Virus record (IMG/VR): IMGVR_UViG_2654588181_000001
Length of the DNA stretch: 48,351 bases
Reading direction: 5' to 3' (one strand)
DNA from: a virus
Lineage: Duplodnaviria > Heunggongvirae > Uroviricota > Caudoviricetes
The notes beneath the pieces are model-generated. The model did no database searches, was not told where the DNA came from, and saw only the letters and a list, made by a program, of their open reading frames with translations. This document shows positions 1 through 48,351 of this stretch, one piece after another. The position numbers were made by a program, and so were the translations under genes. Every line of letters begins with the position of its first letter. Positions within the stretch are counted from its first letter, which is position 1.

Positions 1-1361
1 TTTACCGTTTCCTGTAAACCGAGGTATTCGATAACGGCAGCAACGGTTGATTTCGCAAGAATATCCCGCCCGACTTTTGTCAGGGTTGCCAGGCTGGCGA
101 CATCATTCCCCGTAAAATACGGAAACTTGTCTGCCGCAGTAGTAAGCCCGGCCAGCGCCGTCAGGGTGGCATCTTTCGGTTGCTTACCCGCAAGCGCGTT
201 AGTCATGGTGGTCGCAAAATTCGGGTCGTTTCCCAGCGCCGCCGCTAACTCGTTCAGCGTATTCAGTGCGTCAGGTGACGAATCTACAAGGGCGGCAATC
301 GCAGCCATAACATAAGCCGTGCTTGCGATCTGAGTATTGTTAGTACCTTTTGGCGCAGTTGGTGTTGTTGGTGTTCCGGTCAGCGCCGGACTGTTCAGGG
401 GCGCTTTCTTGTTCGTTTCATCCATTACCACCTTTATAGCTTTCGATGTCGCGGCCAGTGTTTCAGACGTGCTGTTGGTGGCACTACTGAGCTGAGTTAT
501 TCCCCTTACAGTCAGTGAAGCTACAGGCACATTTGTTATCTGCTCCCACGAATGCGTGTGATTGGACGGAGCCTTTCCGGCCGCAAGATCATACGCTGCC
601 TTAACAGCCTTTGGTGTTGCTGCCAGCGTTTCAGACGTGCTGTTGGTGGCACTACTGAGCTGAACAATCCCTTTTCGCGCTGTGGTAGCGTCCTGTGCGG
701 TGTATTTAGCATTAGCCAGGTCATATGCTGCCTTAACAGCCTTAGGCGTCGCAGCAAGCGTTTCAGACGCGCTATTGGTGGCGCTGCTAAGTTGAACAAA
801 GCCTTTTGAGGTTAAAGTTGCATCAGGATGATTACGTGATTGCTCATGTTTCACAATGGCTTGCTTAAGCCGTTTTGCTGAAACAGCAAGGGAATCATCT
901 GTACCTGCATCAATTTCTTGTTCATTAGCAAATCTTGCCACCCCAACAACAGTTTCGGTCGCGGGAGGATTAATAAACTCAATATCACCAAATGTAATAT
1001 TTTTAGTATCAAGCGTTTTAATTGCTATATCACTTGATATTAAAGCGATAGTAGATGATGCTTTATTTATTATTGCTTGTTCTTGTGAGTATACAGCAAA
1101 CAACGTACCCTTATTCGTATACAATCCTATTGTATGGACAACATACTCATCTTTACTATCATCCTTCGCTGTTACATGAATTGTATCAGGGGAAACAACT
1201 TTGCCACCTATTGTGGTAAGTCGTTTTATTTCGTTTGTTATATTTGTTTGTGAAGTTGACGTGACATAATATCTACTACCTAAACCAACAGAAACAATCT
1301 CAACTTTATTTGTTCCTGTTTTGTTGGCATTAACCAGCTCCTGACGCCCGGCGTCAGTCAT
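1..1361 (-). CDS. tail fibre protein, constant N-terminal part (partial at window edge; continues in frame into 48351..47390 if ends are joined)
   Basis: Minus-strand ORF from ATG at 1359-1361 (MTDAGRQELVNANKTG...) with no stop before position 1; three tandem ~50-aa repeats (GIVQLSSATNSTSETLAATPKAVKAAYDLA); last codons ...AVIEYLGLQETV lie inside the 25-bp inversion crossover repeat; sits downstream of baseplate gpI/gpJ-like genes. Confidence 0.8.
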   Translation of the reverse strand, partial: MTDAGRQELVNANKTGTNKVEIVSVGLGSRYYVTSTSQTNITNEIKRLTTIGGKVVSPDTIHVTAKDDSKDEYVVHTIGLYTNKGTLFAVYSQEQAIINKASSTIALISSDIAIKTLDTKNITFGDIEFINPPATETVVGVARFANEQEIDAGTDDSLAVSAKRLKQAIVKHEQSRNHPDATLTSKGFVQLSSATNSASETLAATPKAVKAAYDLANAKYTAQDATTARKGIVQLSSATNSTSETLAATPKAVKAAYDLAAGKAPSNHTHSWEQITNVPVASLTVRGITQLSSATNSTSETLAATSKAIKVVMDETNKKAPLNSPALTGTPTTPTAPKGTNNTQIASTAYVMAAIAALVDSSPDALNTLNELAAALGNDPNFATTMTNALAGKQPKDATLTALAGLTTAADKFPYFTGNDVASLATLTKVGRDILAKSTVAAVIEYLGLQETV

Positions 1362-1412
1362 CGTAAATAATAATTTACTCACGCTTAATTCCTTGAATTA
1401 ACAAATTGCGAA

Positions 1413-1994
1413 TTAGCACTCGCCAATTAATCGTACATAAGACACAGGCTGACAAGCACCAACAATACCGACACCACCAGAAACATTGGCTGCTTGCGAA
1501 AATGTAAATAATGTTCTTGCCGACTTTGCGCTCTTGATACTTCTTAACGTATCTTCCAACATCTCTTTCGAAGGAACGGCACCATCAAAAGAGTTAATCG
1601 AAGCAACAATTGAGGCTGTATATGGTTCGCCAGGTGGTGATGTTTCAAACCATTCTGTTATGTTTACCTCTCCACCCAAGCTATTTACTACATCTTCAAC
1701 CGCTGCCCTTGTACCCTTTATTCGCTTTGTTCGTATTATTGATTTAAAAACAGAACGCTTTAACGATACAGACCAACTATCCCTCCATGTATCAGCATTC
1801 CATTGCCAAGCTAAATGATCGAGAACAACTGAGTCCAGGTTATCAACAACGCTATATATTTCTGTCTTATATATTAAATTGTTAATTGCTTGTAGTTCAT
1901 CATCAATAGCTTTCGACATAGCTATCACGTTGGGATCTCTAGCTAAGTTAGGAGGTAAAACATCCAACAAGCTAACATTAAAGATATCAGCCAT
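1413..1994 (-). CDS. baseplate assembly protein, P2 gpI-like
   Basis: 193-aa ORF; position between gpJ-like gene and tail fibre; overlaps gpJ-like stop; family call from memory. Confidence 0.7.
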   Translation of the reverse strand: MADIFNVSLLDVLPPNLARDPNVIAMSKAIDDELQAINNLIYKTEIYSVVDNLDSVVLDHLAWQWNADTWRDSWSVSLKRSVFKSIIRTKRIKGTRAAVEDVVNSLGGEVNITEWFETSPPGEPYTASIVASINSFDGAVPSKEMLEDTLRSIKSAKSARTLFTFSQAANVSGGVGIVGACQPVSYVRLIGEC

Positions 1995-3111
1995 CCTCTA
2001 ACCCCGCATACTGGCAATTTATATTTCTCTCTCTGGCGACCTGCGTCTCTCCAACTACAGTAAATACAGGACTTGATATTTCTAATCTTTTAGCCCCGGC
2101 ATTTTTTAAACGTTGAATAATTTCATCTGGATTTATATCTCTTCCCATAACCGAACGTTGCCATTGTTTATACTCATCAAGAGCTTTCTCAACCTCACTT
2201 TGAATTAACGTTGTTCTGTTTTTGTCCGATGAGTTAATCCAGTATTTAATTATTATATCGTATTCAATGCTCTCTGGTTTCTTAACAAGAACTTTATCTG
2301 TGAATGGTCGAATATTAGTTGCAGAGAGAACGCTATTTATCTGCTCTAATAGTTCATCAGAAGGTATATCCCCGTTCTCTAACAAAGAACGGATTTCTAC
2401 AGTTCCGGGCGATGGTGTATATACATTCACATCTTTTATATTCTGATTGGCTGTTCTTGTCCAATATTTATAAGAATCCTCCGGCCCTGCTGTAGACAGT
2501 TTTTCCGGCGACAGTTTTATTCTTTCAGCATAATTATCATCTGACTCTGTATCAGCACCAGAATTAGATGTTGTTAGATTCCTTACGCTGGAAACATACG
2601 GCAACGGAGTCACCAACTCGTTTATTTGCCCAGGTAAAAATCCATTCCCCGATAAGCCAGGTATAACAGCATATCCTGAGACTGTACCAACTGTTTTCCC
2701 AGCTGGTATTTCCAACAAAACATCTGTTTGGAAAATAACACTATTTCCAGTTGAAATTTGAGTGCCAGCAGGTATTGTATATATCCCCGATAATTTTGTT
2801 GACAGATTAAACTCAAATGTAGTCAAGGCAGATTGAGCTTCCAGCCTAGGCGTATCCGTCAGATAGCCTATATGGTCGAGATATTCACCCCCACCATATG
2901 TAAGAAGGTTTTGTTTTGCAGAAAAATCGATAGCTTTTCTTTGCTGTATAATAATCTCACACAATGACAAGATGAATAATCTACGTGGATCAGCAGGTGC
3001 TAATGTTTCACCTGTTATACTCTCAAAAGCCCTGATTGAACGAGTTGTTATATCAGTCGGGTTAGAATCTGCGAAAGTAATATCTGGCAAACCACCGCGC
3101 GGCAACGTCAT
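1987..3111 (-). CDS. baseplate protein, P2 gpJ-like
   Basis: 374-aa ORF in conserved W-J-I baseplate order; overlapping start/stop with neighbours. Confidence 0.75.
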   Translation of the reverse strand: MTLPRGGLPDITFADSNPTDITTRSIRAFESITGETLAPADPRRLFILSLCEIIIQQRKAIDFSAKQNLLTYGGGEYLDHIGYLTDTPRLEAQSALTTFEFNLSTKLSGIYTIPAGTQISTGNSVIFQTDVLLEIPAGKTVGTVSGYAVIPGLSGNGFLPGQINELVTPLPYVSSVRNLTTSNSGADTESDDNYAERIKLSPEKLSTAGPEDSYKYWTRTANQNIKDVNVYTPSPGTVEIRSLLENGDIPSDELLEQINSVLSATNIRPFTDKVLVKKPESIEYDIIIKYWINSSDKNRTTLIQSEVEKALDEYKQWQRSVMGRDINPDEIIQRLKNAGAKRLEISSPVFTVVGETQVARERNINCQYAGLEDG

Positions 3112-3428
3112 TCTCTAACTCCTATCACAAGTTTTGGCCTAATAAAACCATCAGAAACGTCCGTTCTTTCAAAAGTAACAGAATGGATAATCGCTCTAGG
3201 CTCAAACTCACTAATTTTTTGAATTATTTCTCGTGTTGCTGTAGCAATAAAAATTGGGCTAGGGCTATCAACAAGACTTGAATTAACTCCTAATTTTCTG
3301 GCATATGGTACAGTGCCAATCTGAGTATTAATAATAGTAGAGACATTTTGCAATACTTCTTCTACAACTGTTTTGGGCGACCAATCAATCGAGTAAGAAG
3401 GTGATGATATGGTAAACGTATTATTCAT
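3108..3428 (-). CDS. baseplate protein gpW / gp25-like
   Basis: 106-aa ORF, size and position typical of gp25/GPW baseplate wedge protein. Confidence 0.7.
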   Translation of the reverse strand: MNNTFTISSPSYSIDWSPKTVVEEVLQNVSTIINTQIGTVPYARKLGVNSSLVDSPSPIFIATATREIIQKISEFEPRAIIHSVTFERTDVSDGFIRPKLVIGVRE

Positions 3429-3892
3429 AATAATTTACCTAACGCACTTCTAGTTTTTGACTCTATATTGCCAGCAATATCAACTAATGCTTCTTTCAGA
3501 GAGGTCTGTCCGACTTCCTGTAATTTAATGCCGACGATAATCACTCGCGGATTCCCAGTTGGACCGAAATAAGTCCATGATTCCTCTATATCTGTAATTA
3601 TAAAATTACCAAAATACTGAATACCAATTACAACAGGATTTACTTCCTGAATTGATTGCATTGTCCTAAGTAATGAAAGCGCAGCCAATGGAACAATGCC
3701 AAGTGTTGTATCCAACCGCATATTAAAACTAACTTCATCCAGATCTGGACCTATATCCTCCAGAACAGGTTTAAGCCCAATAACATCATGGCGCGCTACA
3801 CGACGCTTTGACGTCCTTTTAAAATTGTTGAACGTATTCACCACTATTGATGAGGCAACAAAAGGCATTGTACCAAGCATACCCACAATCAT
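3425..3892 (-). CDS. hypothetical baseplate-associated protein
   Basis: 155-aa ORF translationally coupled between spike and gpW-like genes. Confidence 0.45.
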   Translation of the reverse strand: MIVGMLGTMPFVASSIVVNTFNNFKRTSKRRVARHDVIGLKPVLEDIGPDLDEVSFNMRLDTTLGIVPLAALSLLRTMQSIQEVNPVVIGIQYFGNFIITDIEESWTYFGPTGNPRVIIVGIKLQEVGQTSLKEALVDIAGNIESKTRSALGKLL

Positions 3893-4509
3893 GCCTGAGC
3901 CTCCGTTGTCGGAGCGTATTCCCCCTGAGCCGTGTGATGGTGGCCTTTAGATTTAATCCCATCAACATCTATATCACCACCAACAACCTTAACATCCCCA
4001 GAAATTGTAGCTGCAACACCTCCAGCAGAAGATCCTTTCATTCCACCTTTGAAGGTTAGTAATCCTTCAACTGTAGCATTTCCGGTAATGATGGTTTCTG
4101 GAGCATCAATAGTTACGGTTCCTGTAGCCTTAACGGTTACATCTCCGACAGCATCAACAAGGAGTAAATTAGATTCTCTGTCTACCTCAATACGAGTTCC
4201 GTTATTAAATCTAATGACGCGTTTATTAACAGTATTAGATGGCGGCTTCTGTGTTTCATCATAAAAACTACCAAGAATAAAACCTTGTTGCGGCCCTGCG
4301 GGATGAAAGATACACAAAACTTGCTCACCAATATCTGGCATCCAGTAATCAGCATTCTTATCCGTATTTTTCACAATAACTGATAACTTTGCCGAAGTGA
4401 CGTTATCCTGATCATCGAAAGTAACTCTTGCTGTAACATCACCATCATCAATATCAGAAACAACGCCAACTCTTATAGTCTGACGTAATAATGTTTCTAA
4501 ATCATTCAT
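3889..4509 (-). CDS. baseplate central spike protein, gpV-like
   Basis: 206-aa ORF with Gly-rich C-terminus (GTVTIDAPETIITGNATVEGLLTFKGG...) typical of gpV/Mu gp45 spikes. Confidence 0.7.
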   Translation of the reverse strand: MNDLETLLRQTIRVGVVSDIDDGDVTARVTFDDQDNVTSAKLSVIVKNTDKNADYWMPDIGEQVLCIFHPAGPQQGFILGSFYDETQKPPSNTVNKRVIRFNNGTRIEVDRESNLLLVDAVGDVTVKATGTVTIDAPETIITGNATVEGLLTFKGGMKGSSAGGVAATISGDVKVVGGDIDVDGIKSKGHHHTAQGEYAPTTEAQA

Positions 4510-4511
4510 AA

Positions 4512-5513
4512 TTAATACCCATTAATTACTCTTCGGACATCAATCGAGGTGGTATAACCACTAGCCCCAATTGAATGCACAGCTTTCGATATAAGATATT
4601 TTCCAGAAAATGAACCGAATCCGTCCAGATTTATAGTTACACCAGCTACCAATCTGGTGTCTCCAACCAATACTAAAGATCCTGTATTTTGATATCTATT
4701 TTTAAGCCGCAAAGCAGCCTTTGCCTTACGTTTTGCTTCATCTAAATTAGCTACCAGTTTTCTTATCTTAAGATTCGACCCATCTTCTACGGATGGATCT
4801 ACCCAAGTATACGAAAGCGACTTTCTTTTTTTAGGTACGCGATATTTGCACGTGCAACTTTTATACAAATCTGTAGATTGTGTGCTAAAGCTATATCTGA
4901 TTATCTCATCAATACCTAACGTAAGCGTAGCGATAGGATCTTTTTGCTCAAACATCTCTTGAGCAAATATTATTAATTGGCTATCAGTGACCTTTAACGA
5001 CAACCCTTCATCCTGGCATAGTCGATGGAGAAATTTTAAATCGCTTTCCTCCATTTGATCTTCACGCGCATAATATGGATTACTATCACCATCAATAAGA
5101 AACAACAGTTCAAGGTTAGCTAATTTAGCTATAGAGGTTGCTATATCTTTAAGAGTTGTTTTTTCCCATGCATTACTTTTTAAATCGCGTCTAATGCCTG
5201 ATGAAACAGGAACAGAAACAGCAGTCACCTCAACAACAGAAGGTGGTCCAGAGCAAGTTATGCCATCTACCTGGAATTTCCCGCACTCAAGGACGATTTG
5301 ATTTATAGGCTTAAAGCTCAAATCAATAAAATCACCCTTTTTAGGTGTCCAGTCTCCAGACCATTTCCCATCATCATTTTTTAATATAATAGAAATATCA
5401 TCGACCTGACCATCTTCATTATCTGTATAAGACATTGACAAAACATCAGGTGACATATGAGCGGTAATATTTACATTCTGATATATAACATCAAAAAGCG
5501 TTTTACGTAACAC
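4512..5513 (-). CDS. tail/baseplate hub protein, gpD (late control D)-like
   Basis: 333-aa ORF between tape measure and spike genes. Confidence 0.7.
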   Translation of the reverse strand: MLRKTLFDVIYQNVNITAHMSPDVLSMSYTDNEDGQVDDISIILKNDDGKWSGDWTPKKGDFIDLSFKPINQIVLECGKFQVDGITCSGPPSVVEVTAVSVPVSSGIRRDLKSNAWEKTTLKDIATSIAKLANLELLFLIDGDSNPYYAREDQMEESDLKFLHRLCQDEGLSLKVTDSQLIIFAQEMFEQKDPIATLTLGIDEIIRYSFSTQSTDLYKSCTCKYRVPKKRKSLSYTWVDPSVEDGSNLKIRKLVANLDEAKRKAKAALRLKNRYQNTGSLVLVGDTRLVAGVTINLDGFGSFSGKYLISKAVHSIGASGYTTSIDVRRVINGY

Positions 5514-5721
5514 TATTGCGTCTCCACGGAGGCAAATTGTTTACTGATATTGGCATAACCGGAGCATCAGGAACTTTAAGAATAATTCCCGCAGAAAAAA
5601 GCACCGTAAAGCGGTGCTCAGTATTAGCATCAATAAGAAGATAAGACAGGTACTCATTACCATACAACTTTAACGCGATACTATCCCATGAGTCCCCTTG
5701 AACCGTTCTATAATCATCCAA
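5503..5721 (-). CDS. tail protein X-like (LysM-like)
   Basis: 72-aa ORF immediately downstream of tape measure gene; VQGDSWDSIALKLYG motif resembles gpX/LysM. Confidence 0.5.
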   Translation of the reverse strand: MDDYRTVQGDSWDSIALKLYGNEYLSYLLIDANTEHRFTVLFSAGIILKVPDAPVMPISVNNLPPWRRNSVT

Positions 5722-8506
5722 AACTTAATCTCCGCTGTTGGAACATATGAGCACTCAATTTCTTCTCAAAATCAGAATATCCCGCATCTAATGCTCTTTT
5801 AGCTGCCGCCTCAGTTTCCTTTGGTGAACCAGCCGGAAGATTGATTACAGGTGAATAGGTTATTCCACCAGTCACAGCATTAACGTTCTGGCGAGGTCCA
5901 GAAGTCCCGGCGGCAGATATCCCGTGAGGTGATAAATTTGATTGCCCGAACTTGGTTGCTATTGCATTCTGTAAGCTGTTATTCCTGCTAACGCCTGATG
6001 CCAGAGTAGTCATTATTGCACCACCTGACTTTGTTAGCTGTGAGAATGGACCTTTTTTCGCGTCAGAGAACGGTAAATACTCACGTACAGAAGAAAAAAC
6101 GCCTTTCACTTCATTAATTAAAGCATTTGCTTTTGATTTTATCCCAGTGATTAACGTCTCAATTATTTTTGCGCCTGACTCACTCCAGTTTATTCCAGAC
6201 AAATAAGCCGTTACAGATTGGAATGCTCTTATAAAGAGTCCAACTGGTGAAAAACGCATAAAAACAGATACCAGTGTATCTATGATTTTCTTTCCTGTTT
6301 CGCTCCAGTTAATACCAGAAAGGTAATTTGTTGTAAGTTTAAATGCTTTAATTAAGAACGGAAGCGGAGACATCCATTTAAAAGCACTAATTAATGTACT
6401 GTAAATTCTTACTCCTGCCGAACTCCAGTTTATGTTGGAAAGATAATCCCATGCTTTACCAAACATAGATATAATCCATCCATTGAGATCAAAGTTTAAG
6501 ATAAAGTTTTTTATAGCTTCAAACGATTTAACTGTATATTCCTTAACAGAAGGCCAAACTCTGACAGCATAATCTCTGATCTTATCCCAGTTCTGATAGA
6601 GCAATATTCCTGCGGCAACCAGCGCAGATATAGCCATCTGAATCCACCCGAAGGGTGTTAGCTTTGTCGCTACAGATAAAGCCAGCATAGCTACCCTACA
6701 CGCTATAACCACACTTTTCATGGTTAGAAACGCACCTGCCGCCATCACAATCTGAGACACAAAATTGGGGTTGTTAGCTACAAATTCACTAATTTTTGTA
6801 ATCAGCGGAACCAAAACACTAAGCGCGGCATTCAAAGCAGGTTGCAAGGCCTGACCAAAACTTAATGATGCATTGCTAGCCTGAATACGTAATTGTTTCA
6901 ATCGCTCCGCATTGTCTTTCGTTATGTTGGCAAAATCGCGGTCAATAACAGCACTTCCAGCACCAAGAGATGTTGCTTTGATTCTCTGGTATTCCTTCCA
7001 GTTTTGAATCATCGGACGAACAAAGTTCTGAACCTGCATATCGCCAAATAGCTCACCAAGTAACTTCTGATCTCCGTTCTTAGTCATTTTCATGACAGAA
7101 TGCATTGCAGCTTCGAATGGATTCTTCCCTTTTTTCTGCGCTGTTGTGACAATTTTATATAAATCTACACCGAAATTTTTCTTTGCTTTTTTTAGTGTTT
7201 CAGGGGAAAGTATTTTCGCCAAAAAGTTGTTCATATTATTAGCAGCCTCATCCGAAGTTGCAGCACCTTTGCGAGCTATCTGCAAAGCTGCCCCCATCGT
7301 CGCGGCGGCTTCTTTACCTCCCATTTTTAATGCCTGGAACTGAGCACCAAGCACAGGAAGATTTTTGGCCATATCTTTAAATTCAAAGTTTCCCTCTTTC
7401 CCTGCCTGAACCAGAATCCCCATTGCAGACTTCATTTGAGATGGATCAATCTTCAATGAGTCACTTAATGTAAATGATGCTTTCGAGACATCGAGGATAT
7501 CAGAGCCAGTAGCTGTAGCTGTTCGCCCAATAGTTAGTAGATTCGCCTGAGCCTCTTTATAATCCTGCCCAGCAGCGACGAGAAAACCCTGAGCGGCCTG
7601 AATATCAGATGCAAACTGGTTGGTGGCCGTTCCGGTAACAAGCATCGCCTGCCCCATCGCCTGAACTTCTTCCGGCTTCATATCTGCCGTAAGACCAATC
7701 ATTTTGTTTTCACGATTGAAATTTGCTGCATTGTTAGCAGCAGCAAATGCACCAGCCGCTACAGCACCAGTTTGTAATCCTGACCTTACAAGTTGACTCT
7801 TTGCCTCACCAAGATGCTCTCGCTTCAATTCACGCTGCCTTTCCAACGCGCGGTTTAACTCCTCCTGAGCACGTTTTACTGCAAGAACATTTTTCCGTGC
7901 TTCAGCCAACGCATTTTTATAGCTGTTAATTTTATCAATACGTTGTTTTTCTAATGCCCGGTTAAGTTCCTCCTGCTGTTTTTTCACTTGCTGAACATTT
8001 GCTCTGGCTAAAGCCAAAGCCGTTCTGTAGCGGTTAACCTGCTCAACGCTACGGACCTGAGCCTCACGATTACGATCAATGCTGGCTTTAAGCTCTTTCT
8101 CTCTTGAGGCCAAAGCTCTGGCAGATGTATCAGCTCCCTGATAGGCAGACTTTAAAGCGGCCAGTTCTTCACGCTGAGAACGTAGTGATGCTCGTAAATT
8201 CGATGAATGTGTTTTTGCCTTCTCAAAGTCACGAAGCATCGCTCTGGTTGGATTGGCCGTGTTTTTTATTTGCTTCTGTAACTCTTCAACGCGAGCGGCA
8301 GCTTTATGATATTCGAGGGCAGTCTGTCCAACCTTTACTTTTACAGATTGTAGCTTTTGAATTTCCCCATGTTCTTTCGTTAATCCAGCAAGCTCGGCAT
8401 TTAATTTAGCAACAGCCTGATTAGCTGTAGTAAAACTTTTGGGGAGAGAGGCGGCAACTTTGCCGCCAATTTCAAAAGCCAGCTTAAAGTTCTTATTGCT
8501 GGCCAT
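5714..8506 (-). CDS. tail tape measure protein
   Basis: 930-aa ORF, coiled-coil repeats (QEELNRALE... duplicated), C-terminal hydrophobic segments, follows frameshifted chaperone pair. Confidence 0.85.
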   Translation of the reverse strand: MASNKNFKLAFEIGGKVAASLPKSFTTANQAVAKLNAELAGLTKEHGEIQKLQSVKVKVGQTALEYHKAAARVEELQKQIKNTANPTRAMLRDFEKAKTHSSNLRASLRSQREELAALKSAYQGADTSARALASREKELKASIDRNREAQVRSVEQVNRYRTALALARANVQQVKKQQEELNRALEKQRIDKINSYKNALAEARKNVLAVKRAQEELNRALERQRELKREHLGEAKSQLVRSGLQTGAVAAGAFAAANNAANFNRENKMIGLTADMKPEEVQAMGQAMLVTGTATNQFASDIQAAQGFLVAAGQDYKEAQANLLTIGRTATATGSDILDVSKASFTLSDSLKIDPSQMKSAMGILVQAGKEGNFEFKDMAKNLPVLGAQFQALKMGGKEAAATMGAALQIARKGAATSDEAANNMNNFLAKILSPETLKKAKKNFGVDLYKIVTTAQKKGKNPFEAAMHSVMKMTKNGDQKLLGELFGDMQVQNFVRPMIQNWKEYQRIKATSLGAGSAVIDRDFANITKDNAERLKQLRIQASNASLSFGQALQPALNAALSVLVPLITKISEFVANNPNFVSQIVMAAGAFLTMKSVVIACRVAMLALSVATKLTPFGWIQMAISALVAAGILLYQNWDKIRDYAVRVWPSVKEYTVKSFEAIKNFILNFDLNGWIISMFGKAWDYLSNINWSSAGVRIYSTLISAFKWMSPLPFLIKAFKLTTNYLSGINWSETGKKIIDTLVSVFMRFSPVGLFIRAFQSVTAYLSGINWSESGAKIIETLITGIKSKANALINEVKGVFSSVREYLPFSDAKKGPFSQLTKSGGAIMTTLASGVSRNNSLQNAIATKFGQSNLSPHGISAAGTSGPRQNVNAVTGGITYSPVINLPAGSPKETEAAAKRALDAGYSDFEKKLSAHMFQQRRLSFG

Positions 8507-8511
8507 TAGTA

Positions 8512-8694
8512 TTAATCCTCATTAAACACATCAATCCATGCGACGATTCGCCTCAACCGAAGCGAAAGCCAGTAGGATATAGGTGTTGATTGAGATGATT
8601 GAGATAGAGAACTCGCGGCCCTCATTATTTGCTTATCAATAGGTTTTTGCTCATCAAAACCTACGAGAGCAAAAAATTCTGTACCTTTTGACAA
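8512..8694 (-). CDS. tail assembly chaperone -1 frameshift extension (fusion product would span 8512..8942)
   Basis: ORF in -1 frame overlapping 3' end of 8661..8942; slippery heptamer T_TTT_TTG on minus strand at 8670..8676. Confidence 0.6.
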   Translation of the reverse strand: MSKGTEFFALVGFDEQKPIDKQIMRAASSLSQSSQSTPISYWLSLRLRRIVAWIDVFNED

Positions 8695-8942
8695 ACTTTA
8701 ACAAAGTCTTTCGCTGGCAATCCATTCAGATACTCTATTGGACGGCCAATACAGCGAGCAGCCAAGGCTGCATGGACTTTATTATCAAGTGATGTTTGAA
8801 CTGAAACATGCCCTTGAGATTGCAGTAAGTCCGATACCTCTAAAATATCACTGCCTTTTAGGTTGTCTAAATCAAGGTTGAGTTCAGTCACCGGCTCAAA
8901 GTCTTCAAAACGATATTCTTTACTTAATTTAACGGTTTCCAT
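8661..8942 (-). CDS. tail assembly chaperone (upstream frame)
   Basis: 93-aa ORF between tail tube and tape measure; ends just after slippery TTTTTTG. Confidence 0.7.
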   Translation of the reverse strand: METVKLSKEYRFEDFEPVTELNLDLDNLKGSDILEVSDLLQSQGHVSVQTSLDNKVHAALAARCIGRPIEYLNGLPAKDFVKVCQKVQNFLLS

Positions 8943-8951
8943 TTTGTCACC

Positions 8952-9473
8952 TTATAAACCTAAATCATCACGAACGCTTTTTAATATATCTTCACCATCA
9001 AAGATACAAATAAAGTTCAACTTATCAATTTCCAAGACTTCTTTTCCATCAATAAATAATTTGATATAGAGAACTTCAAATTCATTCTCTGAATCAGTAG
9101 CCTTTGCCACCTGTAGCGAACCTAAATCCAGTTTTTTAGGGTTTAGCTTCATTGAAGCCCGAATAGGAACCGTTTTATATTTTCCTGTTCCTGCATCATA
9201 AACCTGCTGGCTACCGCGAAAATCTACCTGATGCGATGAGGATAGAAATAATTTTGTACCAGCAGAGGTCAGAGTTCGCCATTTAAGAGAGACAGTCATT
9301 GGTTTGAAATGCCCCAGCGTTCCGCTCTCAAGCTCTCCAGCGATACCTGCACCACTAACAGTTTCTGTCATCATCTCAATTGATGGCAGCTTTGCGTCAG
9401 CAACACCGATAATACGGTTTCCCTCACCGTATACTGTAAAGTTAATAAGTCTCTCAGGAATTTGATTGCTCAA
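8952..9473 (-). CDS. tail tube protein
   Basis: 173-aa ORF directly downstream of sheath gene. Confidence 0.75.
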   Translation of the reverse strand: MSNQIPERLINFTVYGEGNRIIGVADAKLPSIEMMTETVSGAGIAGELESGTLGHFKPMTVSLKWRTLTSAGTKLFLSSSHQVDFRGSQQVYDAGTGKYKTVPIRASMKLNPKKLDLGSLQVAKATDSENEFEVLYIKLFIDGKEVLEIDKLNFICIFDGEDILKSVRDDLGL

Positions 9474-9489
9474 AGCAACCTCCTATTAT

Positions 9490-10953
9490 TTATTCAGAAA
9501 ACAAGTTCAGCAGATAATCAGGATTATATTCCATGACGAACTCTATATCTCTGGCAGGTGAGAATGGTGTCATTTTTACATGGAATTTAACAATCCCGTC
9601 CATCAATGACGTAATCGTGTTTTCAGACTGATCAAAGGTAACAACACCACCTGCAATATCCTGATTACCTGTGAGGCCGTTAAGCCAAATATTCGCACTT
9701 GTAACAATCGATTCAATTAATCGACGGTTTGCAGGATTGTCTATTTTTGACCAATGCGAAAGAATTAACGTATTACCCACCCAGTTAAACATACGTCGGC
9801 AAACACGAAATGCGTCTTTGGGGTCTGTAGATGTTGGATAAATAGCATTACGGTTTCCCCATGATTTCCAACCATCAAAATTAAGGCTTGTTACAATCCC
9901 CTGACCATTTAAGTAGTTTGCCTGGCTAATGTTAAGCCATACTTCACTGCCATCTTTACGTACAGCACCGTCCATCTGTAGTTTTATATTTGACGGAGAA
10001 CGTGATGGAATATCACCATACTGACTATCCAGCAAGCATATTGCGGCCGCTAAATGGGTTGAGTGATGGTAAATATTGTCACCAAGTTTCACCATCGGCC
10101 AGCACACTGTCTGGTTAGCGGCCATGTGATTATTGTTCTGTTTCCATTCAGGAACAGCCGAGTAATCACTGATAGTAGATTTATCGGTCGGTGCATCAGT
10201 TATGGCTTCTGCTTTGAACAATTCACTAATCAACGCGGCTTTAGCCGCCATTAGCTGACCAACTTCACTATCAGAACTAAATCCAGGCGCAATCACTTGT
10301 CCAGGAACCAACTTGAAGCGGGGATACACATCAGACAGTAACTCAAGCCCTGTATTGGCTTTAGTGTTGGAATCCACACCACCGATAATGTCATTTTTAG
10401 TTACGGCACCGGGATCAAGATGCGTATAACTAACCTTAAGAGTAGCGTCTTTTTCGGTAATTTTTCCTCCGCTAATAGCGGTAATGACCGTATAGCCATT
10501 ATCATCCAGCGCCAGCACATAATCGGTATCAACCGTTAACCCTGGCGAATCACCATCTGCTTTTTTCACAACAACAGATTTATATAAGACACCATCGTTA
10601 GAGAGCGTACCTTTCCCGCCAGAAAGTTTTACTACCTCATCAGTTACGTCTTTCTTATGCTTTGCTGGATCAAGCACATTGATAAATACAACTGGCGCAA
10701 CACCATATATTCCAAATGCGACTTTAATTACTTCGCTTAAAGTATATTTCTCGAAGTTTGTGCTATATCCTATTTTAGATACGGCCTCTGCGTATGTATA
10801 AGCAATGATAGGTTTATTTACTGCTGAGGCTGGATCTTCTAACTGATTAACAGGAGCTGTACCAAATGCGACAATCAACCCAGCACTAACTTGTACTGGA
10901 GGAGTTATAGATGTAGCCAGCTCAGATATATAAATACCGTGGCGATATCCCAT
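9490..10953 (-). CDS. contractile tail sheath protein
   Basis: 487-aa ORF preceding tube gene; size/position typical. Confidence 0.85.
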   Translation of the reverse strand: MGYRHGIYISELATSITPPVQVSAGLIVAFGTAPVNQLEDPASAVNKPIIAYTYAEAVSKIGYSTNFEKYTLSEVIKVAFGIYGVAPVVFINVLDPAKHKKDVTDEVVKLSGGKGTLSNDGVLYKSVVVKKADGDSPGLTVDTDYVLALDDNGYTVITAISGGKITEKDATLKVSYTHLDPGAVTKNDIIGGVDSNTKANTGLELLSDVYPRFKLVPGQVIAPGFSSDSEVGQLMAAKAALISELFKAEAITDAPTDKSTISDYSAVPEWKQNNNHMAANQTVCWPMVKLGDNIYHHSTHLAAAICLLDSQYGDIPSRSPSNIKLQMDGAVRKDGSEVWLNISQANYLNGQGIVTSLNFDGWKSWGNRNAIYPTSTDPKDAFRVCRRMFNWVGNTLILSHWSKIDNPANRRLIESIVTSANIWLNGLTGNQDIAGGVVTFDQSENTITSLMDGIVKFHVKMTPFSPARDIEFVMEYNPDYLLNLFSE

Positions 10954-11243
10954 TATTTAATCTCCATGATAGAAGAAGAAACTCTAGAGTACATTACATA
11001 CTCGACACTGGTTTTATCAGAAAGTCTTTTTTCTGCATCTGCAAAATCACTGGTTGCCACAAACAAACACTTTGCACCAGGAATATGTGATATTAATTTT
11101 TCACACTCTGGAGATAAGCCATTCTTAAATAGTTTATGCTTCAAAATTGAGAGTTGAGGGATTGTTGGTCCTATATATACAAATGTTTGAGCAACATCTT
11201 CCTTCTTTTCTATATCTTCTTTACTACTTTTCTTATTAGCCAT
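10953..11243 (-). CDS. hypothetical protein (head-tail region)
   Basis: 96-aa ORF, start overlaps sheath stop region. Confidence 0.45.
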   Translation of the reverse strand: MANKKSSKEDIEKKEDVAQTFVYIGPTIPQLSILKHKLFKNGLSPECEKLISHIPGAKCLFVATSDFADAEKRLSDKTSVEYVMYSRVSSSIMEIK

Positions 11244-11729
11244 TTAGATAAACTCCTGAGACTGAATATTCTGAGGCTTTAATACTAGCCACGTTCCAGT
11301 TGCTTCCGTTATCCAATATGGATATGGTTGATCATCAAACATTCGCCATCTGATATCACCCTGAAAGAGAAATTTCTCTTCAAGTAAAGGCTTCTCCTGA
11401 AAATGAAACATCATCCTTTCAAGAAGAGCCATTACCCATTCATATCCAGTATGGTCCTCACAAAAACCACCTAGAAGAAACTTAACCTTAACTTCATCCG
11501 TTTCAGGCTGCATTCCTCCTTCCGTGGGTCTGATAATCACATGAGGAAATTCTGGCAGTTTATCTGGAGATGGTTGTGATTTAGGAGGCAAGTACCCTTT
11601 AAATATTGTTGGAACAAACAATTTAATATCGCTGTCTGTTTCATCATAAGGAGGCCCCTGCACTAATAAATCATGGAAAACCTCATGTTCCAACCGATTT
11701 TTTATTGCATCTATCAAAAGATTAATCAA
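11244..11729 (-). CDS. hypothetical protein (possible tail completion/neck)
   Basis: 161-aa ORF in head-tail joining block. Confidence 0.45.
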   Translation of the reverse strand: MINLLIDAIKNRLEHEVFHDLLVQGPPYDETDSDIKLFVPTIFKGYLPPKSQPSPDKLPEFPHVIIRPTEGGMQPETDEVKVKFLLGGFCEDHTGYEWVMALLERMMFHFQEKPLLEEKFLFQGDIRWRMFDDQPYPYWITEATGTWLVLKPQNIQSQEFI

Positions 11730-12070
11730 ATCGGCATTCCTCTGTTAGTATTAACAGTGAGAGTTATTTCCAATACACCAACATTATCTGATACTTCATC
11801 AACAATATAATTTTTACCGTTGATTTTCATTGACTGGTCTTTGACAGGGAGAACAGGAAAATCTTTTCTTGAAACAAATAATATTATTTGCCCCTGATTT
11901 ATTCCCTCTGCAAACTCAGCATATGAGCGTTTATTACGCTCATGAATAAGGTCTGTATCAATAACGGCAAGGATATCCTTGCCGTCTATGTTATATGTAT
12001 CGGCAAACTCTTTTTCATTGAGGAATATTGCAGAAATATCTTGCGCTATAACCTCTTTGAAGGAGTTCAT
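11726..12070 (-). CDS. hypothetical protein (possible head-tail connector)
   Basis: 114-aa ORF, translationally coupled. Confidence 0.45.
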   Translation of the reverse strand: MNSFKEVIAQDISAIFLNEKEFADTYNIDGKDILAVIDTDLIHERNKRSYAEFAEGINQGQIILFVSRKDFPVLPVKDQSMKINGKNYIVDEVSDNVGVLEITLTVNTNRGMPI

Positions 12071-12462
12071 TACTTCTTATTACCTTTTTTTTGCGTTGAT
12101 TTTTTCGCATTACTGGTATCAGAAGTAGCTACAGATTCAGATGAATCATCAGCAACCATTTCCTCATTGCCGCCATCATCCTCAAACTCAACCTCGAATA
12201 CACAGCTACCCGCCTCCGTTCGCGTAATCAACCCCGCGTCCACAGCATCATTAACAGCAGATGCGTATCCATGCTCAAAAGCTAACTTAGCAGCATCATA
12301 GCCCCCAGCCGATGCCAAATCACCATCCTCTTCGGTGGCAATAGCATGTCCTGACGCAATCAGTTCGGCAATTCTGGAGTTATCCATTAGCCCATTAAGC
12401 AAACGGCCCGCTTTTAGCGAGCCGTGGCTTATCGTATCAATGTTTTTAATCAGTCTGGCCAT
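12070..12462 (-). CDS. hypothetical head-associated protein
   Basis: 130-aa ORF with acidic low-complexity C-terminus, directly after major capsid gene. Confidence 0.45.
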   Translation of the reverse strand: MARLIKNIDTISHGSLKAGRLLNGLMDNSRIAELIASGHAIATEEDGDLASAGGYDAAKLAFEHGYASAVNDAVDAGLITRTEAGSCVFEVEFEDDGGNEEMVADDSSESVATSDTSNAKKSTQKKGNKK

Positions 12463-13506
12463 TTAAACCACCTTAGCCACCAGATAGGCATCAGCCACAC
12501 CAGGATTAGGCAGTGGAGATGACTTCATGGCAACATAACGGCCAGCCGGCTTACGAGTTACCCAGGTGTCTGGAACTCGTGGCGACTCAACAATCGTCAG
12601 AGTCTTTTCGGCGTCATCTACAAGCTCTACAGCACCATACAGCATCGTTCCTCGACCAGGAGAGCCAAAGAGGATCTTATCTTCCGGTACTAATGGTTCT
12701 GGTTTTCCTGTTTTATCATTGCGAATAAGTTCGTCGTAACCATAAAAATCGACACCTTCAAGATTGCCATAATGAGTTACGCCTTCTTCTAACTCCTTAG
12801 GCTCAATATACCCAAGCTCTTTTCGGCGATTATCAAGATATTTAGTTACTGCTTCATTTTTAACGAAGGCATCAACAACTTTTGCGCCCATTACGGCAAC
12901 ACGAGGTGTAAAACCTGAAGTTAGTGATACCCGACGTTTCCAGTTGCGAACATTGACCAACGGATCTGATTTTGCTGCGCTCCATAAATCATCACCTGTC
13001 AGTTCAAGATATGGTTTATCTCCTTCCTCTTCAGGCCAAAAATAAACTGTGTCATCCACTCCTTCACCAACAATATCAACCTGCCCCGTAAACAAGACTT
13101 GTGCACACATCCATTCTTCACGGCGGTTAACCATTTCATCAAGCTCAAGCAAATCTTTACCTAATTGCGCGGCGGCTCGTTCTGCTGGCGATTTTGCGTT
13201 GTAAATATTCTCACCCGGAAGCCTGTTTAAAAGCAGCTCGGCTGTTGTTACCAAATCAGGTGCAACAAGTGGTGGCTCCAGAGTTCTCGTTACAAAGCCG
13301 CGTCGCTCAACGGTTTTTGAGCCAAAACCTTTACCAACAAACGGAGCCATAGTACGGCCACCGCGAACAAAATCCAGATCAACTTTCTTTGTATTAAAGG
13401 TCTGAACACCAGGAAAAAAGGTACGAAGAAGAAAACGACGAGCCTTGAAATTCTGAATAACAGGCTCAAGCATTGTACGTCGTTCAAAAATATCAATATT
13501 CGGCAT
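12463..13506 (-). CDS. major capsid protein, lambda gpE-like
   Basis: 347-aa ORF; order terminase-W-portal-protease-D-E matches lambda head module. Confidence 0.8.
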   Translation of the reverse strand: MPNIDIFERRTMLEPVIQNFKARRFLLRTFFPGVQTFNTKKVDLDFVRGGRTMAPFVGKGFGSKTVERRGFVTRTLEPPLVAPDLVTTAELLLNRLPGENIYNAKSPAERAAAQLGKDLLELDEMVNRREEWMCAQVLFTGQVDIVGEGVDDTVYFWPEEEGDKPYLELTGDDLWSAAKSDPLVNVRNWKRRVSLTSGFTPRVAVMGAKVVDAFVKNEAVTKYLDNRRKELGYIEPKELEEGVTHYGNLEGVDFYGYDELIRNDKTGKPEPLVPEDKILFGSPGRGTMLYGAVELVDDAEKTLTIVESPRVPDTWVTRKPAGRYVAMKSSPLPNPGVADAYLVAKVV

Positions 13507-13526
13507 AAAAATACGACCTCTTTATA

Positions 13527-13910
13527 TTATGCAGATGGATTTTGTTGTGCGGTATTAAGGAATATCCCAACCTTCCGGCAAGCCAGATATACATCGGCAA
13601 TCTTTGCTGATTCAGGAAGGATAACCGCATGTGCATTGAACATTCCGGTCAGCCATGCTGTTCCAACTTGCGCTGAATCAGTCGCATCAATACTATGTTG
13701 AGCGATACAATACGGTTCTTTTGCCACCCCCTCACCAGAGAGATTTATTGGTGCCACAGTGACAACATTTGTTGTCTGATCAATACTGACAAAAGCAAGC
13801 AACTCACCTCGATTTACTTTACCGCTGGCAAGTTTAATACTTGTTGTAATTGCTGGCATACCACCAGAAATAATCAGATTATCTGGTTCAAATGAAAAAG
13901 ACTCTCGCAT
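13527..13910 (-). CDS. head decoration protein, gpD-like
   Basis: 127-aa ORF immediately upstream of capsid gene. Confidence 0.6.
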   Translation of the reverse strand: MRESFSFEPDNLIISGGMPAITTSIKLASGKVNRGELLAFVSIDQTTNVVTVAPINLSGEGVAKEPYCIAQHSIDATDSAQVGTAWLTGMFNAHAVILPESAKIADVYLACRKVGIFLNTAQQNPSA

Positions 13911-13919
13911 AAACTCACC

Positions 13920-15008
13920 TTAATTTTTATCGCGGTTTTTGAATACTGACCCAATAACATTTTTTACTACTTCAGCTTGTTTATCGCCGTTGTTTTCTGG
14001 TTGATTAACATCAACTGAATCATTCACCTCATTTGCGTCTTCTTGCCGTTGATTAAGAAAGTTTTTGTTACGCGCTCGCTCTGCATTCATAATTTCCAAA
14101 GCAAGTTCAGCCGCAGAAATTCCCGTTTTGAATTTTGCATTCTTAACCAGGTCGTCATGACCTGGAATTACGCTATTCTCGATTGTTTCAATGCGCTCGC
14201 GTTCTGATTTAACGCCCTCGTCTTTACCAGCATTAAAAACCTGATTGTATAATTCTGGATGTTTATTTTTTAATTCATCAAGAGTCACAACATCGTCCTC
14301 ATTTTGTTCATTTAATTCAGTAGATAATTCATTTTTATTTTGTGGCAACTTTGCGAGCGAATCAGGTAATTTTGAAAACCTTGATGCTTCAAAAGTTATT
14401 CCATTGAGCGAAAGCATCCCTTCCTTTATAGAAGCGGATAAGCGCATTGGTTTTTCAACTTCGTCAGCAAATCCAAGCTCTACAGCCTCTTCTGCATTTA
14501 GCCATGTTTCCTGATCCATTAGTTCAATTAATTTATCCTCAGAAAGCCCTGTTTTCTCCTTATATGCAGATAAAATACTATCTCGTATCTTATCCATCAT
14601 CTCAGCAATATCACGTAGTTCATCCGCATCACCAGCAGCAAATGTCCACGGATTATGGATCATCATCATAGCATTAGATGGGATAACAACTTTATCACCT
14701 GCCATTGCAATAATGGTTGCAGCCGATGCAGCAATACCATCAATATAAACAGTAATATTAGCCTTATGACGTTTTAATGAAGAAAGAATAGCTTGAGCAG
14801 TAAAAACAGAACCACCATAACTATTAATTTTTACGTTGATAGCATTTGATGATATATCCTTTAATTTATTAACTATGTCAGAAGAAGAAACCTCATCAAA
14901 TTCGCCAATATATCCGTAGATTAAAAGTTCAGCCGGAGAGTCATCTTCACCCGTGCTATTTTTTATTTCCCACCAATTAGGCATCATCTGTCTCCATATT
15001 TTGTTCAT
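13920..15008 (-). CDS. head maturation protease / scaffold (ClpP/S49-like, lambda gpC-like)
   Basis: 362-aa ORF; N-terminal ClpP-like core, acidic coiled C-terminal half. Confidence 0.75.
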   Translation of the reverse strand: MNKIWRQMMPNWWEIKNSTGEDDSPAELLIYGYIGEFDEVSSSDIVNKLKDISSNAINVKINSYGGSVFTAQAILSSLKRHKANITVYIDGIAASAATIIAMAGDKVVIPSNAMMMIHNPWTFAAGDADELRDIAEMMDKIRDSILSAYKEKTGLSEDKLIELMDQETWLNAEEAVELGFADEVEKPMRLSASIKEGMLSLNGITFEASRFSKLPDSLAKLPQNKNELSTELNEQNEDDVVTLDELKNKHPELYNQVFNAGKDEGVKSERERIETIENSVIPGHDDLVKNAKFKTGISAAELALEIMNAERARNKNFLNQRQEDANEVNDSVDVNQPENNGDKQAEVVKNVIGSVFKNRDKN

Positions 15009-16551
15009 TTACCTCAGAAACAGGAGGCGTAATCAGCCCCAACTCACGGCGAGCATTCTCTTCTCTGCCACAAATTTGTGCGGTTTCTTCCCAGTTAAGA
15101 CCTGACATTTCAGCCGCTTCCTTTTCACGGGTAGAGAATGTTTCCTCAACACGCAGTTTTGCAGCTTTGACTTCTTTAAGGGGATCTAATTGGCCTTGTG
15201 ATGGGCCATACCATTGAGCGCCACTCCATGCAGCGCGATATTCAGGCCCATAAAAAAAACCAGGGGCAATAACACGACCTTTAGCAACGGCTTCGGCCAA
15301 CCATTCCTCATAGATCGGTTGGCAAAATGACTGAACCATCCAGTCACGTCGCATACGGAACATTTTCCAGGCTTCAAGTAATGCGGCCCTGCTAGCGCTA
15401 TAACTTGCTGTAAAATGCTTTACCAAGAGTTCGTAAGGGAGTTCTAAAGCAGCCCCAATTTGACGGCATATGGCGACAACAAAACCATCAAATGCCGTAT
15501 TTGGTCGCCCGGGATTTGCTGTATCTATCGACTCACCTTCACCCAAACTTACTATGGAGCCATTCCCCATTTCTTGGGTGTTATCATCATGGTTATCGAT
15601 CTGCTCGTACTGAGGGATACCCGATTCACCGACTGGTCCATCAGGAGCGTCTGTTTTAATAAAGACAGTAAACATCCCTGACACAACCGCAGCAACCAAT
15701 TCAGCATCGGTGTATCGTCCTAACTGCTTCAATGCTTCAATAACAGGAGCAAGTACAGGAACGCCACGGCGTTGCCCAGGCCTTTCAAAATCCTGCATGA
15801 CATGCAGAATATTTCTTCTTCCTGTTTTACTCCCATATGCGGGAATACGTTCCCACTTGCGGGTTACAAAACCAGAAGTCCCGGCTGGGTGATGTTTTGC
15901 AACCCAGTACGCCACAGGCTCGCTAAATTCACCAACCTCTACGCCACCGTAAAGATTTGGTATAAAACGATCCTCTGGATTGCAAACACGATCACCTTCA
16001 ATTAAATAGACGCACAAATCATATATAACACCCTTACGCTTAATAACTGGTAGCGCAGCAAATATATCGCCAGATGTTAACGCAGATATTTGGACCAATG
16101 ATTGCAATTGTCCAAAAGTACACATTCTTGATGCATCACAATTTGGAGAATCAGCCCATAATCTAAACTCACGCTCAACATGCTTTTCCCATGCTCGCGC
16201 TTCTTCCTGCGTCATCCCCAAGAAATCGGCATCAATGTTCGCATTTAGTTTTAAACCGGAACCAACAACGTTTGTCCTGATAGTTTTTATTGCGCCAACC
16301 GATAGCGGGTTTCCCATGAAGAGATCACGAGAACGCTCACGCAATTTATCTATATTTTTAACAATATCATCATCAGGAGAACCAGCTTTACTAAACCAAC
16401 CCCTTAATGATTTTTTATGAGTGCTTGCACCATGACGTGAATATCCAAGGTTATTAATACCTTCAAGTGCTTCTAACCGTTTTCTTGCCAAAGCTCGATT
16501 TAATGCCCTCTGAGGTGAAAACGGCGCAATAACTCGATCAAGAATATTCAT
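14977..16551 (-). CDS. portal protein, lambda gpB-like
   Basis: 524-aa ORF between gpW-like and protease genes. Confidence 0.8.
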   Translation of the reverse strand: MNILDRVIAPFSPQRALNRALARKRLEALEGINNLGYSRHGASTHKKSLRGWFSKAGSPDDDIVKNIDKLRERSRDLFMGNPLSVGAIKTIRTNVVGSGLKLNANIDADFLGMTQEEARAWEKHVEREFRLWADSPNCDASRMCTFGQLQSLVQISALTSGDIFAALPVIKRKGVIYDLCVYLIEGDRVCNPEDRFIPNLYGGVEVGEFSEPVAYWVAKHHPAGTSGFVTRKWERIPAYGSKTGRRNILHVMQDFERPGQRRGVPVLAPVIEALKQLGRYTDAELVAAVVSGMFTVFIKTDAPDGPVGESGIPQYEQIDNHDDNTQEMGNGSIVSLGEGESIDTANPGRPNTAFDGFVVAICRQIGAALELPYELLVKHFTASYSASRAALLEAWKMFRMRRDWMVQSFCQPIYEEWLAEAVAKGRVIAPGFFYGPEYRAAWSGAQWYGPSQGQLDPLKEVKAAKLRVEETFSTREKEAAEMSGLNWEETAQICGREENARRELGLITPPVSEVNEQNMETDDA

Positions 16552-16787
16552 AAATCTCTTATCACCACTCGTTTAATTCGTGGGCCTCGGCGTATACCTG
16601 CTGATAATCTTTCTACTTCATTACGCCAGTAATCCATCTCTTTTCTGACTTCTGATAAATCCGCACGAGTTAACTGCCGCGTACCAAATTTATATGACTG
16701 ACCGCCAATAGCAATAGCGCGATATGCTTCCCGCCAGACAGATAACATCTCTCTGGCTTCAGTCAGAGAAAATGCTTCATTGTTCAT
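16548..16787 (-). CDS. head-tail joining protein, gpW-like
   Basis: 79-aa ORF between terminase large subunit and portal. Confidence 0.65.
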   Translation of the reverse strand: MNNEAFSLTEAREMLSVWREAYRAIAIGGQSYKFGTRQLTRADLSEVRKEMDYWRNEVERLSAGIRRGPRIKRVVIRDL

Positions 16788-16798
16788 TTATATTTCCT

Positions 16799-18655
16799 CT
16801 ATATGGTTACGCCTTTACTTATAACTCTACGGCGTCTTCTACGTATACCTGACGAGTTCTGCACATACACATTACCTCGCATTTCCTGTTCGGCAAGCCA
16901 GTTAAAATTAGGGTTCAGAATTTCCATCGCGGCAGTTGCATAGTTACGGCAATCAAGAGGCTCGTTACGCTCGTAGACTTTCACCCACTTTTCTTTTGTC
17001 TGCCCATTTTTATATTCAAATATTTTCTTCTCTGATAATAATCCTTTAAAGTATTCGGTATCATATCCTCTGTCAGAATCTAATGGGAAATGCATATAAC
17101 CAGGACCAGGATCATGTAGTTTAATTCTTGCCATGATGGTCCCTTTACCATCATCAACCCCCAAATTAAACAACATAGCACCCACACGGTTATTATTACT
17201 TGGCTTTCCTATAAATGGTAAACCTACCCCACCACGCCCCCTGATAGAGTATATTCGCCTTGATTCTCTCGGCTTAGTAAAGCGATATACCTCTGTCGTA
17301 AAATGCCCACCAGAGTCAATACAAACGGAAGAAATCTGTAATTTTCGACCGTCACGGAATGACCAGCTACGGAGTAAGTATTCATCAAGTTGTTTCCAGA
17401 CAACATCTTGTGCGGGATCACCTGGGAATATTTTATATTCTATCCCCCATGACTCCTTACCTTTTCCCCAACCGACCAATTCACAAACTAAATACGTGTC
17501 CTGTACGTCAACACCAGCACTTAACAATAAAACATCATCTGGTAAAAACTCTTCAAACCTTATTCTGCGTTGCAACAAGTATTCAGGATCGATATCGTCT
17601 TTAGCATCCTCTTTCCATGGCTCACCCAGCTTAAGGTTAATAAACTCCATTAATCCATTTTTATCGCGGTTTCTGGTTGCTTCCGTAAATTCTTCAACCA
17701 GCTCTGACAATGCAACCCACGGGGAGTAAAGACTGTTAATATGAAAACCAACAATACCTTTAACTCCAGTATGTTCAGCTATCCATACCCCCTTCGCCAA
17801 CCAATCAACGTCTGGTTTACCAGATCCGCGCATAATCCCGCCGCACTCACAGCACTCATATCTGGCCGTTTCCGGTAACGCCTCACCTGAATCGCTCTTA
17901 TCCCATCTGACTTGCGACCATTTCATCACCTGCATGGTGCCACAACATGGGCAAGGAACATGGTAGTAACGCTGATCGGAGAGCTTAAACCACTTGTGGA
18001 TTTTGCTCGTTTCCTCCAAAACAGGAGTAGAAACAAAAACTTTCTTACGATTATGAAAGTTGGTAGTACGCTGAATACCTAGTTTTAGTGGGTCGCCCTC
18101 CTGCGTCACACCGTAACGATCAATCTCATCAGCTAACAGTATTCGAATTGGCCTGGATGCAAGACCTGCTGGGGAATTAGCACCAACAAGTGCTATATAT
18201 CCACCAGCGTAATGCTTCATACGTATAGTCGTGCTGGACTTTTTGGCTGCACCGCGCCCCTCTTTCCCTTCATGCAGCTTGTGTTTCAAACCAGGGGAAT
18301 ATTTGAACGTCGGATCAATACGCTCTTTTGAAAAAGCCTCAGCCGCCTCTACCGTTGGATAAATCATCAACTGAGGAGATGGCTCCTGATCTGCAAAGTA
18401 ACCCATAACATTTAGCTGTAATTCGGATTTACCAATTTGCGAGCTACATTGCATCACTACTGTTTCTGTATCAGCGTCACCAATAACATCCATTGGTTCA
18501 CGCAAATATGGCACTCGGCTTGTACGCCACGGCCCTGGCTCTGGAGACGTTCCCGGCGCTACATGACGATACTTATCAGCCCATTCGGAAACAGTTAGCC
18601 GTGATTTAGGGCGAAGCGCACGGAAAAAAGCGGTGCTCCATACTGTTTCGCCCAT
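16799..18655 (-). CDS. terminase large subunit, lambda gpA-like
   Basis: 618-aa ORF with ATPase and nuclease regions; followed by W and portal. Confidence 0.85.
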   Translation of the reverse strand: MGETVWSTAFFRALRPKSRLTVSEWADKYRHVAPGTSPEPGPWRTSRVPYLREPMDVIGDADTETVVMQCSSQIGKSELQLNVMGYFADQEPSPQLMIYPTVEAAEAFSKERIDPTFKYSPGLKHKLHEGKEGRGAAKKSSTTIRMKHYAGGYIALVGANSPAGLASRPIRILLADEIDRYGVTQEGDPLKLGIQRTTNFHNRKKVFVSTPVLEETSKIHKWFKLSDQRYYHVPCPCCGTMQVMKWSQVRWDKSDSGEALPETARYECCECGGIMRGSGKPDVDWLAKGVWIAEHTGVKGIVGFHINSLYSPWVALSELVEEFTEATRNRDKNGLMEFINLKLGEPWKEDAKDDIDPEYLLQRRIRFEEFLPDDVLLLSAGVDVQDTYLVCELVGWGKGKESWGIEYKIFPGDPAQDVVWKQLDEYLLRSWSFRDGRKLQISSVCIDSGGHFTTEVYRFTKPRESRRIYSIRGRGGVGLPFIGKPSNNNRVGAMLFNLGVDDGKGTIMARIKLHDPGPGYMHFPLDSDRGYDTEYFKGLLSEKKIFEYKNGQTKEKWVKVYERNEPLDCRNYATAAMEILNPNFNWLAEQEMRGNVYVQNSSGIRRRRRRVISKGVTI

Positions 18656-18660
18656 GAGGT

Positions 18661-19221
18661 TTATTCTTCCTGCTTAATAAATCGGGATTCCTGGAGCGCC
18701 TGAAGCGCAAAATTAATCTCGTCTTCAATAATGCGTTCGATCTCCCTGGCTGTTTTGCCTTCACAACGGGGAGCTGCTCTTGGAGCAATACTAAATAAGC
18801 GGCTACGCAATTCATTAGCTGCCAGAAATGCATCATCCCTGACCGCATCTTTAGCGATGAGAGAGCCTTCCTTTTCTTCAAATTCAAGGCGTTTCAGCTT
18901 TGCCTGATAAATTTTTTCTGCGGTCTTAGCCTTGTTGAATTGCACTGCAACACCGGAAGTACCACCAGCTAATCCGGCATCATCAGCGGGTAACTCTGGT
19001 TGTTCCGAAGATATCCCATGCCCTCTTTTTCCATTTTCAGCAGATACCTCACGACCAACCTGTCGGCTCGCTTCATAAGCCGCACTAGCTTTATCAAAAT
19101 CCAGCTTGCCGCTTTTCAGCACTGGAATGCGACCGGAACGACAGAGCTTCGTAACCATTGCCGGAGAAATACCTTTTCGGCGGGCAAACTCTGACTTACT
19201 GACGATGGCCATTACTTGCAA
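18661..19221 (-). CDS. terminase small subunit, Nu1-like (HTH)
   Basis: 186-aa ORF immediately upstream of terminase large subunit; N-terminal HTH. Confidence 0.55.
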   Translation of the reverse strand: MQVMAIVSKSEFARRKGISPAMVTKLCRSGRIPVLKSGKLDFDKASAAYEASRQVGREVSAENGKRGHGISSEQPELPADDAGLAGGTSGVAVQFNKAKTAEKIYQAKLKRLEFEEKEGSLIAKDAVRDDAFLAANELRSRLFSIAPRAAPRCEGKTAREIERIIEDEINFALQALQESRFIKQEE

Positions 19222-19802
19222 CCATTAGCAAGATACTGAACAAATCCCTCATGCGTTTCATGCGCGTCGTGGTACTGACGATAAACATCCAGCAACAATG
19301 CAATTTCCATATCCGTCGCGGGAATACGTTCTTTATCAATAGCCAGGTACTTAATTTGAACAACAGGGGAAGAATTATCGTCTTCTTCCTGCGGCTGTTC
19401 ATCGCTTAACATTTCGTCAAGCTCTGCATCATTAAACCCAAGCAGATCAATATCAAAATCATCATCCATTAACGCTTTGACTTCTTCGGCCAGAAGCTGC
19501 ATATCCCAGCCAGCATTTAAGGCCAGCTTGTTATCTGCAATCCTGTAAGCCTTCTTCTGTTTTTCAGAAAGGTTACTCAACCGAATCGCTGGAACTTTAT
19601 CCATTTCCAGAATTTCGGCTGCTGCAAGCCGCCCATGCCCCGCAATCAGTTCATTCTTTTCATCGATCAGCACAGGATTAGTGAAACCGAACTCACGGAT
19701 ACTGTTCACCAACTGTTCAACTTGCTCATCTGAATGAGTCCGTGAATTTTTGGCGTATCTGAGCAGCTTACCGACTGGTAAATATTCGATTTTTAGAGCC
19801 AT
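19212..19802 (-). CDS. ParB-like N-terminal domain protein (paralog 1)
   Basis: 196-aa ORF; ParB/Srx-type motif ...LIDEKNELIAGHGRLAAA...; clear paralog of 22469..23092. Confidence 0.7.
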   Translation of the reverse strand: MALKIEYLPVGKLLRYAKNSRTHSDEQVEQLVNSIREFGFTNPVLIDEKNELIAGHGRLAAAEILEMDKVPAIRLSNLSEKQKKAYRIADNKLALNAGWDMQLLAEEVKALMDDDFDIDLLGFNDAELDEMLSDEQPQEEDDNSSPVVQIKYLAIDKERIPATDMEIALLLDVYRQYHDAHETHEGFVQYLANGCK

Positions 19803-20359
19803 TTTTTAACCGCCATAACACAACAGGTTAAAGAAAACTGTTTAACTTATTGATACTAAAAGAGAAAAATGACGATCTTTTTACTCATAAAAAATCACAC
19901 AAACCAGCATAATCATCTGATTTTATTAAGTTTTTATAAGTAAAAAGGATCTTGAGATGGTGTTTTGGTTAAAAGATTGGATGTATTTGCATGATTTATA
20001 ACGATTTTTATCAGAACAACATCACATTGGTTAAAGATCTGCGCGTATCTTGATGATCTAAAAGAAAATTTTCTACTTTCTTTTTACCAGCACAAATACA
20101 GCAAAAAATCACGTTTTCCCGATATTTTTCAATGAGATGAGTAAATTTCTTTTACCGCAACTTTTAACCTAACTTTTTTCACGTTTAGCTAGCCGAACAT
20201 CGGGGTTCGAATGACCCGCATCCAACGCTTTTGGCCAGAAGGACCCAATTCTGCCGGACGATGAAACGATGCTCGTGCTCCCCCACAGACAGCCAGCGAG
20301 CGACGCTACAGAACACAGTGAATACACTCTGCATAACAACACCATCAACCACACGATGA

Positions 20360-21079
20360 TTAACGAGAGAAGGTCTTAGAAAGAATGTCATCAATAGCCT
20401 TTGTGACTTCATCAGCAAACGCATCCTCACCAGCACGCAGCGCCACGCCATGCCAATCAAGACGCTGCGAATAGTTAGGTTGCTGGATAAACGTAAGGAT
20501 CAACGTAGGACGCCGCCCAACGCGCTGCCAGACGCCTGGTTGAAGCGGGTTACTTGTACCAGGTCGAACAACAAAAAACTCCGTAGGCTTGCCCTGACGG
20601 CGATTTTGATGCGCATCTCGCTGAACTCTTAGGCCAGATAAGACCTGCTGTAATTGCCCCCGCGAAATATTCCCGTATTTGTCCAGCTTTGCGCCGGGAC
20701 CAGGAGCAAGCTGCCAGCCGTTAGGCAAATATCCACCAGCCCTTAGCGCCCCTTCTGAGCGTTTGTACTGTCGTTGGCCACCTTCGATTTGCGGAGTCAA
20801 CGTTACAGGGGCTGGCGTTCCTCCCCATTCACGAGCATACACAATGGCTGTAGGATCACTCTTCTTTGCGGCCAAAACGTAAGTAGAGTTCTGAATCCAC
20901 GGCGTGGGCCTGTCAAATACCCGATTAATTTCATTCTTAATCGCAGCCTGAGAAGCCTTTGCCGTTCTGGTTGCCGCAAGCGCCATTGCGAACGGCAATT
21001 CGCGTTCTTCAAGGCGCTGGAGTTGTCGTTGAATATCCTGAGAAGAAAAATCCATCTTTATCTCAATTCTGTCAGCCAC
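20360..21079 (-). CDS. hypothetical protein
   Basis: 239-aa ORF embedded between ParB-like genes. Confidence 0.5.
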   Translation of the reverse strand: MADRIEIKMDFSSQDIQRQLQRLEERELPFAMALAATRTAKASQAAIKNEINRVFDRPTPWIQNSTYVLAAKKSDPTAIVYAREWGGTPAPVTLTPQIEGGQRQYKRSEGALRAGGYLPNGWQLAPGPGAKLDKYGNISRGQLQQVLSGLRVQRDAHQNRRQGKPTEFFVVRPGTSNPLQPGVWQRVGRRPTLILTFIQQPNYSQRLDWHGVALRAGEDAFADEVTKAIDDILSKTFSR

Positions 21080-21095
21080 CAGCGCCTCCTACACA

Positions 21096-22475
21096 CTACT
21101 TAATCAACGGCCGGAAAGCCGCCAGCACATCATCAGATCGTCCGATTGTTGAACCACCAGGCAACGGCAACTCAAACTCAAAACGAACAGCTTTCTCCAG
21201 ACTCGCCCAACTAAGGGAATCATCGTTAATGACGTGCAAATACCAGCTCTTACAGTTGAATATTGACCGCTTAATCCTGAAACCATGTACACGACACAAC
21301 TGCTTCACTTCCTCATCAGAGTGAAACTTCTGGTAAAACCAGTGCCCCTTCCGGTACAACGCGGTAAAACCGTTATGATCAATAAAATAAAGCCGGCTTT
21401 TGGAACTCGCCGCTTGTGTCTGCTTCAGGACTGTTTCCAGCTCTCCACGGCTACGGCCAGAAAAGAATATTGACCCACCAGCTTTACACAGCCCTTTCAG
21501 AACCGTCAGAACGGACCATTCAGCCTCGACACTATCGACCGAGTTCAAAACGCTATCGCAAATCACGTAGTCGTAACGCCCTCGCGTTTTTAAGTCGTCC
21601 ACCAGCGTATCAATCATCCGGTTTGTTGCGGTCCTATCCAGAGTGTTTCCAGCGCCCTTACGGCGGAAAAGCTCAAGATCATGCAGGTTATATCCCTTTG
21701 CCCTGAGCATTCGCGCGTAGTCTCCCTGACCCGAACCAAAATCAATTCCTCTTGGCGTCTTGGCAATGATCGGGAGGATCAACGACTCATACAGGTTTGA
21801 TTTCAGGCTGCCACCATTACGCAACCGCATAAGCTGCGCATACGTCTGGATGTATGTTGTTTTCTCCAGATGAGAATACTCAAATACACCATAAGTTTTA
21901 TTCAGATAACTTTGGTATTTTTCCTTCTCAACATCAGGGATCACAAACACCGTTAGCGGTGTGCGCGTCATCTTCGCTGCTAATGCATACTGAGCACAGT
22001 GAATAACCTCGCCAGACTGCGTAGCAACACAACCACCCCACGGACCATACTTGATAACCAGTTCCGCTATGTTCTTTCGAACATATGCCATTTTCGCGCG
22101 CATATTGCCTGAAATCTGGCTTGCCGATACCTGAACAAAACCATGCTTATCTCCCAGACCTGACACCCTGCAACGCTCATCTCCGCTATCAAAATCCGTT
22201 CCGTTATGCAGTTGGTTAAACCGTACTTCGTCGTATACCGTCGTTTCACAGGGCAACACATACACCGCAGCACGCGTTATTCCCAACTTACGTAGCGCCT
22301 TCGTCCTTTGGTGTCCCGCCACCAGCAAATCGCCGCGCACTATCAATGGCTTCACAAGCCCCAGCTCCCTGACGCTTTCCGCCAGCCTCGCAAGATCATC
22401 CTCACCGATAAAACGCGGGTTATATTCCGCGCCGCGTAGGTGCGTTATGTCGTAATTGAGATGAAGCATCAGCAC
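21096..22475 (-). CDS. ParB-like N-terminal domain fused to SAM-dependent methyltransferase domain
   Basis: 459-aa ORF; N-terminal ParB-like segment (LVAGHQRTKALRKLG); class-I MTase motif I-like IDFGSGQGDYARML and DYVICDSVLN. Confidence 0.65.
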   Translation of the reverse strand: MLMLHLNYDITHLRGAEYNPRFIGEDDLARLAESVRELGLVKPLIVRGDLLVAGHQRTKALRKLGITRAAVYVLPCETTVYDEVRFNQLHNGTDFDSGDERCRVSGLGDKHGFVQVSASQISGNMRAKMAYVRKNIAELVIKYGPWGGCVATQSGEVIHCAQYALAAKMTRTPLTVFVIPDVEKEKYQSYLNKTYGVFEYSHLEKTTYIQTYAQLMRLRNGGSLKSNLYESLILPIIAKTPRGIDFGSGQGDYARMLRAKGYNLHDLELFRRKGAGNTLDRTATNRMIDTLVDDLKTRGRYDYVICDSVLNSVDSVEAEWSVLTVLKGLCKAGGSIFFSGRSRGELETVLKQTQAASSKSRLYFIDHNGFTALYRKGHWFYQKFHSDEEVKQLCRVHGFRIKRSIFNCKSWYLHVINDDSLSWASLEKAVRFEFELPLPGGSTIGRSDDVLAAFRPLIK

Positions 22476-23092
22476 ACCTCCCCAGCCAGCAATGCGGATA
22501 CAAATCCGATATAGCTGCCATTATCATCAACATAACGAGATACCGCGCAGTCAAAACGATCCGCTTCCTCATCCGTTGCCGGGATTTTATGACCTCCAAA
22601 TGACAGGTACTGAACTTTTACGCCTGATTTGGCCTCATCCTTCTCAAATGGGATATCCATACCCTCTGTGTCATCGTAGACCGCCGCACTCAATAAGTTA
22701 TCCAGTTCGCGCTGAGTAAAACCAATTGAGTCCAGAGCAAAATCATCGGCCGCAAGATCTGCAAGTTCCGCGCTTAACAACTCTTCATCCCAACCAGCAT
22801 TCAGCGGAATACGGTTGTCGGCCAGACGATATGCCTTCTTCTGATTCTCCGTTAGCCCTTCCAGAACAATGCAGGGAACGTCATCCATCCCCAACTGAGT
22901 GGCCGCAGCAATTCGACCATGACCAGCAATTACAACGTTGTTCTCGTCTATCAGGATCGGATTAGTCCATCCGTACTCCTGTATGCTGGCAACAATCTGA
23001 TCTACCTGCTCCACGGAGTGTGTGCGAGCGTTCTTTTCATAACCAATCAACACAGAAAGTGGTAAAGAAACCACATTAAGATGTTTTGTCAT
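22469..23092 (-). CDS. ParB-like N-terminal domain protein (paralog 2)
   Basis: 207-aa ORF; ...ILIDENNVVIAGHGRIAAA...; about half identical to 19212..19802 by eye. Confidence 0.7.
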   Translation of the reverse strand: MTKHLNVVSLPLSVLIGYEKNARTHSVEQVDQIVASIQEYGWTNPILIDENNVVIAGHGRIAAATQLGMDDVPCIVLEGLTENQKKAYRLADNRIPLNAGWDEELLSAELADLAADDFALDSIGFTQRELDNLLSAAVYDDTEGMDIPFEKDEAKSGVKVQYLSFGGHKIPATDEEADRFDCAVSRYVDDNGSYIGFVSALLAGEVC

Positions 23093-23326
23093 GCCGTTTA
23101 TCCGCTAAAATCCCCTCGCTTGTGCAAGCAAGTGGGCCTCGGTTTGTATCCACGGCACCCTGTGGGTATGAATGACTGTCGTCAGGTCGCAACTGACGGC
23201 GGTCGCCCACCTTCCAGTAATAAAAAAGCCACCAGCATTAACTCCACAGCGAGCTGGAGTTAATGAGGCAGCTTTGGTTTGCGCATTATCGCAGCCCCTG
23301 ATAGGCACAAGAGCTGCTGTAATGCG

Positions 23327-23806
23327 TTACGCAGGGATCAAACGGAGGCAGCCGTTATTTACCTCAATACGAGAGTATTCCGGCTTACCATCAACGATTC
23401 CGGTAATGACAAGTTCGCCATCAGATGAGCATTCTTCTTCGTCGTCTTCAAGTACCGCGCCTTCTGGCAAATCAATACAGGCAAAAACAGGGCAGCCAGG
23501 ATGACGTTTATCCTCCATCGCAATCAGCATCGACTCACCGAACCACTCTGTGGTAGCACGGCCATCAGCCGCCTGATAGTGAATCAGATACTGGTTTTCG
23601 CCATTTGCATACTGAGCACGGGCTTGAACTTCTCCCCATTCGTCACTGATACGCATTGTTACCAGTTGGGATAATTCAAACTTAAACGGAACAGACTCTG
23701 CACCAATGGCAATCGGTTTATCTTCTTTCTTTTCCATAACATCACCTGAAAATAAAAAGCCCCGCGACACCGCGAGGCTGTAAGAGTTACTTTCGATAGA
23801 AATCAA
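23327..23806 (-). CDS. hypothetical acidic protein
   Basis: 159-aa ORF, last gene of cassette-1-driven operon; true start may be internal Met. Confidence 0.45.
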   Translation of the reverse strand: MISIESNSYSLAVSRGFLFSGDVMEKKEDKPIAIGAESVPFKFELSQLVTMRISDEWGEVQARAQYANGENQYLIHYQAADGRATTEWFGESMLIAMEDKRHPGCPVFACIDLPEGAVLEDDEEECSSDGELVITGIVDGKPEYSRIEVNNGCLRLIPA

Positions 23807-23935
23807 GGCGCATTTGCTCCCGCTTAAGCCGAAAAGCTCTCTGCGCCACTAAGATGCGCCACAGGACACCAGCAATAACCACCAGCGAGATACAAAAACA
23901 CACGGCCACAACCATCAGAAAAATGCAAAGACCAT

Positions 23936-24148
23936 TCATGAAACTATCCATTTTTCAATGAATACCTCCAGTAATATCAAGAGATACGCCGTACCCAGCG
24001 CGGTTCCTACCGATATAGCTAAGACAAACCTCAAAGATAACGAGGTGTCTTTCGCTTTTCTCCAGACGTAAGCGCCAGCCAGAAATACCAACAAATCTCT
24101 TATTGGAAGCGGAAACCAGAACAAATCACTCGGCATAAGCACGATCAT
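23936..24148 (-). CDS. small membrane protein
   Basis: 70-aa ORF with two hydrophobic segments. Confidence 0.4.
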   Translation of the reverse strand: MIVLMPSDLFWFPLPIRDLLVFLAGAYVWRKAKDTSLSLRFVLAISVGTALGTAYLLILLEVFIEKWIVS

Positions 24149-24425
24149 CTTCCGCTGCTGATTTACACGCCGCAGTTACTGATATATTGATAACCGGTGC
24201 GCTAATCGTGATGGACGACGCTGTCGGTTGACGCGATATAACTGAACGATGGCTATCAAGGAAGTCCACAATCTCATTCAGGCACTCTTTAGCTGCCTCA
24301 TCGTGACTTTTTCCGTATGCTTCATGGAGGACTTTCATCCTCATCATTGCTCCGTCACATATAGTCGAAAGCGCGTAAAGCACATCACTAGCCGCCATTT
24401 CTTTTTTGGTGCTTGTCGAAGGCAT
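24126..24425 (-). CDS. hypothetical protein
   Basis: 99-aa ORF. Confidence 0.4.
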   Translation of the reverse strand: MPSTSTKKEMAASDVLYALSTICDGAMMRMKVLHEAYGKSHDEAAKECLNEIVDFLDSHRSVISRQPTASSITISAPVINISVTAACKSAAEDDRAYAE

Positions 24426-24499
24426 CCCATGTTCTCCTTTGTCTGGATGTAAAAAAGCCCCGGCAATTGCCGAGGCTCGTTGTTCGTTATCGTTACGGT

Positions 24500-24700
24500 T
24501 TAATGCTCGCGTCGTCCGGCGACAACTTCGGATTTGTATTTCAGGTCGCCCAGCAAGAATTGCAGTTTAAGCATCTTTGCCGCCGTGTAGTTCCCTGATT
24601 CCACAACCTCTTTCATGAGGTCATAAACGGCCGCAACATCATCAGCCAGGAACTCTTTGCGTTGCTGCTCAGTCGCACGTTTGAAGGAAATACGCATCAC
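24500..24700 (-). CDS. hypothetical protein
   Basis: 66-aa ORF overlapping stop of upstream gene. Confidence 0.4.
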   Translation of the reverse strand: MMRISFKRATEQQRKEFLADDVAAVYDLMKEVVESGNYTAAKMLKLQFLLGDLKYKSEVVAGRREH

Positions 24701-24966
24701 TCATCATCTCCTGCCGCACATACAACCTCACAAAAAACATCAGCGGAATGTTTCTTTTTGAATGAATGGCGCTCAAAACCGCACTCAATATCAGGCGCAA
24801 AAACATCCACCACATACGGTCTTTCAGAATGTTTGTTTTCCCAACGATAAACCGTAGTGACGTTGAAATGTTTTAACGCTTCACGGAACTCAACGCTGCC
24901 CGTCAGGTTTTTTGAGGTCAGGTATTGCAGGAGGTTTTTTACTACTTCACGGTCTTGTACTTTCAT
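24697..24966 (-). CDS. hypothetical protein (first gene after promoter-leader cassette copy 1)
   Basis: 89-aa ORF; ATG preceded by CCGGAGATAACCCG leader. Confidence 0.5.
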   Translation of the reverse strand: MKVQDREVVKNLLQYLTSKNLTGSVEFREALKHFNVTTVYRWENKHSERPYVVDVFAPDIECGFERHSFKKKHSADVFCEVVCAAGDDE

Positions 24967-25083
24967 CGGGTTATCTCCGGTTTAACCAGGGCGGGTATCG
25001 CTCGGTTTCGGGTATAACCATAGGAAATTTTTTCCCACCTGTAAAGCACCTTTTATATAAATATATAATTATATAATTCTATG
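24967..25083 (-). promoter_or_regulatory. repeated promoter-leader cassette, copy 1
   Basis: Near-identical to 31746..31865 and 41210..41330; -35 TTTACA, 17-nt spacer containing GGAAAAAATTTCC, -10 TATGGT, ~60-nt conserved leader, GGAG then ATG. Confidence 0.6.
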
Positions 25084-25666
25084 CCACTTGCCAGAGAGCA
25101 TCATGCAACTGGATACCTCCATTGCACTGGTTGCCCCAGCCATGCCAGCCATCAGGTAAATCACCGCGAGCAAACAGCTCAATACGGGGAACATCACCTA
25201 ACAGCCTTACCAGCTTGTCACGAACCACATCAGGCTTCCGAGAATGCTCCAGACGAGGCGATGTAAACGACTGAATGATCCCCGCATCAAGGCGGGTCGG
25301 CAGTTTGCCTTTTACCGCAAACAAGCAATCTTCACTGTTTGCACGAGTCATATGCCCCATCCCCATCACCAGCTTATCTGGTTGTCGGCTACCACATTTG
25401 TTCCATGTGAAGCCCTTCATGGTCATCAGCCTGAATCCCCATGCTTTCACCACCAGCAACGCTTCTTCTGGCTGAGTCGGAACCCACCACATGGCCAACA
25501 AACACGATTCAGGATTAGCAAGCTGCCAGACAGGAATACGAGCAATATCCTCAGCTTTCATCGTTGGATACTTAAAACCAGCGCCACGATTCCCATCCTT
25601 ACACTTGTCTTTGTATTCCCAGGGGGGATCTGCATAAATCAGATTAAACAATGCAATTGCCTCCAT
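25079..25666 (-). CDS. DNA N6-adenine methyltransferase, MT-A70-like
   Basis: 195-aa ORF with catalytic DPPW motif (LIYADPPWEY). Confidence 0.75.
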   Translation of the reverse strand: MEAIALFNLIYADPPWEYKDKCKDGNRGAGFKYPTMKAEDIARIPVWQLANPESCLLAMWWVPTQPEEALLVVKAWGFRLMTMKGFTWNKCGSRQPDKLVMGMGHMTRANSEDCLFAVKGKLPTRLDAGIIQSFTSPRLEHSRKPDVVRDKLVRLLGDVPRIELFARGDLPDGWHGWGNQCNGGIQLHDALWQVA

Positions 25667-25973
25667 GTTAGTTGTGTCTCCGGCGCTTATCTCCGGCAGT
25701 CATAACGCTGGCCAGCTCTACAGCAAACACAACGAAAAGGGCACTAACCAGACTGATTAATGCCCTTGCCTGTTGTGTGCCGGATATCGCCCGACAACGC
25801 TGTTTTGGTAACACGGCTACAGTTCCGTGCCGCTCCAGCTTTTACCCCTTTGCGGATAACAGGCCCTGCCTGTAACTTAGCCCCACGTTCGCCCGAAATG
25901 CGCACCAGGCACGCATAAAGATGAGCACGAAGAAGTAACTCCACCGCGCTTATCTTTATGTGTGAGAGTGAAT

Positions 25974-26049
25974 TGGTGGCCCCTACCGGATTTGAACCGA
26001 TGACCGTGCGATTATGAGTCGCCTGCTCTAACCACTGAGCTAAGGGGCC
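25974..26049 (-). tRNA. tRNA with CAU anticodon (Ile2/lysidine type or Met), CCA encoded
   Basis: 76-nt cloverleaf: GGCCCCT acceptor stem, D-arm TAGCTCAGTGGTTAGAGCA, anticodon loop CTCATAA, T-loop GGTTCAAATCC, 3' CCA; first ~42 nt match my recollection of E. coli ileX. Confidence 0.8.
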
Positions 26050-26218
26050 ATATTTGATTTGTTTGTCTGGTGTGGCGCCGCGCACGAAAATCCCAGCCAA
26101 TAAATTCAGGATTTTTGGGCGCGGCGGCATATCAGACAAACATGGTTGATGCGTGCGCCCATGAGAAAAGCGCATAGAATGTTGTAACTATATATTTATA
26201 TAATTATAGAAATATATA

Positions 26219-26428
26219 TTACTTTCGGCAGTTGATTTCCCATGCCCTGTTATGAGCCAGAATATCTTTCTTTGTCTGGCGGTCCATAACATCGATGTCG
26301 TGATCAGTCAGGTAGATGGGCTTTACCCAATCACAGGCGGTATCAACCACCACCGGGACGCTTCCACGACTCCCGCAGCTCGCGATCAACATCGTCATCA
26401 GCCATATGGTTAACACTCTGCTGTACAT
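26219..26428 (-). CDS. o-spanin (Rz1-like lipoprotein), overlapping in alternate frame
   Basis: 69-aa ORF with lipobox-like LIASC; overlaps 3' end of Rz-like gene. Confidence 0.5.
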   Translation of the reverse strand: MYSRVLTIWLMTMLIASCGSRGSVPVVVDTACDWVKPIYLTDHDIDVMDRQTKKDILAHNRAWEINCRK

Positions 26429-26621
26429 TCCCCACCTCTTTTGTCACTTCTATACGCCGCTCCGCAGTGGCTTTTACGGCGGCTGCATTCTCATTAATGC
26501 GCTGCTTTTCAGCTTCATCTTCGGCCTTTTCTCGCCCCTTCATACGACCAAAACCAAACGCGCCGAATGCAACCAATATAATTGTGCCAATAAATGACAA
26601 AACGGCCTTCAAACCAGTCAT
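26343..26621 (-). CDS. i-spanin (Rz-like)
   Basis: 92-aa ORF, N-terminal TM helix then charged coiled region; directly downstream of endolysin. Confidence 0.55.
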   Translation of the reverse strand: MTGLKAVLSFIGTIILVAFGAFGFGRMKGREKAEDEAEKQRINENAAAVKATAERRIEVTKEVGNVQQSVNHMADDDVDRELRESWKRPGGG

Positions 26622-27160
26622 ACCACCACTCGCTCTTTCATCCAGCCGTAGACAAACGACTCATTAGCCTCGCGCTTCTCCGCCAACTCCAGATAGCGTT
26701 CGCCCTGCGTACAGTTCAGCGACGTCAGCATCACCCGTTCGCCGTCTTTTCCCCGATTCCCAAGATAAGCACGCAGCGCATTAATGGTACGTGGACCGAT
26801 TCGTCCATCTGCATCCAAATCGGGATACAGCTTCCCACGCAGATTGAACACATTCAGCCAGCGTTGAAGCATTTTGGACGCCACTGTTGGCCCCATATTC
26901 ACACCGGTATCACACAGCTCTGCGGCAATATCAGAGGATAATGCAGCCACCTGATCAAAGCGTGGTCCGTACCAGTAATCAGCCTCAAGGATTTCCAGTG
27001 CCTGTTCGCGGGTTAAATCGCGCATATCGCCACGGTATCCATGAGCACGGGCAGTGTTCTGAGTAATGCCCCACTTTGTTGGGCCTCCCTTGTCGTCAGG
27101 GTGATCCACATAGCCGCCCTCTTTTCCAAGAACGCTGTTAAAAATCTCATCTTTGGTCAT
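26618..27160 (-). CDS. endolysin (GH108-like muramidase with peptidoglycan-binding domain)
   Basis: 180-aa ORF; N-terminal EGGYVDHPDDKGGPTKWGIT motif. Confidence 0.75.
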   Translation of the reverse strand: MTKDEIFNSVLGKEGGYVDHPDDKGGPTKWGITQNTARAHGYRGDMRDLTREQALEILEADYWYGPRFDQVAALSSDIAAELCDTGVNMGPTVASKMLQRWLNVFNLRGKLYPDLDADGRIGPRTINALRAYLGNRGKDGERVMLTSLNCTQGERYLELAEKREANESFVYGWMKERVVV

Positions 27161-27479
27161 GATTAAACCCTAATGCGTCAACTATCCGCGCCAGATTGCC
27201 CCTGAAATACAGAACAACGATGCAGATAATCAGATTTCCAATAACCACCAGCCAGTGGGATTCTTGATAAAGACCGAACACATAACGGAAGGGAACATTG
27301 GCGTATACAATGACGTAGATATAAGCCAGAAAGGAAACAAATGGACGATGCCTGGAGTCTTTCCGTCGATAAAGCATCAGCGCCATTACTATTACTGTGC
27401 AAAGCACCGCATTAATCAGTGCTGACGGGTCACTGCTTACCATTTGAACCCCCTCCACGTAAGCGGGAAAGCATTCCAA
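27147..27479 (-). CDS. lysis-associated membrane protein (holin/antiholin candidate)
   Basis: 110-aa ORF with hydrophobic helices between holin candidate and endolysin. Confidence 0.45.
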   Translation of the reverse strand: MECFPAYVEGVQMVSSDPSALINAVLCTVIVMALMLYRRKDSRHRPFVSFLAYIYVIVYANVPFRYVFGLYQESHWLVVIGNLIICIVVLYFRGNLARIVDALGFNHDQR

Positions 27480-27825
27480 AGATGCTACCGAGATCCTGGC
27501 TGTTTACGAACGTGAGGATTTTAATGGTCAATGCAGCCACAATAACCGCACCAAGCGCATCCAGAGGACGATCGTTGTAGCTGGTCCATTTGGCAAGAAA
27601 TGAGCCAACTAACGGCGCTCCAATCACTCCAACAATGAACGATGTAAAGAAATAGCCAATCAGCTTGAGACGGCTAATATTCACCGCTGTAGCAACATAG
27701 AAAACAGCGCCAGCAAATGCCCCGAATACAACGCCGTAATCAATACCAGTTGCAATACCAAAAACGCTGGCACCCATCAGGCCACCAGCAGCAACGGCCG
27801 TACCGGAAATTGGTTCTGCTGACAT
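27430..27825 (-). CDS. putative holin
   Basis: Hydrophobic multi-TM ORF; start chosen at ATG 27825 preceded by GAGGA, because the upstream ATG at 27873 lies inside a terminator hairpin. Confidence 0.55.
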   Translation of the reverse strand: MSAEPISGTAVAAGGLMGASVFGIATGIDYGVVFGAFAGAVFYVATAVNISRLKLIGYFFTSFIVGVIGAPLVGSFLAKWTSYNDRPLDALGAVIVAALTIKILTFVNSQDLGSIFGMLSRLRGGGSNGKQ

Positions 27826-27838
27826 TGAAATCCTCGTT

Positions 27839-27868
27839 AAAAAAAAAGCCCCGCCGAAAAGGCAGGGC
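27839..27868 (-). terminator. rho-independent terminator upstream of lysis genes (tR'-like)
   Basis: Minus-strand GCCCTGCC-TTTTC-GGCGGGGC followed by T9. Confidence 0.55.
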
Positions 27869-28561
27869 TTCATAAAGCAACAAATTACGCGGTAATCGCT
27901 TAACGCAGTTTTACTACGTTAAATGAAACACTACACCCAGTTACCACCTAAAACAAGGTTTTCCCATAAAAAAACCTTCATATTGTGGTTAACCGATCAA
28001 TAAAAAAACAATACTTAACTTTTGACCAACCGAACATCCCGACCAGGACTTCCATAATATTCGCCGATATGCCACTGCTTAAGTTGAGTAATCTTCTCCA
28101 ACTTAACGCCCATAGAGTCCAGTTTCTGCCATGTTTTCGGTTGTATGTGCTTCATTACCCGCTCTGAATATCTGAATACTGCTCGTAAGCGCATGGCTTC
28201 TCACTACAGCTTATATAAGTGGTTTTTCCAGCGGTTTTGCGCCGCGCTGCGCTTATCTTTGACTCCCTCTCTGGCAATTCCAGAATATAAGTACAACACC
28301 ACACGGCGGTTGCTAACTCTCAACCACTGGCTGGGATAGCAACGTCTGTATACACGGGAAATAAGCATCTTTGCTTTACGGTTTTTCATCATTTTGCTCT
28401 CCTGCGTTTCTTTGCTGCACGCCGTGCAGCTGCAATACCGGTATGGCGGCGCTTTGGTGCCGGGATGATGTTGTCAGCCATCAGGACATGCGGCTTTGCA
28501 ATTAGCGCAGAAGCCCAAAAACGAGTCGGGTATGGTAACAAGCCGATACATGCCACACGCA

Positions 28562-29101
28562 TTACTCACCTCCTTTGATGCGAATGCCAGCGGCGCGTGG
28601 CACATTAACTTCCACGATGCGCACAGTTGGTTTGTACATCTCGATCGCTGTCAGCCAGTCAGCTCCTGTCATGCGCTTTTCCGCATCGCCATTAGTCCAC
28701 TGAACCGGTACACCAATAGCCTTCATCGCTATTTCTATTTCCCCGGCAATGGCGCTTTTTCCGCAACCAGTAAAACCAGAAACAACGACAAGAACTTCGC
28801 CCCTGGCCGGTTTTATTTCCCGAGCATCCTGTTCCTTAACGCGTTCCTCCAGTTCGTAGACTCTGCATTGCTCTTTATCATCAATCAGATATAACCCAAG
28901 ACATTCGCTTTCTACCCAGCCACCGAAATCATGATCGTAACGCTCACATGAAAACTCACCGTCACCGTCCTTTGTTGGAATTGTGTAACTGTCTAATGGG
29001 CCACCGTACGTCGGTACATTTCCCAATGTCGGATGCTCAATCCACATGAAAAATGCACGTCCGGTTATTGGGCAAATATCTGGTCGCCATTGGTTACTCA
29101 C
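28562..29101 (-). CDS. hypothetical P-loop protein
   Basis: 179-aa ORF; Walker A-like GFTGCGKS in C-terminal half. Confidence 0.5.
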   Translation of the reverse strand: MSNQWRPDICPITGRAFFMWIEHPTLGNVPTYGGPLDSYTIPTKDGDGEFSCERYDHDFGGWVESECLGLYLIDDKEQCRVYELEERVKEQDAREIKPARGEVLVVVSGFTGCGKSAIAGEIEIAMKAIGVPVQWTNGDAEKRMTGADWLTAIEMYKPTVRIVEVNVPRAAGIRIKGGE

Positions 29102-29727
29102 AGGTTGCCCTCCTGAATACGCTTAAACTCAATTACCCATACCCACGGGTTAGATAGCCAGTTCTCTTGCCCGTAAATACCGCGCCAGATATCACCAAAG
29201 CCAACACGATAAACAGCTTCCGGCGGTGTAATTTTGTACGTCGCCGGAGATGCGCCTTCAGCTTTAGCATCTGCCTCGCTCATGTCATGCAGCCGTTCCA
29301 CACGCACGTCGGTTATTTCCAACAGAATGCGGCTGGCCCAACGTGGCATGTGAATCGACGGGGTCCAGCCCTCAGCTGGCTTGCTACTATCTGAGTAATC
29401 AGCCTTGTAATCACACAGTTCAGAAGCCAGAGAGACACCATCTTTGATTTCCTGAATGACATCGTTATCCAGCCAAAAAGCGTTGAATGTTTCACGGACC
29501 CATATGCGATCTCCAACGTTACCGAACGGGCATAAACCATGTTCCGGTGCATCCATAACGTGGGTATAGACACCATTGCGTTTCTTTGTCGGTTTACGGA
29601 TAACCAGGCAGTTATCGGCCCTGACATTTTTTACAGGTCGGCGAGTCTGCGTCTTCCTTCCTTCGAGGATGGCCCGGACCATCTCATCGTTAAAAATCAT
29701 GCCGCGCTCTTTCACTCTCCCTCCCAC
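29098..29727 (-). CDS. hypothetical protein, ASCH/PUA-like N-terminus
   Basis: 209-aa ORF; N-terminal MVRAILEGRKTQTRRPV...GDRIWVRETF pattern recalled from ASCH-domain proteins. Confidence 0.45.
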   Translation of the reverse strand: MGGRVKERGMIFNDEMVRAILEGRKTQTRRPVKNVRADNCLVIRKPTKKRNGVYTHVMDAPEHGLCPFGNVGDRIWVRETFNAFWLDNDVIQEIKDGVSLASELCDYKADYSDSSKPAEGWTPSIHMPRWASRILLEITDVRVERLHDMSEADAKAEGASPATYKITPPEAVYRVGFGDIWRGIYGQENWLSNPWVWVIEFKRIQEGNL

Positions 29728-29956
29728 GTTTTCAGACTTTCACCACAAAACGGGCAAAATGAGACTCGAATAGGTGATTTAGAAAACTCACCGGAACGCA
29801 ACATCACCAAATCAGGTCCACGGGTTAAACTCTCATTCCAGATTTTGTATAGCAGTAAGCCTTTTCTTACTGAGCATTCAGCATCGTGCTCAAGAGACTT
29901 TGCCAATGCAGCACACGGCTCTATTCGATTGCCATTAATTCGACAATTTGATCCAC

Positions 29957-30322
29957 TCACTTCAACTCCTCCCGACGACGTTCCTGAAGCTCTAGCATTG
30001 CGGCTCGGAAATCCTGCCACCATTCCTCATCGGCTACTGGGGTGTTCCGCTCCAGCACCTTGTCCGCATCGGCGATCAGGTTTGCCAGACTCTTGTCTGA
30101 AATCTTCGTTACCGGAGTCGTTGGTTGCTCAACCTGCCCGATAGGTTTTATCGTGCTCAAAAGGAGGCGACGGCGGGAAAGTGGTGCCCCACAACGACGG
30201 CCATCTTCCTTGCGATATGTTTCTTTCGGACCAACACACCAGGTTGTCGGCGTTTCGCGTAACTTCACTTTTTTCTCACCATCAATGGTGATGATTATTC
30301 CGGTATGGGTTTTGATGCTCAT
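29957..30322 (-). CDS. hypothetical protein
   Basis: 121-aa ORF, overlaps upstream gene stop. Confidence 0.45.
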   Translation of the reverse strand: MSIKTHTGIIITIDGEKKVKLRETPTTWCVGPKETYRKEDGRRCGAPLSRRRLLLSTIKPIGQVEQPTTPVTKISDKSLANLIADADKVLERNTPVADEEWWQDFRAAMLELQERRREELK

Positions 30323-30621
30323 GCCACAGCCCCTCTCAACGGCTTAACTTTGGCTAATAAGGTGTTAAACAACATGGAGTTAGGATTCATGCCAAATGGC
30401 AATTCCGGTTTAGCGGAGTAGTACAGGCAACCATTTATTTTCCTGGTTGTTATCTGTCCTTCGGCAACCATGCTTCTCAGTCTGCAACGCATAGAGTTCT
30501 GCGACACACCAATGTGCTCCGCGATTACGTCCACTTTTGAACATGGGTGATCGGTCAGGAAATTAATCACATCTTGGGGGTTAATAATTTTGCGTTTCAT
30601 TGTCGAGGCGTCCTTATACAT
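30319..30621 (-). CDS. small HTH DNA-binding protein (first gene of 4-gene operon); start may be second ATG at 30600
   Basis: 100-aa ORF; AT-palindrome motif and terminator hairpin immediately upstream. Confidence 0.5.
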   Translation of the reverse strand: MYKDASTMKRKIINPQDVINFLTDHPCSKVDVIAEHIGVSQNSMRCRLRSMVAEGQITTRKINGCLYYSAKPELPFGMNPNSMLFNTLLAKVKPLRGAVA

Positions 30622-30677
30622 TTATATAAATATATAATTCTATATACGGCGGGAGACATCCCGCCGTAGGCTTACTG

Positions 30678-31745
30678 TCAGGCTTTCAATAGCGATTCTT
30701 TCAGATATCGGGCATCAGCCAGGGCGTTTGGAGTAATCTTGCGAACCCATGCATTACGGGTTGGACTCCACTTAAAGGCGCGTGATTTAAGCAGCGAACG
30801 AATGTTTGCCTCTGGTTTGCCAGGGAAATAAAACAGGATGCGGTTATCCTCTGGATCTATCTCCATAGAAAAGCCGTCGTATTCTTCGCGCTGTGCTCCT
30901 GTTACAGACTTGACCGATTCAAGCTCCTTAATACGGCTCTGTAGTCGTTTGATTTCGGCGTTATTGTTGCTCAGTGCGTATGAAGGGAATCCGATGCGCC
31001 CACAGAAATCTCCGGCCAGTAACTCTTTGGCTTCGCTTTCTGTAAACCTGAGATCGATTAATGCAGAAAGCTGCTGTATTTGGTCTTTTTTGTATTTGCG
31101 AATGGCCTTATTTGCGGCCTTCATTTTGACGTGTGACTTCATGCAGCCTTGCAGCTTACGAAGCAACTTAAATAGCGCATCAGGATCATCAGACGAAATT
31201 CCATTACGACCAACACCTGCGGCTTTGCTCTCGTAGTGTGATGCTTTACTTTCGCATTCAACAAACGCTTTTCTGAATAACGCATCAGCTTTAGACAAAC
31301 GGCGGCGATGGCCTTTCGCGCTATAATGGTCAACTAAAATCGGCTGGCCTAACGGGATCACATCCAACAGGTCATGCGCTCGCTTATGCGCTACCGCACC
31401 TTCTTTTCTGGCTTTTTCTGCACGAGCAATATATCGGGCAAGACGCGCGTTCTGGCGTTCCTGATAGGTGTTTACGTAATCATCTCCGCGCTGCTGCTGT
31501 TCAAGCCATGCTTTGCGCAGATCTTCTGTTACGTCCACCAGCTCCGCAGGGATACAACCAGTTTGGGCTTCATAAGAGTAACCATCCTCATAGATACGCC
31601 CATCGTCTTCAACAAAGAAAAAGGTTTCGTGCTCATCGCTTTTGACCATACGACCATTAACATGGCGTAATAGGTAGCCAGTATCAGTGCTTAACAGGCT
31701 GTTAGGGTTGTTGATCCAGTCAGAAATAATTACTTGTTTATTCAT
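30678..31745 (-). CDS. conserved hypothetical protein (possibly DUF3560-like)
   Basis: 355-aa ORF directly driven by promoter-leader cassette copy 2. Confidence 0.55.
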   Translation of the reverse strand: MNKQVIISDWINNPNSLLSTDTGYLLRHVNGRMVKSDEHETFFFVEDDGRIYEDGYSYEAQTGCIPAELVDVTEDLRKAWLEQQQRGDDYVNTYQERQNARLARYIARAEKARKEGAVAHKRAHDLLDVIPLGQPILVDHYSAKGHRRRLSKADALFRKAFVECESKASHYESKAAGVGRNGISSDDPDALFKLLRKLQGCMKSHVKMKAANKAIRKYKKDQIQQLSALIDLRFTESEAKELLAGDFCGRIGFPSYALSNNNAEIKRLQSRIKELESVKSVTGAQREEYDGFSMEIDPEDNRILFYFPGKPEANIRSLLKSRAFKWSPTRNAWVRKITPNALADARYLKESLLKA

Positions 31746-31865
31746 CAGATTTCTCCGGTTTAACCAGGGCGGGTATCGCTCGGTTTCGGGTATAACCTTA
31801 GGAAATTTTTTCCCACCTGTAAAGCACTTTTTATATAAATCTATAATTATATATTTATAGATTTT
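31746..31865 (-). promoter_or_regulatory. repeated promoter-leader cassette, copy 2
   Basis: Same ~115-bp element as copies 1 and 3; -10 variant TAAGGT; leader ...CCGGAGAAATCTG ATG. Confidence 0.6.
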
Positions 31866-31914
31866 CGATGTTCCCGATGTCTACACACCATCAAAACAGC
31901 TCAAAATGACACTT

Positions 31915-32292
31915 TTACTCTCTTCGCTTTTTCAAATAGTCGACAACATACGCCCTGGCTTTTGCCAGCTTCCGGCGATACTGTCTGAGACTAAGAGAAA
32001 GGGCGTGGGCTTTATCAATATGCGGTGCATTTATGTCGAGGCCCCGAATCTCCCACGCCCCGTATTCAATTCGGACAACCAGCGCCGCAGTCTCATCAAC
32101 TACCGTGAGGGCCGTCACCGCTCCCTCGATACTAGTTTCCAGTGAGTCATTTGGTGCGCCGCCCCCTCCGGTAAACTGGCAACGCGTAACCATCATCATT
32201 TCTAACATCGACGCGAAACCGCTACGGGCGTTGCAGCCATTGCGCACCCACAGCGCCCATAGCTCAAACAAGCTATCCAGATCGCGTCTCAC
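31915..32292 (-). CDS. hypothetical protein, possible Q-like late antiterminator
   Basis: 125-aa ORF ending 50 bp upstream of cassette copy 2; weak resemblance (LFELWALWVRNG) to a short Q family recalled from phage 21/933W; not verifiable here. Confidence 0.3.
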   Translation of the reverse strand: MRRDLDSLFELWALWVRNGCNARSGFASMLEMMMVTRCQFTGGGGAPNDSLETSIEGAVTALTVVDETAALVVRIEYGAWEIRGLDINAPHIDKAHALSLSLRQYRRKLAKARAYVVDYLKKRRE

Positions 32293-32295
32293 TGT

Positions 32296-32628
32296 TCAGA
32301 TCTCCCGTATCGTGACGGGATAAAGCGCCTCTACCTGCTTTTTCTTCATGATGTAGACGTCTGTTCGCACACCTTTAGTGTCGACACAATCAATCGTCCC
32401 ATCGTCATAAAACACCATGAAATCAAGTTTATAAACGACACCACCTGGCAGATGAAAAGGCACCTGCATAAGAAACGTCACAACGCGGCCAGCTTTTCTC
32501 AGTAGCTTCAGTTCGCAGTAGTAATCAGCCTCTTTTTTGCTATCAAAAGCGATATCATCGACAACAGTTTTTTTATTGCCGTATTTGCTTTTCCTGGTCG
32601 CTGGTTTGCGAAAGCCGGTATATCTCAT
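32296..32628 (-). CDS. hypothetical protein (DUF1064-like)
   Basis: 110-aa ORF; KYGNKKTVVDDIAFDSKKEADYY pattern. Confidence 0.5.
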   Translation of the reverse strand: MRYTGFRKPATRKSKYGNKKTVVDDIAFDSKKEADYYCELKLLRKAGRVVTFLMQVPFHLPGGVVYKLDFMVFYDDGTIDCVDTKGVRTDVYIMKKKQVEALYPVTIREI

Positions 32629-33029
32629 TTGGTATCCCCTGGTACTTCACCAAGACTAAGATCAAACCCAATTTCGTCTTTAACTGACTGCGGCAACAGC
32701 TCCCACGTCTGCGCACACAAAAATTCATCGGTGCCATAACGCTCAACAAAGCGAGCACAATTACTCAGGGGAGGGTGACGAACGGCAATATGCGGAGGCA
32801 CGCGCCCACCACCAGGCACAACACCGCGATGATGTGGTGCGCACAACCCAAAGCTATGGAAGTGGCAATTCTCATCAACGCTGCCGTAATCAGGATCGTG
32901 ATGTAGCTCCGTCCACAGCTCTGGATTCTCAATTTCACGGCCATCAATAATGCAAGCTATGCAACCCACGTGAGTGAGCACCGCTTGTATATAAAGTTTC
33001 TCTTTCTTCGTTGGTGTACGTCCGTTCAT
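32625..33029 (-). CDS. hypothetical Cys/His-rich protein (possible HNH/Ref-like nuclease)
   Basis: 134-aa ORF with CxxC and HH motifs. Confidence 0.4.
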   Translation of the reverse strand: MNGRTPTKKEKLYIQAVLTHVGCIACIIDGREIENPELWTELHHDPDYGSVDENCHFHSFGLCAPHHRGVVPGGGRVPPHIAVRHPPLSNCARFVERYGTDEFLCAQTWELLPQSVKDEIGFDLSLGEVPGDTK

Positions 33030-33262
33030 CAGCGCCCCTTACCATTGATAAAGAGGTTGAACTCGTTGATTAACTGGACATACATGCTTCTGGCCGCGTA
33101 GTTCTTTGCCAGCTCTTTACGGGATGAGATCCCGCAAAACTCACGCAGAATCACAGAGGCCTCAGAACTGTTTGAAACGTTCTTCCCTGTTTTACTGGTC
33201 AGAAAGCGCCAGAATTGGGGATTCTGGCAATGCATCGCAGCACCGCGAACATAACTACTCAT
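33029..33262 (-). CDS. hypothetical protein
   Basis: 77-aa ORF. Confidence 0.35.
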   Translation of the reverse strand: MSSYVRGAAMHCQNPQFWRFLTSKTGKNVSNSSEASVILREFCGISSRKELAKNYAARSMYVQLINEFNLFINGKGR

Positions 33263-33774
33263 TGATGGCCCCCGTCATTTCTGGTGCTTTTCACCGTGCG
33301 GCTTCTTAAAAACCTGCCATCACGAACAACAGACACTTCTCGTTTACCCAACCTCATTTCACGGCGGTAACATTCAGAAAATGCCTCGTCCGGCATCATA
33401 TAAATGCGACGCTTCGCCTCCGTATCCAGAAGGGAACGGCTTGGGGTTACATATAAAAACGACTCATCAATAGGGACAAAACCACGAGCAAGAATTGCTG
33501 GCAGAATGCCAGGAAGAACGCAGAAAACAGCTCCACGATGCAGCAACATCTGGTACTCCATGACCTCCGTTATCCCCGTGACTACTGTTACGGTGTCACG
33601 TCTGTTACGGCTGGCAACCAGTCGCTGCACACGTCCAATTTTCTGATCTACAGATAGATGTTTGCTATCGTTATCAATATGATCGATAACAAATCCTTTA
33701 ATCGTTTGATCAAGGTAGTGCACCACCTGCGATTGAATCTGGTGATTATCACCAAAGAAGGCCAGAATCATCAT
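33259..33774 (-). CDS. hypothetical protein
   Basis: 171-aa ORF in early-right operon. Confidence 0.45.
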   Translation of the reverse strand: MMILAFFGDNHQIQSQVVHYLDQTIKGFVIDHIDNDSKHLSVDQKIGRVQRLVASRNRRDTVTVVTGITEVMEYQMLLHRGAVFCVLPGILPAILARGFVPIDESFLYVTPSRSLLDTEAKRRIYMMPDEAFSECYRREMRLGKREVSVVRDGRFLRSRTVKSTRNDGGHQ

Positions 33775-34265
33775 TCCTCAAGCCTCCCAAGTGCTGAACG
33801 CCGGGCGTTGCTAATCTCCTTATGAATCAGCTCGATATCGCTGGAATCTTTATTCTTAAGCTCCAGCACGGTAATCGCATCACGAACCTCTGAAACGGTT
33901 ACGTGTGAGTGTTTCCAGCGAGCAATGAATCGCGGACCGCGTAGATTGCAACGCTCCGCAGGCATCCCCAGCTCAGAGAAAACCGCTTTCAGCCTTGATA
34001 AGCAGTTAACAGGGAGATTCCCTTTGATCTTGTTCTGCCGAACCGATGTGCCATCGCTACGCTGGCGCTGACGTTCGGCAAAATCTGCCGCCCATTGCTG
34101 GACGTTAATCCGGCCTTCCGAATACGCCACCAGCAGCGTCAGGTTATCCGCACGAGGGAATCTCTCGAAGCGATACCAGGCACCAATCAGTGATGACGTA
34201 AAGCCAAACTTTCTGGCAACACCAATTTGGCCTCCATTTTCGTCAACCCACTCCTGAAAGGTCAT
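33771..34265 (-). CDS. HTH DNA-binding protein, Cro-position early regulator
   Basis: 164-aa ORF divergent from CI-like gene across operator-rich region; N-terminal HTH; SD GGAG upstream. Confidence 0.55.
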   Translation of the reverse strand: MTFQEWVDENGGQIGVARKFGFTSSLIGAWYRFERFPRADNLTLLVAYSEGRINVQQWAADFAERQRQRSDGTSVRQNKIKGNLPVNCLSRLKAVFSELGMPAERCNLRGPRFIARWKHSHVTVSEVRDAITVLELKNKDSSDIELIHKEISNARRSALGRLEE

Positions 34266-34284
34266 TTAACGAACTCCAGTTAAA

Positions 34285-34402
34285 ACCACGATATGTGGTA
34301 TTAAAACCACATATCGTGAGTTTTTCAATGGGCGAAACAAAAAATAACCTTCTATTTGTGGTCCACCTCTCGTCTTACCATGTGAAAACCACTAAATGTG
34401 GT
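34285..34402. promoter_or_regulatory. divergent promoter/operator region with ACCAC-N5-GTGGT operators
   Basis: ACCACGATATGTGGT (34285..34299), ACCACATATCGTG (34306..34318), GTGGTCCAC (34357..34365), ACCACTAAATGTGGT (34388..34402). Confidence 0.65.
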
Positions 34403-34439
34403 AATGTATAAATAACCCACCATTCACGATTGATGAGAC

Positions 34440-35096
34440 ATGAAAAGCAACGACGAGAACATCAAGAAAGAAATAGGTCTGCGCATTCAGACTCTACGGA
34501 AACAATCCGGCATGACTGCCGGAGATCTCCAGCAAGTCACTGGAATAGGCTTAAGCACCTTGCAGAACTATGAGGCCGGATTAAGACAACCATCTATACC
34601 TGCCATCAAGAAAATCGCGCACGCCCTAAAAGCATCAGCGCCTTACATCGCGTGCTTAACAGATAACCCGTTCCCACCCCAGAATACTAACGCTCCTGTT
34701 ATTCCTGGGCTTGTAGCTATAAAAAATGACATAGCATCGCACGCCGGAGAAAAGCCTGTGCTGGCGATAGAACAGGAGATTTTACGAAGCAAGAACATCA
34801 ACCCATCGTCTCTGTCAGTTCTCCAGAGCAACGATGAGTTAATGTCACCAACAATATCCCCTGGCTCCCAAGTCCTGATTAATACAGACGATACAGAGAT
34901 TCATGAGGGGATCTATGCCCTTGAAGACAGAAATGGCCTAGTTGTTTTGAGGCACTGTAGAGTCATACCGGGTGACAATGCTGTTATGCTGTCAACCGAA
35001 AGGGATGCTGAAATGAACACTAAGCATCTGAATAACGAGGAATTTAAGCGTTATAAAGTTCTTGGCCGCGTAGTTAGTGTTGTCAACTGGTTATGA
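34440..35096 (+). CDS. CI-like repressor (HTH plus S24/LexA-like autocleavage domain)
   Basis: 218-aa ORF; N-terminal HTH; C-terminal ELMSPTISPGSQVLIN resembles S24 Ser-nucleophile region. Confidence 0.8.
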   Translation: MKSNDENIKKEIGLRIQTLRKQSGMTAGDLQQVTGIGLSTLQNYEAGLRQPSIPAIKKIAHALKASAPYIACLTDNPFPPQNTNAPVIPGLVAIKNDIASHAGEKPVLAIEQEILRSKNINPSSLSVLQSNDELMSPTISPGSQVLINTDDTEIHEGIYALEDRNGLVVLRHCRVIPGDNAVMLSTERDAEMNTKHLNNEEFKRYKVLGRVVSVVNWL

Positions 35097-35188
35097 TACA
35101 CAGCACGGCGGAAGCCGTGCATTTCTACGCTCAAAAAAACCACATTTTGTGGTTTTGACAACATGTAAAAGTATAAAAGAGGCTACGC

Positions 35189-35563
35189 ATGGAATTACAT
35201 ACAGCCAATAAAAACGAAACTCTGATCACTGCTGGAATCGAAATCCAAGCGTTGAACATAGCGATTGAGTGTATGTTATGCCAAATCATTGATAATGAGA
35301 AAGATATCGACTGGATAGAATCTATCCTTCATCTGGCATCAGAACAAAAAGTCTGCCTCAAAACGGCCTTACAATACGATGTGCCAGCGGTATCGAAGCT
35401 GTGCCAGCCATTGATGGCATATAACAGAGCTATTATTTCTGTATGCCTCATGATTCTCGATGAAAACACCCCTCTTAGCGACCGCTCAGAAGCTGCTCTA
35501 ACCCTCTCACGTAAACAGCGACAGCTAGCAAATCAACTGATATCAACGATAGCTGACCTCTGA
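35189..35563 (+). CDS. hypothetical protein downstream of repressor (superinfection-exclusion position)
   Basis: 124-aa ORF preceded by operator-like ACCACATTTTGTGGT at 35140..35154 overlapping a TTGACA. Confidence 0.45.
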   Translation: MELHTANKNETLITAGIEIQALNIAIECMLCQIIDNEKDIDWIESILHLASEQKVCLKTALQYDVPAVSKLCQPLMAYNRAIISVCLMILDENTPLSDRSEAALTLSRKQRQLANQLISTIADL

Positions 35564-35713
35564 CTGCAAGCGGGCTAACGCCCGCTTATATGATTATAGA
35601 TTTATATAATTATATAAAACGCTTTTCATCCGCCAAAAAGTTGGTTATGCTTACCTCGTTCTATAAATATAGATTTATAGAATTATATAATCAAACACAT
35701 GGAGTCTCGACAA

Positions 35714-36367
35714 ATGACTATCTCTGTAGGTATTTTCAACGGAAAAGGTGGCGTAACCAAATCAACAATTGCCCGTGCTTTAGCAGTTGCTTATGCAAAG
35801 GCTGGCTGGAATGTATGCCTGATCGATATGGATGTGCTTAACGGAACGGTAACGCGTTGGGTACAACGCAGAATGGCCAACAATATCGAACCAGCAATCG
35901 CGGCGCAGCCGTGCGGCACACCATCACAAGTCCAGAAAATCATCGAATCAGAAGTATACGACCTGGTTATCGTTGATGGCGGTGCCTACGCATCTGAATC
36001 AGTACCGAAGCTATCTGAATTTCTGGATATGGTTATTTTGCCAACCCGATTCTCTACCGATGACCTGGAAACCACCGTTAACACTGCTCACGGCATCGTT
36101 AAAAAGGGTGTACCAATCAAGAAAATTTGCATGGTGTTTTCCGGCGCGGCTGAAAACGAAGCTGACTATATTGAAGCCCAAGAGTACCTGGCTAATACGC
36201 CATACTTTGTTGTCGATAAGTACATTCCCCACAAGCCAGCTCTGAGCAAAGCTCAGGATAAGGGCTTAAGCCTCATTGAATGCTCATACGTTGCGCCACG
36301 CAAAAAGGCAGACGACGTTATTCAGGGGATTATCAACCAGCTTGAGGCTCTGACTACTGCCGCGTAA
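35714..36367 (+). CDS. parA: ParA-family partition ATPase
   Basis: Deviant Walker A GIFNGKGGVTKST at N-terminus; ATG at 35714 with GGAG 10 nt upstream. Confidence 0.85.
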   Translation: MTISVGIFNGKGGVTKSTIARALAVAYAKAGWNVCLIDMDVLNGTVTRWVQRRMANNIEPAIAAQPCGTPSQVQKIIESEVYDLVIVDGGAYASESVPKLSEFLDMVILPTRFSTDDLETTVNTAHGIVKKGVPIKKICMVFSGAAENEADYIEAQEYLANTPYFVVDKYIPHKPALSKAQDKGLSLIECSYVAPRKKADDVIQGIINQLEALTTAA

Positions 36368-36410
36368 TATATAATTATAGTTTTATAGATTTATATAAGA
36401 GGGGATACAC

Positions 36411-36659
36411 ATGGCCGCACCATCAAAACCACCAAAGAAGAACAGCAAAGGCGTACCGCCATCGATCGAACAACCGCAAGTTTTCGACCCGACTGAAACG
36501 CCAACCAGAACCAAATCAGGTGGGGCTCAAATGGCGTTTAATGTCGACCCTGAATTTAAACGCGAGTACAAAACGTTCGCCAGCTCAATGGATATGTCAT
36601 TGAAAGAAGTGCTGACAAAGTCTTTTGAGTTACTCAAGGCTCAATACAACCAGAAGTAA
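36411..36659 (+). CDS. small centromere-binding partner (ParG-like RHH)
   Basis: 82-aa ORF directly after parA; disordered basic N-terminus then MAFNVDPEFKREYKTFA RHH-like segment. Confidence 0.55.
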   Translation: MAAPSKPPKKNSKGVPPSIEQPQVFDPTETPTRTKSGGAQMAFNVDPEFKREYKTFASSMDMSLKEVLTKSFELLKAQYNQK

Positions 36660-36688
36660 GAGAAGGTGACGGCCTCCAGCGCCAACTG

Positions 36689-36871
36689 TTGGCCGTCGCG
36701 ACACAACAAGGGGAATTTGTTATGTCCGAACAACAATATACACGGTTACTGAAAACTCGTCTAACCGACCTCAAACGGCTGCAAGCTGGTCGCTTATTTG
36801 CCCTGCTATCCACCAGGCCAGAATGGGTACGTGAAGCAGTTCTGAAAGGCTTAATGCGCTCCAGCGTTTAA
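36689..36871 (+). CDS. hypothetical small protein
   Basis: 60-aa ORF. Confidence 0.3.
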   Translation: MAVATQQGEFVMSEQQYTRLLKTRLTDLKRLQAGRLFALLSTRPEWVREAVLKGLMRSSV

Positions 36872-36880
36872 ATTCAACCA

Positions 36881-36903
36881 TAAAAAAGGCCCCCGAAGGG
36901 GCC
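36881..36903 (-). terminator. rho-independent terminator
   Basis: GGCCCC-CGAA-GGGGCC hairpin followed by T-run on minus strand. Confidence 0.5.
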
Positions 36904-36909
36904 TAATCG

Positions 36910-37029
36910 CTACTTGCTGCTAATGTTTATCGTCACATTCAGAGCGTTATCAGTAATCTTCCAACCCTCCCCATGTGGCGTAAACAAAGCTCCAGTAACA
37001 ACGATAAAAATACACATACAGTATTTTTT
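36910..37029 (-). CDS. small hydrophobic peptide (40 aa) with own SD and terminator
   Basis: MKKYCMCIFIVVTGALFTPHGEGW...; AAGGG 8 nt upstream of ATG; terminator immediately downstream. Confidence 0.35.
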   Translation of the reverse strand, partial: KKYCMCIFIVVTGALFTPHGEGWKITDNALNVTINISSK

Positions 37030-37785
37030 CATTGTGTGGCCCTTACAGGCCGTTTCACGGCATCCCCACCGACGAAAACAACGCGAGAGCAAGCACGGCT
37101 GCTTGTGCTTGCATGTACGGCAACAGGAAATCCTCCCCTAAAGTCGGTGCCCGGGTGCGAATCGGCGGGAAGGTCCACAGGTATTTTACGATTATTTTAA
37201 GATTAGTAATAGGAAAGAAATTAAACGAAAAAAACAGTTTATTTTCACAAAATCAGTAACCTACCCACAATCTGTGAGTTTGCTGACACAACAAGAACCA
37301 CAATTTTTTGATGTATAATAGTGGACTATTATTACCTTTTGAGTAAAATCAATTTGCTGCTTGTGCTTGCGTGGTTGTTTATACAACAACGTAATGCTGA
37401 AAGGACCGCGAATCCGATCAGCACGAAAGAACCGTCCTCAATAGGGCGGTTTTTTTGTTTCTGCCTACCAATAAACCCACGCTATGTGGTTGTCTCTGTT
37501 AAAATCCCGCCGTATTGACATGAATGCGCCATTGGTGGACACTTTCCGAGCCGTAGCAAAATCTACGGTCGGGATTAGCCTCCTGAATAACACGATGGCG
37601 CATACCGCGTTAGCGGTTTTTTTATGCGTAGAGCACTGTTACGCCCAAATTATGGTGGGTCGTACAGGGGCGGAGAAATCCGCGCCGGTTCGTCATTGTG
37701 TCCGGTAAGGCTAACCCTGTACGGCTCACCACCATTTGATTAGCCTCGAATGGCGGTGATAGTTCCATATACTGGAGATATCACA

Positions 37786-37977
37786 ATGACAAACCTACCC
37801 CATGACTATTACGTCAACCTCGTAAAGATCCTTCTCAAGAAAGCCTCATACGCCGATAAATTCCGCCTGGCTGAAATCATCGAGCGCGAAGCTATGCGCA
37901 TCGCCAGCAACGATAACGCTGTTTCTGACGCAAAAATCTCCCTCGTAACCAAAGTAGTTATGGGAGGTGCAAAATGA
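37786..37977 (+). CDS. small ORF overlapping antirepressor start (icd-like position)
   Basis: Stop overlaps ant ATG (ATGA at 37974..37977); start uncertain. Confidence 0.35.
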   Translation: MTNLPHDYYVNLVKILLKKASYADKFRLAEIIEREAMRIASNDNAVSDAKISLVTKVVMGGAK

Positions 37978-39116
37978 AAACGCTTCCGACCGTTAACACC
38001 CTACAGCCTATCCTGCATAACCAGATCCCCGTTATCACTAGTGAACTTCTGGCGCAGTTATACGGAACAAAAATCAAAAACATTTCTGATAACTTTCTGA
38101 ACAACACGACGCGATTCGTAGCCGGAAAGCATTACTTTAAAATTGAAAAAAACGAATTACGCGAGTTCAAGAACAGACCCGAAACAATCGGGTTAGTTGG
38201 TAAAAATGCCCGCTCCCTAATTCTCTGGACCGAACGCGGGGCTGCACGTCACGCTAAAATGCTCGAAACCGATCAGGCGTGGGATGTATTCGAACGGCTG
38301 GAAGACTGCTATTTCAGCCAGAACGCGCAAACGGCCGCGACCGTAACCGTCTCGCCAAACAATGCTCGTGAGGTTGTCGATACGCTCAACGCCAAACCGA
38401 TGTTTTACATTAAGGTGTGCAATAACGAGCCACTCACAACCTCAGCCGATGTTGCCCAGGCATTCAGCACCACAAACAATTCCATCGTTATGGCCATCGA
38501 TGCGCTACGCATTCCTCGCACGGCTGCGGCGCGTCACTTCTTTAAAGAGCAACGACCGTTGGAAGGAAGCGACCGCGAAATAACAATCTATCGCATGACA
38601 AAAGACGGATTTACCTTGCTCATGGAGAGCATCGACGGTCCAGGCGTGAAAGATATCAAGCTGGCCTACATTGAAGCCTTTAACGCTATCAGCAGCGTGT
38701 TAAAAACACAGTACGAGCGTGATCTGGCTAAACGACTGTACCAGGAAAAAACGATTATCCGCGCGGCAACAGAGCATAATCGGCTATTAACGGAACCGAA
38801 CTACAGGAAGGAACTAATCAAGGAGTTTGACAAGGCAACAGGGAAAACCAAAGCGGCGCTAAATCTGCCAGCAATGACTCAGGAAAATGTGATATCAGCC
38901 TTACTTCTTGATCTGCTCAGAAACGCCAGAGCACTTATCAGCTTTGACGAAAACCTGAATCCTCAGCTCAAGCTACTACCACCGACAGGCAAAGTAGTCG
39001 ACCAGGCTGATCACAACAGCATACTCAGCGTACTGGATGCAAACCTGCCAGCCAGGACACTACAGGATCTGATAAAAACATGTGCTGATAAGCTGGCACA
39101 GAAAAGCAGACCATAA
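37974..39116 (+). CDS. antirepressor (Ant-like)
   Basis: 380-aa ORF; N-terminal KilA-N/ORF6N-like segment; operator-like CCCACGCTATGTGGT upstream at 37477..37491. Confidence 0.7.
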   Translation: MKTLPTVNTLQPILHNQIPVITSELLAQLYGTKIKNISDNFLNNTTRFVAGKHYFKIEKNELREFKNRPETIGLVGKNARSLILWTERGAARHAKMLETDQAWDVFERLEDCYFSQNAQTAATVTVSPNNAREVVDTLNAKPMFYIKVCNNEPLTTSADVAQAFSTTNNSIVMAIDALRIPRTAAARHFFKEQRPLEGSDREITIYRMTKDGFTLLMESIDGPGVKDIKLAYIEAFNAISSVLKTQYERDLAKRLYQEKTIIRAATEHNRLLTEPNYRKELIKEFDKATGKTKAALNLPAMTQENVISALLLDLLRNARALISFDENLNPQLKLLPPTGKVVDQADHNSILSVLDANLPARTLQDLIKTCADKLAQKSRP

Positions 39117-39126
39117 CTACAAGGGG

Positions 39127-39339
39127 CTACGGCCCCTTACTCTTTTCTCTCTTATCAACGCCAGAGACTTTCTGAAAATCCTTTCGAATAGCGTCAGCAT
39201 CACGCGCCAAGCCCATACTGGAACGCGTCGCCATATGACGAAAATGATCGACTGCCGGAAACAAAGAAATAATGGACCCAATAGCTTGCAGCAAACTCGC
39301 TTTTCTACGCATCATAATTCCACCATAACCGATAACCAC
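39127..39339 (-). CDS. hypothetical small protein
   Basis: 70-aa ORF ending at bidirectional hairpin after ant; G-rich tract upstream. Confidence 0.3.
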   Translation of the reverse strand: MVIGYGGIMMRRKASLLQAIGSIISLFPAVDHFRHMATRSSMGLARDADAIRKDFQKVSGVDKREKSKGP

Positions 39340-39925
39340 CCTTCAGACACAGCCCCCCCTCCCCCCATACAGGGTGCCCTTTACCGGAGTTCCGGCCCCT
39401 TCTCAAAAGCATCAAAAAAAGCTCGAGATTGAGTACCGGAACTCATGCCACCAGATAGCTCCACATCGTTTCCAATGCTTCGCCGCCGTGTGCGCCCTGT
39501 GGCCCACAATCATGCCATTGGTCGTCTGATATACCTTCTTCTGCTCATAGAGCACAGGCGAGTTGTCGCACTCCTGCCTTTCTCAGACTCGACTTAGTTT
39601 AGATCGCTGTTCCTGGCTTGCGTCAGCACACTTTCCCCTTGTACGCATACCCGCGCGCCACTTCGCCCAAAAACACCGAACCCTACGAAGTGGCAAAGAC
39701 AACGACGCGAGCGTGAGTCTGAAACGGGCACCAGTAAAAAAGGGGTTGCAGGCGCAAAAAGATTTGATTATCTTTAGACGCAAGAAAGCCGCCCCAATCA
39801 AGAGGTGTCTTTTTAAATCCAGCCTACCAAGCAAGATTTAAATTTCAGACTGAAAACCGCCCGGCAAGGCGGTTTTTGTCTTTCTGGCGCTTACATTACA
39901 CCACCATAAAACGATCCGTAAAGGA

Positions 39926-40198
39926 TCATTTGATCCCTTGTTCCAATTCTGACGACACTTTAACCTTTTCCCATACAAGGGTTTGCAGCCTTAACAGAAT
40001 CGCGTCTTTATCAAGGTGTGAAAGATCCTTAACCATATCGTCAAATGACAGAACGCGAATGGCCATCTCAATGACCCTCGGCGGCTCCCCCTTCTCATAT
40101 CGCTTATATGTAGCCAACGATATCCCAAATTCTTCGGCGGCTCGCTCCTGCGTCCAGTTCATCCCACGACGCCATAATTTCAATTCGTAACCCGTCAT
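39926..40198 (-). CDS. XRE-family HTH regulator
   Basis: 90-aa ORF; LKLWRRGMNWTQERAAEEFGISLATYKRYEKG HTH. Confidence 0.6.
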   Translation of the reverse strand: MTGYELKLWRRGMNWTQERAAEEFGISLATYKRYEKGEPPRVIEMAIRVLSFDDMVKDLSHLDKDAILLRLQTLVWEKVKVSSELEQGIK

Positions 40199-40299
40199 TG
40201 CATCCTCTACCTTTCCCTAGATATTCAATAAATTAGACATAGCCACTCACGACAAAATAAGATGTATTAACAATCCAATCTTTAGGCTTTAGGTAAAAA

Positions 40300-40725
40300 A
40301 TGAGTTCATCTGCTTTTGTCACCGTGGTCACTGGTGTAAGTGTTTTTGTTCTAGGCCAACTCATCGTCAAAGGAGCTATTGAGCCTTACATTTCATTCAG
40401 GGAACAACTAGGGAAAATATCCAATCTGTTATTGTGTAACCAAGCAAAAATAGTGAATCCTGGCTCGAACTTAAAGCCAGAAATCATTCATGATCTAAAA
40501 GATTCCGCAGCACAGTTAATGGCGAAATATTCCACTTTACCTTTCTATATCAAAAAGTTACATATCGGCTTTCGTCTTGTTCCATCAGCCACCGAGATTC
40601 TTGGGGCAGCTCGAAATTTGAACTATATAGCGTCAATACATGAAGGTAAGACTGGGGAGAATCCATCTAAGCATCTCGAAGATATTGGCCATATGCTCAA
40701 AATACCAACTACCTATTCAAGCTAA
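40300..40725 (+). CDS. hypothetical membrane-anchored protein (AT-rich moron)
   Basis: 141-aa ORF with N-terminal TM helix; visibly lower GC than flanks. Confidence 0.45.
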   Translation: MSSSAFVTVVTGVSVFVLGQLIVKGAIEPYISFREQLGKISNLLLCNQAKIVNPGSNLKPEIIHDLKDSAAQLMAKYSTLPFYIKKLHIGFRLVPSATEILGAARNLNYIASIHEGKTGENPSKHLEDIGHMLKIPTTYSS

Positions 40726-40828
40726 CCCAATGCAAGTTATCGGCTTGCCCCACAATAAGTTATCTATCTTCAAACACCCCCTATATTAACACTCGCAAAG
40801 TGTCATTTTGACACTTTGCGCATTGTGT

Positions 40829-41209
40829 TTACTTAACGAGGAATAAAAATGGTTTATTGTTAGGCGGTGTAATCGGGGCTGGCTCGCTTTTGCTCATGCG
40901 ATCAGTGTACCAGGCCAACTCCTTGTCAAAGTAAGCCTGATTAAAATAGGCCATGAATGTAGTTTCAAATCCATAACGACCGCTAATACGCAGCATCTGA
41001 TTGCCGTTCTCTGTTTCCAGATATACCTGGGCACGCTCCTGATTCTCCTTCAGCCAAGTTAAAGCCTCATCGCACGAGGACACACGATACTCATCATCGT
41101 AGCCGTCATCGATGCGGCTTGAAGAAGAACGGCAAATCACGCCAACAGAACCAGCCAGGATAGTTTGAATTTTAAGGAAAGCGTTTTTGCGGATTTTAAT
41201 CATGCTCAT
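40829..41209 (-). CDS. hypothetical protein (driven by cassette copy 3)
   Basis: 126-aa ORF; ATG preceded by CCGGAGATAACCCG. Confidence 0.5.
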   Translation of the reverse strand: MSMIKIRKNAFLKIQTILAGSVGVICRSSSSRIDDGYDDEYRVSSCDEALTWLKENQERAQVYLETENGNQMLRISGRYGFETTFMAYFNQAYFDKELAWYTDRMSKSEPAPITPPNNKPFLFLVK

Positions 41210-41330
41210 CGGGTTATCTCCGGTTTAACCAGGGCGGGTATCGCTCGGTTTCGGGTATAACCATAGGAAATTTTTTCCCATCCGCAAAGCACTTTTTATA
41301 TAAATCTATAATTATATAATTCTATGAGCA
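41210..41330 (-). promoter_or_regulatory. repeated promoter-leader cassette, copy 3
   Basis: Same element as copies 1 and 2; -35 variant TTTGCG; preceded by terminator 41326..41358. Confidence 0.6.
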
Positions 41331-41358
41331 CAAAAAAGCCCCTTTGCAACAGGGGCTT
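41326..41358 (-). terminator. rho-independent terminator after antitoxin gene
   Basis: AAGCCCCT-loop-AGGGGCTT followed by T-run on minus strand. Confidence 0.6.
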
Positions 41359-41372
41359 ATCATTCGTTCTGA

Positions 41373-41672
41373 TCAGATGTTAAACGCTATTCGTTTTCCT
41401 GTGGGAAGCTCAACATCCAGGCTTAATTTGCCTCCCATAGCTTCAACGTAACGCTTTAATGTCGCCAGCTTTAAATCATTTCCGCGCTGCTCCAGCTTTG
41501 TTACTGCTGGCTGGCTTATACCCATCGCCTCAGCAACCTGTTTTTGTGATAACTGGAGTTCTTCACGCATCATCTGCAAGCCGACCTCAAGAATCATCTC
41601 ATCTGCCATTTCTTTAATTCGCGCCTGGCTTTCAGGTGAACGGCTGGCAATCACCTCATCTAATGTTCTCAT
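41373..41672 (-). CDS. HTH antitoxin (HigA-like)
   Basis: 99-aa XRE HTH ORF; start overlaps toxin stop (ATGA). Confidence 0.65.
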   Translation of the reverse strand: MRTLDEVIASRSPESQARIKEMADEMILEVGLQMMREELQLSQKQVAEAMGISQPAVTKLEQRGNDLKLATLKRYVEAMGGKLSLDVELPTGKRIAFNI

Positions 41673-42019
41673 TACTTGCTCTCCAGTGTGTTCAGATGTG
41701 CTGCAAACTCATCCTCAGCTATACGCACCAGTTTTTTATAAAACCGCTTATCGTTACTTTTGTCTCCTGCACAAAGAACGATGGCCCGGCGAATCGGATC
41801 GAACGCATAAAAGGCTCTTATCGGACGGCCAGAAAACTGAACGCGAAGCTCTTTCATATTTTTGTACCGAGAACCTTTTACGGTATCGGCATATGGCCTG
41901 GGTAACTCAGGTCCGTAAACCTGTAGATTTTTCAAATCAGCCAAAACCTTTTCCTGAAGAGCGTCTTCTTGCTCATTTAGCCAGTCGTCAAATCGCTGGC
42001 TAAAAAGTACCGTCCACAT
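41672..42019 (-). CDS. RelE/ParE-superfamily toxin (HigB-like)
   Basis: Start at ATG 42019 (MWTVLFSQRFDDWL...); ...ELRVQFSGRPIRAFYAFDPIRRAIVLCAGDKS pattern; upstream inverted TATAACC repeats. Confidence 0.65.
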   Translation of the reverse strand: MWTVLFSQRFDDWLNEQEDALQEKVLADLKNLQVYGPELPRPYADTVKGSRYKNMKELRVQFSGRPIRAFYAFDPIRRAIVLCAGDKSNDKRFYKKLVRIAEDEFAAHLNTLESK

Positions 42020-42263
42020 GCTCAATCCTATAACCTGTAGTTTATACCACTGACTATATAACCCGTAGGTTATAATTTCAAGAAAAACGGGGCTATTTAA
42101 CATAATGGACGTTATCGGCACCACCGGATCACCGTTCATTGTCGGATCTAAAAAATCCGCTCAAAAGATCATGTTTTCCTGGGCGTTTTCCACCGTTTTT
42201 TATGTTGCTTATTTGTTAATGAAATCTCGTTTTCAGTTTCGCCTCATTTTCGACGCGAAAGCC

Positions 42264-42554
42264 CTATTTTTGTGACTTTACTCCTGGCATATGGACTTCC
42301 CAGCGACGAATCCCCATAGCTGCGCAAAAATCAGCCACATAATTCAATCCCGCCCATTCGCGGATACCACCACGGGCTTTTTCAATGAAAACGGCAATCC
42401 CTTTTTTATTGAGAGCAAAAAGCCGCCAGCTTTTTGTCACTTCGTCCTGGGTAGCCACAACACAAGTGAAAGCTCCCATGCGATACAGGTCCAAGAACTC
42501 TTTGCGTGTTTTGCGTACAAGTTCCATAACAAACCTCATATTTGCATGTTTCAA
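42264..42554 (-). CDS. hypothetical protein
   Basis: 96-aa ORF overlapping stop of upstream HTH gene. Confidence 0.4.
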   Translation of the reverse strand: MKHANMRFVMELVRKTRKEFLDLYRMGAFTCVVATQDEVTKSWRLFALNKKGIAVFIEKARGGIREWAGLNYVADFCAAMGIRRWEVHMPGVKSQK

Positions 42555-42850
42555 ACATCTGTTTTGTTATCAATGAAGATTAACCCTAACCCAGCGAAGT
42601 AACACAGCAGCGCCCAGGCTGCATACGGAATGCTGGATCTGGATGTGGACTCCTTTAACATCTGCCAGTTGCGAACATTGCGGCTATCTTTTAAGCCTAG
42701 TTTTTTGGCCAACTGCGAGCCACTCATTCCGGTCAGGCCAATGACTGCCCGAACTTCTCCACATGTAGGAGATTCCCATTCATCCGCTTTTTTTAAACAA
42801 GCCGGATTCAACATTTTTAAAACAGTATCTTTATCCATAACCATCTCCAT
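42551..42850 (-). CDS. small HTH DNA-binding protein (candidate repressor of the GGAAA-N3-TTTCC operators)
   Basis: 99-aa ORF; promoter has same architecture as the repeated cassettes with AGGAAA-N3-TTTCCT in the spacer. Confidence 0.5.
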   Translation of the reverse strand: MEMVMDKDTVLKMLNPACLKKADEWESPTCGEVRAVIGLTGMSGSQLAKKLGLKDSRNVRNWQMLKESTSRSSIPYAAWALLCYFAGLGLIFIDNKTDV

Positions 42851-43229
42851 TTATTATATCTACGATGGTAGGAAATCTTTTCCTATGTGGCAATAGAAAT
42901 TTACTACATTGCGTATAAGACAAGTTTTCTATGTCTAATAGGAAATGATGTTTCTTACGTTTTATCGCGTTCTGATGGCTACTGTGTGCGTATTTATCGA
43001 CGTTTATTGATAAGGCTCGCCCCTTCCTCCTGCAAAGCCCGGCCGTAGGCCTTATTTCGGCCTTATATAAATTGATTTTGTATAGTTCGAAACGCGCCGT
43101 TTCGAAAAGGATGATCAGGCTGCTCCATGCCTCCGGCAAGTGCCGGAGGAGGTATATTTGAGCGTAGCGACTCGAACCGGCGCGAGCTTTAGCTCGCTGC
43201 AAGGGCGAACATATTCACAGGCAAAGCCT

Positions 43230-43481
43230 GCGTAAGTTAAATAAAGAAAGTTTTAATAAAAGAAAGTGATTTTGCATTTATTTGTTTAGTGCATCTATTA
43301 TAAAAAACCATTTGCATATACATATCAAAACTGTGGATAACTTTATTAGCCGATGCCTGTAAAGGCGATATTTTTGCTGTGTTCAGGTTTAGAGAAAACT
43401 AATTTAGATTGTTTTTTGAACAGATATTTTATTGCGACGTAGATAATCCTCCGGTAAAACCGGATTCATCATTCAGGTGGG
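43230..43481. other. candidate replication origin (oriR-like) downstream of repA
   Basis: AT-rich; DnaA box TGTGGATAA at 43332..43340, about 140 bp past repA stop. Confidence 0.45.
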
Positions 43482-44330
43482 TTAATGTTGGAGTGATTTC
43501 CAGGTCTTTCTTAACCTGTTATAACGCTGCTCAACGAGGGATCGTAAATATGCAAGGTCAGCTCCAGGATACATGCCATCAGCAAATTCCTGGCTAACCT
43601 CTCTAGTGATTTGATGACGAAGTTCGGCCTCTCCCTTTTCCCGAACAAGACGCGCAGCTCTCTCCGCTGCTTTCTGTTTTGCCTTTATCTCTCTGGCCGT
43701 CTTCCTCTGACGCCATACATTCTCCATCTGCTCCTGAATAACAATACGCTTATAATCAGCCTCCGTTATCGCTTTTTTAAGCCGTTCGCTATTCTTCGCA
43801 TTGAAGTAATTAAGTTTCTGGCTAACCGCACGTCTCCATGCTTGTTCAGTAATACCAACGGTTTCCAGCAGTTGATCACGAATCTCTATTTTCGCTGGCC
43901 AATACTGTTTATTCACCCGATCCCAGCGACGTTCATAATCAATAAAACCTAACGCTTTCAGTTGCGACAACGCCCTTGTACAGCGTGTTATAGACTTGTT
44001 CCCAGCTTCGGATACGGTAGACAGGCCGCAAAAATCAGCCAACGCCTCAGCACTGGCCAGAACCCGCTTAGAAATGATGTTTACATGGTGCAAAATCGCA
44101 GCAATCACAGCATTAATCGCCCGACGACGATGCTCGTTTATCCGACGCTTCCGCTCTGACGGTTGATTAACGTAGAACGCAACCTCACACGTAAGATCAC
44201 GACCATTAATGCGCTGTAAAGCATCAGATAACACCAGCGGCAGCTTGTGCGTATGGTGCTTTGGAGGCTGGAACTCCGGCGACAAATTACAAACGTAAGC
44301 TGAACGTAGAGACGGCATTGGTCTATCCAT
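43482..44330 (-). CDS. repA: plasmid replication initiator, IncFII RepA-family
   Basis: ...GLSTVSEAGNKSITRCTRALSQLKALGFIDYE... resembles IncFII RepA1 core as recalled; start uncertain (TTG 44360, ATG 44330 or 44318). Confidence 0.75.
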   Translation of the reverse strand: MDRPMPSLRSAYVCNLSPEFQPPKHHTHKLPLVLSDALQRINGRDLTCEVAFYVNQPSERKRRINEHRRRAINAVIAAILHHVNIISKRVLASAEALADFCGLSTVSEAGNKSITRCTRALSQLKALGFIDYERRWDRVNKQYWPAKIEIRDQLLETVGITEQAWRRAVSQKLNYFNAKNSERLKKAITEADYKRIVIQEQMENVWRQRKTAREIKAKQKAAERAARLVREKGEAELRHQITREVSQEFADGMYPGADLAYLRSLVEQRYNRLRKTWKSLQH

Positions 44331-44344
44331 ATGTTCGCTCTTGC

Positions 44345-44457
44345 GTCCACGGAAAACCAACGTATAATGGGAGTTGTCGAGGCGCCCATGGTTAATTGGT
44401 TGTTGGTTTTCCGTGGATGTCGCAAGAAGCCCGCAGATTTATCTGCGGGCTTTTTGT
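44345..44457 (+). ncRNA. candidate countertranscript (CopA-like antisense RNA)
   Basis: Plus-strand 15-bp-stem hairpin (44347..44361 / 44403..44417) plus intrinsic terminator GCCCGCAGA-TTTAT-CTGCGGGC-TTTTT (44428..44457), antisense to repA leader. Confidence 0.35.
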
Positions 44458-44644
44458 TTCCATATCTGGTCATTTTCCAACCAGACACCCACAATCATAA
44501 CCACGTTACGTGGTTTTAAGAGAACTCTACCACAACACTTTCGGTCATGCACGAAGTCTCTCACTGATCGAACGATAATCCACCAGTAAAAGGATCTAAA
44601 TTGGATCTCGTTTTGCGAGCATCATACTACTGGCCTAACTCCAG

Positions 44645-45199
44645 TCAATGATTCCCAGCCGGAAACCTGCGGTAAAGCGTGGATAAGGTAACATCGAAGA
44701 TAATCGCTATCCGCTTACGTGAAACACCATTCGCAATAAGCCTTCCGATCTGTTCCCATTGCTCTGGGGCCAATTTTGAGCGGCGTCCTCCTATCCTGCC
44801 ATTAGCCCTTGCCACCGCCAATCCTGCACGCGTTCTTTCAATCATATTTTCCCGCTCCATCTCTGCGACTGCACTCAGCATCGTGTAGGCAAAGCGGCCA
44901 ATTGAAGTGCTAATTTTTATCCCTTCCGTAATCGAAATAAACTCAATGTTGTTTGATAAAAAATGGTTAAGTAAATCAACAAGATGAATCAGAGAACGCC
45001 CCATTCGATCCAGCTTCCAGACAATAACCGTATCGCCCGGCCGTAACACCTTCAGTAGCTTATCAAGCCCTGGTCGTTTTGATTTAGCACCGGATATTTT
45101 ATCTTCAAAAATCCGGTCACATCCTGAACTCCTGAGCGCCTCCAGTTGTAATTCCAAATTCTGGTCAAAAGTTGACACCCTCGCATAACCATATTGCAT
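44645..45199 (-). CDS. serine DNA invertase (Gin/Cin/Pin/Hin family)
   Basis: 184-aa ORF; N-terminal YARVSTFDQ with catalytic Ser, C-terminal HTH; adjacent to inverted repeat. Confidence 0.9.
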   Translation of the reverse strand: MQYGYARVSTFDQNLELQLEALRSSGCDRIFEDKISGAKSKRPGLDKLLKVLRPGDTVIVWKLDRMGRSLIHLVDLLNHFLSNNIEFISITEGIKISTSIGRFAYTMLSAVAEMERENMIERTRAGLAVARANGRIGGRRSKLAPEQWEQIGRLIANGVSRKRIAIIFDVTLSTLYRRFPAGNH

Positions 45200-45272
45200 A
45201 CTTTCTAAACCGCGATTGTTGCTAAAAGCGGGAAAAAATATCGTTTAGACGACACAGAGGCAATTCGCAAAA

Positions 45273-45297
45273 ACCTCGGTTTACAGGAAACGGTAAA
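45273..45297. repeat. inversion crossover site, left inverted repeat
   Basis: ACCTCGGTTTACAGGAAACGGTAAA = exact reverse complement of 48327..48351 and of 1..25. Confidence 0.8.
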
Positions 45298-46297
45298 CAA
45301 GGCTGGTAACGCCGTGCAAAAGACAGGCGATACCTTGTCCGGTGGACTTACTTTTGAAAACGACTCAATTCTTGCATGGATTCGAAATACCGACTGGGCA
45401 AAGATTGGATTTAAAAATGATGCCGACAGCGATACTGATTCATACATGTGGTTTGAAACAGGCGACAACGGCAATGAATATTTCAAATGGAGAAGCAAAC
45501 AAAGCACCACAACAAAAGACCTGATGAATCTTAAATGGGATGCTTTGTCTGTTCTTGTTAAAGCCCTTTTCAGCAGTGAAGTAAAAATATCGACAGTCAA
45601 TGCACTGAGGATATTTAATTCATCTTTTGGTGCCATTTTTCGTCGTTCTGAAGAATGCCTGCATATCATCCCTACACGAGAGAATGAGGGGGAAAATGGT
45701 GATATAGGGCCACTACGCCCCTTTACGCTTAATCTCAGAACAGGTCGCATAACTATGGGGCATGGTCTGGATGTTACAGGAGATATATTTACAAACCGTT
45801 TTTTAATTAACAGCAGTACAGGCATGTGGATTCATATGCGTGACCAGAACGTTATTATGGGACGTAATGCGGTATCCACTGATGGTGCTCAGGCATTGCT
45901 TCGTCAGGACCATGCCGACCGCAAGTTCATGATAGGTGGATTGGGAAATAAGCAATTTGGCATCTACATGATTAATAACTCAAGGACAGCCAATGGCACC
46001 GATGGTCAGGCGTACATGGATAATAACGGGAATTGGCTTTGCGGCTCGCAAGTTATTCCCGGCAACTATGGCAATTTTGATTCCAGATATGTGAAAGATG
46101 TTCGACTTGGTTCACAGCAATATTATGGAGTGAACAACTGGCAAACATGGAATTTCCAGTGCCCGTCAGGTCATGTATTGTCTGGTATTAATGTTCAGGA
46201 TACAGGGTCCAACTCTGCCGATAATATAGCGGGCGTTTATTACAGACCCGTTCAAAAGTATATAAATGGCACCTGGTATAATGTAGCGAGCGTTTAA
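45273..46297 (+). CDS. alternative tail-fibre C-terminal cassette (silent in this orientation)
   Basis: Open frame through the left repeat (…[25 protein letters not shown]…) with no upstream start; becomes fused to the constant part after inversion. Confidence 0.7.
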
Positions 46298-46298
46298 T

Positions 46299-46826
46299 AT
46301 GATGCACTTAAAGAACATAAAAGCGGGTAACGCTAAAACACTGGAACAGTATGAGTTAACAAAGAAACACGGAGTTATCTGGCTTTACTCTGAGGACGGA
46401 AAAAACTGGTATGAGGAAGTGAAAAACTTTCAGCCAGACACAATAAAGATTGTTTACGATGCAAATAATATTATTGTCGCCATCACTAAAGATGCCTCCA
46501 CGCTTAACCCTGAAGGTTTTAGCGTCGTTGAGATTCCCGATATAACAGCCAATCGTCGTGCCGATGATTCAGGAAAGTGGATGTTTAAGGATGGAGCTGT
46601 AGTTAAACGGATTTATACGGCAGACGAACAGCAACAACAGGCCGAATCACAAAAGGCTGCGTTACTTTCCGAAGCTGAATCAGTCATCCAGCCGCTGGAA
46701 CGTGCTGTCAGGCTGAATATGGCAACAGACGAGGAACGCACACGACTGGAAGCATGGGAACGCTACAGTGTTCTGGTCAGCCGTGTGGATACGGCAAAGC
46801 CAGAATGGCCACAAAAACCAGAGTAA
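46299..46826 (+). CDS. tail fibre assembly chaperone (silent-orientation copy)
   Basis: 175-aa [17 protein letters not shown]...; paralog of 46854..47387. Confidence 0.75.
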
Positions 46827-46853
46827 AATTAAGGCCCGATAGCGGGCCTTCTC

Positions 46854-47387
46854 TCATTCTGGTTGTTCGGGAAACGTTACTGGCAGGCTGGAGGTGTCTG
46901 TAGATTCGACTTTCTGCGCATAGAGCATCCACTCGGTTAATTTTTGTTTATTCTCGTCGGAAATGATGCCCAGCCGTAACTGTGAGTCCCATAGCTGGGT
47001 TTTATCCCTGACGAGCTGTAGCAAGCTTTGCTTTTCATTTTCCACCTGTTGCCGCTGCTCTTCCTCGGTATAAGTTCGCTTTATCACTACGCCATCTTTG
47101 AACATCCATTTACCCGAAATATCAGCCCGGCGATTTGCTGTAATATCAGGTAATTCAACGACGCTTGCGCCTTCTGGATTAATTGCTGAAACATCCTTTT
47201 CAATACAAATAATAACGCCGTTGTGGTCATAGACCATTTTCAACGTATCAGGCTGAAAGTTCTTTTGTTCCTCATACCAGTTTTTCCCATCCTCTGTATA
47301 AAGCCATTTGATGTTAAATTGTTTCGTTAGCTGGTATTGCTCTTTTGTTTTAGGGTTGCCAGCAGTAATATTTTTTAAGTGCATCAT
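46854..47387 (-). CDS. tail fibre assembly chaperone (expressed-orientation copy)
   Basis: 177-aa ORF MMHLKNITAGNPKT...; directly follows fibre C-terminal cassette. Confidence 0.75.
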   Translation of the reverse strand: MMHLKNITAGNPKTKEQYQLTKQFNIKWLYTEDGKNWYEEQKNFQPDTLKMVYDHNGVIICIEKDVSAINPEGASVVELPDITANRRADISGKWMFKDGVVIKRTYTEEEQRQQVENEKQSLLQLVRDKTQLWDSQLRLGIISDENKQKLTEWMLYAQKVESTDTSSLPVTFPEQPE

Positions 47388-47389
47388 AA

Positions 47390-48351
47390 TTAAATACTCC
47401 CCGCGTTATACCACGTTCCATTAATGCAATACTGAATTGGCCTTGCCTGAGTTGTATCAATTAATTCATCACGGTTTCCGTTAACTGACCCCGTAACGAC
47501 ATAACCTGACCTGTCAGACCAGCCGGGACCATTCCATGTCTGAACAGATGACAGACCGCCAAGACGAATACCTGTAATAAACCTTGAGTTACATTCTGCC
47601 TGCGTGTATGCACCAACATCTCCCGCAGAGGGTTTGCGGGTTGTGGTGTAAAACTCTGACCAGTCAGCTTCAAAGCCATAACCATCACGCGCTGAACGAT
47701 AAAAGATACCGCCATTTCTGTAATTCACGCGGAACTGTACAGCAGGGCTGCTCCCCGTATTCATATTGAAGTGGAGGATTAATGTCGATGCGCCACCAAT
47801 ATTTGCGTTATAGACCCCGCTATTCCAGTTCCAGCCAACAGCTTTATCATTTCCGACAGTGCTTCCTGTTTGCCCTAAAGCAAATGCAGGCTGCTGGTTT
47901 TTCGTGTTGTAGTCTCGTCGCCAGCCAGGAGCATAAGCATCACCATGATTAATATAGGTGAATTGAGCGTTAGTAATTCCGCCGCCGCTGGACGTACTCG
48001 GCGTAGTAACGCGTATGGTCATTGCGCCGCGAGTGCCAATAACTTCCACCACAGCACCTGCAAGACAAATATTTCCGCAACCTGTATCTGTAATGACCTT
48101 ATTATTTGCATAAGCCCATGAGCCTTTGCACATCCAGTAAGGATGGTTAAATGCCCCCTGACTCTCCAGCCACGAAATAAATTGCGCAGTTGTCCAGACC
48201 TGACTATCGCCACCAATATCCACCCATGCGCTATATGCGCGACAGGCCCCAATATTTTTGGTGAAGGTATCTTTTCCCGGAATATCTGCGCCGTTCTGGT
48301 TTTTCTGTAATGCGCCAGAAGCCTGATTTACCGTTTCCTGTAAACCGAGGT
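47390..48351 (-). CDS. tail-fibre variable C-terminal part (in frame with constant part at 1..1361 across the junction)
   Basis: Minus-strand frame open from 48351: [18 protein letters not shown]...; Gly-rich distal domain ending INGTWYNAGSI. Confidence 0.8.
   Translation of the reverse strand, partial: LGLQETVNQASGALQKNQNGADIPGKDTFTKNIGACRAYSAWVDIGGDSQVWTTAQFISWLESQGAFNHPYWMCKGSWAYANNKVITDTGCGNICLAGAVVEVIGTRGAMTIRVTTPSTSSGGGITNAQFTYINHGDAYAPGWRRDYNTKNQQPAFALGQTGSTVGNDKAVGWNWNSGVYNANIGGASTLILHFNMNTGSSPAVQFRVNYRNGGIFYRSARDGYGFEADWSEFYTTTRKPSAGDVGAYTQAECNSRFITGIRLGGLSSVQTWNGPGWSDRSGYVVTGSVNGNRDELIDTTQARPIQYCINGTWYNAGSI
48327..48351. repeat. inversion crossover site, right inverted repeat (identical to 1..25)
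   Basis: TTTACCGTTTCCTGTAAACCGAGGT; core resembles gix/cix-type sites as recalled. Confidence 0.8.

Follow-up and report, generated by a model that had tools for sequence, protein, structure and literature searches.

The window analysed here, a stretch of 48,351 nucleotides from a tailed virus (Caudoviricetes; IMG/VR record IMGVR_UViG_2654588181_000001), begins and ends with the same 25 bases, and these ends fall inside a tail fibre gene. Is this short repeat a physical end of the genome, a trace of the assembly, or part of the biology of the element, and is the genome complete? An earlier note on this DNA offered two readings, a complete circular phage-plasmid of about 48.3 kb or a contig broken at an inversion repeat. 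Our analysis supports both, as statements that are true together and not as alternatives. We consider it about 90% probable that the window spans the full circle of a myovirus-type Escherichia phage-plasmid of ~48.3 kb and repeats 25 bases of it, and that this phage-plasmid carries a switch of the Mu G type and was cut at the inversion repeat of that switch.

The terminal repeat and the crossover sites

Direct sequence comparison bears out the reported identity of the two ends. Positions 1-25 and 48327-48351 both read TTTACCGTTTCCTGTAAACCGAGGT, and the longest exact terminal overlap found by script is 25 bases exactly, leaving a unique length of 48,326 bp after removal of the redundancy. A third copy, absent from the list of the earlier note, is exact, inverted and internal (Table 1). 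Allowing up to 3 mismatches, the window contains three matches to the 25-mer, whereas 100 dinucleotide-preserving shuffles contain none. On its outer side, the repeat ends at a mismatch between A at window position 26 and T at the equivalent position by the invertase-side copy, and on its inner side at a mismatch between T at 48326 and G in the internal copy. Because the match between terminal and internal copies breaks off at identical positions on either side, the contig ends are at the same time the limits of an independently defined inverted repeat. The suggestion that the contig broke at the inversion repeat is thereby upheld: the 25-mer is part of a gix-type site, and its limits are the contig ends.

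We compared the sites with the G-segment boundaries annotated in Mu and with the cix sites annotated in P1. The two window sites are 26 bp long and mutually inverted, each consisting of 12-bp half-sites around a shared 2-bp core (TC), with the same inner half-site and core in both. The fibre-side site, read as the reverse complement of window 9-34, is TTATCGAATACCTCGGTTTACAGGAA, and the invertase-side site is TTCGCAAAAACCTCGGTTTACAGGAA; the mismatches in Table 1 are counted against TTATCCAAAACCTCGGTTTACAGGAA, the sequence of both gixL and gixR of Mu. The inner half-site, the central TC and the next 8 nt into the segment are identical to Mu, whereas the outer half-sites, TTATCGAATACC and TTCGCAAAAACC, differ from TTATCCAAAACC in Mu. 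We refer to the sites as hybrid in this sense, with Mu-type inner halves and different outer halves. Since the annotated boundary of the Mu segment is the central dinucleotide, we place the crossover at 21-22 (equivalent to 48347-48348) and at 45276-45277, about 3.07 kb apart. The window end at 48351 falls 9 nt short of a complete 26-bp site. Beyond these two, the circle contains no gix-like site at up to 7 mismatches of 26. A multi-site inversion system, as in p15B Min or the shufflons, was considered and rejected, given that there are two sites only and no extra copies of the 25-mer at up to 3 mismatches.

An open frame at 45209-45272 (+), beyond the invertase-side site, runs into the repeat. 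It looks like the vestige of the fibre constant part of another phage, and as such would be consistent with acquisition of the segment and the invertase module as a cassette.

Table 1. Positions of the main features of the window (1-based coordinates).
Feature	Position	Strand	Remarks
Redundant end, copy 1	1..25		8 nt inner flank + 17 nt of the fibre-side crossover site
Fibre constant N-terminal part	1..1361	-	453 aa, to ...LGLQETV; three Phage_fiber_2 repeats
Fibre-side 26-bp gix-like site	9..34	-	TTATCGAATACC-TC-GGTTTACAGGAA; 2 mismatches to Mu gix
ParA-type partition ATPase	35699..36367	+	
Replication initiator RepA	43482..44360	-	IncFII family; above the NCBIfam RepA_IncFII_LM cutoff
Serine DNA invertase	44645..45199	-	184 aa; Resolvase E = 2.6e-44, HTH_7 E = 2.9e-13
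Invertase-side 26-bp gix-like site	45264..45289	+	TTCGCAAAAACC-TC-GGTTTACAGGAA; 3 mismatches to Mu gix
Third exact copy of the 25-mer	45273..45297	-	Inverted; its limits define the exact inverted repeat
Silent alternative fibre C-terminus	45298..46297	+	Mu S-like, 63% identical; Gp34_trimer domain
Second chaperone, Caudo_TAP	46299..46826	+	91.4% identical to Mu U; silent in the window orientation
G+C-rich hairpin, terminator-like	46831..46850		Between the convergent chaperone genes
Tail-fibre assembly chaperone of the expressed form, Caudo_TAP	46854..47387	-	98.3% identical to Mu U'
Variable fibre C-terminus joined to the constant part	47390..48326	-	97.8% protein identity to Mu S' variable part, G(-) form
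Redundant end, copy 2	48327..48351		Coincides with 1-25 when circularised

The fibre switch and its invertase

The fibre reading frame that starts at 1361 on the minus strand had been described as running without a stop to position 1 and continuing in frame at the junction, and we confirmed this after joining the ends. The single in-frame protein expected from the join (1361 through 48326 to 47390) is indeed encoded, with its length corrected from roughly 770 to 765 aa; it carries three Phage_fiber_2 repeats followed by a gp37_C-like end. Save for the shared repeat, its constant part lies outside the invertible segment. The silent fibre C-terminus is also in frame with the repeat, and both fusions to the constant part are open, giving 765 aa as assembled and 786 aa after inversion. 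Two convergent cassettes, each of a fibre C-terminus and a chaperone, thus make up the segment, and the constant part outside is in frame with both. In DNA, the segment shares 88-92% identity with its invertible counterparts in Mu, SfMu, D108, P1 and P7, and the homology with Mu starts at the crossover site (query position 771, equal to window 45270). One further ORF (45205-45825, minus strand), which overlaps the silent fibre end and has no Pfam match, was taken as spurious. Window 415-807 (minus strand), within the constant part, consists of three tandem repeats of ~130-170 nt, which are the Phage_fiber_2 units. Fibre length among relatives ranges from 737 to 840 aa, and for this reason the number of these repeats probably varies from one relative to another.

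The only recombinase of the window is a small serine recombinase with an N-terminal resolvase domain, a C-terminal helix-turn-helix and a serine at position 9, the layout of the Gin/Cin/Pin/Hin type (~185-195 aa, catalytic serine at 9-10). Its gene starts 74 bases beyond the invertase-side site and, like gin in Mu, points away from the segment. Gin is also its closest solved relative (E = 9e-62 over residues 2-181), with 55.6% identity, and Cin is 55.7% identical; in NCBIfam, no named family scored above the cutoff for the invertase or for the chaperones. S9 is retained in the conserved ...RVST... motif and aligned with the catalytic serine of Gin, and M114 is in the wild-type Gin state. In Gin, S9 is the catalytic residue and the change of M114 to V gives Fis independence (PMC3575834). 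We took as the mark of a recombinational enhancer a pair of Fis sites, spaced by 48 bp, within the 5' portion of the invertase gene. The scan for the Fis consensus returned a single 7/7 match, at nt 71-85 of the gene, without a convincing partner 48 bp off; the position of this match is kept in gin and cin and lies within the annotated enhancer of P1 (cin nt 19-90). The invertase presumably depends on Fis and an enhancer. Because the enzyme is only ~56% identical to Gin and Cin and the outer half-sites are unlike those of gix, we infer from the sequence, and do not take as given, that it acts on the window sites. Proteins identical to the invertase are recorded in 2,331 blocks. The contigs that carry them have a bimodal length distribution (994 blocks at 2-5 kb and 856 at 20-50 kb), which points to breaks close to the invertase in many draft assemblies.

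We propose that this Gin/Cin-like invertase recombines the two inverted gix-like sites at the central dinucleotide, and that recombination would flip the segment with its two convergent fibre C-terminus and chaperone cassettes. The promoter and the 453-aa constant part would remain outside, so that each orientation would join the constant part to a different receptor-binding end, yielding either the 765-aa form (Mu S'/U'-like) or the 786-aa form (Mu S/U-like). The switch would presumably alter the host range.

Both orientations of the segment do occur among closed relatives. Two 825-nt queries, one for each possible fibre-side junction, were built and compared with PLSDB. Among the matches listed, the window-type junction is present as one piece in about 15 relatives at 84-97% identity, and at least 80% of the inverted junction is present in 10 relatives, 7 of which hold it in full at 94-96%. 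The segment of phage vB_YpM_39 is likewise inverted with respect to the window. The most direct case is a 77-kb contig that encodes the identical invertase (CABEEY010000004.1), on which the element is present twice at a distance of 48.6 kb. The two copies have flanks that are collinear at 99.8%, and the 3,048-bp stretch from site to site is an exact inversion, at 99.97% identity, which shows that site-to-site inversion happens in a plasmid encoding the same enzyme.

A separate rearrangement distinguishes two sibling phages, in which the inner ~1.2 kb of the segment is inverted (vB_YpM_44 3914-5117 relative to vB_YpM_41 4016-5220). The breakpoints lie off the gix-like sites, in inverted repeats of ~405 nt inside the two chaperone genes; this difference could be a nested inversion by homologous recombination or an assembly ambiguity. 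The corresponding arms in the window are just 73-78% identical. The 41-nt junction on the fibre side was also searched for in public viral contigs: 32 contain it, in each case at an internal position and with no sign of breaks there, and the same scan of one-genome-per-species contigs gave no match.

Evidence for a complete circle with a phage-plasmid backbone

The view of the window as a complete circular phage-plasmid of ~48.3 kb finds support in closed plasmids that are collinear with it and unbroken through the junction. Foremost among these is 'unnamed_1' of E. coli ATCC 25922 (NZ_CP009073.1), a closed circular plasmid of 48,488 bp, which by BLAST is collinear with the circularised window all round. 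At the join, window 46076-48326 aligns with 11462-9217 and window 1-495 with 9216-8722, and the plasmid is thus contiguous at 9217/9216, the equivalent of window 48326|1. Its gene order is baseplate, fibre, chaperone, inverted chaperone, an unannotated silent fibre end, recombinase and RepA. Cassettes are swapped between the two at window 28188-29721, 37463-38222 and 40208-40782, the silent fibre end (45305-46075) has diverged, and the number of fibre repeats is different. These gaps in collinearity correspond to cassettes of like size, with no DNA missing and with neither an integrase nor host genes.

A 2,876-nt query across the junction extends this observation. It is matched over 80% or more of its length by 13 complete-genome E. 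coli records, nearly all of them 46-50 kb in size, with outliers of 32,182 and 94,204 bp. The three best hold it as one single piece at 94.5-97.1% identity, for example NZ_CP158145.1 (48,395 bp, 97.1%). Terminal overlap and closed circular relatives that are contiguous through the join together indicate a circular replicon. The first 24 kb of the window match 88 plasmid records, 44 of which (PLSDB) cover at least 80%, nearly all from Escherichia; among the matches listed, most are 47.5-49 kb long and 97-99.5% identical.

The gene content agrees with a phage-plasmid. RepA and ParA, on which the earlier note had based the backbone, were both found, and the lack of an integrase stands as well, since none is annotated in the collinear closed plasmid and the window's only recombinase is the serine invertase. 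The annotation of NZ_CP009073.1 includes portal, protease, capsid, tail sheath (as 'phage tail protein'), tape measure and baseplate. Replication and partition genes are thus found together with a virion gene set and without an integrase. Over the structural half, 99% identity is reached by the isolated 49-kb Yersinia phages vB_YpM_39/41/44 and by two partial Escherichia phage records; the isolates at this level of identity include vB_EcoM-613R2. With RepA and ParA on one side and isolated phages 99% identical in the structural half on the other, the label 'phage-plasmid' is well founded; that the element itself forms infectious virions is suggested indirectly, by these near-identical isolates. 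The three vB_YpM records all start at about window 20216, an intergenic position upstream of the operon of a ParB-like gene and the terminase. With a terminase of the GpA (lambda/P2) type, this position is a candidate cos or packaging site.

The closed E. coli plasmids of ~48.5 kb (NZ_CP009073.1, NZ_CP158145.1) and phages vB_YpM_39/41/44 belong to the same element family as the window, with the same order of fibre, segment, invertase and RepA and 97-99% identity over most of the circle. A first label for this family, 'pSLy3-like', was dropped on the strength of the literature, which assigns pSLy3 to the SSU5 supergroup (PMC7969092); the close matches of the window are records of ~48-49 kb. Our literature search found no paper describing the ~48-kb family by name or its inversion system, and the DNA matches did not include phage HQ103 (MZ420230).

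Several features elsewhere in the window deserve mention. A module of ~120 nt occurs in three copies, 88-96% identical (24963-25083, 31741-31861 and 41206-41326), each at the head of a different minus-strand operon and made up of an AT-rich TATATAA-type motif with 8-bp periodicity, a conserved leader of ~95 nt, a ribosome-binding site and an ATG. It looks like a shared promoter/operator with a conserved 5' leader. The AT-rich motif alone is found at about eight intergenic sites, also near 26180, 30614, 35586, 35659 and 36367. Rfam matches above the gathering score include isrK (37550-37623) and C4 antisense RNA (37648-37736), both in the plus-strand region 37550-37736 just upstream of an ORF6N and Rha antirepressor-like gene (37974-39116, +); this layout resembles the immI immunity arrangement of P1. 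The minus strand carries a full-length match to the ryfA sRNA (36882-37178, 140 bits) and a tRNA-Met gene with anticodon CAT (25974-26049).

Origin of the contig ends and comparison with known switches

How could a circular element yield a contig with these ends? We propose that the exact inverted repeat of 25 bp caused a branch in the assembly graph, with the backbone piece ending at the fibre-side inner end of the repeat and the segment piece at its outer end. The path of the contig would leave from the fibre-side inner repeat end, run round the plasmid, enter the segment via the invertase-side site and stop at the outer end of the same repeat. A path that halts on its second meeting with the repeat gives rise to an apparent 25-bp direct terminal repeat. 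Such a branch arises if both orientations are present in the sample, whatever the k, or if k-1 is 25 or less, regardless of orientation; the branch at the 25-bp repeat could thus also stem from a very small k-mer, without inversion in the sample. The sequenced sample may have contained both orientations. Whether the contig ends lie on the repeat limits because the culture contained both, which would imply appreciable flipping as a plasmid by an invertase lineage ~56% identical to the known enzymes and acting on hybrid sites, is in our judgement an evenly balanced question.

The alternatives to a cut at the inversion repeat differ in what they make of the ends. Circular contigs from de Bruijn assemblers often show a terminal overlap of k or k-1 bases, and the 25 bases could accordingly be an arbitrary k-mer overlap at a random cut of a circular contig, in a position unrelated to the inversion system. 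The circle itself, supported by the closed relatives and the junction query, is common to this explanation; however, the limits of the overlap match those of the internal inverted copy (45273-45297) on both sides, a random cut would fall in the same register about once in 48,000, and 25 is not a usual final k, which makes it improbable. We see an equally slim chance that the contig is incomplete, having broken at the repeat with more DNA between the ends, for example further invertible modules as in p15B Min or a shufflon. Contigs that end in repeats often are incomplete, and the variable fibre length of the relatives could be read in this direction. Nonetheless, with 48,326 bp of unique sequence the window agrees in size with its closed relatives (48,395-48,488 bp), the closed plasmid runs over the join without an insert, and just two gix-like sites are present at up to 7 mismatches.

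Much less probable still are the explanations that do without a circle. Direct terminal repeats serve as a sign of complete linear phage genomes, and the 25 bases might then be the physical ends of a linear virion or linear plasmid genome. Against this, the repeat sits in the middle of the fibre reading frame, the relatives have been deposited as closed circular records, the terminase belongs to the GpA type, and the shared start of the three related phage records lies far from the contig ends. We give as little credence to an integrated prophage that lost its flanks. A chromosome record of 5.28 Mb (OU349839.1) does have the segment, the invertase and RepA, at 3.20 Mb and without the fibre constant part, in a copy that may be either integrated or misassembled. 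Yet the window has RepA and ParA and no integrase, all of its parts have a counterpart in a closed plasmid or are matched by an equivalent cassette, with no host genes, and the 44 PLSDB plasmids that match 80% or more of the window's first 24 kb are, among those listed, mostly 47.5-49 kb in size.

Read as a circle cut at its inversion repeat, the window can be used as a complete circular genome of 48,326 bp, in which the fibre gene is to be annotated across the origin and in two alternative forms. In addition, it is a clean case in which a short 'direct terminal repeat' originates in the repeat of an invertible segment, with neither a packaging terminus nor an assembler k-mer as its source. 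Completeness pipelines that use terminal repeats of at least 20 bp would arrive at the right answer here, for a reason that lies outside their model.

The switch and the plasmid family are already public, in dozens of closed records and in isolated phages, and biologically there is nothing new in them; the window's switch is the classic host-range inversion of Mu and P1 on another backbone. The G segment of Mu (Gin/gix) is its nearest counterpart, with ~3 kb of DNA that is ~90% identical and the same gene order (variable fibre end, chaperone, convergent second chaperone and fibre end). Mu S' and U' share ~98% protein identity with the expressed fibre end and chaperone of the window, the gix sites have the same inner half-sites and central dinucleotide, and gin, like the window invertase gene, directly neighbours the segment and is read in the outward direction. 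The differences concern the invertase, which is merely 55.6% identical to Gin, the exact repeat, which at 25 bp is shorter than that of Mu, and the constant part of the fibre, which has 453 aa as opposed to ~170 aa in Mu. The carrier differs as well, Mu being a transposable phage and the window a RepA/ParA plasmid-prophage. In this last respect the window is closer to P1 and P7, whose C segment (Cin/cix) is an invertible fibre segment on a plasmid-prophage and is 87-92% identical in DNA over ~74% of the query. P1, however, measures ~94 kb and has an unrelated backbone, its cix sites depart from the gix type at 5-7 of 26 positions, and its cin, the product of which is 55.7% identical to the window invertase, is transcribed towards the segment and not away from it.

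Follow-up and report, generated by a model that had tools for sequence, protein, structure and literature searches.

The ParB cluster analysed here belongs to the late operon of a common E. coli phage-plasmid of 48 kb, a circular element that encodes its own IncFII RepA and ParA, is represented by 62 PLSDB records and is plasmid-borne in 78 of its 79 occurrences in E. coli genomes. The window, that is, the whole stretch of DNA that was analysed, comprises 48,351 nucleotides. All four open reading frames of the cluster given in the initial annotation are present on the minus strand, co-oriented, as had been stated, with the genes for the small (TerS) and the large (TerL) terminase subunits, the latter of the lambda gpA type and equipped with an endonuclease domain (Table 1).

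Table 1. Genes, domains and DNA features of the ParB cluster and the adjoining terminase genes
Feature	Position	Strand	Basis
TerL, large terminase subunit, lambda gpA type	16799..18655	-	GpA_ATPase 7e-76, GpA_nuclease 1e-84
TerS, small terminase subunit	18661..19212	-	phrog_57, 7e-42
ParB1, 196 aa, standalone ParB/Srx fold, pI 4.6	19212..19802	-	PF02195, phrog_620
AT-rich non-coding stretch, cosB-like position between cosN and ParB1	19803..20204		sequence, repeats
Putative cohesive end of 12 nt (cosN core), reading GGTCATTCGAAC on the minus (coding) strand	20205..20216		phage record ends
p239, 239 aa, basic, pI 10.1, final gene before cos	20360..21079	-	HK97 gp10-like fold
Fusion protein, open reading frame of 459 aa	21096..22475	-	phrog_5475
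Fusion, class-I SAM methyltransferase domain, aa ~201-459	21096..21875	-	PF13489, 32.6 bits
Fusion, middle domain, aa ~99-200, HCAQY replacing GHQR	21876..22181	-	AF2 model, hhalign
Fusion, domain 1, ParB/Srx NTP-binding, intact GxxR-type motif AGHQR, R57	22182..22469	-	PF02195, aa 9-70
ParB2, 207 aa, standalone ParB/Srx fold, pI 4.3	22469..23092	-	phrog_620, ParB_N

The two standalone proteins are indeed paralogs, with 48% identity over 201 columns (E 5e-61). Both match phrog_620 over the full length (ParB1, 1e-74; ParB2, 3e-74); in the Pfam search, ParB1 exceeds the cut-off of PF02195, ParB_N (33.6 bits against 26.3), and ParB2, with 24.8 bits and the P-motif AGHGR, falls slightly under it. 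Amino acids 1-150 of both proteins match the N-terminal module of a type II DNA methyltransferase model (1e-40), and the same part matches 444 phage records, of which many carry an adenine methyltransferase annotation, with up to 57-61% identity. This module, which bona fide phage adenine DNA methyltransferases carry in fused form, makes up the N-terminal 135-150 aa of the two standalone proteins. Judged by sequence comparison, ParB1 is an old paralog of ParB2: orthologs, with 79% and 65% identity, occur in close relatives only, and its identity to the compared ParBs that directly precede a fusion gene is 41-49%. Its stop codon and the TerS ATG at 19212 share TAATG, the overlap with the small terminase gene that had been described, and translational coupling of the two genes is predicted. 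Likewise, the stop codon of ParB2 overlaps the ATG of the fusion as TGATG; ParB2 is the conserved and, by prediction, translationally coupled upstream partner of the fusion.

The real start of the fusion protein is the ATG at 22469, giving 457 aa. Both domains of the proposed fusion were recovered by profile searches, ParB_N at 24.3 bits (aa 9-70) and Methyltransf_23 at aa 233-400 above its cut-off of 27 bits, and the whole protein aligns with phrog_5475 (1e-264). In domain 1, AGHQR aligns with AGERR of B. subtilis ParB (6sdk), and Y18 N19 P20 R21 and G54 H55 Q56 R57 are invariant in 38 homologs. In ParB1, ParB2 and the fusion alike, the first Glu of the GERR motif, which precedes the Arg, is replaced in the alignment by His, which makes hydrolysis-driven cycling uncertain. 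The AF2 model of the fusion (pLDDT 93.2, pTM 0.89) contains a middle domain that repeats the strand and helix order and spacing of domain 1; hhalign aligns it weakly (E 0.02), yet in register, with the profile of the standalone ParBs, its similarity to domain 1 itself is not significant, and it is probably a second, degenerate ParB-like fold, which would occupy aa ~100-195. The methyltransferase domain is modelled as an intact class-I SAM fold, in which D245-F-G247-x-G249, E268 and D307 are invariant in the 38 homologs, and Foldseek relates it with probability 1.0 to many SAM methyltransferases, DNA methyltransferases not among them. Its neighbours in structure and sequence are, with modest scores, small-molecule, tRNA (Trm9) and protein (CheR) methyltransferases, and it contains neither (D/N/S)PP(Y/F/W) nor C5 motifs and matches no DNA-methyltransferase profile. 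The mean column identity of the fusion family is 57%. At E<=1e-30, the methyltransferase lineage comprises 198 clusters; almost all have 450-490 aa and a match that begins near residue 100, and by these alignments the lineage appears to occur in this architecture only. No HTH was found by domain search in ParB1, ParB2 or the fusion.

The cluster is divided by a non-coding gap of 558 bp (19803-20359) that contains the putative cohesive-end site. The records of the Yersinia phages vB_YpM_39 and vB_YpM_44 differ exactly in which end bears the 12 nt; this difference, together with the gpA-type terminase, argues that these nucleotides form the cohesive end. With the end placed there, ParB1 would be the first gene of the virion DNA, and ParB2, the fusion and p239 would be the last. 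In packaged DNA, the placement just upstream of the terminase would therefore hold for ParB1 only. The five copies of GGTTAAARR in the window (at 19803, 19826, 19967, 20029 and 20161) all fall within the AT-rich stretch, although their window-wide count is not above chance, so that their clustering alone stands out. The last gene before this gap, p239, had been listed as a member of the cluster; the open reading frame exists, but its product, which has no Pfam match, is predicted to have an HK97 gp10-like (lambda Z-like) tail-completion or neck fold and does not belong to the ParB module. It follows cos and gpA terminases rather than ParB genes, and related gpA-terminase phages that carry p239 have a cos without a ParB gene. 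p239 has roughly twice the length of HK97 gp10 and lambda gpZ and bears long helices at both termini, and its gene lies at the right genome end by cos rather than among tail genes.

Comparison with other phages reduces the cluster to a conserved two-gene module, an older extra ParB paralog and an unrelated tail-completion gene, split by cos. A ParB-family gene directly precedes the fusion gene on the same strand in 60 of 76 IMG/VR loci and occupies this position in 31 of the 35 eligible genome loci. The pair spans about 10 phyla, mostly just upstream of terminases: TerL, from at least five PHROG families, is encoded within 7 ORFs downstream in 48 of 60 loci. In the Bacteroides phage BS-TP3, the order is ParB, fusion, TerS and TerL; the pair also occurs in a Bradyrhizobium prophage, and the module is known both from integrated prophages and from lytic-looking phages. 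Family-wide, the median pI is 4.5 for the standalone ParBs and 8.9 for the fusions, so that the predicted charges of the partners are complementary across the family. The fusion and the triplication had been called unusual, a description that does not hold: the fusion belongs to a family of fixed architecture, a standalone ParB partner is the norm, and additional ParB copies recur independently at other loci. Moreover, a 2025 survey of the ParB-CTPase fold already lists ParB + Methyltransf_23 fusions (phrog_5475), identical in domain architecture to the fusion described here and, like it, found in prophages and phages, as phage-enriched (PMC12704722; bioRxiv 10.1101/2025.10.10.680097).

Domains with their conserved motifs, the pairing and synteny of the genes and the place of cos among them are what the analysis shows; they are consistent with a model in which an NTP-gated ParB partner licenses a non-canonical methyltransferase to act on phage DNA before packaging, a reading to which we assign a probability of roughly 0.45 and whose gating, protein interaction, DNA substrate and anti-restriction pay-off we infer. 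Late in infection, the fusion would take up an NTP (ATP or CTP) in its GHQR pocket; the standalone ParB would then engage it, as ParB N-domains pair mutually, or else would act like the small phage ParBs that activate cognate DNA-modifying enzymes. This engagement would turn on the methyltransferase or place it on replicated phage DNA, and progeny genomes would be marked before or during terminase packaging, which may protect them from host nucleases or allow evasion of these. DNA modification or anti-restriction before packaging, as first proposed, stays the best reading, but it is drawn from analogy and context. It is suggested by the N-module of the standalone ParBs, the same as that fused to phage adenine DNA methyltransferases, by the pre-terminase position and by the ParB-fold partners that other DNA-modifying enzymes require (PMC13229309, PMC10164549). 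The affinities of the methyltransferase domain and its lack of a DNA-type motif count against DNA as its substrate. A conventional MT-A70 adenine methyltransferase (25079-25666) is also encoded by the phage and counts against the DNA-methylation model. The role of ParB1 is left unexplained by the module model.

Several known systems share parts of this arrangement. The phage ParB-N6_N4 adenine methyltransferase fusions (phrog_498; PADLOC MTase_II; B. cereus ParB-MTase) have an N-module homologous to ParB1 and ParB2 and, like the module, often lie near terminase genes, whereas here the ParB module is encoded separately and has a C-terminal domain of ~50 aa, and the enzyme is a non-DNA-type class-I methyltransferase with ParB domains of its own. 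In the T-dioxygenase system (5mYOX176/ParB176), a small phage ParB likewise lies beside a modifying enzyme, and activation needs the cognate ParB, with its NTP-binding and C-terminal domains and without a DNA-binding domain (PMC13229309); here the pairing is one of neighbouring genes, and the enzyme is a SAM methyltransferase, itself bearing ParB domains, rather than an Fe/2OG dioxygenase. Activation in that system survived mutations of the NTP pocket (PMC13229309), which counts against NTP gating. Bacterial ParB-SAM-methyltransferase fusions bind ATP (PMC12704722; 10.1101/2025.10.10.680097). A ParB-fold NTPase also accompanies a DNA-modifying enzyme in the DpdA/DpdB and DndB/DndC-type systems, and in the former, which introduces 7-deazaguanine modification, DpdA-DNA raises the ATPase activity of the ParB-like DpdB (PMC10164549); unlike the proteins of the phage late operon, these ParB-like proteins are encoded in bacterial defence islands, carry DGQQR as their motif and end in different C-terminal domains.

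Alternatively, the methyltransferase might act on a virion or packaging protein, on RNA, or on a nucleotide or small molecule in the ParB/Srx pocket, the ParB-fold domains being an NTP-binding or regulatory part, or kinase-like as in sulfiredoxin and SerK. The closest structures and the missing DNA-methyltransferase motif favour such a substrate, as do the use of the ParB/Srx fold by ATP-dependent enzymes, the acidic standalone ParBs without a DNA-binding domain and the position of the module amid virion-morphogenesis genes. We nevertheless regard it as unlikely, though not negligible, since DNA adenine methyltransferases carry a fused copy of the standalone ParB module, the fusion is basic family-wide, every ParB-fold partner of a modifying enzyme characterised so far acts on DNA, and a candidate protein with co-variation is absent, the neighbouring terminase and head families varying by locus. 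It is improbable that the ParB-like domains are NTP-regulated nickases or nucleases that degrade host or competitor DNA or aid DNA processing in packaging, comparable to the HNH proteins adjoining cos in HK97-like phages. Homologs are named 'nuclease' in GenBank and NCBI, the genes adjoin cos and terminase, and a B. cereus prophage ParB-methyltransferase fusion nicked DNA non-specifically (PMC3592412, PMC5512222); however, the gpA terminase already has an endonuclease domain, the five or more accompanying terminase families mean that the module is tied to no single terminase type, a dedicated nuclease motif was not found outside the ParB pocket, and recent work reads this pocket as an NTP-binding switch (PMC12704722).

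Recognition of pac or cos by the module, which had also been proposed, is not supported, given the unrelated TerL families next to it and the normal TerS/gpA terminase present here; it is conceivable only for ParB1, the gene with the predicted coupling to TerS. A packaging accessory of this kind, in which ParB1, and possibly ParB2 and the fusion, would cooperate with TerS at cos, for instance by marking or holding the cos-proximal AT-rich DNA, has a low probability. ParB1 comes first after cos, all five GGTTAAARR copies sit between cosN and ParB1, and the records of some other phages, such as Rhodobacter RcKvothe and RcKemmy, open with ParB-like genes (nt 169-561 and 194-556), but ParB1 is acidic, lacks an HTH and belongs to a narrowly distributed lineage, p239-bearing gpA-terminase relatives have no ParB at cos, and the window-wide motif count is not above chance. 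Quite improbably, the ParB-like and fusion proteins could form a capsid-packaged anti-restriction set that is co-injected with the DNA, like that of phage P1, in which DarB, a protein with a methyltransferase domain, also belongs to the Dar set. The genes do lie within the late operon amid virion structural genes, ParB-like domains are found next to virion genes elsewhere, and the P1 head incorporates the ParB-like DdrB (PMC5512222), but the domain search revealed neither a peptidase nor a capsid-targeting domain. Partitioning of the phage-plasmid prophage by these proteins, suggested by its plasmid maintenance and by records that name the genes 'partitioning protein ParB', is largely refuted. 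Like the CTP-gated clamps of the chromosomal and plasmid ParB type (Spo0J, Noc), the three proteins have the N-terminal fold and the conserved GxxR arginine, but they lack an HTH, a ParA-binding motif, an adjacent parA and an identified parS, and their TIGR00180 scores (40, 31 and 16) are below the cut-off of 58.45. The element has a separate ParA (35699-36367) with an 82-aa downstream partner about 13 kb away, its RepA is likewise located elsewhere, the genes belong to the late lytic operon, and integrated prophages and lytic-looking phages carry the same module.

The standalone ParB and the fusion thus constitute a widespread and still uncharacterised two-gene module of phages. The survey names no function, partner or synteny for ParB + Methyltransf_23 fusions (PMC12704722; 10.1101/2025.10.10.680097); the present analysis adds an obligatory acidic standalone ParB partner, a probable second, internal ParB-like domain, the pre-terminase position of the module and its presence on an element of a tractable host, E. 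coli.

Proteins that combine ParB and Methyltransf_23 domains have already been catalogued as enriched in phages, without an assigned function: in a survey of the ParB-CTPase fold, Methyltransf_23 is one of the domains that were preferentially fused to it in phages and prophages, and the function is left open (PMC12704722 / 10.1101/2025.10.10.680097). New here is the observation that an acidic, separately encoded ParB almost always accompanies the fusion, shortly before the packaging genes. In the window, the ORF list contains four co-oriented minus-strand ORFs where the initial annotation had placed them, and the domains proposed there were recovered by profile searches, which matched ParB_N in three of the products and Methyltransf_23 (PF13489, 32.6 bits against a Pfam cut-off of 27) in the fusion.

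Coordinates of the ParB cluster, the neighboring terminase genes and other features of the element
Feature	Position	Strand	Description
TerL	16799-18655	-	gpA-type large terminase
TerS	18661-19212	-	small terminase
ParB1	19212-19802	-	196 aa; PF02195 ParB_N 33.6 bits, above the cut-off of 26.3
Putative 12-nt cohesive end, GGTCATTCGAAC	20216..20205	coding (minus)	two Yersinia phage records and gpA-type terminase
p239	20360-21079	-	239-aa protein
Fusion	21096-22475	-	459-aa ORF; ParB_N 24.3 bits, slightly under the cut-off of 26.3; Methyltransf_23 at aa 233-400
ParB2	22469-23092	-	207 aa; PF02195 ParB_N 24.8 bits, slightly under the cut-off of 26.3
MT-A70	25079-25666		MT-A70 family adenine methyltransferase
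tRNA-Met	25974-26049		anticodon CAU
ParA	35699-36367	+	82-aa partner downstream (ParA and partner region 35699-36659)
RepA	43482-44360		IncFII-type

The standalone proteins ParB1 and ParB2 are indeed paralogs, as had been judged by eye (48% identity, E 5e-61), and each matches phrog_620 over its full length (about 1e-74). The fusion (aa 3-459) matches 457 of the 458 profile positions of phrog_5475 (1.2e-264), a PHROG family of unknown function, and shares with it the collinear arrangement of ParB_N, middle domain and class-I methyltransferase in ~460 aa; its similarity to ParB1 and to ParB2 is confined to the ~60-aa ParB core. The assignment of ParB2 and the fusion to the ParB family is also backed by matches to TIGR00180/Noc and to ParB/Noc structures in the PDB, and the homologs of the fusion carry precomputed PF02195. 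The conserved GxxR arginine is needed for NTP binding in the ParB/Srx superfamily, and it is found in the P-motif (GxxR, Box II) of all three proteins (AGHGR in ParB1 and ParB2, AGHQR in the fusion), aligned with AGERR of the solved ParBs 4umk and 6sdk; judged by profile and arginine, all three belong to the ParB_N/ParB-Srx superfamily. Over their first 135-150 residues, ParB1 and ParB2 correspond to the N-terminal module of phage ParB-N6/N4 adenine methyltransferases (phrog_498, 1e-52; PADLOC type II methyltransferase model, 1e-40), a module present in 444 phage records with up to 57-61% identity; the PADLOC scan for defence systems gave no match beyond the ParB portion of a methyltransferase model. 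A homolog search with ParB1 returned near-identical sequences alone, which are unfit for an alignment or model of the standalone ParBs.

The stop codon of ParB2 and the start of the fusion overlap in TGATG, so that the junction is translationally coupled, which points to 22469 as the true start of the fusion (457 aa); the mechanical ORF list has a GTG start at 22475, probably in error, ATG 22469 being where homologs and database records begin. The overlap of ParB1 with the start of TerS proposed in the initial annotation was also found, the ParB1 stop forming part of TAATG, and this junction, too, is translationally coupled. A promoter and terminator scan of 19000-26000 yielded nothing beyond chance.

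The fusion belongs to a large and well conserved family. A word-indexed search returned >700 relatives with 45-89% identity across 97-100% of the length and with precomputed ParB_N and Methyltransf_23, and an exhaustive search with aa 99-459 as the query returned 198 clusters (50% identity) at E<=1e-30. In nearly all of these clusters, the proteins are 450-490 aa long and the match starts near residue 100; therefore, proteins with the middle and methyltransferase parts practically always carry the N-terminal ParB domain as well. In a scan of species-representative genomes, the family was detected in Gamma- and Alphaproteobacteria, Bacillota, Planctomycetota, Myxococcota, Chloroflexota, Chlorobiota, Bacteroidota, Spirochaetota and Kiritimatiellota, about 10 bacterial phyla overall, and it is also present in Bacteroides phage BS-TP3 and a Brochothrix phage. 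The mean column identity is 57%, and R57, along with Y18-N-P-R21, G54-H-Q-R57, D245-F-G-x-G249, E268 and D307, is invariant in 38 homologs, so that the NTP pocket looks functional, as does the SAM site. In the AlphaFold model of the fusion (pLDDT 93.2, pTM 0.89), residues ~105-195 have strands and helices in the same order and at the same spacing as the ParB domain, HCAQY taking the place of GHQR. No similarity between domains 1 and 2 was detected by BLASTP or hhalign, and the middle domain aligns with the standalone-ParB profile in register, at an insignificant E value of 0.02 (hhalign); judged by the model, aa ~100-195 form a probable second, degenerate ParB-like domain.

The methyltransferase fold and SAM site of the fusion are established at the level of sequence and model: the domain has a Rossmann-like fold, motif I (IDFGSGQG, with D245, G247 and G249 invariant) and, after strand 2, the invariant acidic residue E268. 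Foldseek comparison with the PDB yielded probability 1.0 for many SAM methyltransferases (E 1e-9 to 1e-6), namely structural-genomics proteins without a known role, Trm9, glycine N-methyltransferase and natural-product C/N/O-methyltransferases, with no DNA methyltransferase among the top 50 matches; sequence matches to the PDB are weak and equally generic, and neither set of matches points to a substrate. The (D/N/S)-P-P-(Y/F/W) motif of amino (N6-A/N4-C) DNA methyltransferases is absent from the alignment, the conserved stretch after strand 4 being C-D-S-V-L-N-S-V-D; Pfam matches to PF01555, PF02384 and PF05063 are lacking, as are PF00145 and the P-C and E-N-V motifs of C5-cytosine methyltransferases.

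Comparison of gene neighborhoods links the fusion to a second gene. Among 76 IMG/VR loci with a full-length fusion, 60 carry a ParB-family gene at position -1 on the same strand, mostly overlapping the fusion start, and several of the partnerless loci simply end at a contig edge; among eligible genome loci, 31 of 35 have the upstream partner. The median pI across the family is 4.5 for the standalone ParBs vs 8.9 for the fusions, and the predicted charges of the two partners are thus complementary throughout. A second standalone ParB occupies position -2 in 14 of the 76 loci, three such genes precede the fusion in Bacteroidaceae loci and two in one metagenomic phage group, and in Chloroflexota loci the entire fusion is present as two or three tandem paralogs. 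Loci with such multiplied genes are L109 (761-4960), L110, L104, L125/L126 (2196-4990) and L078-L086. Therefore, contrary to the initial annotation, neither the fusion nor the presence of three ParB-like genes is unusual: a standalone ParB partner is the rule and multiplication of ParBs is recurrent. The downstream ParB1-like copy, by comparison, occurs in only 6 of the 76 loci, all close relatives, to which the ParB1 orthologs (79% and 65% identity) are restricted. The identity of ParB1 to ParB2 falls in the same range (41-49%) as its identity to the position -1 ParBs of other phages, which marks it as an old paralog and rules out a recent triplication.

A large terminase is encoded within seven ORFs on the same strand in 48 of the 60 loci with at least 4 kb downstream, and the terminases beside the module belong to gpA, phrog_2, phrog_9, phrog_38 and further families; therefore, the module precedes the packaging genes whatever the terminase type. 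Two other neighbors were noted. A family of ~150-aa Cys/His-rich proteins (RYxWLKYVxGFDxSVHCAxCL; e.g., L046 7398-7865 and L005 9419-9883), with no Pfam or PHROG match, adjoins the fusion in either orientation in 43 of 76 viral and 18 of 38 genome loci; a search of the window for this family found none. In a Bradyrhizobium prophage (L005/L006 10879-17196), the fusion lies near GGACT, AIG2-like and Amidoligase_2 genes, a set of the peptide- or amide-ligation type, and a small N6_Mtase/MTS-like gene.

The window is an essentially complete circular phage-plasmid that encodes replication and partition functions of its own. The 4.3-kb stretch with the cluster is 99% identical to Escherichia phage vB_EcoM-613R2 and three 49-kb Yersinia pestis phages, and also matches 62 non-mobilizable ~48-kb plasmids, including one of E. 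coli ATCC 25922; carriers make up 72 of 5426 complete E. coli genomes (about 1.3%), with 78 of 79 places on plasmids. Near-identical phages were isolated on Yersinia pestis. In addition to RepA and ParA, the element encodes a toxin-antitoxin pair, lysis genes, a lambda-like head module and a contractile tail. A Hin-like invertase adjoins the tail-fibre genes and a cI-like repressor is encoded in the window (regions 44645-45199 and 34440-35096); the MT-A70 gene and tRNA-Met lie on the same strand between the lysis genes and the ParB module. A literature search on this phage-plasmid group, on IbrA/IbrB and on "ParB-methyltransferase" found nothing specific.

The records of the phages vB_YpM_39 and vB_YpM_44 begin and end within the 558-bp non-coding gap between ParB1 and p239, and their ends differ solely in which one bears GGTCATTCGAAC. 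Together with the gpA-type terminase (GpA_ATPase and GpA_nuclease domains in Pfam), this is the signature expected of a 12-nt cohesive end, which would place cos inside the cluster. Packaged DNA would then start with ParB1 at its left end and finish with three genes, ParB2, the fusion and p239, at its right end, such that ParB1 would be contiguous with the others only in circular or concatemeric DNA. All five copies of GGTTAAARR in the window (19803, 19826, 19967, 20029 and 20161, in both orientations) fall in 19803-20204, an AT-rich stretch of ~400 bp in a cosB-like position between cosN and ParB1, and may be cosB-like binding sites. In vB_YpM_44, this stretch appears ~90 bp shorter, judged by the ParB1 start offset (313 vs 415 in vB_YpM_39).

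The p239 protein, counted with the ParB genes in the initial annotation, does not belong to their system: distant homologs (39% and 31% identity) are encoded directly upstream of Nu1-type TerS, gpA, gpW and portal genes in contigs that lack ParB genes, and thus track the cos/gpA terminase. It matches phrog_1924, "minor tail protein", has a pI of 10 and no Pfam match, and its model (pLDDT 83.9) had no significant Foldseek match; the records of Pseudomonas phages F10, MD8 and JBD68 end with a homolog. Most likely, p239 is a tail-completion or neck protein that accompanies the cos/gpA module. The family (here and in L088 7001-7729 and L089 7001-7747) appears to combine long terminal helices with an HK97 gp10-like fold, for which a solved family member gives a match; in unrelated phages, its gene is consistently the last one ahead of cos and the Nu1/gpA terminase, an odd site for a tail-completion gene.

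Given the observed domains, motif conservation, pairing, coupling, synteny and position of cos, we favor, at roughly 45%, the reading that ParB2 and the fusion form a late-expressed module that modifies replicated phage DNA before packaging; NTP gating, interaction of the two proteins, DNA as the substrate and a benefit are what we infer beyond these features. A ParB-type NTP-binding switch with its cognate acidic ParB partner would activate or position the class-I methyltransferase, which would act on replicated phage DNA ahead of packaging; ParB1 would serve as a further partner or else as an accessory linked to the terminase. ParB-fold proteins are now regarded as general NTP switches. Bacterial ParB-SAM-methyltransferase fusions bind ATP (PMC12704722 / 10.1101/2025.10.10.680097), and DpdA-DNA raises the ATPase activity of the ParB-like DpdB of the 7-deazaguanine system (PMC10164549). 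In a 2026 study, small phage ParBs consisting of an NTP-binding domain and a C-terminal domain, without a DNA-binding domain, were required to activate cognate thymine dioxygenases, with specific pairing; surprisingly, mutations in the NTP pocket did not abolish the activation (PMC13229309). The genes of the present module are conserved neighbors and translationally coupled, and by analogy with the 5mYOX/ParB pairs the enzyme may depend on its ParB partner.

The DNA modification or anti-restriction role suggested in the initial annotation is therefore plausible in view of the module shared with adenine methyltransferases and the position before the terminase, but the fusion lacks the hallmarks of a DNA methyltransferase. 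This is the main weakness of the DNA model, which is further weakened by the conventional MT-A70 enzyme already encoded by the element. A methyltransferase acting on a non-DNA substrate is an explanation that we consider quite unlikely. In a further, doubtful reading, a pair or trio of ParB-fold proteins would constitute a heteromeric NTP switch in which the acidic standalone ParB licenses the tandem-ParB enzyme to place a non-canonical methyl mark during packaging, the target being phage DNA or a packaging or virion component and the methyltransferase lineage being limited to this architecture.

Very unlikely are the readings of the ParB-like proteins as nucleases, cos accessories, injected proteins or partition proteins. 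Non-specific nicking has been reported for a B. cereus prophage ParB-methyltransferase fusion encoded beside a small terminase gene (PMC3592412; PMC5512222). Recognition of cos or pac, also raised in the initial annotation, is improbable for a module placed independently of the terminase family, which argues against a cos-specific role and for action on DNA awaiting packaging. As to partition, the three ParB-like proteins score 40.1, 31.0 and 16.4 with TIGR00180 against a cut-off of 58.45, with matches limited to the N-terminal domain, and matched no HTH family in the profile search; their genes lie in a late lytic operon, ~13 kb from the sole ParA, which has its own partner, and a repeat scan gave no parS. 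Therefore, with an IncFII RepA also present, partition is ruled out as the job of these genes.

If the heteromeric switch is real, it would put the ParB switch to a new use and represent a phage modification system of a new kind, spread over ~10 bacterial phyla. Because the phage-plasmid resides in the standard laboratory strain ATCC 25922, direct tests can be made of whether the enzyme depends on its partner, whether it requires a nucleotide and what it methylates. A mark on DNA would bear on phage host range, restriction evasion and the interpretation of methylomes.

Follow-up and report, generated by a model that had tools for sequence, protein, structure and literature searches.

The locus described here is a block of six small genes (A–F), all on the minus strand, with three intrinsic terminators (T1–T3). 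From 5′ to 3′ it reads A–B, T1, C–D–E, T2, F, T3, resulting in three units that each end in a conserved intrinsic terminator (Table 1). The block lies on a circular phage-plasmid of ~48 kb with P2-type tail genes, analyzed here as a window of 48,351 nt that covers the whole stretch of DNA. It occupies the junction of the lysis and DNA-methylase genes with the packaging genes, which follow just downstream. An MT-A70 methylase gene flanks it on one side, and genes for ParB and a ParB–SAM-methyltransferase fusion flank it on the other. Two holin-family genes, an endolysin, and two spanin-like ORFs make up a complete lysis cassette (27825..26219), and just ahead of its holin genes stands another strong terminator (27871..27845). 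All virion, lysis, and terminase genes of the element have been assigned outside the block.

Table 1. Positions of the genes and transcriptional features of the block, listed from upstream to downstream.
Feature	Position	Strand	Description
MT-A70 gene	25079-25666		directly upstream of the block
Cassette copy 1	24963..25083	-	precedes gene A
Repeat array	25048-25083		four 8-bp ATAKAWTT units, in cassette copy 1
-35-like element	25045..25040		TTTACA, in cassette copy 1
-10-like element	25022..25017		TATGGT, in cassette copy 1
SD	24978..24975		GGAG, in cassette copy 1, followed by ATGA of gene A
Gene A	24697..24966	-	89 aa, soluble, pI 6.1
Gene B	24500..24700	-	65 aa from ATG 24697 or 66 aa from GTG 24700; basic, pI 9.05
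T1	24449..24478 (hairpin 24478..24455)	-	10-bp GC-rich stem, 4-nt loop, U6
Gene C	24126..24425	-	99 aa
Gene D	23936..24148	-	70 aa with two hydrophobic segments; 23-nt overlap with the end of C
Gene E	23787..23951	-	54 aa, one transmembrane segment and a basic tail; overlaps D by 16 nt
T2	23749..23779 (hairpin 23779..23758)	-	9-bp stem, 4-nt loop, U5AU4
Gene F	23327..23737	-	136 aa from ATG 23737; acidic, pI 4.4
Stem-loop	23326..23282	-	directly after the F stop codon
T3	23275..23225, U-run 23224..23219	-	long hairpin; inner stem at 23230-23262

A sequence-only reading of the window had placed five genes here, directly after the MT-A70 gene and between the methylase and the packaging genes, with products of 89, 66, 99, 70 (membrane), and 159 (acidic) residues and no recognizable virion function. 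Much of this holds: the location, the first four sizes (with 65 aa as the other possibility for B), the membrane character of the 70-aa protein, and the acidity of the last one. The count of five missed gene E, which is annotated and conserved in relatives, and the 159-aa protein gives way to a shorter F. The block has SD sequences and start/stop overlaps. The lack of a recognizable virion function was borne out as well: searches of Pfam, NCBIfam, PADLOC, and PDB sequences with all six proteins gave no significant match, and no block gene matched known exclusion, anti-defense, or defense families. Of the six proteins, A, B, C, and F match PHROG families (E 1e-48 to 1e-65). No product resembles a virion, lysis, or packaging protein, and the block is a genuine set of small non-virion genes, an ordinary kind of phage feature.

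Gene A has ~36 conserved N-terminal residues and a variable C-terminal part. The protein matches phrog_6143 (E 1.6e-52), its homologs form only 11 clusters, all within this lineage, and its dN/dS (ω) of 0.12 against L012, the corresponding locus of a Yokenella relative, indicates purifying selection. In some relatives A has been deleted, and its first 8 codons remain, fused to B. Its sole distant relative is P0110; at the locus retrieved for it, the gene call yields a translation other than the query, and the neighbors have no Pfam hits. The start of B overlaps the stop of A (GTGATG/TGATG, as read from the sequence). B matches phrog_6621 (E 1.2e-48) and is 71% identical in L012. Its dN is 0.18, and its dS is saturated.

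Gene C follows the same pattern as A, with ~62 conserved N-terminal residues and varying middle and C-terminal modules that result in forms of 99, 123, 151, and 246–250 aa. The protein matches phrog_8319 (E 4.7e-65), and its family is confined to 45–49-kb contigs of E. coli, Salmonella, Citrobacter, and Yokenella. A dN/dS of 0.2–0.3 for the N-terminal part indicates purifying selection. In L012 and a second relative, L013, the N-terminal part of C shows sub-threshold similarity to DUF1804, a family that we take to include Mu gp27. Gene D has a poorly placed SD and carries no annotation in the public records examined; it is 51% identical in L013, with a saturated dS, and absent from L012 and from the Salmonella locus L051. 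Gene E, for which GenBank and RefSeq relatives carry a 50-aa annotation, retains its start (MD..), length, position, and tail motif (R-I-L/F-V-x-Q-R-x-F-x-x-K-R-E...) in L012, L013, and L051. Among close relatives, the dN/dS of D and E is 0.6–1.4, a range calculated from very few substitutions. Neither gene qualifies as a lysis accessory (holin, antiholin, or spanin): both lie outside the complete lysis cassette, separated from it by a tRNA, MT-A70, A, B, and C, and neither has a holin Pfam hit. In sum, A, B, and C are small cytoplasmic lineage-specific proteins, and D and E are predicted small inner-membrane proteins.

The start of F at ATG 23737 agrees with the RefSeq annotation and with the N-termini of homologs; the 159-aa form was rejected because its TTG start runs through a terminator. 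F is predicted to consist of an SH3-like β-barrel core (residues ~14–100), an acidic linker, and a small variable C-terminal module. A full-length AF2 model from a shallow alignment of 42 sequences was unusable (pLDDT 47), and a core-domain model built on 128 diverse sequences, with a confident fold, was used instead. In this model, the core forms a small barrel of five to six strands that can be superposed on HspQ, and the closest solved structure is HspQ/YccV (PDB 5ycq). The corresponding hhalign probability is 33%. F itself has no hit in Pfam; the YccV-like family (presumably PF08755) is absent from the families returned for 48 F-family members at E ≤ 0.01, and it is also missing from the 25 most frequent of the 73 families that 128 members hit at E ≤ 10. 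The structure-based homology search that had been proposed as a check led to an HspQ/YccV-like barrel for the F core. None of the six genes matches a family of known function. We describe F as an acidic protein whose SH3-like barrel is, by modeling, of the HspQ/YccV type.

The F gene is under purifying selection (dN/dS 0.2–0.4). In relatives of the element it can be replaced by a gene for a DUF2513 protein, truncated, or fused to a tail-fiber-assembly fragment. The family has several hundred relatives, and in the lambdoid and other enterobacterial prophages examined it sits at the lysis–terminase junction. Among the lambdoid prophages, no homologs of A–E were found beside F, and no MT-A70 or ParB-methyltransferase gene was found among its neighbors.

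All three terminators have the form of Rho-independent sites, with stems of 9–11 bp and U-runs of 5–6 nt, and none of 200 shuffled sequences folded as well. T1 (-19.4 kcal/mol, z -4.1) precedes the start codon of C by 30 nt. Its hairpin, together with the 5′ UTR of C, is almost identical in nucleotide sequence in L012 and L013, even though the C proteins are only ~25% identical. T2 (-21.1 kcal/mol, z -3.7) precedes the start codon of F by 21 nt, and its equivalents in L012 and L013 keep the position with different stem sequences. The stem-loop after F and T3 form one strongly folding region (23219..23326; -55.4 kcal/mol for 126 nt, z -5.1), and L013 has a terminator-like site at the equivalent place. 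A hairpin noted previously downstream of the genes proved to be the core of T3. With three terminators in 1.75 kb, the block contrasts with the 18-kb structural region, which has one comparable site.

Gene A is preceded by a 121-nt cassette that occurs three times in the window (copy 1 and copies at 31741-31861 and 41206-41326), with 88–96% identity. Every copy stops exactly at the ATGA of the first gene downstream. Besides the elements in Table 1, copy 1 holds a conserved GGAAA-N3-TTTCC spacer and an invariant leader of ~50 nt. Its σ70-like site (TTTACA-17-TATGGT) is a 9/12 match to the consensus. Promoter-like sites in the region are no commoner than in shuffled sequence, and the -10 pattern TAnnnT is retained in all 16 distinct cassette copies. 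In L012 and L013 the cassette has 88–90% nucleotide identity, compared with only 45–81% for the flanking proteins, and it is better conserved than the adjoining coding DNA. Another copy heads the DUF3560 operon within the early/replication-side gene string. The motif ACCAC-N5-GTGGT, a candidate CI-type operator, is enriched close to the repressor gene (34440-35096) and missing from the cassette, as it would be for expression in lysogens. However, the 8-bp repeat array of each cassette also flanks the partition locus (parA), so regulated expression is equally possible.

Two RNA-based roles for the cassette leader were considered and rejected. Duplexes with the C4 or isrK RNA of the element have energies within those of shuffled leaders, or ~2 sd below them. 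The leader itself folds weakly (z -2.6), its outer stem is not kept in L012, L013, or L046, and its inner part is invariant and therefore yields no covariation evidence for RNA structure.

Transcription could enter the block in two ways: from the putative σ70-like promoter of cassette copy 1, for which the support is a consensus match, or from upstream, past MT-A70. The second route is possible because no terminator was found between MT-A70 and the cassette. The cassette had been thought to restart transcription into a single operon. A shared promoter-like cassette does precede A, but for the same reason it would add a promoter and does not necessarily restart anything, and the single operon is partitioned by T1–T3, two of which lie inside it. 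No promoter-like site was found on the minus strand inside the block after T1 or T2, which implies that C–D–E and F are made only by terminator read-through. Expression may be graded, with A–B made most and F least, or it may depend on an antitermination state in lytic growth. When the early-side genes were scanned against PHROG for late activators and for antiterminators of the Q or N type, only a MarR-like protein and unknowns came up. As no antiterminator was recognized, read-through may be mere leakiness of the terminators.

Judged by the backbone ParB gene, ~70 complete E. coli genomes carry the element. They make up ~1.3% of all complete genomes of the species and include that of the reference strain ATCC 25922, which harbors the 48,488-bp relative NZ_CP009073. 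The element also occurs in three Yersinia phages. Carriers further include E. albertii, E. fergusonii, Klebsiella aerogenes, and Salmonella, and the group extends to phages plating on Yersinia pestis. Among the ~70 E. coli carriers, A is present in 61 (87%), DNA of B and T1 is matched in 64–69, DNA of D and E in 68 (~97% for each of B, D, and E), and F, over at least 80% of its length, in 59 (84%). The order A–B–C–(D)–E–F is kept in L012, L013, and the Salmonella loci. Only one relative lacks the whole block, a distant one whose ParB is 59% identical and which has no MT-A70 either. Variation affects the modules: A is deleted in some relatives, C comes in several lengths, and F is swapped, truncated, or fused, with a conserved N-terminal and an exchangeable C-terminal module recurring in A, C, and F. 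A 230-nt insert conserved in L012 and L013 has no Rfam match. The GC content of the block (46.6%) is not atypical for the element (44.6%) or the neighboring genes (48–50%). Membership of the pSLy3 group was rejected as an identity for the lineage, because pSLy3 is an SSU5-like element of 114 kb. In PLSDB the element has no replicon type, our literature search found no paper naming this phage-plasmid lineage, and look-ups by RefSeq protein accession and for DUF2513 returned nothing useful.

These data show that the block is a lineage-conserved, non-structural module of six genes. It belongs to the core of the lineage, with module swapping, and is not a recent moron. A non-structural accessory role is the best reading. 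For the block as a whole, the best explanation, to which we would give an even chance, is a terminator-partitioned, non-structural module that acts on the host cell or on competing elements. The combination of conserved N-terminal with exchangeable C-terminal modules in A, C, and F fits such an action, as do the neighboring DNA-methyltransferase genes (MT-A70 and the ParB-methyltransferase fusion). C–D–E would be candidates for entry exclusion at the membrane, while A–B and F might modulate a host factor or a defense system. The near-universal presence and ordinary GC content of the block fit an essential, lineage-specific step of the life cycle equally well.

The block had also been taken for a moron or accessory operon, an interpretation that is partly supported. 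The module swapping is typical of accessory regions. In its strict form, the block would be one or more classical morons, transcribed autonomously from the cassette in the plasmid-prophage state, each closed by a terminator of its own, and giving the lysogen a phenotype, for instance superinfection exclusion via D and E. The lysis–terminase junction is a known insertion spot for morons, and the F family occupies it in lambdoid prophages too. The A–B unit is formally built like a moron, with a promoter-like site, genes, and a terminator; the candidate CI-type operator is missing from the cassette; and D and E are small membrane proteins. However, D, E, and F sit behind T1 or T2 without a promoter and would be the least expressed genes in a lysogen. 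The cassette also heads the early/replication-side DUF3560 operon, which is unexpected for a lysogeny-specific promoter, and the repeat array that it has in common with the par locus suggests regulation. Downstream intrinsic terminators are present, but only sub-modules are patchily distributed, and the block is near-universal, syntenic across genera, and not compositionally foreign. We consider classical morons an unlikely, if still serious, candidate.

Alternatively, the block could mark or handle phage DNA before packaging, with its products acting as cofactors or specificity factors of MT-A70 and the ParB-methyltransferase, or with F as a binder of hemimethylated DNA that times packaging or replication. 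Its place between these methyltransferase genes, just upstream of the packaging genes, would suit such a role, as would the weak DUF1804 resemblance of C in two relatives and the link of HspQ/YccV, the nearest solved structure to F, with hemimethylated DNA (PMC8138528 and other papers). Against this, F-family genes in lambdoid prophages have no such methyltransferase neighbors, and the place of F can be taken by an unrelated DUF2513 protein, or F can be truncated. The F family has no YccV-like Pfam support next to its low hhalign probability, the DUF1804 similarity is below threshold, and the membrane proteins D and E have no obvious part in such a pathway. We therefore hold a role in DNA handling to be improbable.

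Other phages use unrelated Lon inhibitors, T4 PinA and T7 Gp4.5. A distinctly doubtful proposal, more far-reaching than the others, is that the block is one of three operons wired to plasmid partition, with the 82-aa protein encoded after parA (36411-36659) as centromere binder and global repressor, and that F-family proteins are HspQ-like modulators of host AAA+ proteases (Lon, ClpXP/ClpS). If true, accessory-operon expression would be tied to plasmid state. E. coli HspQ is both an activator and a substrate of Lon and inhibits ClpS (PMC6719616), and the YccV-like domain of PDIP38 modulates ClpXP (PMC7647994).

It is very unlikely that A–B is a toxin–antitoxin-like addiction or abortive-infection module that stabilizes the plasmid prophage. 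A and B are small, adjacent, and translationally coupled, as in type II systems, and combine a near-neutral with a basic protein behind a promoter with palindromic elements and ahead of a terminator. The loss of A with retention of B fits a toxin-first pair that leaves an orphan antitoxin. Yet searches of Pfam, NCBIfam, PADLOC, and PDB recognized neither a toxin fold nor the DNA-binding domain of an antitoxin in either protein, the element already encodes a RelE/ParE pair, and the promoter also serves two unrelated operons, unlike an autoregulated toxin–antitoxin promoter. Finally, chance reading frames in a non-coding spacer, for which the SD and missing annotation of D and the high dN/dS of D and E might speak, are largely refuted and barely credible, given frames retained over saturated synonymous divergence, PHROG families, conserved membrane topology and tail motif, coupling overlaps, and the confident F fold.

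The corrected map, with six genes, three terminators, and conserved versus exchangeable modules, provides exact targets for deletion and expression work in a phage-plasmid group that is widespread and little described. With hundreds of members, the F domain of ~58 residues forms a family of barrels that is unclassified and has a fixed position beside enterobacterial prophage packaging genes; finding its function would improve the annotation of many genomes together. Apart from the map and the F family, this is a typical phage block of small genes that opens no new question by itself.

A close comparison for a lineage-conserved module of this kind is with the morons of lambdoid phages (lambda bor and lom, HK97 gp15), as defined by Hendrix and colleagues. 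Like these, the block consists of small non-structural genes within a long co-directional late gene string, at the lysis–packaging junction and with small membrane proteins among its products, and its first unit has a putative σ70-like promoter before it and an intrinsic terminator after it. It differs in being near-universal, syntenic, and not distinct in composition, in having second and third units with terminators and no promoter, and in using a promoter that is a repeated cassette of three operons.

In attenuated polycistronic operons and antiterminated late operons, modified RNA polymerase passes the intercistronic terminators, as lambda Q enables it to do at tR′. The block resembles such operons in having strong terminators between co-directional genes and no promoters between them, with the further terminator ahead of the holin genes as another likeness. 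It differs in that the analysis identified neither a factor nor a site of the Q, N, or put type, and in that the invariant cassette leader has no supported RNA structure.

The repeat arrays recall low-copy plasmids with proteins that are both global regulators and centromere binders, such as omega of pSM19035 and ParG of TP228. Here too, short direct-repeat arrays (four 8-bp units) precede several promoters and surround parA, and parA is followed by a gene for a small protein with a disordered basic N-terminus and a second half that looks ribbon-helix-helix-like by eye. This 82-aa protein has no Pfam or PDB match. In contrast to those systems, the arrays would tie phage operons to the partition protein as well, and the likeness is one of sequence pattern alone.

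For F, the sequence relationship to HspQ/YccV is not significant, and the likeness lies in the predicted fold. F lacks the long insertion of HspQ and adds the acidic linker and the small C-terminal module; in both, hhalign aligns a KF-x-L/G-Q-x-V start and a D-x-x-HP end.

The block of six small minus-strand genes (A–F) behind the MT-A70 gene shows unusually strong conservation and is divided up by terminators. The sequence-only reading had described five genes in a single cassette-driven operon, followed by a hairpin at about 23230-23262. Its ORFs of 89, 65/66, 99 and 70 aa (A–D) are confirmed on the minus strand, as is the repeated cassette, a promoter-like element whose three copies each end at the ATGA of the following gene. 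Six genes were found rather than five, with E lying between the 70-aa and the last ORF. The latter, read as 159 aa, begins at a TTG from which it crosses a terminator, and is replaced by a 136-aa form (F). The hairpin is real, and forms the inner stem of a longer terminator (T3). Gene D is unannotated in all GenBank/RefSeq relatives examined, and the annotation of E is four codons short; the MD.. start that gives 54 aa is retained in diverged relatives.

Two further terminators, T1 and T2, lie inside the block, resulting in the layout cassette-[A-B]-T1-[C-D-E]-T2-[F]-stem-loop-T3. None of 200 shuffled sequences folded as well as T1, and the same held for T2. Neighbouring genes overlap in units 1 and 2 (TGATG for A/B, 23 nt for C/D, 16 nt for D/E). 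The distance from the end of T1 to the start codon of C is 30 nt, and from the end of T2 to that of F it is 21 nt. The 1.75-kb block thus holds three terminators, against one comparable in the 18-kb structural region downstream. Of the single operon, the cassette, strongly constrained and with a sigma-70-like site, holds up; T1 and T2 split the rest, and no minus-strand promoter-like site was found across the block outside the cassette, leaving units 2 and 3 without a promoter of their own. No terminator was found between MT-A70 and the cassette. Overall, the earlier observation is partly confirmed and its interpretation partly supported.

Features of the block and of the surrounding element (window positions unless a locus is named)
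Feature	Position	Strand	Details
MT-A70 gene	25666..25079	-	Pfam E 3e-23
Cassette copy 1	25083..24963	-	121 nt
Cassette copies 2 and 3	31741-31861; 41206-41326		88-96% identity among copies
Gene D	23936-24148	-	70 aa
Gene E	23951..23787	-	54 aa; annotated as 50 aa in GenBank/RefSeq; kept in relatives
Gene F	ATG at 23737	-	136 aa; AGGTGA Shine-Dalgarno, RefSeq call, homologue N-termini
T1	24478..24455	-	10-bp stem, U6
T2	23779..23758	-	9-bp stem
T3	23275..23225 + U-run	-	long hairpin, stem-loop precedes
Insert of ~230 nt (region)	L012 4287-4600; L013 4053-4388; L046 between B and C		absent from window
ATAKAWTT arrays	25048-25083, 26185-26225, 30614-30646, 31826-31865, 35586-35619, 35662-35691, 36365-36398, 41291-41325		~four units each
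ACCAC-N5-GTGGT sites	34285-34318, 34388-34402, 35139-35153, 44500-44514; 37476-37490		last with one mismatch
Repressor gene	34440-35096		XRE/CI-like
parA	35699-36367
82-aa gene	36411-36659
ryfA	36882-37178	-	Rfam gathering-level match
isrK	37550-37623	+	Rfam gathering-level match
C4 antisense RNA	37648-37736	+	Rfam gathering-level match
Terminator before cassette copy 3	41336-41358	-	intrinsic
HTH-like ORF	41373-41672	-	99 aa
Terminator before holin genes	27845-27871	-	11-bp stem, long U-run
tRNA	25974-26049	-	anticodon CAT
ParB N-terminal-domain genes	19212-19802, 21096-22475, 22469-23092
Non-coding gap	19803-20359		558 nt, AT-rich
Tandem repeats	415-807; 6165-6449		units ~130-170 nt; 120 nt

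Conservation was followed in three diverged relatives (L012, attributed to Yokenella regensburgei; L013; and the Salmonella loci L051 and L052), whose ParB is ~80% identical to that of the window. All retain the order MT-A70, cassette, A, B, C, (D), E, F, ParB. The cassette keeps 88-90% DNA identity, against 45-81% for the flanking proteins, and the T1 hairpin with the 5′ UTR of C is nearly nucleotide-identical while the C proteins are only ~25% identical. Terminators follow B and E, and also F in L013, with different stem sequences. In some relatives a second terminator sits right after B, followed by a conserved ~230-nt non-coding insert before T1; it has no Rfam match and may represent a small RNA gene with a terminator on either side. 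Gene E keeps its MD.. start, single hydrophobic segment and basic tail motif in L012, L013 and Salmonella. Gene A has a dN/dS of 0.12, while the N-terminal part of C has 0.2-0.3 and F 0.2-0.4; close relatives give 0.6-1.4 for D and E, on very few changes, and at longer distances D reaches a dN of 0.37 with dS saturated.

Among ~70 E. coli carriers, A is present in 61, B with T1 in 64 at ≥80% coverage (69 with any match), D with E in 68, and F in 59 at ≥80% coverage. The constant parts are B, the N-terminal part of C, and E. Variation takes a modular form: A can drop out, with only its first eight codons remaining, fused to B; C keeps ~62 N-terminal residues in forms of 99, 123, 151 and 246-250 aa; D is absent from L012 and L051; and F can be truncated, fused to a tail-fibre-assembly fragment, or replaced by a DUF2513 protein.

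We infer that transcription would enter from the cassette and from upstream and step down at each terminator, so that A-B would be the most strongly expressed and F the least, unless polymerase becomes terminator-resistant in lytic growth. Such a programme is hinted at by a strong intrinsic terminator directly in front of the holin genes, an arrangement that recalls the lambda tR′-type late-operon layout; no Q-like antiterminator was recognised among the genes upstream of it.

The window begins and ends with the same 25 nt, which indicates that it is a circularly closed element (48,326 bp) rather than a chromosomal segment. Near-identical DNA occurs in ~70 of 5,426 complete E. coli genomes (including one ATCC 25922 plasmid), with 212 of 215 matched places on plasmids and replicons almost always of 47-50 kb. 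Three Yersinia phages (vB_YpM_39, 41 and 44) have it too, and PLSDB carriers include E. albertii, E. fergusonii, Klebsiella aerogenes and Salmonella. RefSeq annotation of a 99.8%-identical plasmid supplies the gene content: plasmid functions (RepA, ParA, a RelE/ParE pair), an XRE-family repressor, lysis genes (two holin-family, a GH108 endolysin), and virion and packaging genes (large terminase, portal, capsid, P2-type tail genes); the window itself shows two spanin-like ORFs. This gene set makes the element a phage-plasmid. Affiliation with the pSLy3 group is ruled out, pSLy3 being 114 kb and SSU5-like. A CAT tRNA between MT-A70 and the lysis genes is called Met by ARAGORN and the Yersinia-phage records and Ile by RefSeq. 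Three genes with ParB N-terminal domains, one a SAM-methyltransferase fusion, lie within 4 kb; the gap just upstream of the third (19212-19802) and of the terminase-side genes may hold a cos/pac site or late promoter. Two in-frame tandem repeats, expected in the tail-fibre and tape-measure genes from the plasmid's gene order, probably represent repeated structural domains.

Each cassette starts with four 8-bp ATAKAWTT units, which form arrays at only eight places in the element (25 pattern matches against 0 expected), among them three at cassette 5′ ends, two upstream of parA, and one between parA and an 82-aa gene. The N-terminus of the 82-aa product is basic and looks disordered, and neither Pfam nor PDB gave a match; the protein's second half reads as strand-helix-helix, like a ribbon-helix-helix. 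Protein and arrays resemble omega of pSM19035 and ParG of TP228, suggesting an omega/ParG-like centromere binder and global operator protein. The palindrome ACCAC-N5-GTGGT is enriched around the XRE/CI-like repressor gene (HTH_3 plus a weak, sub-threshold Peptidase_S24 match), with four perfect sites and eight at ≤1 mismatch against 0.64 expected, and these are probably its operators. It is absent from the cassette, so the cassette promoters are probably not direct targets of a CI-type repressor; they may be regulated by the partition protein. Cassette copy 3 directly follows a terminator closing the upstream operon and, judged from sequence, clearly looks like the start of a new transcription unit; that operon is annotated in the 99.8%-identical plasmid with a RelE/ParE toxin gene and then an HTH gene, and only the HTH-like ORF was read in the window. 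Furthermore, Rfam matches were found for isrK, ryfA and C4, the antisense RNA of the P1/P7 immI region; the element thus seems to have, upstream of Rha/ORF6N-type genes, a second immunity circuit based on RNA.

None of the six proteins has a significant match in Pfam, NCBIfam, PADLOC or PDB sequences, in keeping with the earlier statement of no recognisable virion function. A, B, C and F fall into PHROGs of unknown function, A and C being confined to this lineage (11 and 32 clusters). The F core (~residues 14-100) is covered by no Pfam family found. Its relatives comprise 99 close clusters and, at E ≤ 1e-3, 638 representatives, many of which are stand-alone 60-70-aa proteins. An F-family gene is found between lysis cassette and small terminase subunit in each of the seven lambdoid-prophage loci examined (four from E. 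coli and three from Salmonella), irrespective of terminase type; a chromosomal copy is present in ~160 further E. coli genomes. A first AF2 model of F was poor (pLDDT 47), while its core modelled with 128 diverse sequences gave a small beta-barrel (pLDDT 93.7). The structure-based search proposed earlier, run for F, gave likeness to HspQ-type barrels, and viral matches that are all uncharacterised small phage proteins. Membership in the HspQ/YccV-like family is not established by this modelled likeness, as hhalign gave a probability of 33% and Pfam no matches. HspQ activates Lon, is itself a Lon substrate and can inhibit ClpS as well (PMC6719616), and the YccV-like domain of PDIP38 modulates ClpXP (PMC7647994); by analogy, a protease-modulator role for F is a lead, not a finding.

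The small sizes, the membrane pair, the conserved-N/variable-C design of A, C and F and the methyltransferase neighbours tentatively suggest that the products might act on the host or competing elements rather than in particle building. Joined with the anatomy and stepped transcription, this explanation is an even call, with the anatomy on much firmer ground than the function. Control of the cassettes by par-type arrays, combined with an HspQ-like role for F, is improbable as a joint account.

As for known systems, readings of A-B as toxin–antitoxin and of D-E as lysis accessories are without support. The proposed moron fares better: unit 1 (A-B) has formal moron anatomy. Two testable defining features nevertheless fail for the block, patchy presence among close relatives and atypical composition (the block has an unremarkable 46.6% GC, against 44.6% for the element), making moron the wrong label, although the block may work like one. 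It belongs to a known kind: small non-structural phage genes at the lysis–packaging junction.

Follow-up and report, generated by a model that had tools for sequence, protein, structure and literature searches.

The window analysed here, a stretch of DNA of 48,351 nucleotides, carries a single tRNA gene, located at 25974-26049 on the minus strand, which by its identity elements is a tRNA-Ile2 gene of the P1 trnI type, with anticodon CAU and an encoded CCA end, and not a tRNA-Met gene. We think it likely that this gene is functional, is of the same kind as ileX and ileY of Escherichia coli and trnI of bacteriophage P1, and raises the AUA-decoding capacity of the phage-plasmid that bears it. The feature itself is already annotated and of a known kind: RefSeq labels the exact sequence tRNA-Ile, and phage tRNA-Ile2 genes have long been known (trnI of P1, ileZ of Stx phages). 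The assignment draws together ARAGORN, Rfam RF00005, sequence alignment, identity elements and the identical tRNA-Ile of RefSeq.

ARAGORN, run over the whole window, called exactly this one tRNA, with anticodon CAT at position 34, and Rfam RF00005 matched 25977-26049 of the minus strand with 67 bits (gathering score 29, E=1.6e-12). The initial annotation had described a canonical 76-nt tRNA with encoded CCA and a CAU anticodon, and both programs bear this out, the coordinates being exact. The gene is 76 nt long, with the CCA 3′ end encoded, and folds into a standard cloverleaf whose single non-Watson-Crick pair is G27.A43. Pair 27:43 is likewise the sole non-standard pair of related tRNAs, being G.A in P1 as in the window and A.C in ileZ; the host's G.U is also non-Watson-Crick. 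Across 14 homologues (the window tRNA, P1 trnI, ileX, ileY, 933W ileZ, Klebsiella ileX and several lineage variants) cloverleaf pairing was 95.9%, compared with 29-48% for slid partners, and three of the five T-stem pairs have changed on both sides.

Nucleotides 1-42 are identical to those of E. coli K-12 ileX, and 68 of the 76 positions match overall, which upholds the earlier remark that the 5′ half is like ileX and the T-arm different: the eight differences are confined to positions 43-44 and the T-arm. U43-U44 of ileX is replaced by A43-C44 (giving G27.A43 for G27.U43), in two T-stem pairs both partners have changed, pair 50:64 becomes a U.G wobble, and A59 stands for G59. A73, the CCA end and the determinants for TilS and IleRS are the same as in ileX and ileY. 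Matches to other tRNAs number 72/76 for P1 trnI and 66/76 for ileY, against 57/77 for metT/metU (elongator Met) and 47/77 for metZ (initiator Met). All chromosomal E. coli matches are annotated as tRNA-Ile among the matches listed (about 30 of thousands).

For E. coli TilS, C4-G69 and C5-G68 are the dominant positive determinants, whereas tRNA-Met carries the negative determinants U4-A69 and A5-U68 (PMC2500205; PMC11947777; PMC12514573). The initial annotation had pointed to the acceptor stem as a place to look for TilS identity elements, and both C4-G69 and C5-G68 are found there. TmcA, which acetylates elongator tRNA-Met, requires C27-G43, C30-G40 and G44 (PMC2500205); these determinants are missing from the window tRNA, which has G27.A43, G30-C40 and C44. 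Elements used by IleRS are A73, C4-G69, the 12:23 pair, C29-G41, the anticodon loop and the D-loop (PMC9976931). The window tRNA agrees with ileX in these (A73, C4-G69, U12-A23, C29-G41 and a D-loop of the ileX type), and its anticodon loop, CUCAUAA with A37/A38, is the same in ileX. Initiator tRNA-fMet is marked by C1.A72, by three consecutive G-C pairs at 29-31:39-41 and by A11-U24. All of these states are present in metZ and absent from the window tRNA, which has G1-C72, the pairs C29-G41, G30-C40 and A31-U39, and C11-G24. E. coli TilS modifies a heterologous tRNA-Ile2 in which the acceptor determinants are kept (PMC12514573), and by analogy lysidine modification is unlikely to be prevented by what has changed in the T-arm and variable region.

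The label tRNA-Met is nevertheless attached to the identical tRNA in OR545053-OR545055, and to tRNAs in many P1-like phage records, whereas RefSeq PGAP gives tRNA-Ile. That the gene encodes an elongator or initiator tRNA-Met, as ARAGORN and the GenBank records of Yersinia phages have it, is a reading with the CAT anticodon and these labels in its favour, and unmodified CAU tRNA-Ile2 is indeed a substrate of MetRS (PMC9976931), but it is already contradicted by the acceptor-stem, TmcA and initiator positions given above and by the low match counts to Met tRNAs, and we give it practically no weight. A low-scoring Met assignment by tRNAscan-SE was one outcome that the initial annotation named as speaking against it; the Met label returned by ARAGORN derives from the anticodon alone, is ruled out by identity elements and match counts, and does not amount to that outcome. 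The tRNA-Met label is probably a systematic mislabel of the same origin. The 'tRNA-Met' of Klebsiella phage ST13-OXA48phi12.1 is a separate matter, being host rpoD-mug-ileX flank inside a prophage record, with no phage tRNA.

The closest relative of the window tRNA is P1 trnI (NC_005856, 70933-71008, anticodon CAT), which is annotated as tRNA-Ile2 and is 89% identical to ileX. The two have in common the derived A43-C44, the T-stem pairs A49-U65 and C51-G63, the full ileX-type acceptor stem, D-arm and anticodon loop and the encoded CCA, and differ by four substitutions, at positions 6, 26, 50 and 59. Both are carried by plasmid-prophages of E. coli, but their flanks are unrelated: trnI sits between tciC and ban in the ban operon, which C1 controls, whereas the window tRNA follows the spanin genes and precedes an MT-A70 gene, between two hairpins. 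P1 also carries two more tRNAs, Asn and Thr. In phage 933W, ileZ resembles the window tRNA in being a tRNA-Ile(CAU) in the late region of a temperate E. coli phage, near lysis genes, and in having a non-Watson-Crick 27:43 pair. It differs in belonging to another sequence lineage, in its place immediately behind Q/pR′, ahead of both stx and the lysis genes, and in having its own annotated putative promoter and two Arg tRNAs (argN, argO) alongside. A literature search on the function of ileZ/argN/argO and P1 trnI returned nothing useful.

tRNAs of the A43-C44 type were represented by 13 distinct sequences from 121 loci, including at least 120 IMG/VR stretches, in two families of phage-plasmids. 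Only positions 6, 13, 26, 50, 59, 71 and 72 vary among the 13 sequences, and each change in a stem leaves a standard or wobble pair; this cloverleaf-preserving variation indicates purifying selection. Of 185,579 species-representative genomes, a single one contained the 3′ half, on an Escherichia contig of 83 kb, and the A43-C44 type was found in at least 120 viral contigs. Among the matches listed, its flanks are of two kinds, P1-like upstream of ban and those of the 48-kb family to which the window belongs, and the lineage appears, from these sequences, confined to these two groups of phage-plasmids. The two contexts have only the 76 nt in common, and the tRNA can therefore be regarded as a phage-plasmid-borne branch of enterobacterial tRNA-Ile2, probably exchanged between co-resident plasmid prophages.

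The window is a phage-plasmid of E. coli, of myovirus type and about 48 kb, since RefSeq plasmids with this tRNA encode RepA, ParA and a RelE/ParE toxin-antitoxin pair together with a complete myovirus structural module. At least 20 E. coli plasmids in RefSeq, 31-50 kb in size, contain the identical 76 nt, which PGAP labels tRNA-Ile in all 20 listed. The same 76 nt are also present in Yersinia phages vB_YpM_39, 41 and 44 (GenBank OR545053-OR545055), whose sequences match 84% of the window's first 24 kb with an identity of about 99%; Y. pestis phage vB_YpM_HQ103 is an unrelated 32-kb P2-like phage. Plasmid pATCC25922_4 of strain ATCC 25922 has a tRNA-Ile at the same position with one base different (G59). 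Among 5,426 complete E. coli genomes, 72 contain the terminase gene of the 48-kb family and, in a separate count, 69 contain a 481-bp block with the tRNA. The E. coli members of the family are about 99% identical throughout. The initial view that the tRNA does not serve as an attachment site agrees with its full length, with the RepA and ParA of the plasmid and with an annotation that includes no integrase: the gene is not a partial copy of a host 3′ end, its 3′ part departs from that of the host genes, and the only recombinase annotated on the circular plasmid is a small one adjoining the tail-fibre genes. Elsewhere in the window, Rfam matches at gathering level at 36882-37736 (ryfA, 36882-37178, minus strand; isrK, 37550-37623, plus strand; C4 antisense RNA, 37648-37736, plus strand) look like a P1/P7-type c4-ant immunity region adjoining an ORF6N/Rha-like antirepressor region.

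The tRNA is encoded, as first reported, on the late-gene strand, the minus strand, where the lysis cassette and every head and tail gene also lie, and its reported place between the lysis cassette and the late genes also holds. Read along this strand, the order is a T9 terminator, the lysis genes, an AT palindrome, a long hairpin, the tRNA, a second hairpin, a terminator-like hairpin, and then the MT-A70, ParB-like and terminase genes. The lysis cassette (26219-27825, minus strand), recognized from PHROGs matches and from the RefSeq annotation of near-identical plasmids, lies directly upstream of the tRNA and comprises a holin (27430-27825), a second holin (27147-27479), a GH108 endolysin (26618-27160), an Rz-like i-spanin (26343-26621) and, overlapping the latter, an Rz1-like o-spanin (26219-26428). 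About 20 nt before the holin start, the terminator scan and the sequence reveal a strong intrinsic-terminator-like hairpin with an 11-bp stem and T9 (27845-27871, minus strand), which suggests that the lysis genes, the tRNA and the late genes are reached by read-through or antitermination. No Q-like protein for antitermination was identified.

Directly after the o-spanin stop codon, the inverted-repeat search found an AT-only, near-perfect 30-bp palindrome at 26189-26218 (TATATATTTATATAA / TTATAGAAATATATA). Manual reading of its minus strand gives a perfect TATAAT with a −35 match of only 3/6, and no sigma-70 promoter upstream of the tRNA passed the scan; the palindrome may be an operator or a weak or activator-dependent promoter for the tRNA. 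It is followed by a long imperfect inverted repeat of 83 bp (26060-26142), with 34-nt arms that are 85% complementary and a 15-nt loop, stopping 10 nt short of the tRNA 5′ end. For the tRNA strand, the predicted fold of the repeat comes to −40.3 kcal/mol (z=−6.5), and for the plus strand to −53.5 kcal/mol (z=−9.8); the stronger plus-strand fold is due to only three G.U pairs and is not significant. Five members of the 48-kb family have the repeat without any change. It was not seen outside this family and matched no Rfam family, and is possibly a leader, a site for RNase III or other processing, or a DNA site. With permissive settings, Rfam yielded nothing usable in 25600-26350, its matches being miRNA-type ones below threshold on this hairpin and a weak rydB.

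On the other side, the inverted-repeat search found a stable 3′ trailer hairpin with no U-run (25910-25964, minus strand), which starts 10 nt after the CCA end; the fold of 25900-25973 has −28.5 kcal/mol (z=−4.8). An internal A.C mismatch of this hairpin becomes A-U in the ATCC 25922 plasmid copy, and apart from this one repaired mismatch there was no covariation signal in the flanking hairpins within the family (about 98% identical). The scan also placed a terminator-like hairpin with a short T-run (25737-25767, minus strand; −18.5 kcal/mol, z=−5.3) between the tRNA and the first downstream gene, which encodes an MT-A70 family DNA methyltransferase (25079-25666, minus strand; PHROG 359, E=1e-102, and RefSeq annotation). 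Three genes with ParB/Srx-like N-terminal domains lie at 19212-23092, between the tRNA and methylase on one side and the terminase on the other; the ParA partition gene is a different one, located in another part of the element.

Codons were counted with the same greedy ORF caller in the window and in a 50-kb segment of MG1655, used as the host sample. The initial annotation had named a lack of AUA enrichment in phage genes as an outcome that would refute it, but these genes are enriched: AUA makes up 17.4 per 1000 codons of the window (215/12,382) and 2.9 per 1000 of the host sample (44/15,209), a ratio of 6.0 that is the highest among the 61 sense codons (Fisher p=7e-37). Relative to the number expected from codon-position composition, AUA stands at 0.82 in the window and 0.22 in the host, so that the host's avoidance of this codon is almost absent from the window. 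The packaging, head and tail genes (856-19802, minus strand, as seen from codon counts and the pATCC25922_4 annotation), the presumed AUA-rich clients of the tRNA, contain about 21.0-21.5 AUA per 1000 codons, or 32% of their Ile codons and some 7 times the host value. The ORFs counted in this set are those of 100 aa or more on the minus strand; ORF 856-1179, the first of the interval, lies on the plus strand. The frequency is 4.6 per 1000 in the lysis genes, 10.3 in the block at 28-34 kb and 19.2 in the part with maintenance, immunity and tail-fibre genes (34400-48351), and the enrichment is thus real and not confined to late genes. Tandem AUA-AUA occurs in six ORFs of at least 60 aa in the window, four of them within the packaging, head and tail set.

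AUA is avoided in E. coli genes, and its only decoders in K-12 come from two minor tRNA genes. With AUA about 6 times as frequent in the element as in the host, and about 7 times in the structural genes, an extra gene would therefore raise decoding capacity, in support of the initial suggestion that the tRNA may boost the decoding of AUA. As a general rule, tRNAs of phages match codons that the phage overuses and the host rarely uses (PMC4032129), and AUA, the codon cognate to the window tRNA, is of this sort. The next over-represented codons are AGG (5.5), AGA (4.1) and ACA (3.5, all window/host). AGG and AGA are nearly as over-represented as AUA, but the element is without an Arg tRNA; in Stx phage 933W, ileZ is accompanied by two of them.

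In the mechanism that we propose, transcription along the late strand would reach the tRNA gene from the lysis operon by read-through, or else start at a weak promoter within the palindrome at 26189-26218. The tRNA would be mainly part of the late transcript and then be processed out, though it may also have a weak promoter of its own. Host RNase P and 3′-end processing enzymes would cut it out from between the flanking hairpins, host TilS would recognize C4-G69 and C5-G68 and turn C34 into lysidine, and IleRS would charge the modified tRNA with isoleucine, enabling it to read AUA. The dosage of the tRNA gene would be amplified with replication of the phage genome, and the added capacity may bring a fitness benefit. 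Against this stand the top anticodon-stem pair, G27.A43 where the host has G27.U43, which may affect TilS or IleRS, the sigma-70 scan in which no promoter upstream of the tRNA passed, and the absence of an Arg tRNA despite the frequent AGA and AGG.

A further point against this proposal comes from close relatives. In IMG/VR, the tRNA is present at both loci whose terminase is identical and whose upstream sequence is long enough. In L011, whose terminase is 99% identical and whose structural genes are near-identical and AUA-rich (15.4 per 1000), no tRNA was found within 10 kb upstream of the terminase gene; the methylase and ParB1 genes are missing from L011 too, and of ParB2 there is only a remnant. 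Given this lack of a tRNA close to the L011 terminase gene, the tRNA may be dispensable. Relatives are mosaic in the stretch that separates lysis from packaging genes, and those with terminases 87-91% identical mostly have no tRNA. The ones that do bear tRNA genes have them about 6-7 kb upstream of the terminase, and their isotypes differ from that of the window: Thr-UGU and Gly-UCC in L019 and L020 (4046-4201), Arg-UCU in L031 (3757-3833), and tRNAs including a degenerate-looking CAU in L022 (3863-4091) and L024 (3472-3547), a set of Phe, Thr and degenerate CAU tRNAs being found among these relatives. The relatives' tRNAs read the A-ending codons ACA, GGA and AGA, which are also over-represented in the window, and the zone upstream of the terminase looks like a variable tRNA slot. 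Within the clade whose terminases are 88% identical, codon use is the same with or without tRNAs, and the presence of tRNAs does not track it.

These observations favour, to a degree, a real tRNA-Ile2 that is nearly a neutral passenger, recombined from co-resident P1-like plasmids and kept by clonal linkage without a meaningful effect on translation; and the conservation within the E. coli family, at about 99% identity, could reflect recent ancestry. We nevertheless consider such a passenger unlikely, as all 13 variants from the two families keep the cloverleaf, AUA is the most over-represented codon, and the tRNA block is found in nearly as many genomes (69) as the terminase (72). Somewhat further from what we would expect, the A43-C44 lineage might be a specialized phage-plasmid tRNA with properties that host ileX lacks, borne on a cassette of hairpin, tRNA and hairpin, and we regard this as improbable. 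If true, such properties could, for example, consist in expression in the plasmid state that reprograms AUA decoding of the lysogen, or in escape from a host factor acting on the tRNA-Ile2 body.

Service mainly to the lysogen, in which expression from the plasmid-prophage would aid AUA decoding of AT-rich host accessory genes and plasmid maintenance genes, is improbable as well. The AUA-rich non-structural part at 34400-48351, the perfect TATAAT in the palindrome upstream of the tRNA, and the stable maintenance of the plasmid with RepA, ParA and a toxin-antitoxin pair would all suit it, but a convincing −35 element is absent and the tRNA lies inside the late transcription unit, behind a strong terminator. 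Very improbable is a spare tRNA for counter-defence, replacing cleaved or depleted host tRNA-Ile2 and evading a nuclease through its altered positions 43-44 and T-arm: the phage-borne lineage, eight positions off ileX and nearly absent from the species-representative genomes, is what one would look for, but the anticodon stem-loop (27-42) is the host's, such that an anticodon nuclease would cut both, the codon demand already fits, and we know of no E. coli defence that targets tRNA-Ile2.

Raised AUA-decoding capacity of the phage-plasmid is thus the function that we favour for this tRNA-Ile2 gene. Its significance beyond correct annotation is small. The annotation does matter for users of the databases: ARAGORN gives tRNA-Met, as do the GenBank entries for isolates of this phage obtained on Yersinia pestis, and the label is misleading. 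ATCC 25922, finally, naturally bears the one-base variant of the gene on pATCC25922_4, which makes codon compensation by this family of phage-plasmids testable in a standard strain.

Follow-up and report, generated by a model that had tools for sequence, protein, structure and literature searches.

A mosaic, putatively early operon of eight coupled genes in a 48-kb Escherichia coli phage-plasmid encodes a predicted YqfB-type ASCH protein

RESULTS

An accessory block in a 48-kb phage-plasmid

[quoted passage not shown] We consider it fairly probable that the locus forms the variable, accessory portion of the early lytic transcription unit in a circular, myovirus-type phage-plasmid of about 48 kb in E. 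coli and its relatives, and that its products are dispensable modulators. We infer that these act on host physiology or phage development rather than in replication, recombination, or the virion; a plausible role for them would be to take over the host or to modulate development.

The best matches to the window were circular E. coli plasmids of 48 to 49 kb and the Yersinia phages vB_YpM_39, vB_YpM_41, and vB_YpM_44. The plasmids carry RepA, ParA, an XRE repressor, and a complete set of myovirus and lysis genes. The backbone, that of a 48-kb phage whose tail genes are P2/Mu-like and whose head is lambda-like, is unrelated to P1/P7, and the element, which lacks exo, bet, xis, and int genes, is a plasmid prophage. 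A literature search found no description of this phage-plasmid family, and PLSDB assigned no replicon type to it. The paper on the "plasmid-like" phage vB_YpM_HQ103, considered as a possible description, concerns a different element, an unrelated P2-like phage of 32 kb.

The block lies 3′ of the genes for a Ref nuclease, a DUF1064 protein, and a DUF3560 protein and 5′ of the holin and GH108 genes, on one strand throughout, with the lysis cassette and other genes intervening between it and the structural genes. The earlier note on this DNA had proposed an operon, possibly of accessory genes, between a "cassette-2" gene and the lysis region; a polycistronic block of accessory-type early genes, flanked by the DUF3560 gene and the lysis cassette, was upheld.

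Eight coupled genes form one predicted unit

Four minus-strand open reading frames had been reported for the block, and all four were present where they had been placed (30621/30600..30319, 30322..29957, 29727/29715..29098, and 29101..28562). The count of four had to be raised to eight, as one further gene lies among them and the unit runs past 28562 with three more coupled genes. Seven of the eight junctions are start/stop overlaps of 4 nt or 1 nt, with good Shine-Dalgarno sequences. No minus-strand σ70-like promoter was found in 27400..32400, and the terminator-like sites inside the operon were all short stemmed, their total number being near the shuffle expectation. We read the genes as one unit because of these overlapping junctions, the lack of an internal minus-strand promoter, and the weakness of the internal terminator-like sites. 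Rfam returned no RNA family inside the operon.

A single polycistronic message would thus start past an upstream stem-loop and AT-rich box and stop before a conserved leader and terminator, which in turn would gate the lysis and late genes. In profile searches, no gene matched a routine replication, recombination, or defense family, and no product matched a nin family. PHROGs label every member "unknown function" except the helix-turn-helix (HTH) protein.

Signals at the two ends of the operon

Upstream of the first gene, a GC-rich stem-loop with a folded 10-bp stem, ACGGCGGGA-tgtc-TCCCGCCGT (30650..30671, minus strand), begins 7 nt past the DUF3560 stop codon. The YpM_39 and Citrobacter relatives preserve the stem but differ in the loop (TGTC, CGTC, or GCAA). 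It had been taken for a terminator: the 10-bp GC-rich hairpin is real, but its tail, AUAUAGAAUU, has no U-run, and the terminator scan did not score it.

Between the hairpin and the first gene lies an AT-rich box, TATAGAATTATATATTTATATAAATGTATAAGG (30612..30644, minus strand), its end being formed by the Shine-Dalgarno sequence of the HTH gene. Conservation of the box is 100% in the Citrobacter relative, where the flanking proteins are 59 to 69% identical. The AT-rich element of the "AT-palindrome promoter" described before stands, whereas a σ70 −35/−10 consensus with 16- to 18-nt spacing was not found in it. The box belongs to a repeat element, ATAKAWTT, with about eight intergenic copies (29 matches against 0.15 expected) that have counterparts at matching positions in the Citrobacter relative. 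These boxes mark the starts of transcription units, and three of them sit just 5′ of a shared TTTACA-17-TATGGT promoter, which is missing at the HTH-gene box. The ATAKAWTT box is specific to this family, and its position at transcription-unit starts makes it a regulatory lead. The unit itself may rely on read-through or on an unrecognized promoter, the stem-loop possibly stopping part of the upstream transcription.

At the other end, a conserved noncoding leader with an intrinsic terminator (27836..28014, minus strand) follows the last gene. The leader is visibly more conserved with respect to Citrobacter than the adjoining coding DNA (67% identity). The terminator (27871..27836) is a strong intrinsic one, with an 11-bp stem and T9, and its stem shows one compensatory pair change relative to Citrobacter. 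It stands directly 5′ of the holin start (27825) and forms the downstream boundary of the operon.

A PmgT-like ASCH protein with YqfB-type catalytic residues

The fourth gene (29098..29715, minus strand; an open reading frame is possible from 29727) encodes a 205-aa protein that had been described as ASCH/PUA-like. By sequence it falls below the Pfam cutoff for PF04266 (ASCH) (17.5 versus 21.2 bits, over residues 136 to 161 only); the modeled structure, a β-barrel fold, confirms the assignment, and some PGAP records call close homologs "ASCH domain-containing protein." Searches of PDB sequences with the protein, as a single sequence or as a profile, gave no significant match. The protein has the GxKxxTxR motif of the YqfB type and two insertions, one of which carries a near-invariant PSIHMPRWASR.

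YqfB is the N4-acetylcytidine (ac4C) amidohydrolase of E. coli, itself an ASCH protein, whose Lys21, Thr24, Arg26, Glu74, and Tyr89 are required for catalysis as judged by mutagenesis (PMC6972931). The octapeptide G19-R-K21-T-Q-T24-R-R26 and E153 of the gene 4 protein align with YqfB G19, K21, T24, R26, and E74, and Y181 matches Tyr89; the octapeptide and E153 do not vary among the homologs from P1, P7, and Citrobacter. The match at the N-terminal motif is based on a MAFFT alignment and inspection, as a comparison of the ASCH profile with YqfB by hhalign gave an alignment of the C-terminal half only, at low probability. The two proteins also differ. At twice the size of YqfB (~103 aa), the gene 4 protein lies outside the YqfB size class; proteins of the PmgT family carry about 100 additional residues in two insertions and an invariant PSIHMPRWASR that is absent from YqfB; YqfB His70 is replaced by Asp; and the protein is phage encoded and early, with an activity that is only predicted. 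Because of the extra residues, the motif of its own, and the His70-to-Asp change, its substrate or chemistry may differ from those of YqfB.

We predict that the PmgT-like protein is a YqfB-type ASCH hydrolase or binder of N4-acylated or otherwise modified cytosine, be it in a nucleoside, RNA, or DNA. This is the most concrete prediction of our analysis. The long-uncharacterized PmgT family of P1 keeps YqfB-type catalytic residues. ASCH proteins elsewhere include RNases, base sensors, and a 5hmC glycosylase. They have been divided into GKTR and GKER motif classes, and all 19 of those assayed stripped ac4C from tRNA (bioRxiv 10.64898/2026.02.27.708502), so the prediction can be tested directly. 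PmgT-type ASCH proteins have at least 8,000 database relatives and occur in 348 phage records, which range from enterobacteria to Myxococcus, Vibrio, and Salinibacter. It is conceivable, although we think it doubtful, that they are early-acting phage erasers of ac4C or a related N4-acyl or N4-alkyl cytosine mark in host tRNA or nucleic acid, with the PSIHMPRWASR insertion as a polynucleotide grip. If so, they would reprogram translation early or blunt modification-dependent host defenses.

A mobile gene for an 82-aa four-cysteine protein

The third gene (29712..29960, minus strand) starts with GTG and encodes 82 aa. In its place, the earlier note had a gap at 29728..29956 with a possible 29-aa zinc-ribbon micro-ORF. 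The CPFCGE motif of the latter is real, but it is the C-terminal end of the 82-aa gene (GTG at 29960, to 29712), and the 229 nt of the gap lie inside this gene. They are read as coding because the protein matches phrog_4030 over its full length (4.7e-37), the in-frame dN/dS is low (0.08 to 0.15, versus about 1 to 2.8 in the shifted frames), and the GTG start is conserved among the homologs. The latter were found in P7, SJ46, D6, mEp460, and Rac-SA53, and the protein belongs to the family of P7 Upf87.4 and Rac "rac21."

Four of the cysteines, C6, C16, C69, and C72, form two conserved pairs. Across 15 aligned homologs with identities as low as 45%, C6 is invariant, as is C72, although in one frameshifted homolog (P0434) the column is filled with a shifted Cys; C16 and C69 are near invariant, and C29 is not conserved. 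The profile matched archaeal RpoM/TFS marginally (E = 0.006) and cereblon CULT domains at E values of 0.45 to 0.64. From this cysteine pattern, the protein is probably zinc binding.

The closest relatives (L001 to L003) lack 29719..29955, which marks a precise one-gene insertion of 237 bp with its junction at a GTGAG microhomology, and in pE500002_49 the same slot holds an alternative gene of 52 aa. Within 4 kb of the 82-aa gene, 59 of 80 viral contigs carry neither another gene of the operon nor a DUF3560 gene.

A headless Ead/Ea22-like protein

The fifth gene (28562..29101, minus strand) had been called a P-loop gene. Its product does carry a Walker A motif, GFTGCGKS, yet it shows no complete P-loop fold with a Walker B motif and no significant match to an NTPase family. 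The 179-aa protein corresponds to the C-terminal 179 aa of Ead/Ea22-like proteins of about 270 to 310 aa (P0123 and P0124; 93 to 96% identity) and comprises a β-rich central module (residues 1 to 80), a short helix, and a Walker-A-like C-terminal module of ~75 aa. The family domain PF13935 had no match in it; in the full-length relatives this domain spans residues 2 to 130, exactly the part missing here. The Walker A motif is near invariant as G[FLY]TG[SC]GKS in 147 cluster representatives, and the module as a whole occurs in 442, in many architectures. A fold search found no match, and a PDB sequence search gave none of significance; the structure model was poor (pLDDT of 63).

The gene 5 protein could be a decaying remnant; its headless form, however, recurs (240 member sequences, 45 contigs) and is preceded by a strong Shine-Dalgarno sequence. 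Among the relatives, Ea22-like genes are full length, duplicated, or fragmentary. With the Ead/Ea22 family it has the central and C-terminal modules in common, whereas it is without the PF13935 N-terminal, coiled-coil part, thought to mediate tetramerization. Going by the published description of variability in the lambda Ea22 C-terminal domain (CTD) (PMC10834534), its C-terminal module would also differ from that CTD. The Ea22 proteins of lambda and Stx phages, the only relatives tested, affect the choice between lysis and lysogeny. By analogy, our protein would most likely act via protein contacts, as has been proposed for lambda Ea22.

The winged-HTH protein and the small proteins

The first gene (30319..30600, minus strand) encodes a 93-aa winged-HTH (wHTH) protein; ATG 30600, called in all relatives, is its likely start, and the alternative at 30621 would give 100 aa. 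It matched phrog_1687, "MarR family" (5e-32), and weakly the Pfam families HTH_24, FaeA, and TrmB and a NolR/ArsR entry. The protein (WP_000823235.1) is identical across the annotated E. coli plasmid relatives, with 100% identity in Yersinia phage YpM_39 and 59% in Citrobacter, and it may regulate the unit. Overlapping it by ATGA, the second gene (29957..30322, minus strand) encodes a 121-aa protein of two modules that matched phrog_7520 (9e-84), its N-terminal half matching phrog_1226 and its C-terminal half phrog_14672. The N-terminal module stands alone as a 68-aa protein in Citrobacter. No known domain was detected in the 121-aa protein, nor did a search of PDB sequences return a significant match.

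The operon ends with three short genes, all on the minus strand. Gene 6 (57 aa; 28389..28562; phrog_13831, 1.4e-41) has a TAATG overlap with gene 5, occurs in only some of the relatives, and encodes a protein with an arginine/lysine-rich C terminus. Gene 7 (28204..28392), joined to gene 6 by an ATGA overlap, encodes a basic protein of 62 aa (phrog_1380, 1.2e-30) with 54 to 93% identity in the relatives. Gene 8 (59 aa; 28015..28194; phrog_9594, 8.6e-46) is unannotated in the relatives examined and 68% identical to its Citrobacter copy; its in-frame pN was 0.21 against a pS of 0.76, and pN exceeded pS in the shifted frames.

DISCUSSION

Mosaicism and likeness to the P1/P7 and lambdoid regions

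The block is a recombination hotspot among the relatives, and at least 80% of the region was covered in only 2 of 1,417 E. coli records. We propose that the wHTH, 121-aa, PmgT-like ASCH, and 59-aa proteins would make up a conserved part, and that the genes for the 82-aa, Ead/Ea22-like, 57-aa, and 62-aa proteins would be cassettes set between them, swapped at gene boundaries with lambdoid regions of the exo-xis or post-replication type and with the early operons of P1/P7.

The closest likeness is to P1 pmgT-pmgU-pmgV and P7 upf86.8-upf87.4-upf87.6-upf88.3, likewise an early phage-plasmid operon in a non-essential, hypervariable region. PmgT and Upf86.8 are 46 to 49% identical to our ASCH protein and have GRKTQTRR in common with it, Upf87.4 is 77% identical to the 82-aa protein, and Upf88.3 contains the Ea22-like central module (96%). 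P1 pmgT, the nearest homolog to have been studied, is non-essential, as judged by an efficiency of plating of 0.98 and by deletion (PMC10695390), and pmgT-humD belongs to the eight regions that are hypervariable in P1-like phage-plasmids (PMC9603915). The gene order differs, however, the ASCH gene preceding the 82-aa gene in P7; pmgU and pmgV are absent here; and so are the C1 operators (OpmgT for P1 pmgT and that 5′ of P7 upf86.8-87.4-88.3), in place of which the element has its own AT-rich boxes.

The lambdoid exo-xis region (ea22, ea8.5, and orf60a to orf63) is likewise made of small early genes in a mosaic arrangement and with largely unknown functions. Klebsiella phage RothD has a PmgT-like ASCH gene between exo and xis, and homologs also occur in the post-replication region of Rac. 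Lambdoid phages and P1-like phage-plasmids are already known to carry mosaic blocks of small, dispensable early genes, and ours adds little to the concept. It does tie the block of a poorly described 48-kb phage-plasmid family to the P1 pmgT and lambda exo-xis regions, and it corrects the annotation to eight genes, among them a real 82-aa four-cysteine gene, a 59-aa gene, and an Ea22-like protein without its family domain.

Other roles for the block

An anti-defense module, in which at least one of the 82-aa four-cysteine, Ea22-like, 57-, 62-, and 59-aa, or ASCH proteins inhibits host immunity early, is a possible but rather unlikely role, to which none of our results pointed specifically. An early position, small proteins, and a fast exchange of cassettes are typical of counter-defense loci, and the block combines the first two with an extreme cassette turnover; moreover, the 82-aa gene moves alone between unrelated phages, and domains of the ASCH/PUA type read the modified bases over which restriction conflicts are fought (PMC12191111). 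Among the matches to Pfam and PHROGs families, however, we found no homology to any characterized inhibitor. PADLOC, whose models cover defense rather than anti-defense, gave no hit on eight proteins (seven from the operon, all but the 59-aa protein, and the DUF3560 protein); a literature search combining Ea22 with anti-defense found no paper on Ea22; and the effect of the tested Ea22 relatives is on lysogeny, not immunity.

An unlikely alternative is that the wHTH protein binds the ATAKAWTT boxes and, with a small partner such as the 59-aa protein, times middle and late transcription, the rest being passenger cargo. The HTH gene is the most conserved one, always first and directly following a box with 100% conservation across genera; about eight such boxes stand at transcription-unit starts, three of them just 5′ of the shared promoter; and the 59-aa gene adjoins the conserved leader and terminator 5′ of the holin gene. 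Yet the wHTH protein is only a candidate for binding the boxes; the XRE repressor, a C4/Ant module, or host factors could act there instead. The site at the HTH gene is too short for the shared promoter, and such a circuit would leave six or seven of the eight genes unaccounted for. Morphogenetic helpers, as implied by the P1 name "pmg" (putative morphogenetic function), by the P1/P7 annotation of PmgT and its neighbors, and by some database entries reading "morphogenetic protein," are highly improbable: knockdown and deletion of P1 pmgT leave plating unreduced, the gene 4 protein folds like an enzyme of nucleosides or nucleic acids and not like a virion protein or chaperone, homologs lie in exo-xis or int-proximal early regions, and the lysis cassette and other genes separate the block from the structural genes. 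The reading of the block as a dispensable early accessory region is preferred.

Two further connections were considered and dropped. The tRNA(CAU) encoded by the phage was at first a candidate link to ac4C; ARAGORN called it Met and PGAP, for the ortholog, Ile, and its sequence resembles that of E. coli tRNA-Ile2, which presumably bears lysidine and not ac4C. A functional link between the 82-aa and ASCH genes was likewise set aside, as just 2 of 80 viral contigs have both genes and P7 has them in reversed order. In Rac-SA53, the homolog of the 82-aa gene adjoins ead.

Organization of the block

The block between the DUF3560 gene and the lysis cassette is best supported as a mosaic, dispensable, early polycistron. 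All four ORFs of the operon described in the earlier note were present, every one on the minus strand, and encode a winged HTH (wHTH) protein (30319..30600), a 121-aa protein (29957..30322), an ASCH-like protein (29098..29715), and an Ead/Ea22-like protein (28562..29101). The unit does not end at 28562 as proposed there, but continues with genes for 57-, 62-, and 59-aa proteins (28389..28562, 28204..28392, and 28015..28194) that match phrog_13831, phrog_1380, and phrog_9594, respectively. Likewise, the 229-nt gap thought to hold a 29-aa micro-ORF actually codes for an 82-aa protein (GTG start at 29960, ending at 29712), of which the CPFCGE peptide is merely the C-terminus. ATGA, GTGA, or TAATG overlaps were found at seven of the eight junctions, with a good Shine-Dalgarno sequence ahead of each. 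On the minus strand of the block, a promoter and terminator scan detected nothing promoter-like, and the internal terminator-like sites had short stems only and were not clearly more numerous than in shuffled sequences. Because of these features, we read 30600..28015 as a single, putatively translationally coupled polycistron.

The 59-aa gene is unannotated in the relatives examined. Compared with its Citrobacter copy, it showed a pN of 0.21 and a pS of 0.76 in frame, while pN exceeded pS out of frame. It directly precedes a noncoding leader (~28014..27836, minus strand), the downstream boundary of the operon, whose conservation between E. coli and Citrobacter is visibly higher than that of the adjacent coding DNA (67% identity). 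The leader ends, just ahead of the holin gene, in a strong terminator (27871..27836) whose stem carries one compensatory pair change. The holin start is probably at 27825, the 147-aa ORF at 27873..27430 being over-extended. This layout is reminiscent of the pR′-tR′ arrangement of lambda and suggests that the lysis and late genes may be governed by antitermination.

AT-rich boxes upstream of the operon

An AT-palindrome promoter and a terminator hairpin had been proposed ahead of the HTH gene. Folding confirmed the 10-bp stem-loop (30650..30671) but not its role as a terminator, as its tail, AUAUAGAAUU, has no U-tract and it was unscored in the terminator scan. A Citrobacter freundii relative, in which the flanking proteins are only 59 to 69% identical, had nearly the same sequence all the way from the stem to the start codon of the HTH gene, and the loop varied among relatives (TGTC, CGTC, or GCAA). 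The box core, AATTATAKATTTATATAA, is made of 8-bp ATAKAWTT units and recurs in about eight intergenic clusters (25053-25078, 26186-26221, 30612-30639, 31831-31862, 35592-35619, 35659-35692, 36373-36398, and 41296-41327), with 29 matches at three or fewer mismatches against 0.15 expected. In the six copies inspected in detail, the boxes were oriented as the downstream genes. Three copies lie directly upstream of a common TTTACA-17-TATGGT promoter; the shared 37-nt promoter-like sequence, GTGCTTTACAggtgggaaaaaatttccTATGGTtata, follows these clusters on the minus strand at 25013-25049, 31791-31827, and 41256-41292. Boxes occupy equivalent positions in the Citrobacter relative, but none occurred in the P1, P7, and lambdoid loci compared.

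The near-identity in Citrobacter and the recurrence show, at the level of sequence comparison, that the AT-rich element is functional. Together with the orientation, the adjoining promoter at three copies, and the positions kept in Citrobacter, they argue for an element that would mark the start of a transcription unit. To that extent the proposed promoter is reasonable, although the promoter scan found no sigma-70 consensus in the element upstream of the HTH gene. The boxes are probably an operator, activator site, or UP-type element of this phage-plasmid family's own.

Mosaicism and possible roles

Only 2 of 1,417 matching E. coli records covered at least 80% of the region. The HTH, 121-aa, and ASCH genes were constant in seven close relatives (six E. 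coli plasmids and Yersinia phage YpM_39), whereas in the Citrobacter relative just two of them, the HTH and ASCH genes, are kept whole and the 121-aa protein is reduced to its N-terminal module. The variable content included Ea22-like genes (full-length, duplicated, or fragmentary), DUF7446, DUF551 fragments, a 114-aa gene, and differing small genes. Among described systems, the pmgT operon of P1, which is under C1-operator control, and the upf86.8-upf88.3 operon of P7 come nearest to the block. A further close counterpart is the lambdoid exo-xis region, as Klebsiella phage RothD carries an ASCH homolog between exo and xis, adjoining a DksA/TraR-like gene. In Rac-SA53, a homolog of the 82-aa gene follows ead behind replication genes. 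Both CRISPRi (efficiency of plating, 0.98) and deletion show pmgT to be nonessential in P1 (PMC10695390). P1-like phage-plasmids have eight hypervariable regions, of which the pmgT-humD segment is one, and in JL22 a cluster including an Ea22-like gene stands in place of pmgT (PMC9603915).

The accessory early module of the earlier note was right in kind and wrong in detail, its observation being partly confirmed. The anti-defense role that it offered as a candidate is possible but found no direct support. PADLOC, whose models describe defense and not anti-defense systems, gave no match among eight proteins (those of the seven operon genes other than the 59-aa gene, plus the DUF3560 protein), and a literature search joining Ea22 with anti-defense terms returned nothing relevant. 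The value of the mosaic polycistron is modest and lies mainly in a prediction of enzyme activity for PmgT-like proteins that can be tested, and in the family-specific AT-rich regulatory boxes.

Proteins encoded by the block

The most tractable member is the 205-aa YqfB-type ASCH protein of the P1 PmgT family, which is homologous to P1 PmgT (46% identity) and P7 Upf86.8 (49%). Its sequence score was under the Pfam threshold. Its N-terminal ILEGRKTQTRR aligns with ILAGRKTITIR of YqfB, placing G19, K21, T24, and R26 at the same residue numbers, and the alignments equate E153 with Glu74 and Y181 with Tyr89. In YqfB, Lys21, Thr24, and Arg26 are essential and Glu74Ala lowers activity 100- to 1,000-fold (PMC6972931). 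A 2026 preprint divides ASCH proteins into GKTR (YqfB-type) and GKER classes and reports removal of ac4C from tRNA by all 19 ASCH proteins tested (bioRxiv 10.64898/2026.02.27.708502). PmgT-like relatives occurred in 348 phage records, including phages of enterobacteria, Pseudomonas, Vibrio, Myxococcus (Mx8), Microcystis, and Salinibacter. Two insertions that bear a near-invariant PSIHMPRWASR motif set the family apart from YqfB, so the substrate may be a polynucleotide, or the chemistry may differ from that of YqfB.

Two database records of homologs showed irregularities. P7 Upf86.8 (locus L006, NC_050152.1, 3427-4008) is named "DNA primase" in RefSeq, probably an annotation error since it is a PmgT-like ASCH protein. 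The 309-aa PmgT of P1 mod749::IS5 c1.100 (locus L096, AF234172.1, 2489-3418) overlaps pmgU and loses its resemblance to every homolog shortly ahead of the final β-strand (WVTRLATIR... instead of WVWVIEFKR); the 3′ end of the gene in this record looks frameshifted.

The 82-aa protein matched phrog_4030 over its full length (E = 4.7e-37) and had 53 database relatives, with homologs in P7 (Upf87.4), SJ46, D6, mEp460, and Rac-SA53. The GTG start is kept in homologs, and dN/dS was 0.08 to 0.15 in frame versus ~1 to 2.8 in both other frames. Down to 45% identity, C6 and C72 were invariant and C16 and C69 near-invariant, which suggests a putative Cys4 metal site; C29 was not conserved, and the sole sequence hint of a zinc-ribbon fold was a marginal match. 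The gene is a precise one-gene insertion (29719..29955) that separates the ASCH gene from the 121-aa gene; at the upstream junction lies a GTGAG start/stop overlap common to the P7 copy. In 59 of 80 viral contigs, neither another operon gene nor the DUF3560 gene lay within 4 kb, and the 82-aa gene travels alone between phages. In pE500002_49 (locus L092, 2756-2914), a different, 52-aa Cys-rich gene (phrog_2358) fills the same slot, which, judged from this substitution, has taken up small zinc-finger-like cassettes more than once.

The Ead/Ea22-like protein corresponds to the C-terminal 179 residues of 269- to 310-aa Ead/Ea22-like proteins (93 to 96% identity). It lacks the PF13935 domain (residues 2-130 of the full-length proteins) that defines the Pfam family. 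Its GTG start is an internal Val codon in those proteins, and its Shine-Dalgarno sequence lies inside the 3′ end of the ASCH gene. This headless form is recurrent (240 member sequences, 45 contigs). The last residues form a Walker-A-like module of ~75 aa (28565-28819, minus strand; consensus GEVLVxVSGxTGxGKSAIAGEIEI...YKPxVRIVE) with no Pfam model, found in only 442 clusters among 1.84 billion representatives. In 147 further representatives (P0241-P0387; proteins of 110 to 623 aa), G[FLY]TG[SC]GKS was almost invariant, and the module was C-terminal in 129, N-terminal in 11, and internal in 7. The module is promiscuous and mobile, with numerous unrelated fusion partners on its N- or C-terminal side, long Ala/Pro-rich proteins among them. 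The "P-loop" label thus holds for the motif, but kinase or NTPase membership was unsupported; nucleotide or phosphate binding is possible. Ea22 of lambda and Stx phages promotes lysogeny, and the C-terminal domains of the family are variable and may contact an unidentified host protein (PMC7093339, PMC10834534).

The 93-aa wHTH protein matched phrog_1687 "MarR family" (5e-32), with weak ArsR/NolR-type similarity besides. Its sequence is unchanged in the E. coli relatives and YpM_39, whereas identity to the Citrobacter protein is 59%; the gene comes first in all relatives compared. The 121-aa protein, which had no domain or PDB match, consists of two modules, the first found alone as a 68-aa protein in Citrobacter. 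No relatives of defined function were found for the three small basic proteins at the end of the operon.

The host phage-plasmid

The window is essentially an entire ~48-kb temperate myovirus living as a plasmid. Its best matches were circular 48- to 49-kb plasmids of E. coli, E. fergusonii, and E. albertii and Yersinia phages vB_YpM_39/41/44. A fully annotated relative encodes RepA, ParA, an XRE-type repressor, toxin-antitoxin genes, several DNA methyltransferases, and complete sets of head, tail, and lysis proteins. The long minus-strand early unit runs from the Ref nuclease through DUF1064, a 125-aa gene, DUF3560, and the studied block to the holins and GH108 lysozyme. Rfam matches to ryfA, isrK, and C4 antisense RNA (36882-37178, minus strand; 37550-37623 and 37648-37736, plus strand) lie just upstream of a 380-aa ORF6N-domain (antirepressor-type) gene (ORF 37974-39116). 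This region resembles the immI-type (c4-ant) immunity module of P1/P7 and is additional to the XRE-type repressor at 34440-35096. The C-terminal half of the 355-aa DUF3560 protein (30678-31745, minus strand), upstream of the block, matches phrog_19458, annotated "primase." ARAGORN detected a single tRNA with a CAU anticodon (25974-26049, minus strand), assigned to Met by ARAGORN and the YpM_39 record and to Ile by PGAP for the ortholog in one relative. Its sequence resembles that of E. coli tRNA-Ile2, which would read AUA once lysidine-modified.

Follow-up and report, generated by a model that had tools for sequence, protein, structure and literature searches.

The three near-identical cassettes described here are best supported as copies of a par-type promoter, operator array included, that seem to have been fused to a fixed 5′ untranslated region (UTR) and ribosome-binding site in front of three transcription units. 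It is somewhat probable that they work as Par-controlled, PR′-like portable promoter modules derived from the par promoter of the same replicon. The window, which is the whole stretch of DNA analysed (48,351 nucleotides), is a phage-plasmid of ~48 kb in the family of the E. coli ATCC 25922 plasmid and the Yersinia phages vB_YpM_39-44. It is ~98% identical to the 48.5-kb plasmid of ATCC 25922 and to the phages vB_YpM_39, vB_YpM_41, and vB_YpM_44. The window encodes RepA, a small ParA, a HigB/HigA toxin-antitoxin pair, and a CI-like S24 repressor, and its virion genes are lambda-like for the head and P2-like for the tail.

How common is the cassette? It was found in 74 of 5,426 complete E. coli genomes, nearly always on a plasmid, at a median of three places per carrying genome. 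Cassette-bearing relatives also occur in Salmonella and Klebsiella aerogenes. The distribution is narrow in PLSDB and in the E. coli collection, and an IMG/VR pattern scan, a DUF3560-based locus search, PLSDB, and a phage collection gave only the E. coli and the Salmonella/Klebsiella cassette types. A literature search found no publication on these cassettes or on the phages vB_YpM_39/41/44. A 28-kb conjugative cfr plasmid (NZ_CP037908, positions 1444-2866) has a HigBA module and a 47-bp cassette stub with 91-96% identity to the phage-plasmid. An independent cassette in conjugative plasmids was rejected, since this stub is part of the shared HigBA module and is cut by IS26; to judge from that arrangement, it is an exchanged fragment. 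Because the module and the cut stub are shared with the phage-plasmid, exchange between the plasmid types is indicated. Another plasmid (NZ_CP024829, 32 kb) is a deletion derivative of the phage-plasmid: the immunity, par, early, and lysis regions are gone, and cassette 3 is the single copy left.

The three copies, each ~117 bp in length, lie on the minus strand at 24967..25083 (cassette 1), 31746..31865 (cassette 2), and 41210..41330 (cassette 3), and can be aligned without ambiguity from the AT-rich block through to the start codon. A 62-nt core (GGAAAAAATTTCCTAWGG...CCGGAGA) has three exact matches in the window and none in 100 dinucleotide-preserving shuffles. As the original prediction stated, every copy ends at the ATG of an ORF: 24697-24966 (89 aa), 30678-31745 (355 aa), and 40829-41209 (126 aa). 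The three products are indeed unrelated, having no BLASTP similarity and belonging to different PHROGs. The 355-aa product is a DUF3560 protein; Pfam, PHROGs, and PADLOC were uninformative for the cassette-driven genes. The common layout is a four-box array, a sigma70-type promoter (TTTACA-17-TANNGT), a 5′ UTR of ~44 nt, and one or two small genes with an intrinsic terminator.

In cassette 1, the array (25082-25051) is followed by the -35 element TTTACA (25045-25040), the -10 element TATGGT (25022-25017), a predicted start at ~25010, a 5′ hairpin (25007-24984), the Shine-Dalgarno (SD) sequence GGAG (24978-24975), and the ATG (24966). Cassette 2 has its array at ~31860-31829, TTTACA at 31823-31818, TAAGGT at 31800-31795, a predicted start at ~31788, the hairpin at 31785-31762, the SD sequence at 31756-31753, and the ATG of the DUF3560 gene at 31745. 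In cassette 3, the array (41325-41294), TTTGCG (41288-41283), TATGGT (41265-41260), and a predicted start at ~41253 precede the ATG (41209) of the 126-aa gene, which is followed by a gene for an RstR-like HTH protein (40198-39926, minus strand). A segment between these two genes (40207-40783), which encodes a 141-aa ORF on the opposite strand, is missing from the ATCC 25922 plasmid and vB_YpM_41.

The promoter elements were all found as claimed, with a 17-nt spacer in every copy; TTTGCG is the -35 of copy 3 (TTTACA in copies 1 and 2) and TAAGGT is the -10 of copy 2 (TATGGT in the others). A generic promoter scan gave 9/12 for copy 1 (TTTACA-17-TATGGT) and for all three copies of the Salmonella relative, whereas copies 2 (TAAGGT) and 3 (TTTGCG) were below the threshold. 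Among 29 variants, the -10 element is TATGGT, TAAGGT, or TAGTGT; T-12, A-11, and T-7 are fixed and the changes are confined to tolerant positions (TANNGT). This pattern, together with a leader core conserved far above the flanking genes, supports the view that the cassettes are promoter-leader modules. The palindrome GGAAA-N3-TTTCC in the spacer is not strictly kept in the relatives (GGATAATATTTCC, GGACAATATTTCC) and was rejected as an operator. A leader peptide was rejected as well, since a 16-codon ORF starting from the ATG in TATGGT of copies 1 and 3 is destroyed in copy 2 by TAAGGT, and lies upstream of the likely transcription start. Finally, a role as a mosaic junction or recombination boundary, like T4 PeSL, was rejected because the similarity between the window and vB_YpM_41 is broken at cassette 1 by nothing more than a deletion of 241 bp that removes the 89-aa gene.

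The AT-rich upstream part of the cassettes appears to be the repeat array cognate to the plasmid's own partition operon, a point that the original prediction missed. The palindrome TATAATTATA that it described there is present, but as part of a regular array of four tandem 8-bp units, which read ATAGAATT, ATATAATT, ATAGATTT, and ATATAAAA in gene orientation. Each unit consists of a TATA box and a 4-bp AT spacer. When the cassette was compared with the window by short-word BLAST, three further matches came up around parA. There, arrays occupy three places: upstream of the parA promoter, between the promoter and the parA ATG, and in the gap between parA and an 82-aa gene. On the plus strand, the par promoter region (35588..35692) comprises an array (35588-35619), a -35 element TTTTCA (35623-35628), a 17-nt spacer, a -10 element TATGCT (35646-35651), and a second array (35661-35692). 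It is followed by parA (35699..36367), encoding a small Walker-type ParA ATPase of 222 aa with CbiA/ParA/MipZ domains, the four-box gap array (36369..36400), and the 82-aa gene (36411..36659), all on the same strand.

The cassette promoters and the par promoter align through the array, the -35 element, the spacer length, and the -10 element, and their arrays share 10-mers as well as the unit structure. Eight arrays, versus none expected by chance, were detected in the window both by a regular-expression scan and by a scan for lag-8 periodicity. Three of them belong to the cassettes and three to the par operon, and the other two have no promoter. One promoterless array (30620..30645, minus strand) lies past a hairpin (30666-30647, minus strand) following the stop codon of the DUF3560 gene and ahead of a 93-aa gene (ATG at 30600), and the other (26190..26221, plus strand) lies between the last lysis gene and a tRNA gene. 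The five array positions outside the par operon are conserved in Salmonella. By this comparison, the arrays of the cassettes appear to be the same sites as the par arrays. Since the upstream element of each cassette is a par repeat array, control at initiation by the partition protein, which is predicted to be of the ribbon-helix-helix (RHH) type as described below, is the mechanism most strongly indicated.

Do the arrays follow the par operon in other replicons? Homologues of ParA with 34-46% identity were found on five unrelated plasmids (of Salmonella, Serratia, Vibrio, P. syringae, and Delftia). Each has a gene for a protein of 77-96 aa downstream of parA and arrays with an 8-bp period at the same three positions, and every system has its own box sequence (TATA, ACGA/TCGT, GCGTCA). 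A small ParA gene with a downstream small-protein gene is present in all homologous loci. A 28-kb conjugative plasmid, whose ParA and small protein are 45% and 39% identical, respectively, has TATA-type arrays at its par operon and also at two intergenic sites (type IV secretion operon). In more distant phage-plasmid relatives, which were found via a 125-aa protein discussed below, the dispersed arrays carry the flavour of the par arrays of their own genome. The array type is GATAT in L040 and L041 and TTAATTAAATAA in L038 and L042, and the dispersed arrays often lie directly upstream of -10-like hexamers or beside terminators. Thus far, in three lineages, the flavour of the arrays changes together with the par operon. 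Given that the upstream part of the cassettes is the array that flanks the par operon, the phage-plasmid of the window probably couples its segregation to phage gene expression. In addition, par-type arrays at L040 6331-6373 and 14880-14990 and at L038 9260-9400 were seen immediately past the Q-like gene and immediately ahead of a terminator and holin gene. In L038, TTGACA precedes the array, and ~75 nt that end in a strong terminator come after it, an order resembling lambda PR′-6S-tR′.

The 82-aa gene product is the proposed binder of the arrays. It is predicted to consist of a disordered N-terminal tail and a C-terminal RHH domain, like ParG. An AlphaFold (AF2) model has residues 1-40 disordered and two helices (47-59 and 62-81) with a pLDDT of 84-89. 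The single sequence gave no Pfam family and no PDB sequence match, and Foldseek found nothing with the model. A profile of eleven diverse homologues matched only RHH proteins in the PDB, with weak E-values from 0.009 to 1.1: 2KEL (0.009), 9KKD (0.03), ORF56, ArtA, and ParG (1P94, 1.1, with the RHH domain aligned). The parA/82-aa operon resembles the type Ib ParF-ParG systems.

It is known that ParG of TP228, a protein of ~76 aa with a flexible N-terminal tail and an RHH domain, represses parFG, and that the parH centromere and the OF operator consist of tetramer boxes with 4-bp AT-rich spacers at an 8-bp period (PMC3130281). The window shares with TP228 a small ParA, a small protein (in the window, with a predicted tail and RHH domain), and regular box arrays around the par promoter, where TP228 has autorepression. 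However, the box is ACTC in TP228 and TATA in the window, the TP228 arrays have 8 and 12 boxes solely upstream of parFG with no dispersed copies known, and the similarity of the ParG sequence to the 82-aa protein is marginal (E 1.1). In pSM19035, parS heptad arrays overlap the copS, delta, and omega promoters; the RHH ParB protein omega is a partition adaptor and a global repressor, and no fewer than four contiguous repeats are needed for function (PMC9499535). Here too, a putative RHH protein would meet arrays at several promoters, and every array of the window has four boxes. In contrast, pSM19035 comes from Gram-positive bacteria, its arrays consist of 7-10 heptads of 7 bp, and the targets of omega are plasmid-maintenance genes, not phage functions, and share no leader.

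The nearest precedent seems to be the linear phage-plasmid N15. Its SopB centromere sites IR1-IR4 are reportedly dispersed near gene Q and the late promoter p52: one site follows Q, another precedes p52, and terminators separate this promoter from the late genes. Late expression in N15 is said to involve an antiterminator of the Q type, and the dispersed SopB sites and partition proteins reportedly facilitate it. Both replicons are phage-plasmids in which sites for a partition protein (proposed sites, in the window) are dispersed beside phage regulatory elements. However, N15 has a type Ia SopA/SopB system with an HTH ParB, inverted-repeat sites, and a single late promoter, while the window has a type Ib-like system with arrays of four 8-bp units fused to a triplicated promoter-UTR module homologous to the par promoter. 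What would set the window apart is thus its putative RHH chemistry of type Ib and the presence of the module in three copies.

The Salmonella and K. aerogenes plasmids have the cassettes at the same three gene positions. Identity to the window is 88-91% for the Salmonella/Klebsiella cassettes, versus 72-80% for the flanking genes and 68% for the DUF3560 proteins. The lineages differ by at least eight substitutions that all three copies of a lineage have in common. The TATGGT/TAAGGT variants and the variants of the spacer between the SD sequence and the ATG are patchy among copies and plasmids. This pattern looks like the signature of gene conversion combined with purifying selection. In copy 1 of the ATCC 25922 plasmid (L019 32524-32658), the spacer between the SD sequence and the ATG is of the copy-2 type (AATCTG), a direct trace of gene conversion between cassettes.

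Is the leader itself the regulator? The original prediction placed shared post-initiation control in the conserved leader, either as a cis-acting RNA (a put-like antiterminator, a riboswitch-like element, or a protein-binding hairpin) or as a small-RNA target. I consider it unlikely that the leader is the functional heart of the cassette in this sense. The UTR is ~44 nt if transcription starts ~7 nt past the -10 element, not ~60 nt as had been estimated. A hairpin near the 5′ end, AACCG-A-GCG(loop)CGC-CC-UGGUU, is followed by an A-rich linker and the GGAG SD sequence 8-9 nt ahead of the ATG. A 36-nt core of the UTR is invariant among the 29 variants, and thus across lineages whose flanking genes are at 72-80% identity, except for two or three positions in the hairpin loop; the variable parts are the region around the start and the spacer between the SD sequence and the ATG. 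To judge from this conservation, the leader is clearly under selection, and since the core is far more conserved than the flanking genes, it is likely to be functionally constrained. The hairpin is the minimum-free-energy fold in seven of the eight variants folded, its variation is limited to the loop, and two independent loop changes add an A-U pair. These features and the terminators downstream of the cassettes speak for an RNA-level role.

Against such a role, the folding energy is only modestly below that of shuffled sequences (z -2.8, -2.6, and -0.7), and an outer stem of the leader is not conserved and lies partly upstream of the likely start. The predicted hairpin shows no compensatory change and no covariation, because the stems never vary. 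The cassette had no Rfam match at the gathering score, and at E up to 10 there were chance matches alone, outside the leader. Known cis-regulatory RNAs and a put-type antiterminator were rejected, as there is no covariance-model match and the UTR has one small hairpin with invariant stems; ~44 nt is too short for the two-hairpin put-type element (~65 nt). The window encodes ryfA-, isrK-, and C4-like RNAs according to Rfam. Their duplexes with the leader reach only the 5% tail of the background, which is nothing beyond chance, and no antisense match of at least 10 nt to the leader exists in the window outside the cassettes; the small-RNA target was rejected on these grounds. A 5′ stabiliser hairpin with an SD sequence explains the layout of the leader, but not its complete invariance. 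Of shared post-initiation control, antitermination is plausible, whereas an RNA family, a small-RNA target, covariation, and a pause element (see below) found no support.

The candidate antiterminator is the 125-aa gene product (31915..32292, minus strand), whose gene is the last of the early operon and lies just upstream of cassette 2. The AlphaFold model, made with 23 homologues, is confident for the C-terminal domain. The top Foldseek matches were structures of phage 21 Q (probability 0.87, TM ~0.5), but with an E-value of ~0.4; the longest structural alignment is also with phage 21 Q (Q21), and the set of longest alignments includes the antiterminators Q21 and AlpA. It is known that Q21 resembles region 4 of ECF sigma factors (10.1101/651190). 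The gene product has sub-threshold matches to Sigma70_r4_2 and Phage_antitermQ, no Pfam family, and a PHROG of unknown function. The NCBIfam model PA0613_fam covers its full length, also below the threshold (E 2.5e-4). PA0613 is the first gene of the P. aeruginosa R/F-pyocin cluster, and the match hints that it may also encode a small Q21-like regulator; the titles and abstracts of papers mentioning PA0613 indicate no function for it. The designation Q-like therefore stands insofar as the model has a sigma-region-4 fold with Q21 as the longest alignment, but no Q family was matched at the threshold. Cassette 2 does lie directly downstream of this gene in the window, but a 146-aa gene intervenes in the Salmonella/Klebsiella relatives. 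The relatives with 57-66%-identical homologues of the 125-aa protein have no cassette within eight substitutions.

Strong intrinsic terminators lie on the minus strand between the cassettes and the late genes, and they have counterparts in Salmonella. The terminator at 24455..24478 follows the 89-aa and 66-aa genes of cassette 1, and a second at 23779-23758 precedes the morphogenesis genes. These two break the five-gene operon that was originally assigned to copy 1, and they separate cassette 1 from a 23-kb morphogenesis cluster. A terminator at 27845..27871 lies downstream of the cassette 2 unit and immediately upstream of the holin/lysis genes. On the other side, a terminator at 41336..41358 ends the HigBA unit and shields cassette 3 from upstream transcription. 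A crude promoter scan found no other good promoter between cassettes 2 and 1 and the lysis and morphogenesis genes.

The gene context, namely the end of the early operon and the terminators before the late genes, fits a Q circuit. A -10-like pause element is one defining component of such circuits (10.1101/2024.11.20.624540). No NANNNT element was found in the ~30 nt after the -10 element of any variant; the closest is AGCGAT, which has G at position 2. The window resembles the lambdoid PR′-qut-tR′ late switch with Q, above all with that of phage 21, in having a regulator at the end of the early operon, a constitutive-looking sigma70 promoter, terminators, and lysis and morphogenesis genes. 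It differs in having three promoter copies versus one and genes between the promoter and the terminator, and in lacking a recognisable pause element and a Q-family match at the threshold. A PR′-like role with read-through via the 125-aa protein is plausible.

Alternatively, the cassettes could be late promoters that need the 125-aa protein at initiation as an activator or sigma-like factor, not as an antiterminator. I regard this alternative as quite unlikely: the -35 and -10 elements are already reasonable sigma70 elements and are homologous to those of the par promoter, which is expected to be active while the element is a plasmid; the 125-aa protein has its longest structural alignments with the antiterminators Q21 and AlpA; and the strong downstream terminators call for read-through. 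Very unlikely is a third reading, in which the cassettes are propagated mobile promoters or moron heads, gene-converted and giving constitutive accessory expression under no shared regulator, with the AT-rich part as an UP element: near-identical 5′ regions before non-homologous genes of one replicon are common (PMC3488235, PMC3575422), gene conversion is evident, every unit is a promoter, gene, and terminator, and in L040 the neighbours of this unit are present with neither cassette 2 nor DUF3560 between them, which looks like an insertion elsewhere in the family, but the arrays are strictly 8-bp periodic with exactly four boxes, occur also without promoters, and match par lineage by lineage, and the unit has a defined putative protein-binding array and a conserved UTR, is more conserved between lineages than coding DNA, and keeps its orthologous positions from E. 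coli to Salmonella and Klebsiella.

How may the Par-controlled modules work? I infer that the 82-aa RHH protein coats the arrays, as ParG does at parH/OF of TP228 and omega at the parS promoters of pSM19035. Its occupancy would set the activity of the promoters, by repression or by activation, and the arrays may double as dispersed centromere sites. While the element is maintained as a plasmid, each cassette would give a short transcript of one or two small genes that stops at the intrinsic terminator. Since only strong terminators part cassettes 2 and 1 from the lysis and morphogenesis clusters downstream, these two cassettes are the likely equivalents of lambda PR′. During lytic growth, the Q21-like 125-aa protein may allow read-through by antitermination. 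Gene conversion and purifying selection would keep the three copies near-identical. A bolder extension, which I think rather improbable, is that the 82-aa protein is a global regulator whose eight arrays couple segregation and copy number to the phage programme. The cassettes would then be bifunctional centromere-promoter-loading modules, in which Par occupancy gates both initiation and the loading of the 125-aa protein as a minimal Q21-like antiterminator with no canonical sigma-dependent pause element, perhaps via the invariant 36-nt leader. Candidate loading sites would be ATTTCCTA, GTGCTTTACAGG, and the 36-nt UTR core.

Several other features of the window were observed. Genes for ryfA-like (minus strand), isrK-like, and C4 antisense RNAs cluster at 36882-37736. 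A 75-aa gene and a gene for an ORF6N antirepressor-like protein (37974-39116) follow shortly downstream, and the whole looks like a secondary immunity region of the P1 immI type. A palindrome with 14-bp arms (34286-34319) is a probable operator; it is flanked by the CI-like repressor gene (34440-35096, plus strand) and by the early operon, which runs divergently. The tRNA gene between the lysis genes and an MT-A70 methyltransferase gene (25977-26049) probably has a CAU anticodon, because the annotations differ between Met (OR545054) and Ile (RefSeq). A gene for a Hin-like invertase adjoins opposed tail-fibre and tail-fibre-assembly genes at 44645-48223, which is likely to be an invertible host-range segment. 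Three proteins with ParB/Srx N-terminal domains are encoded ahead of the terminase genes (19212-23092).

Phage-plasmids must reconcile two lifestyles. This family is a common one: it is found in the E. coli reference strain ATCC 25922, in Salmonella and Klebsiella, and among phages that were isolated on Y. pestis. Its par promoter, with the operator array, appears to have been copied before three unrelated units, two of which head the routes to the lysis and virion genes. To my knowledge, crosstalk from plasmid maintenance to the lytic programme is known in detail for N15 alone. If the partition protein binds the cassettes, this family would be a second, mechanistically different (type Ib RHH) case of partition machinery controlling phage genes. 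The cassette would, moreover, offer a natural case of an insulated promoter-UTR-RBS part that can be reused.
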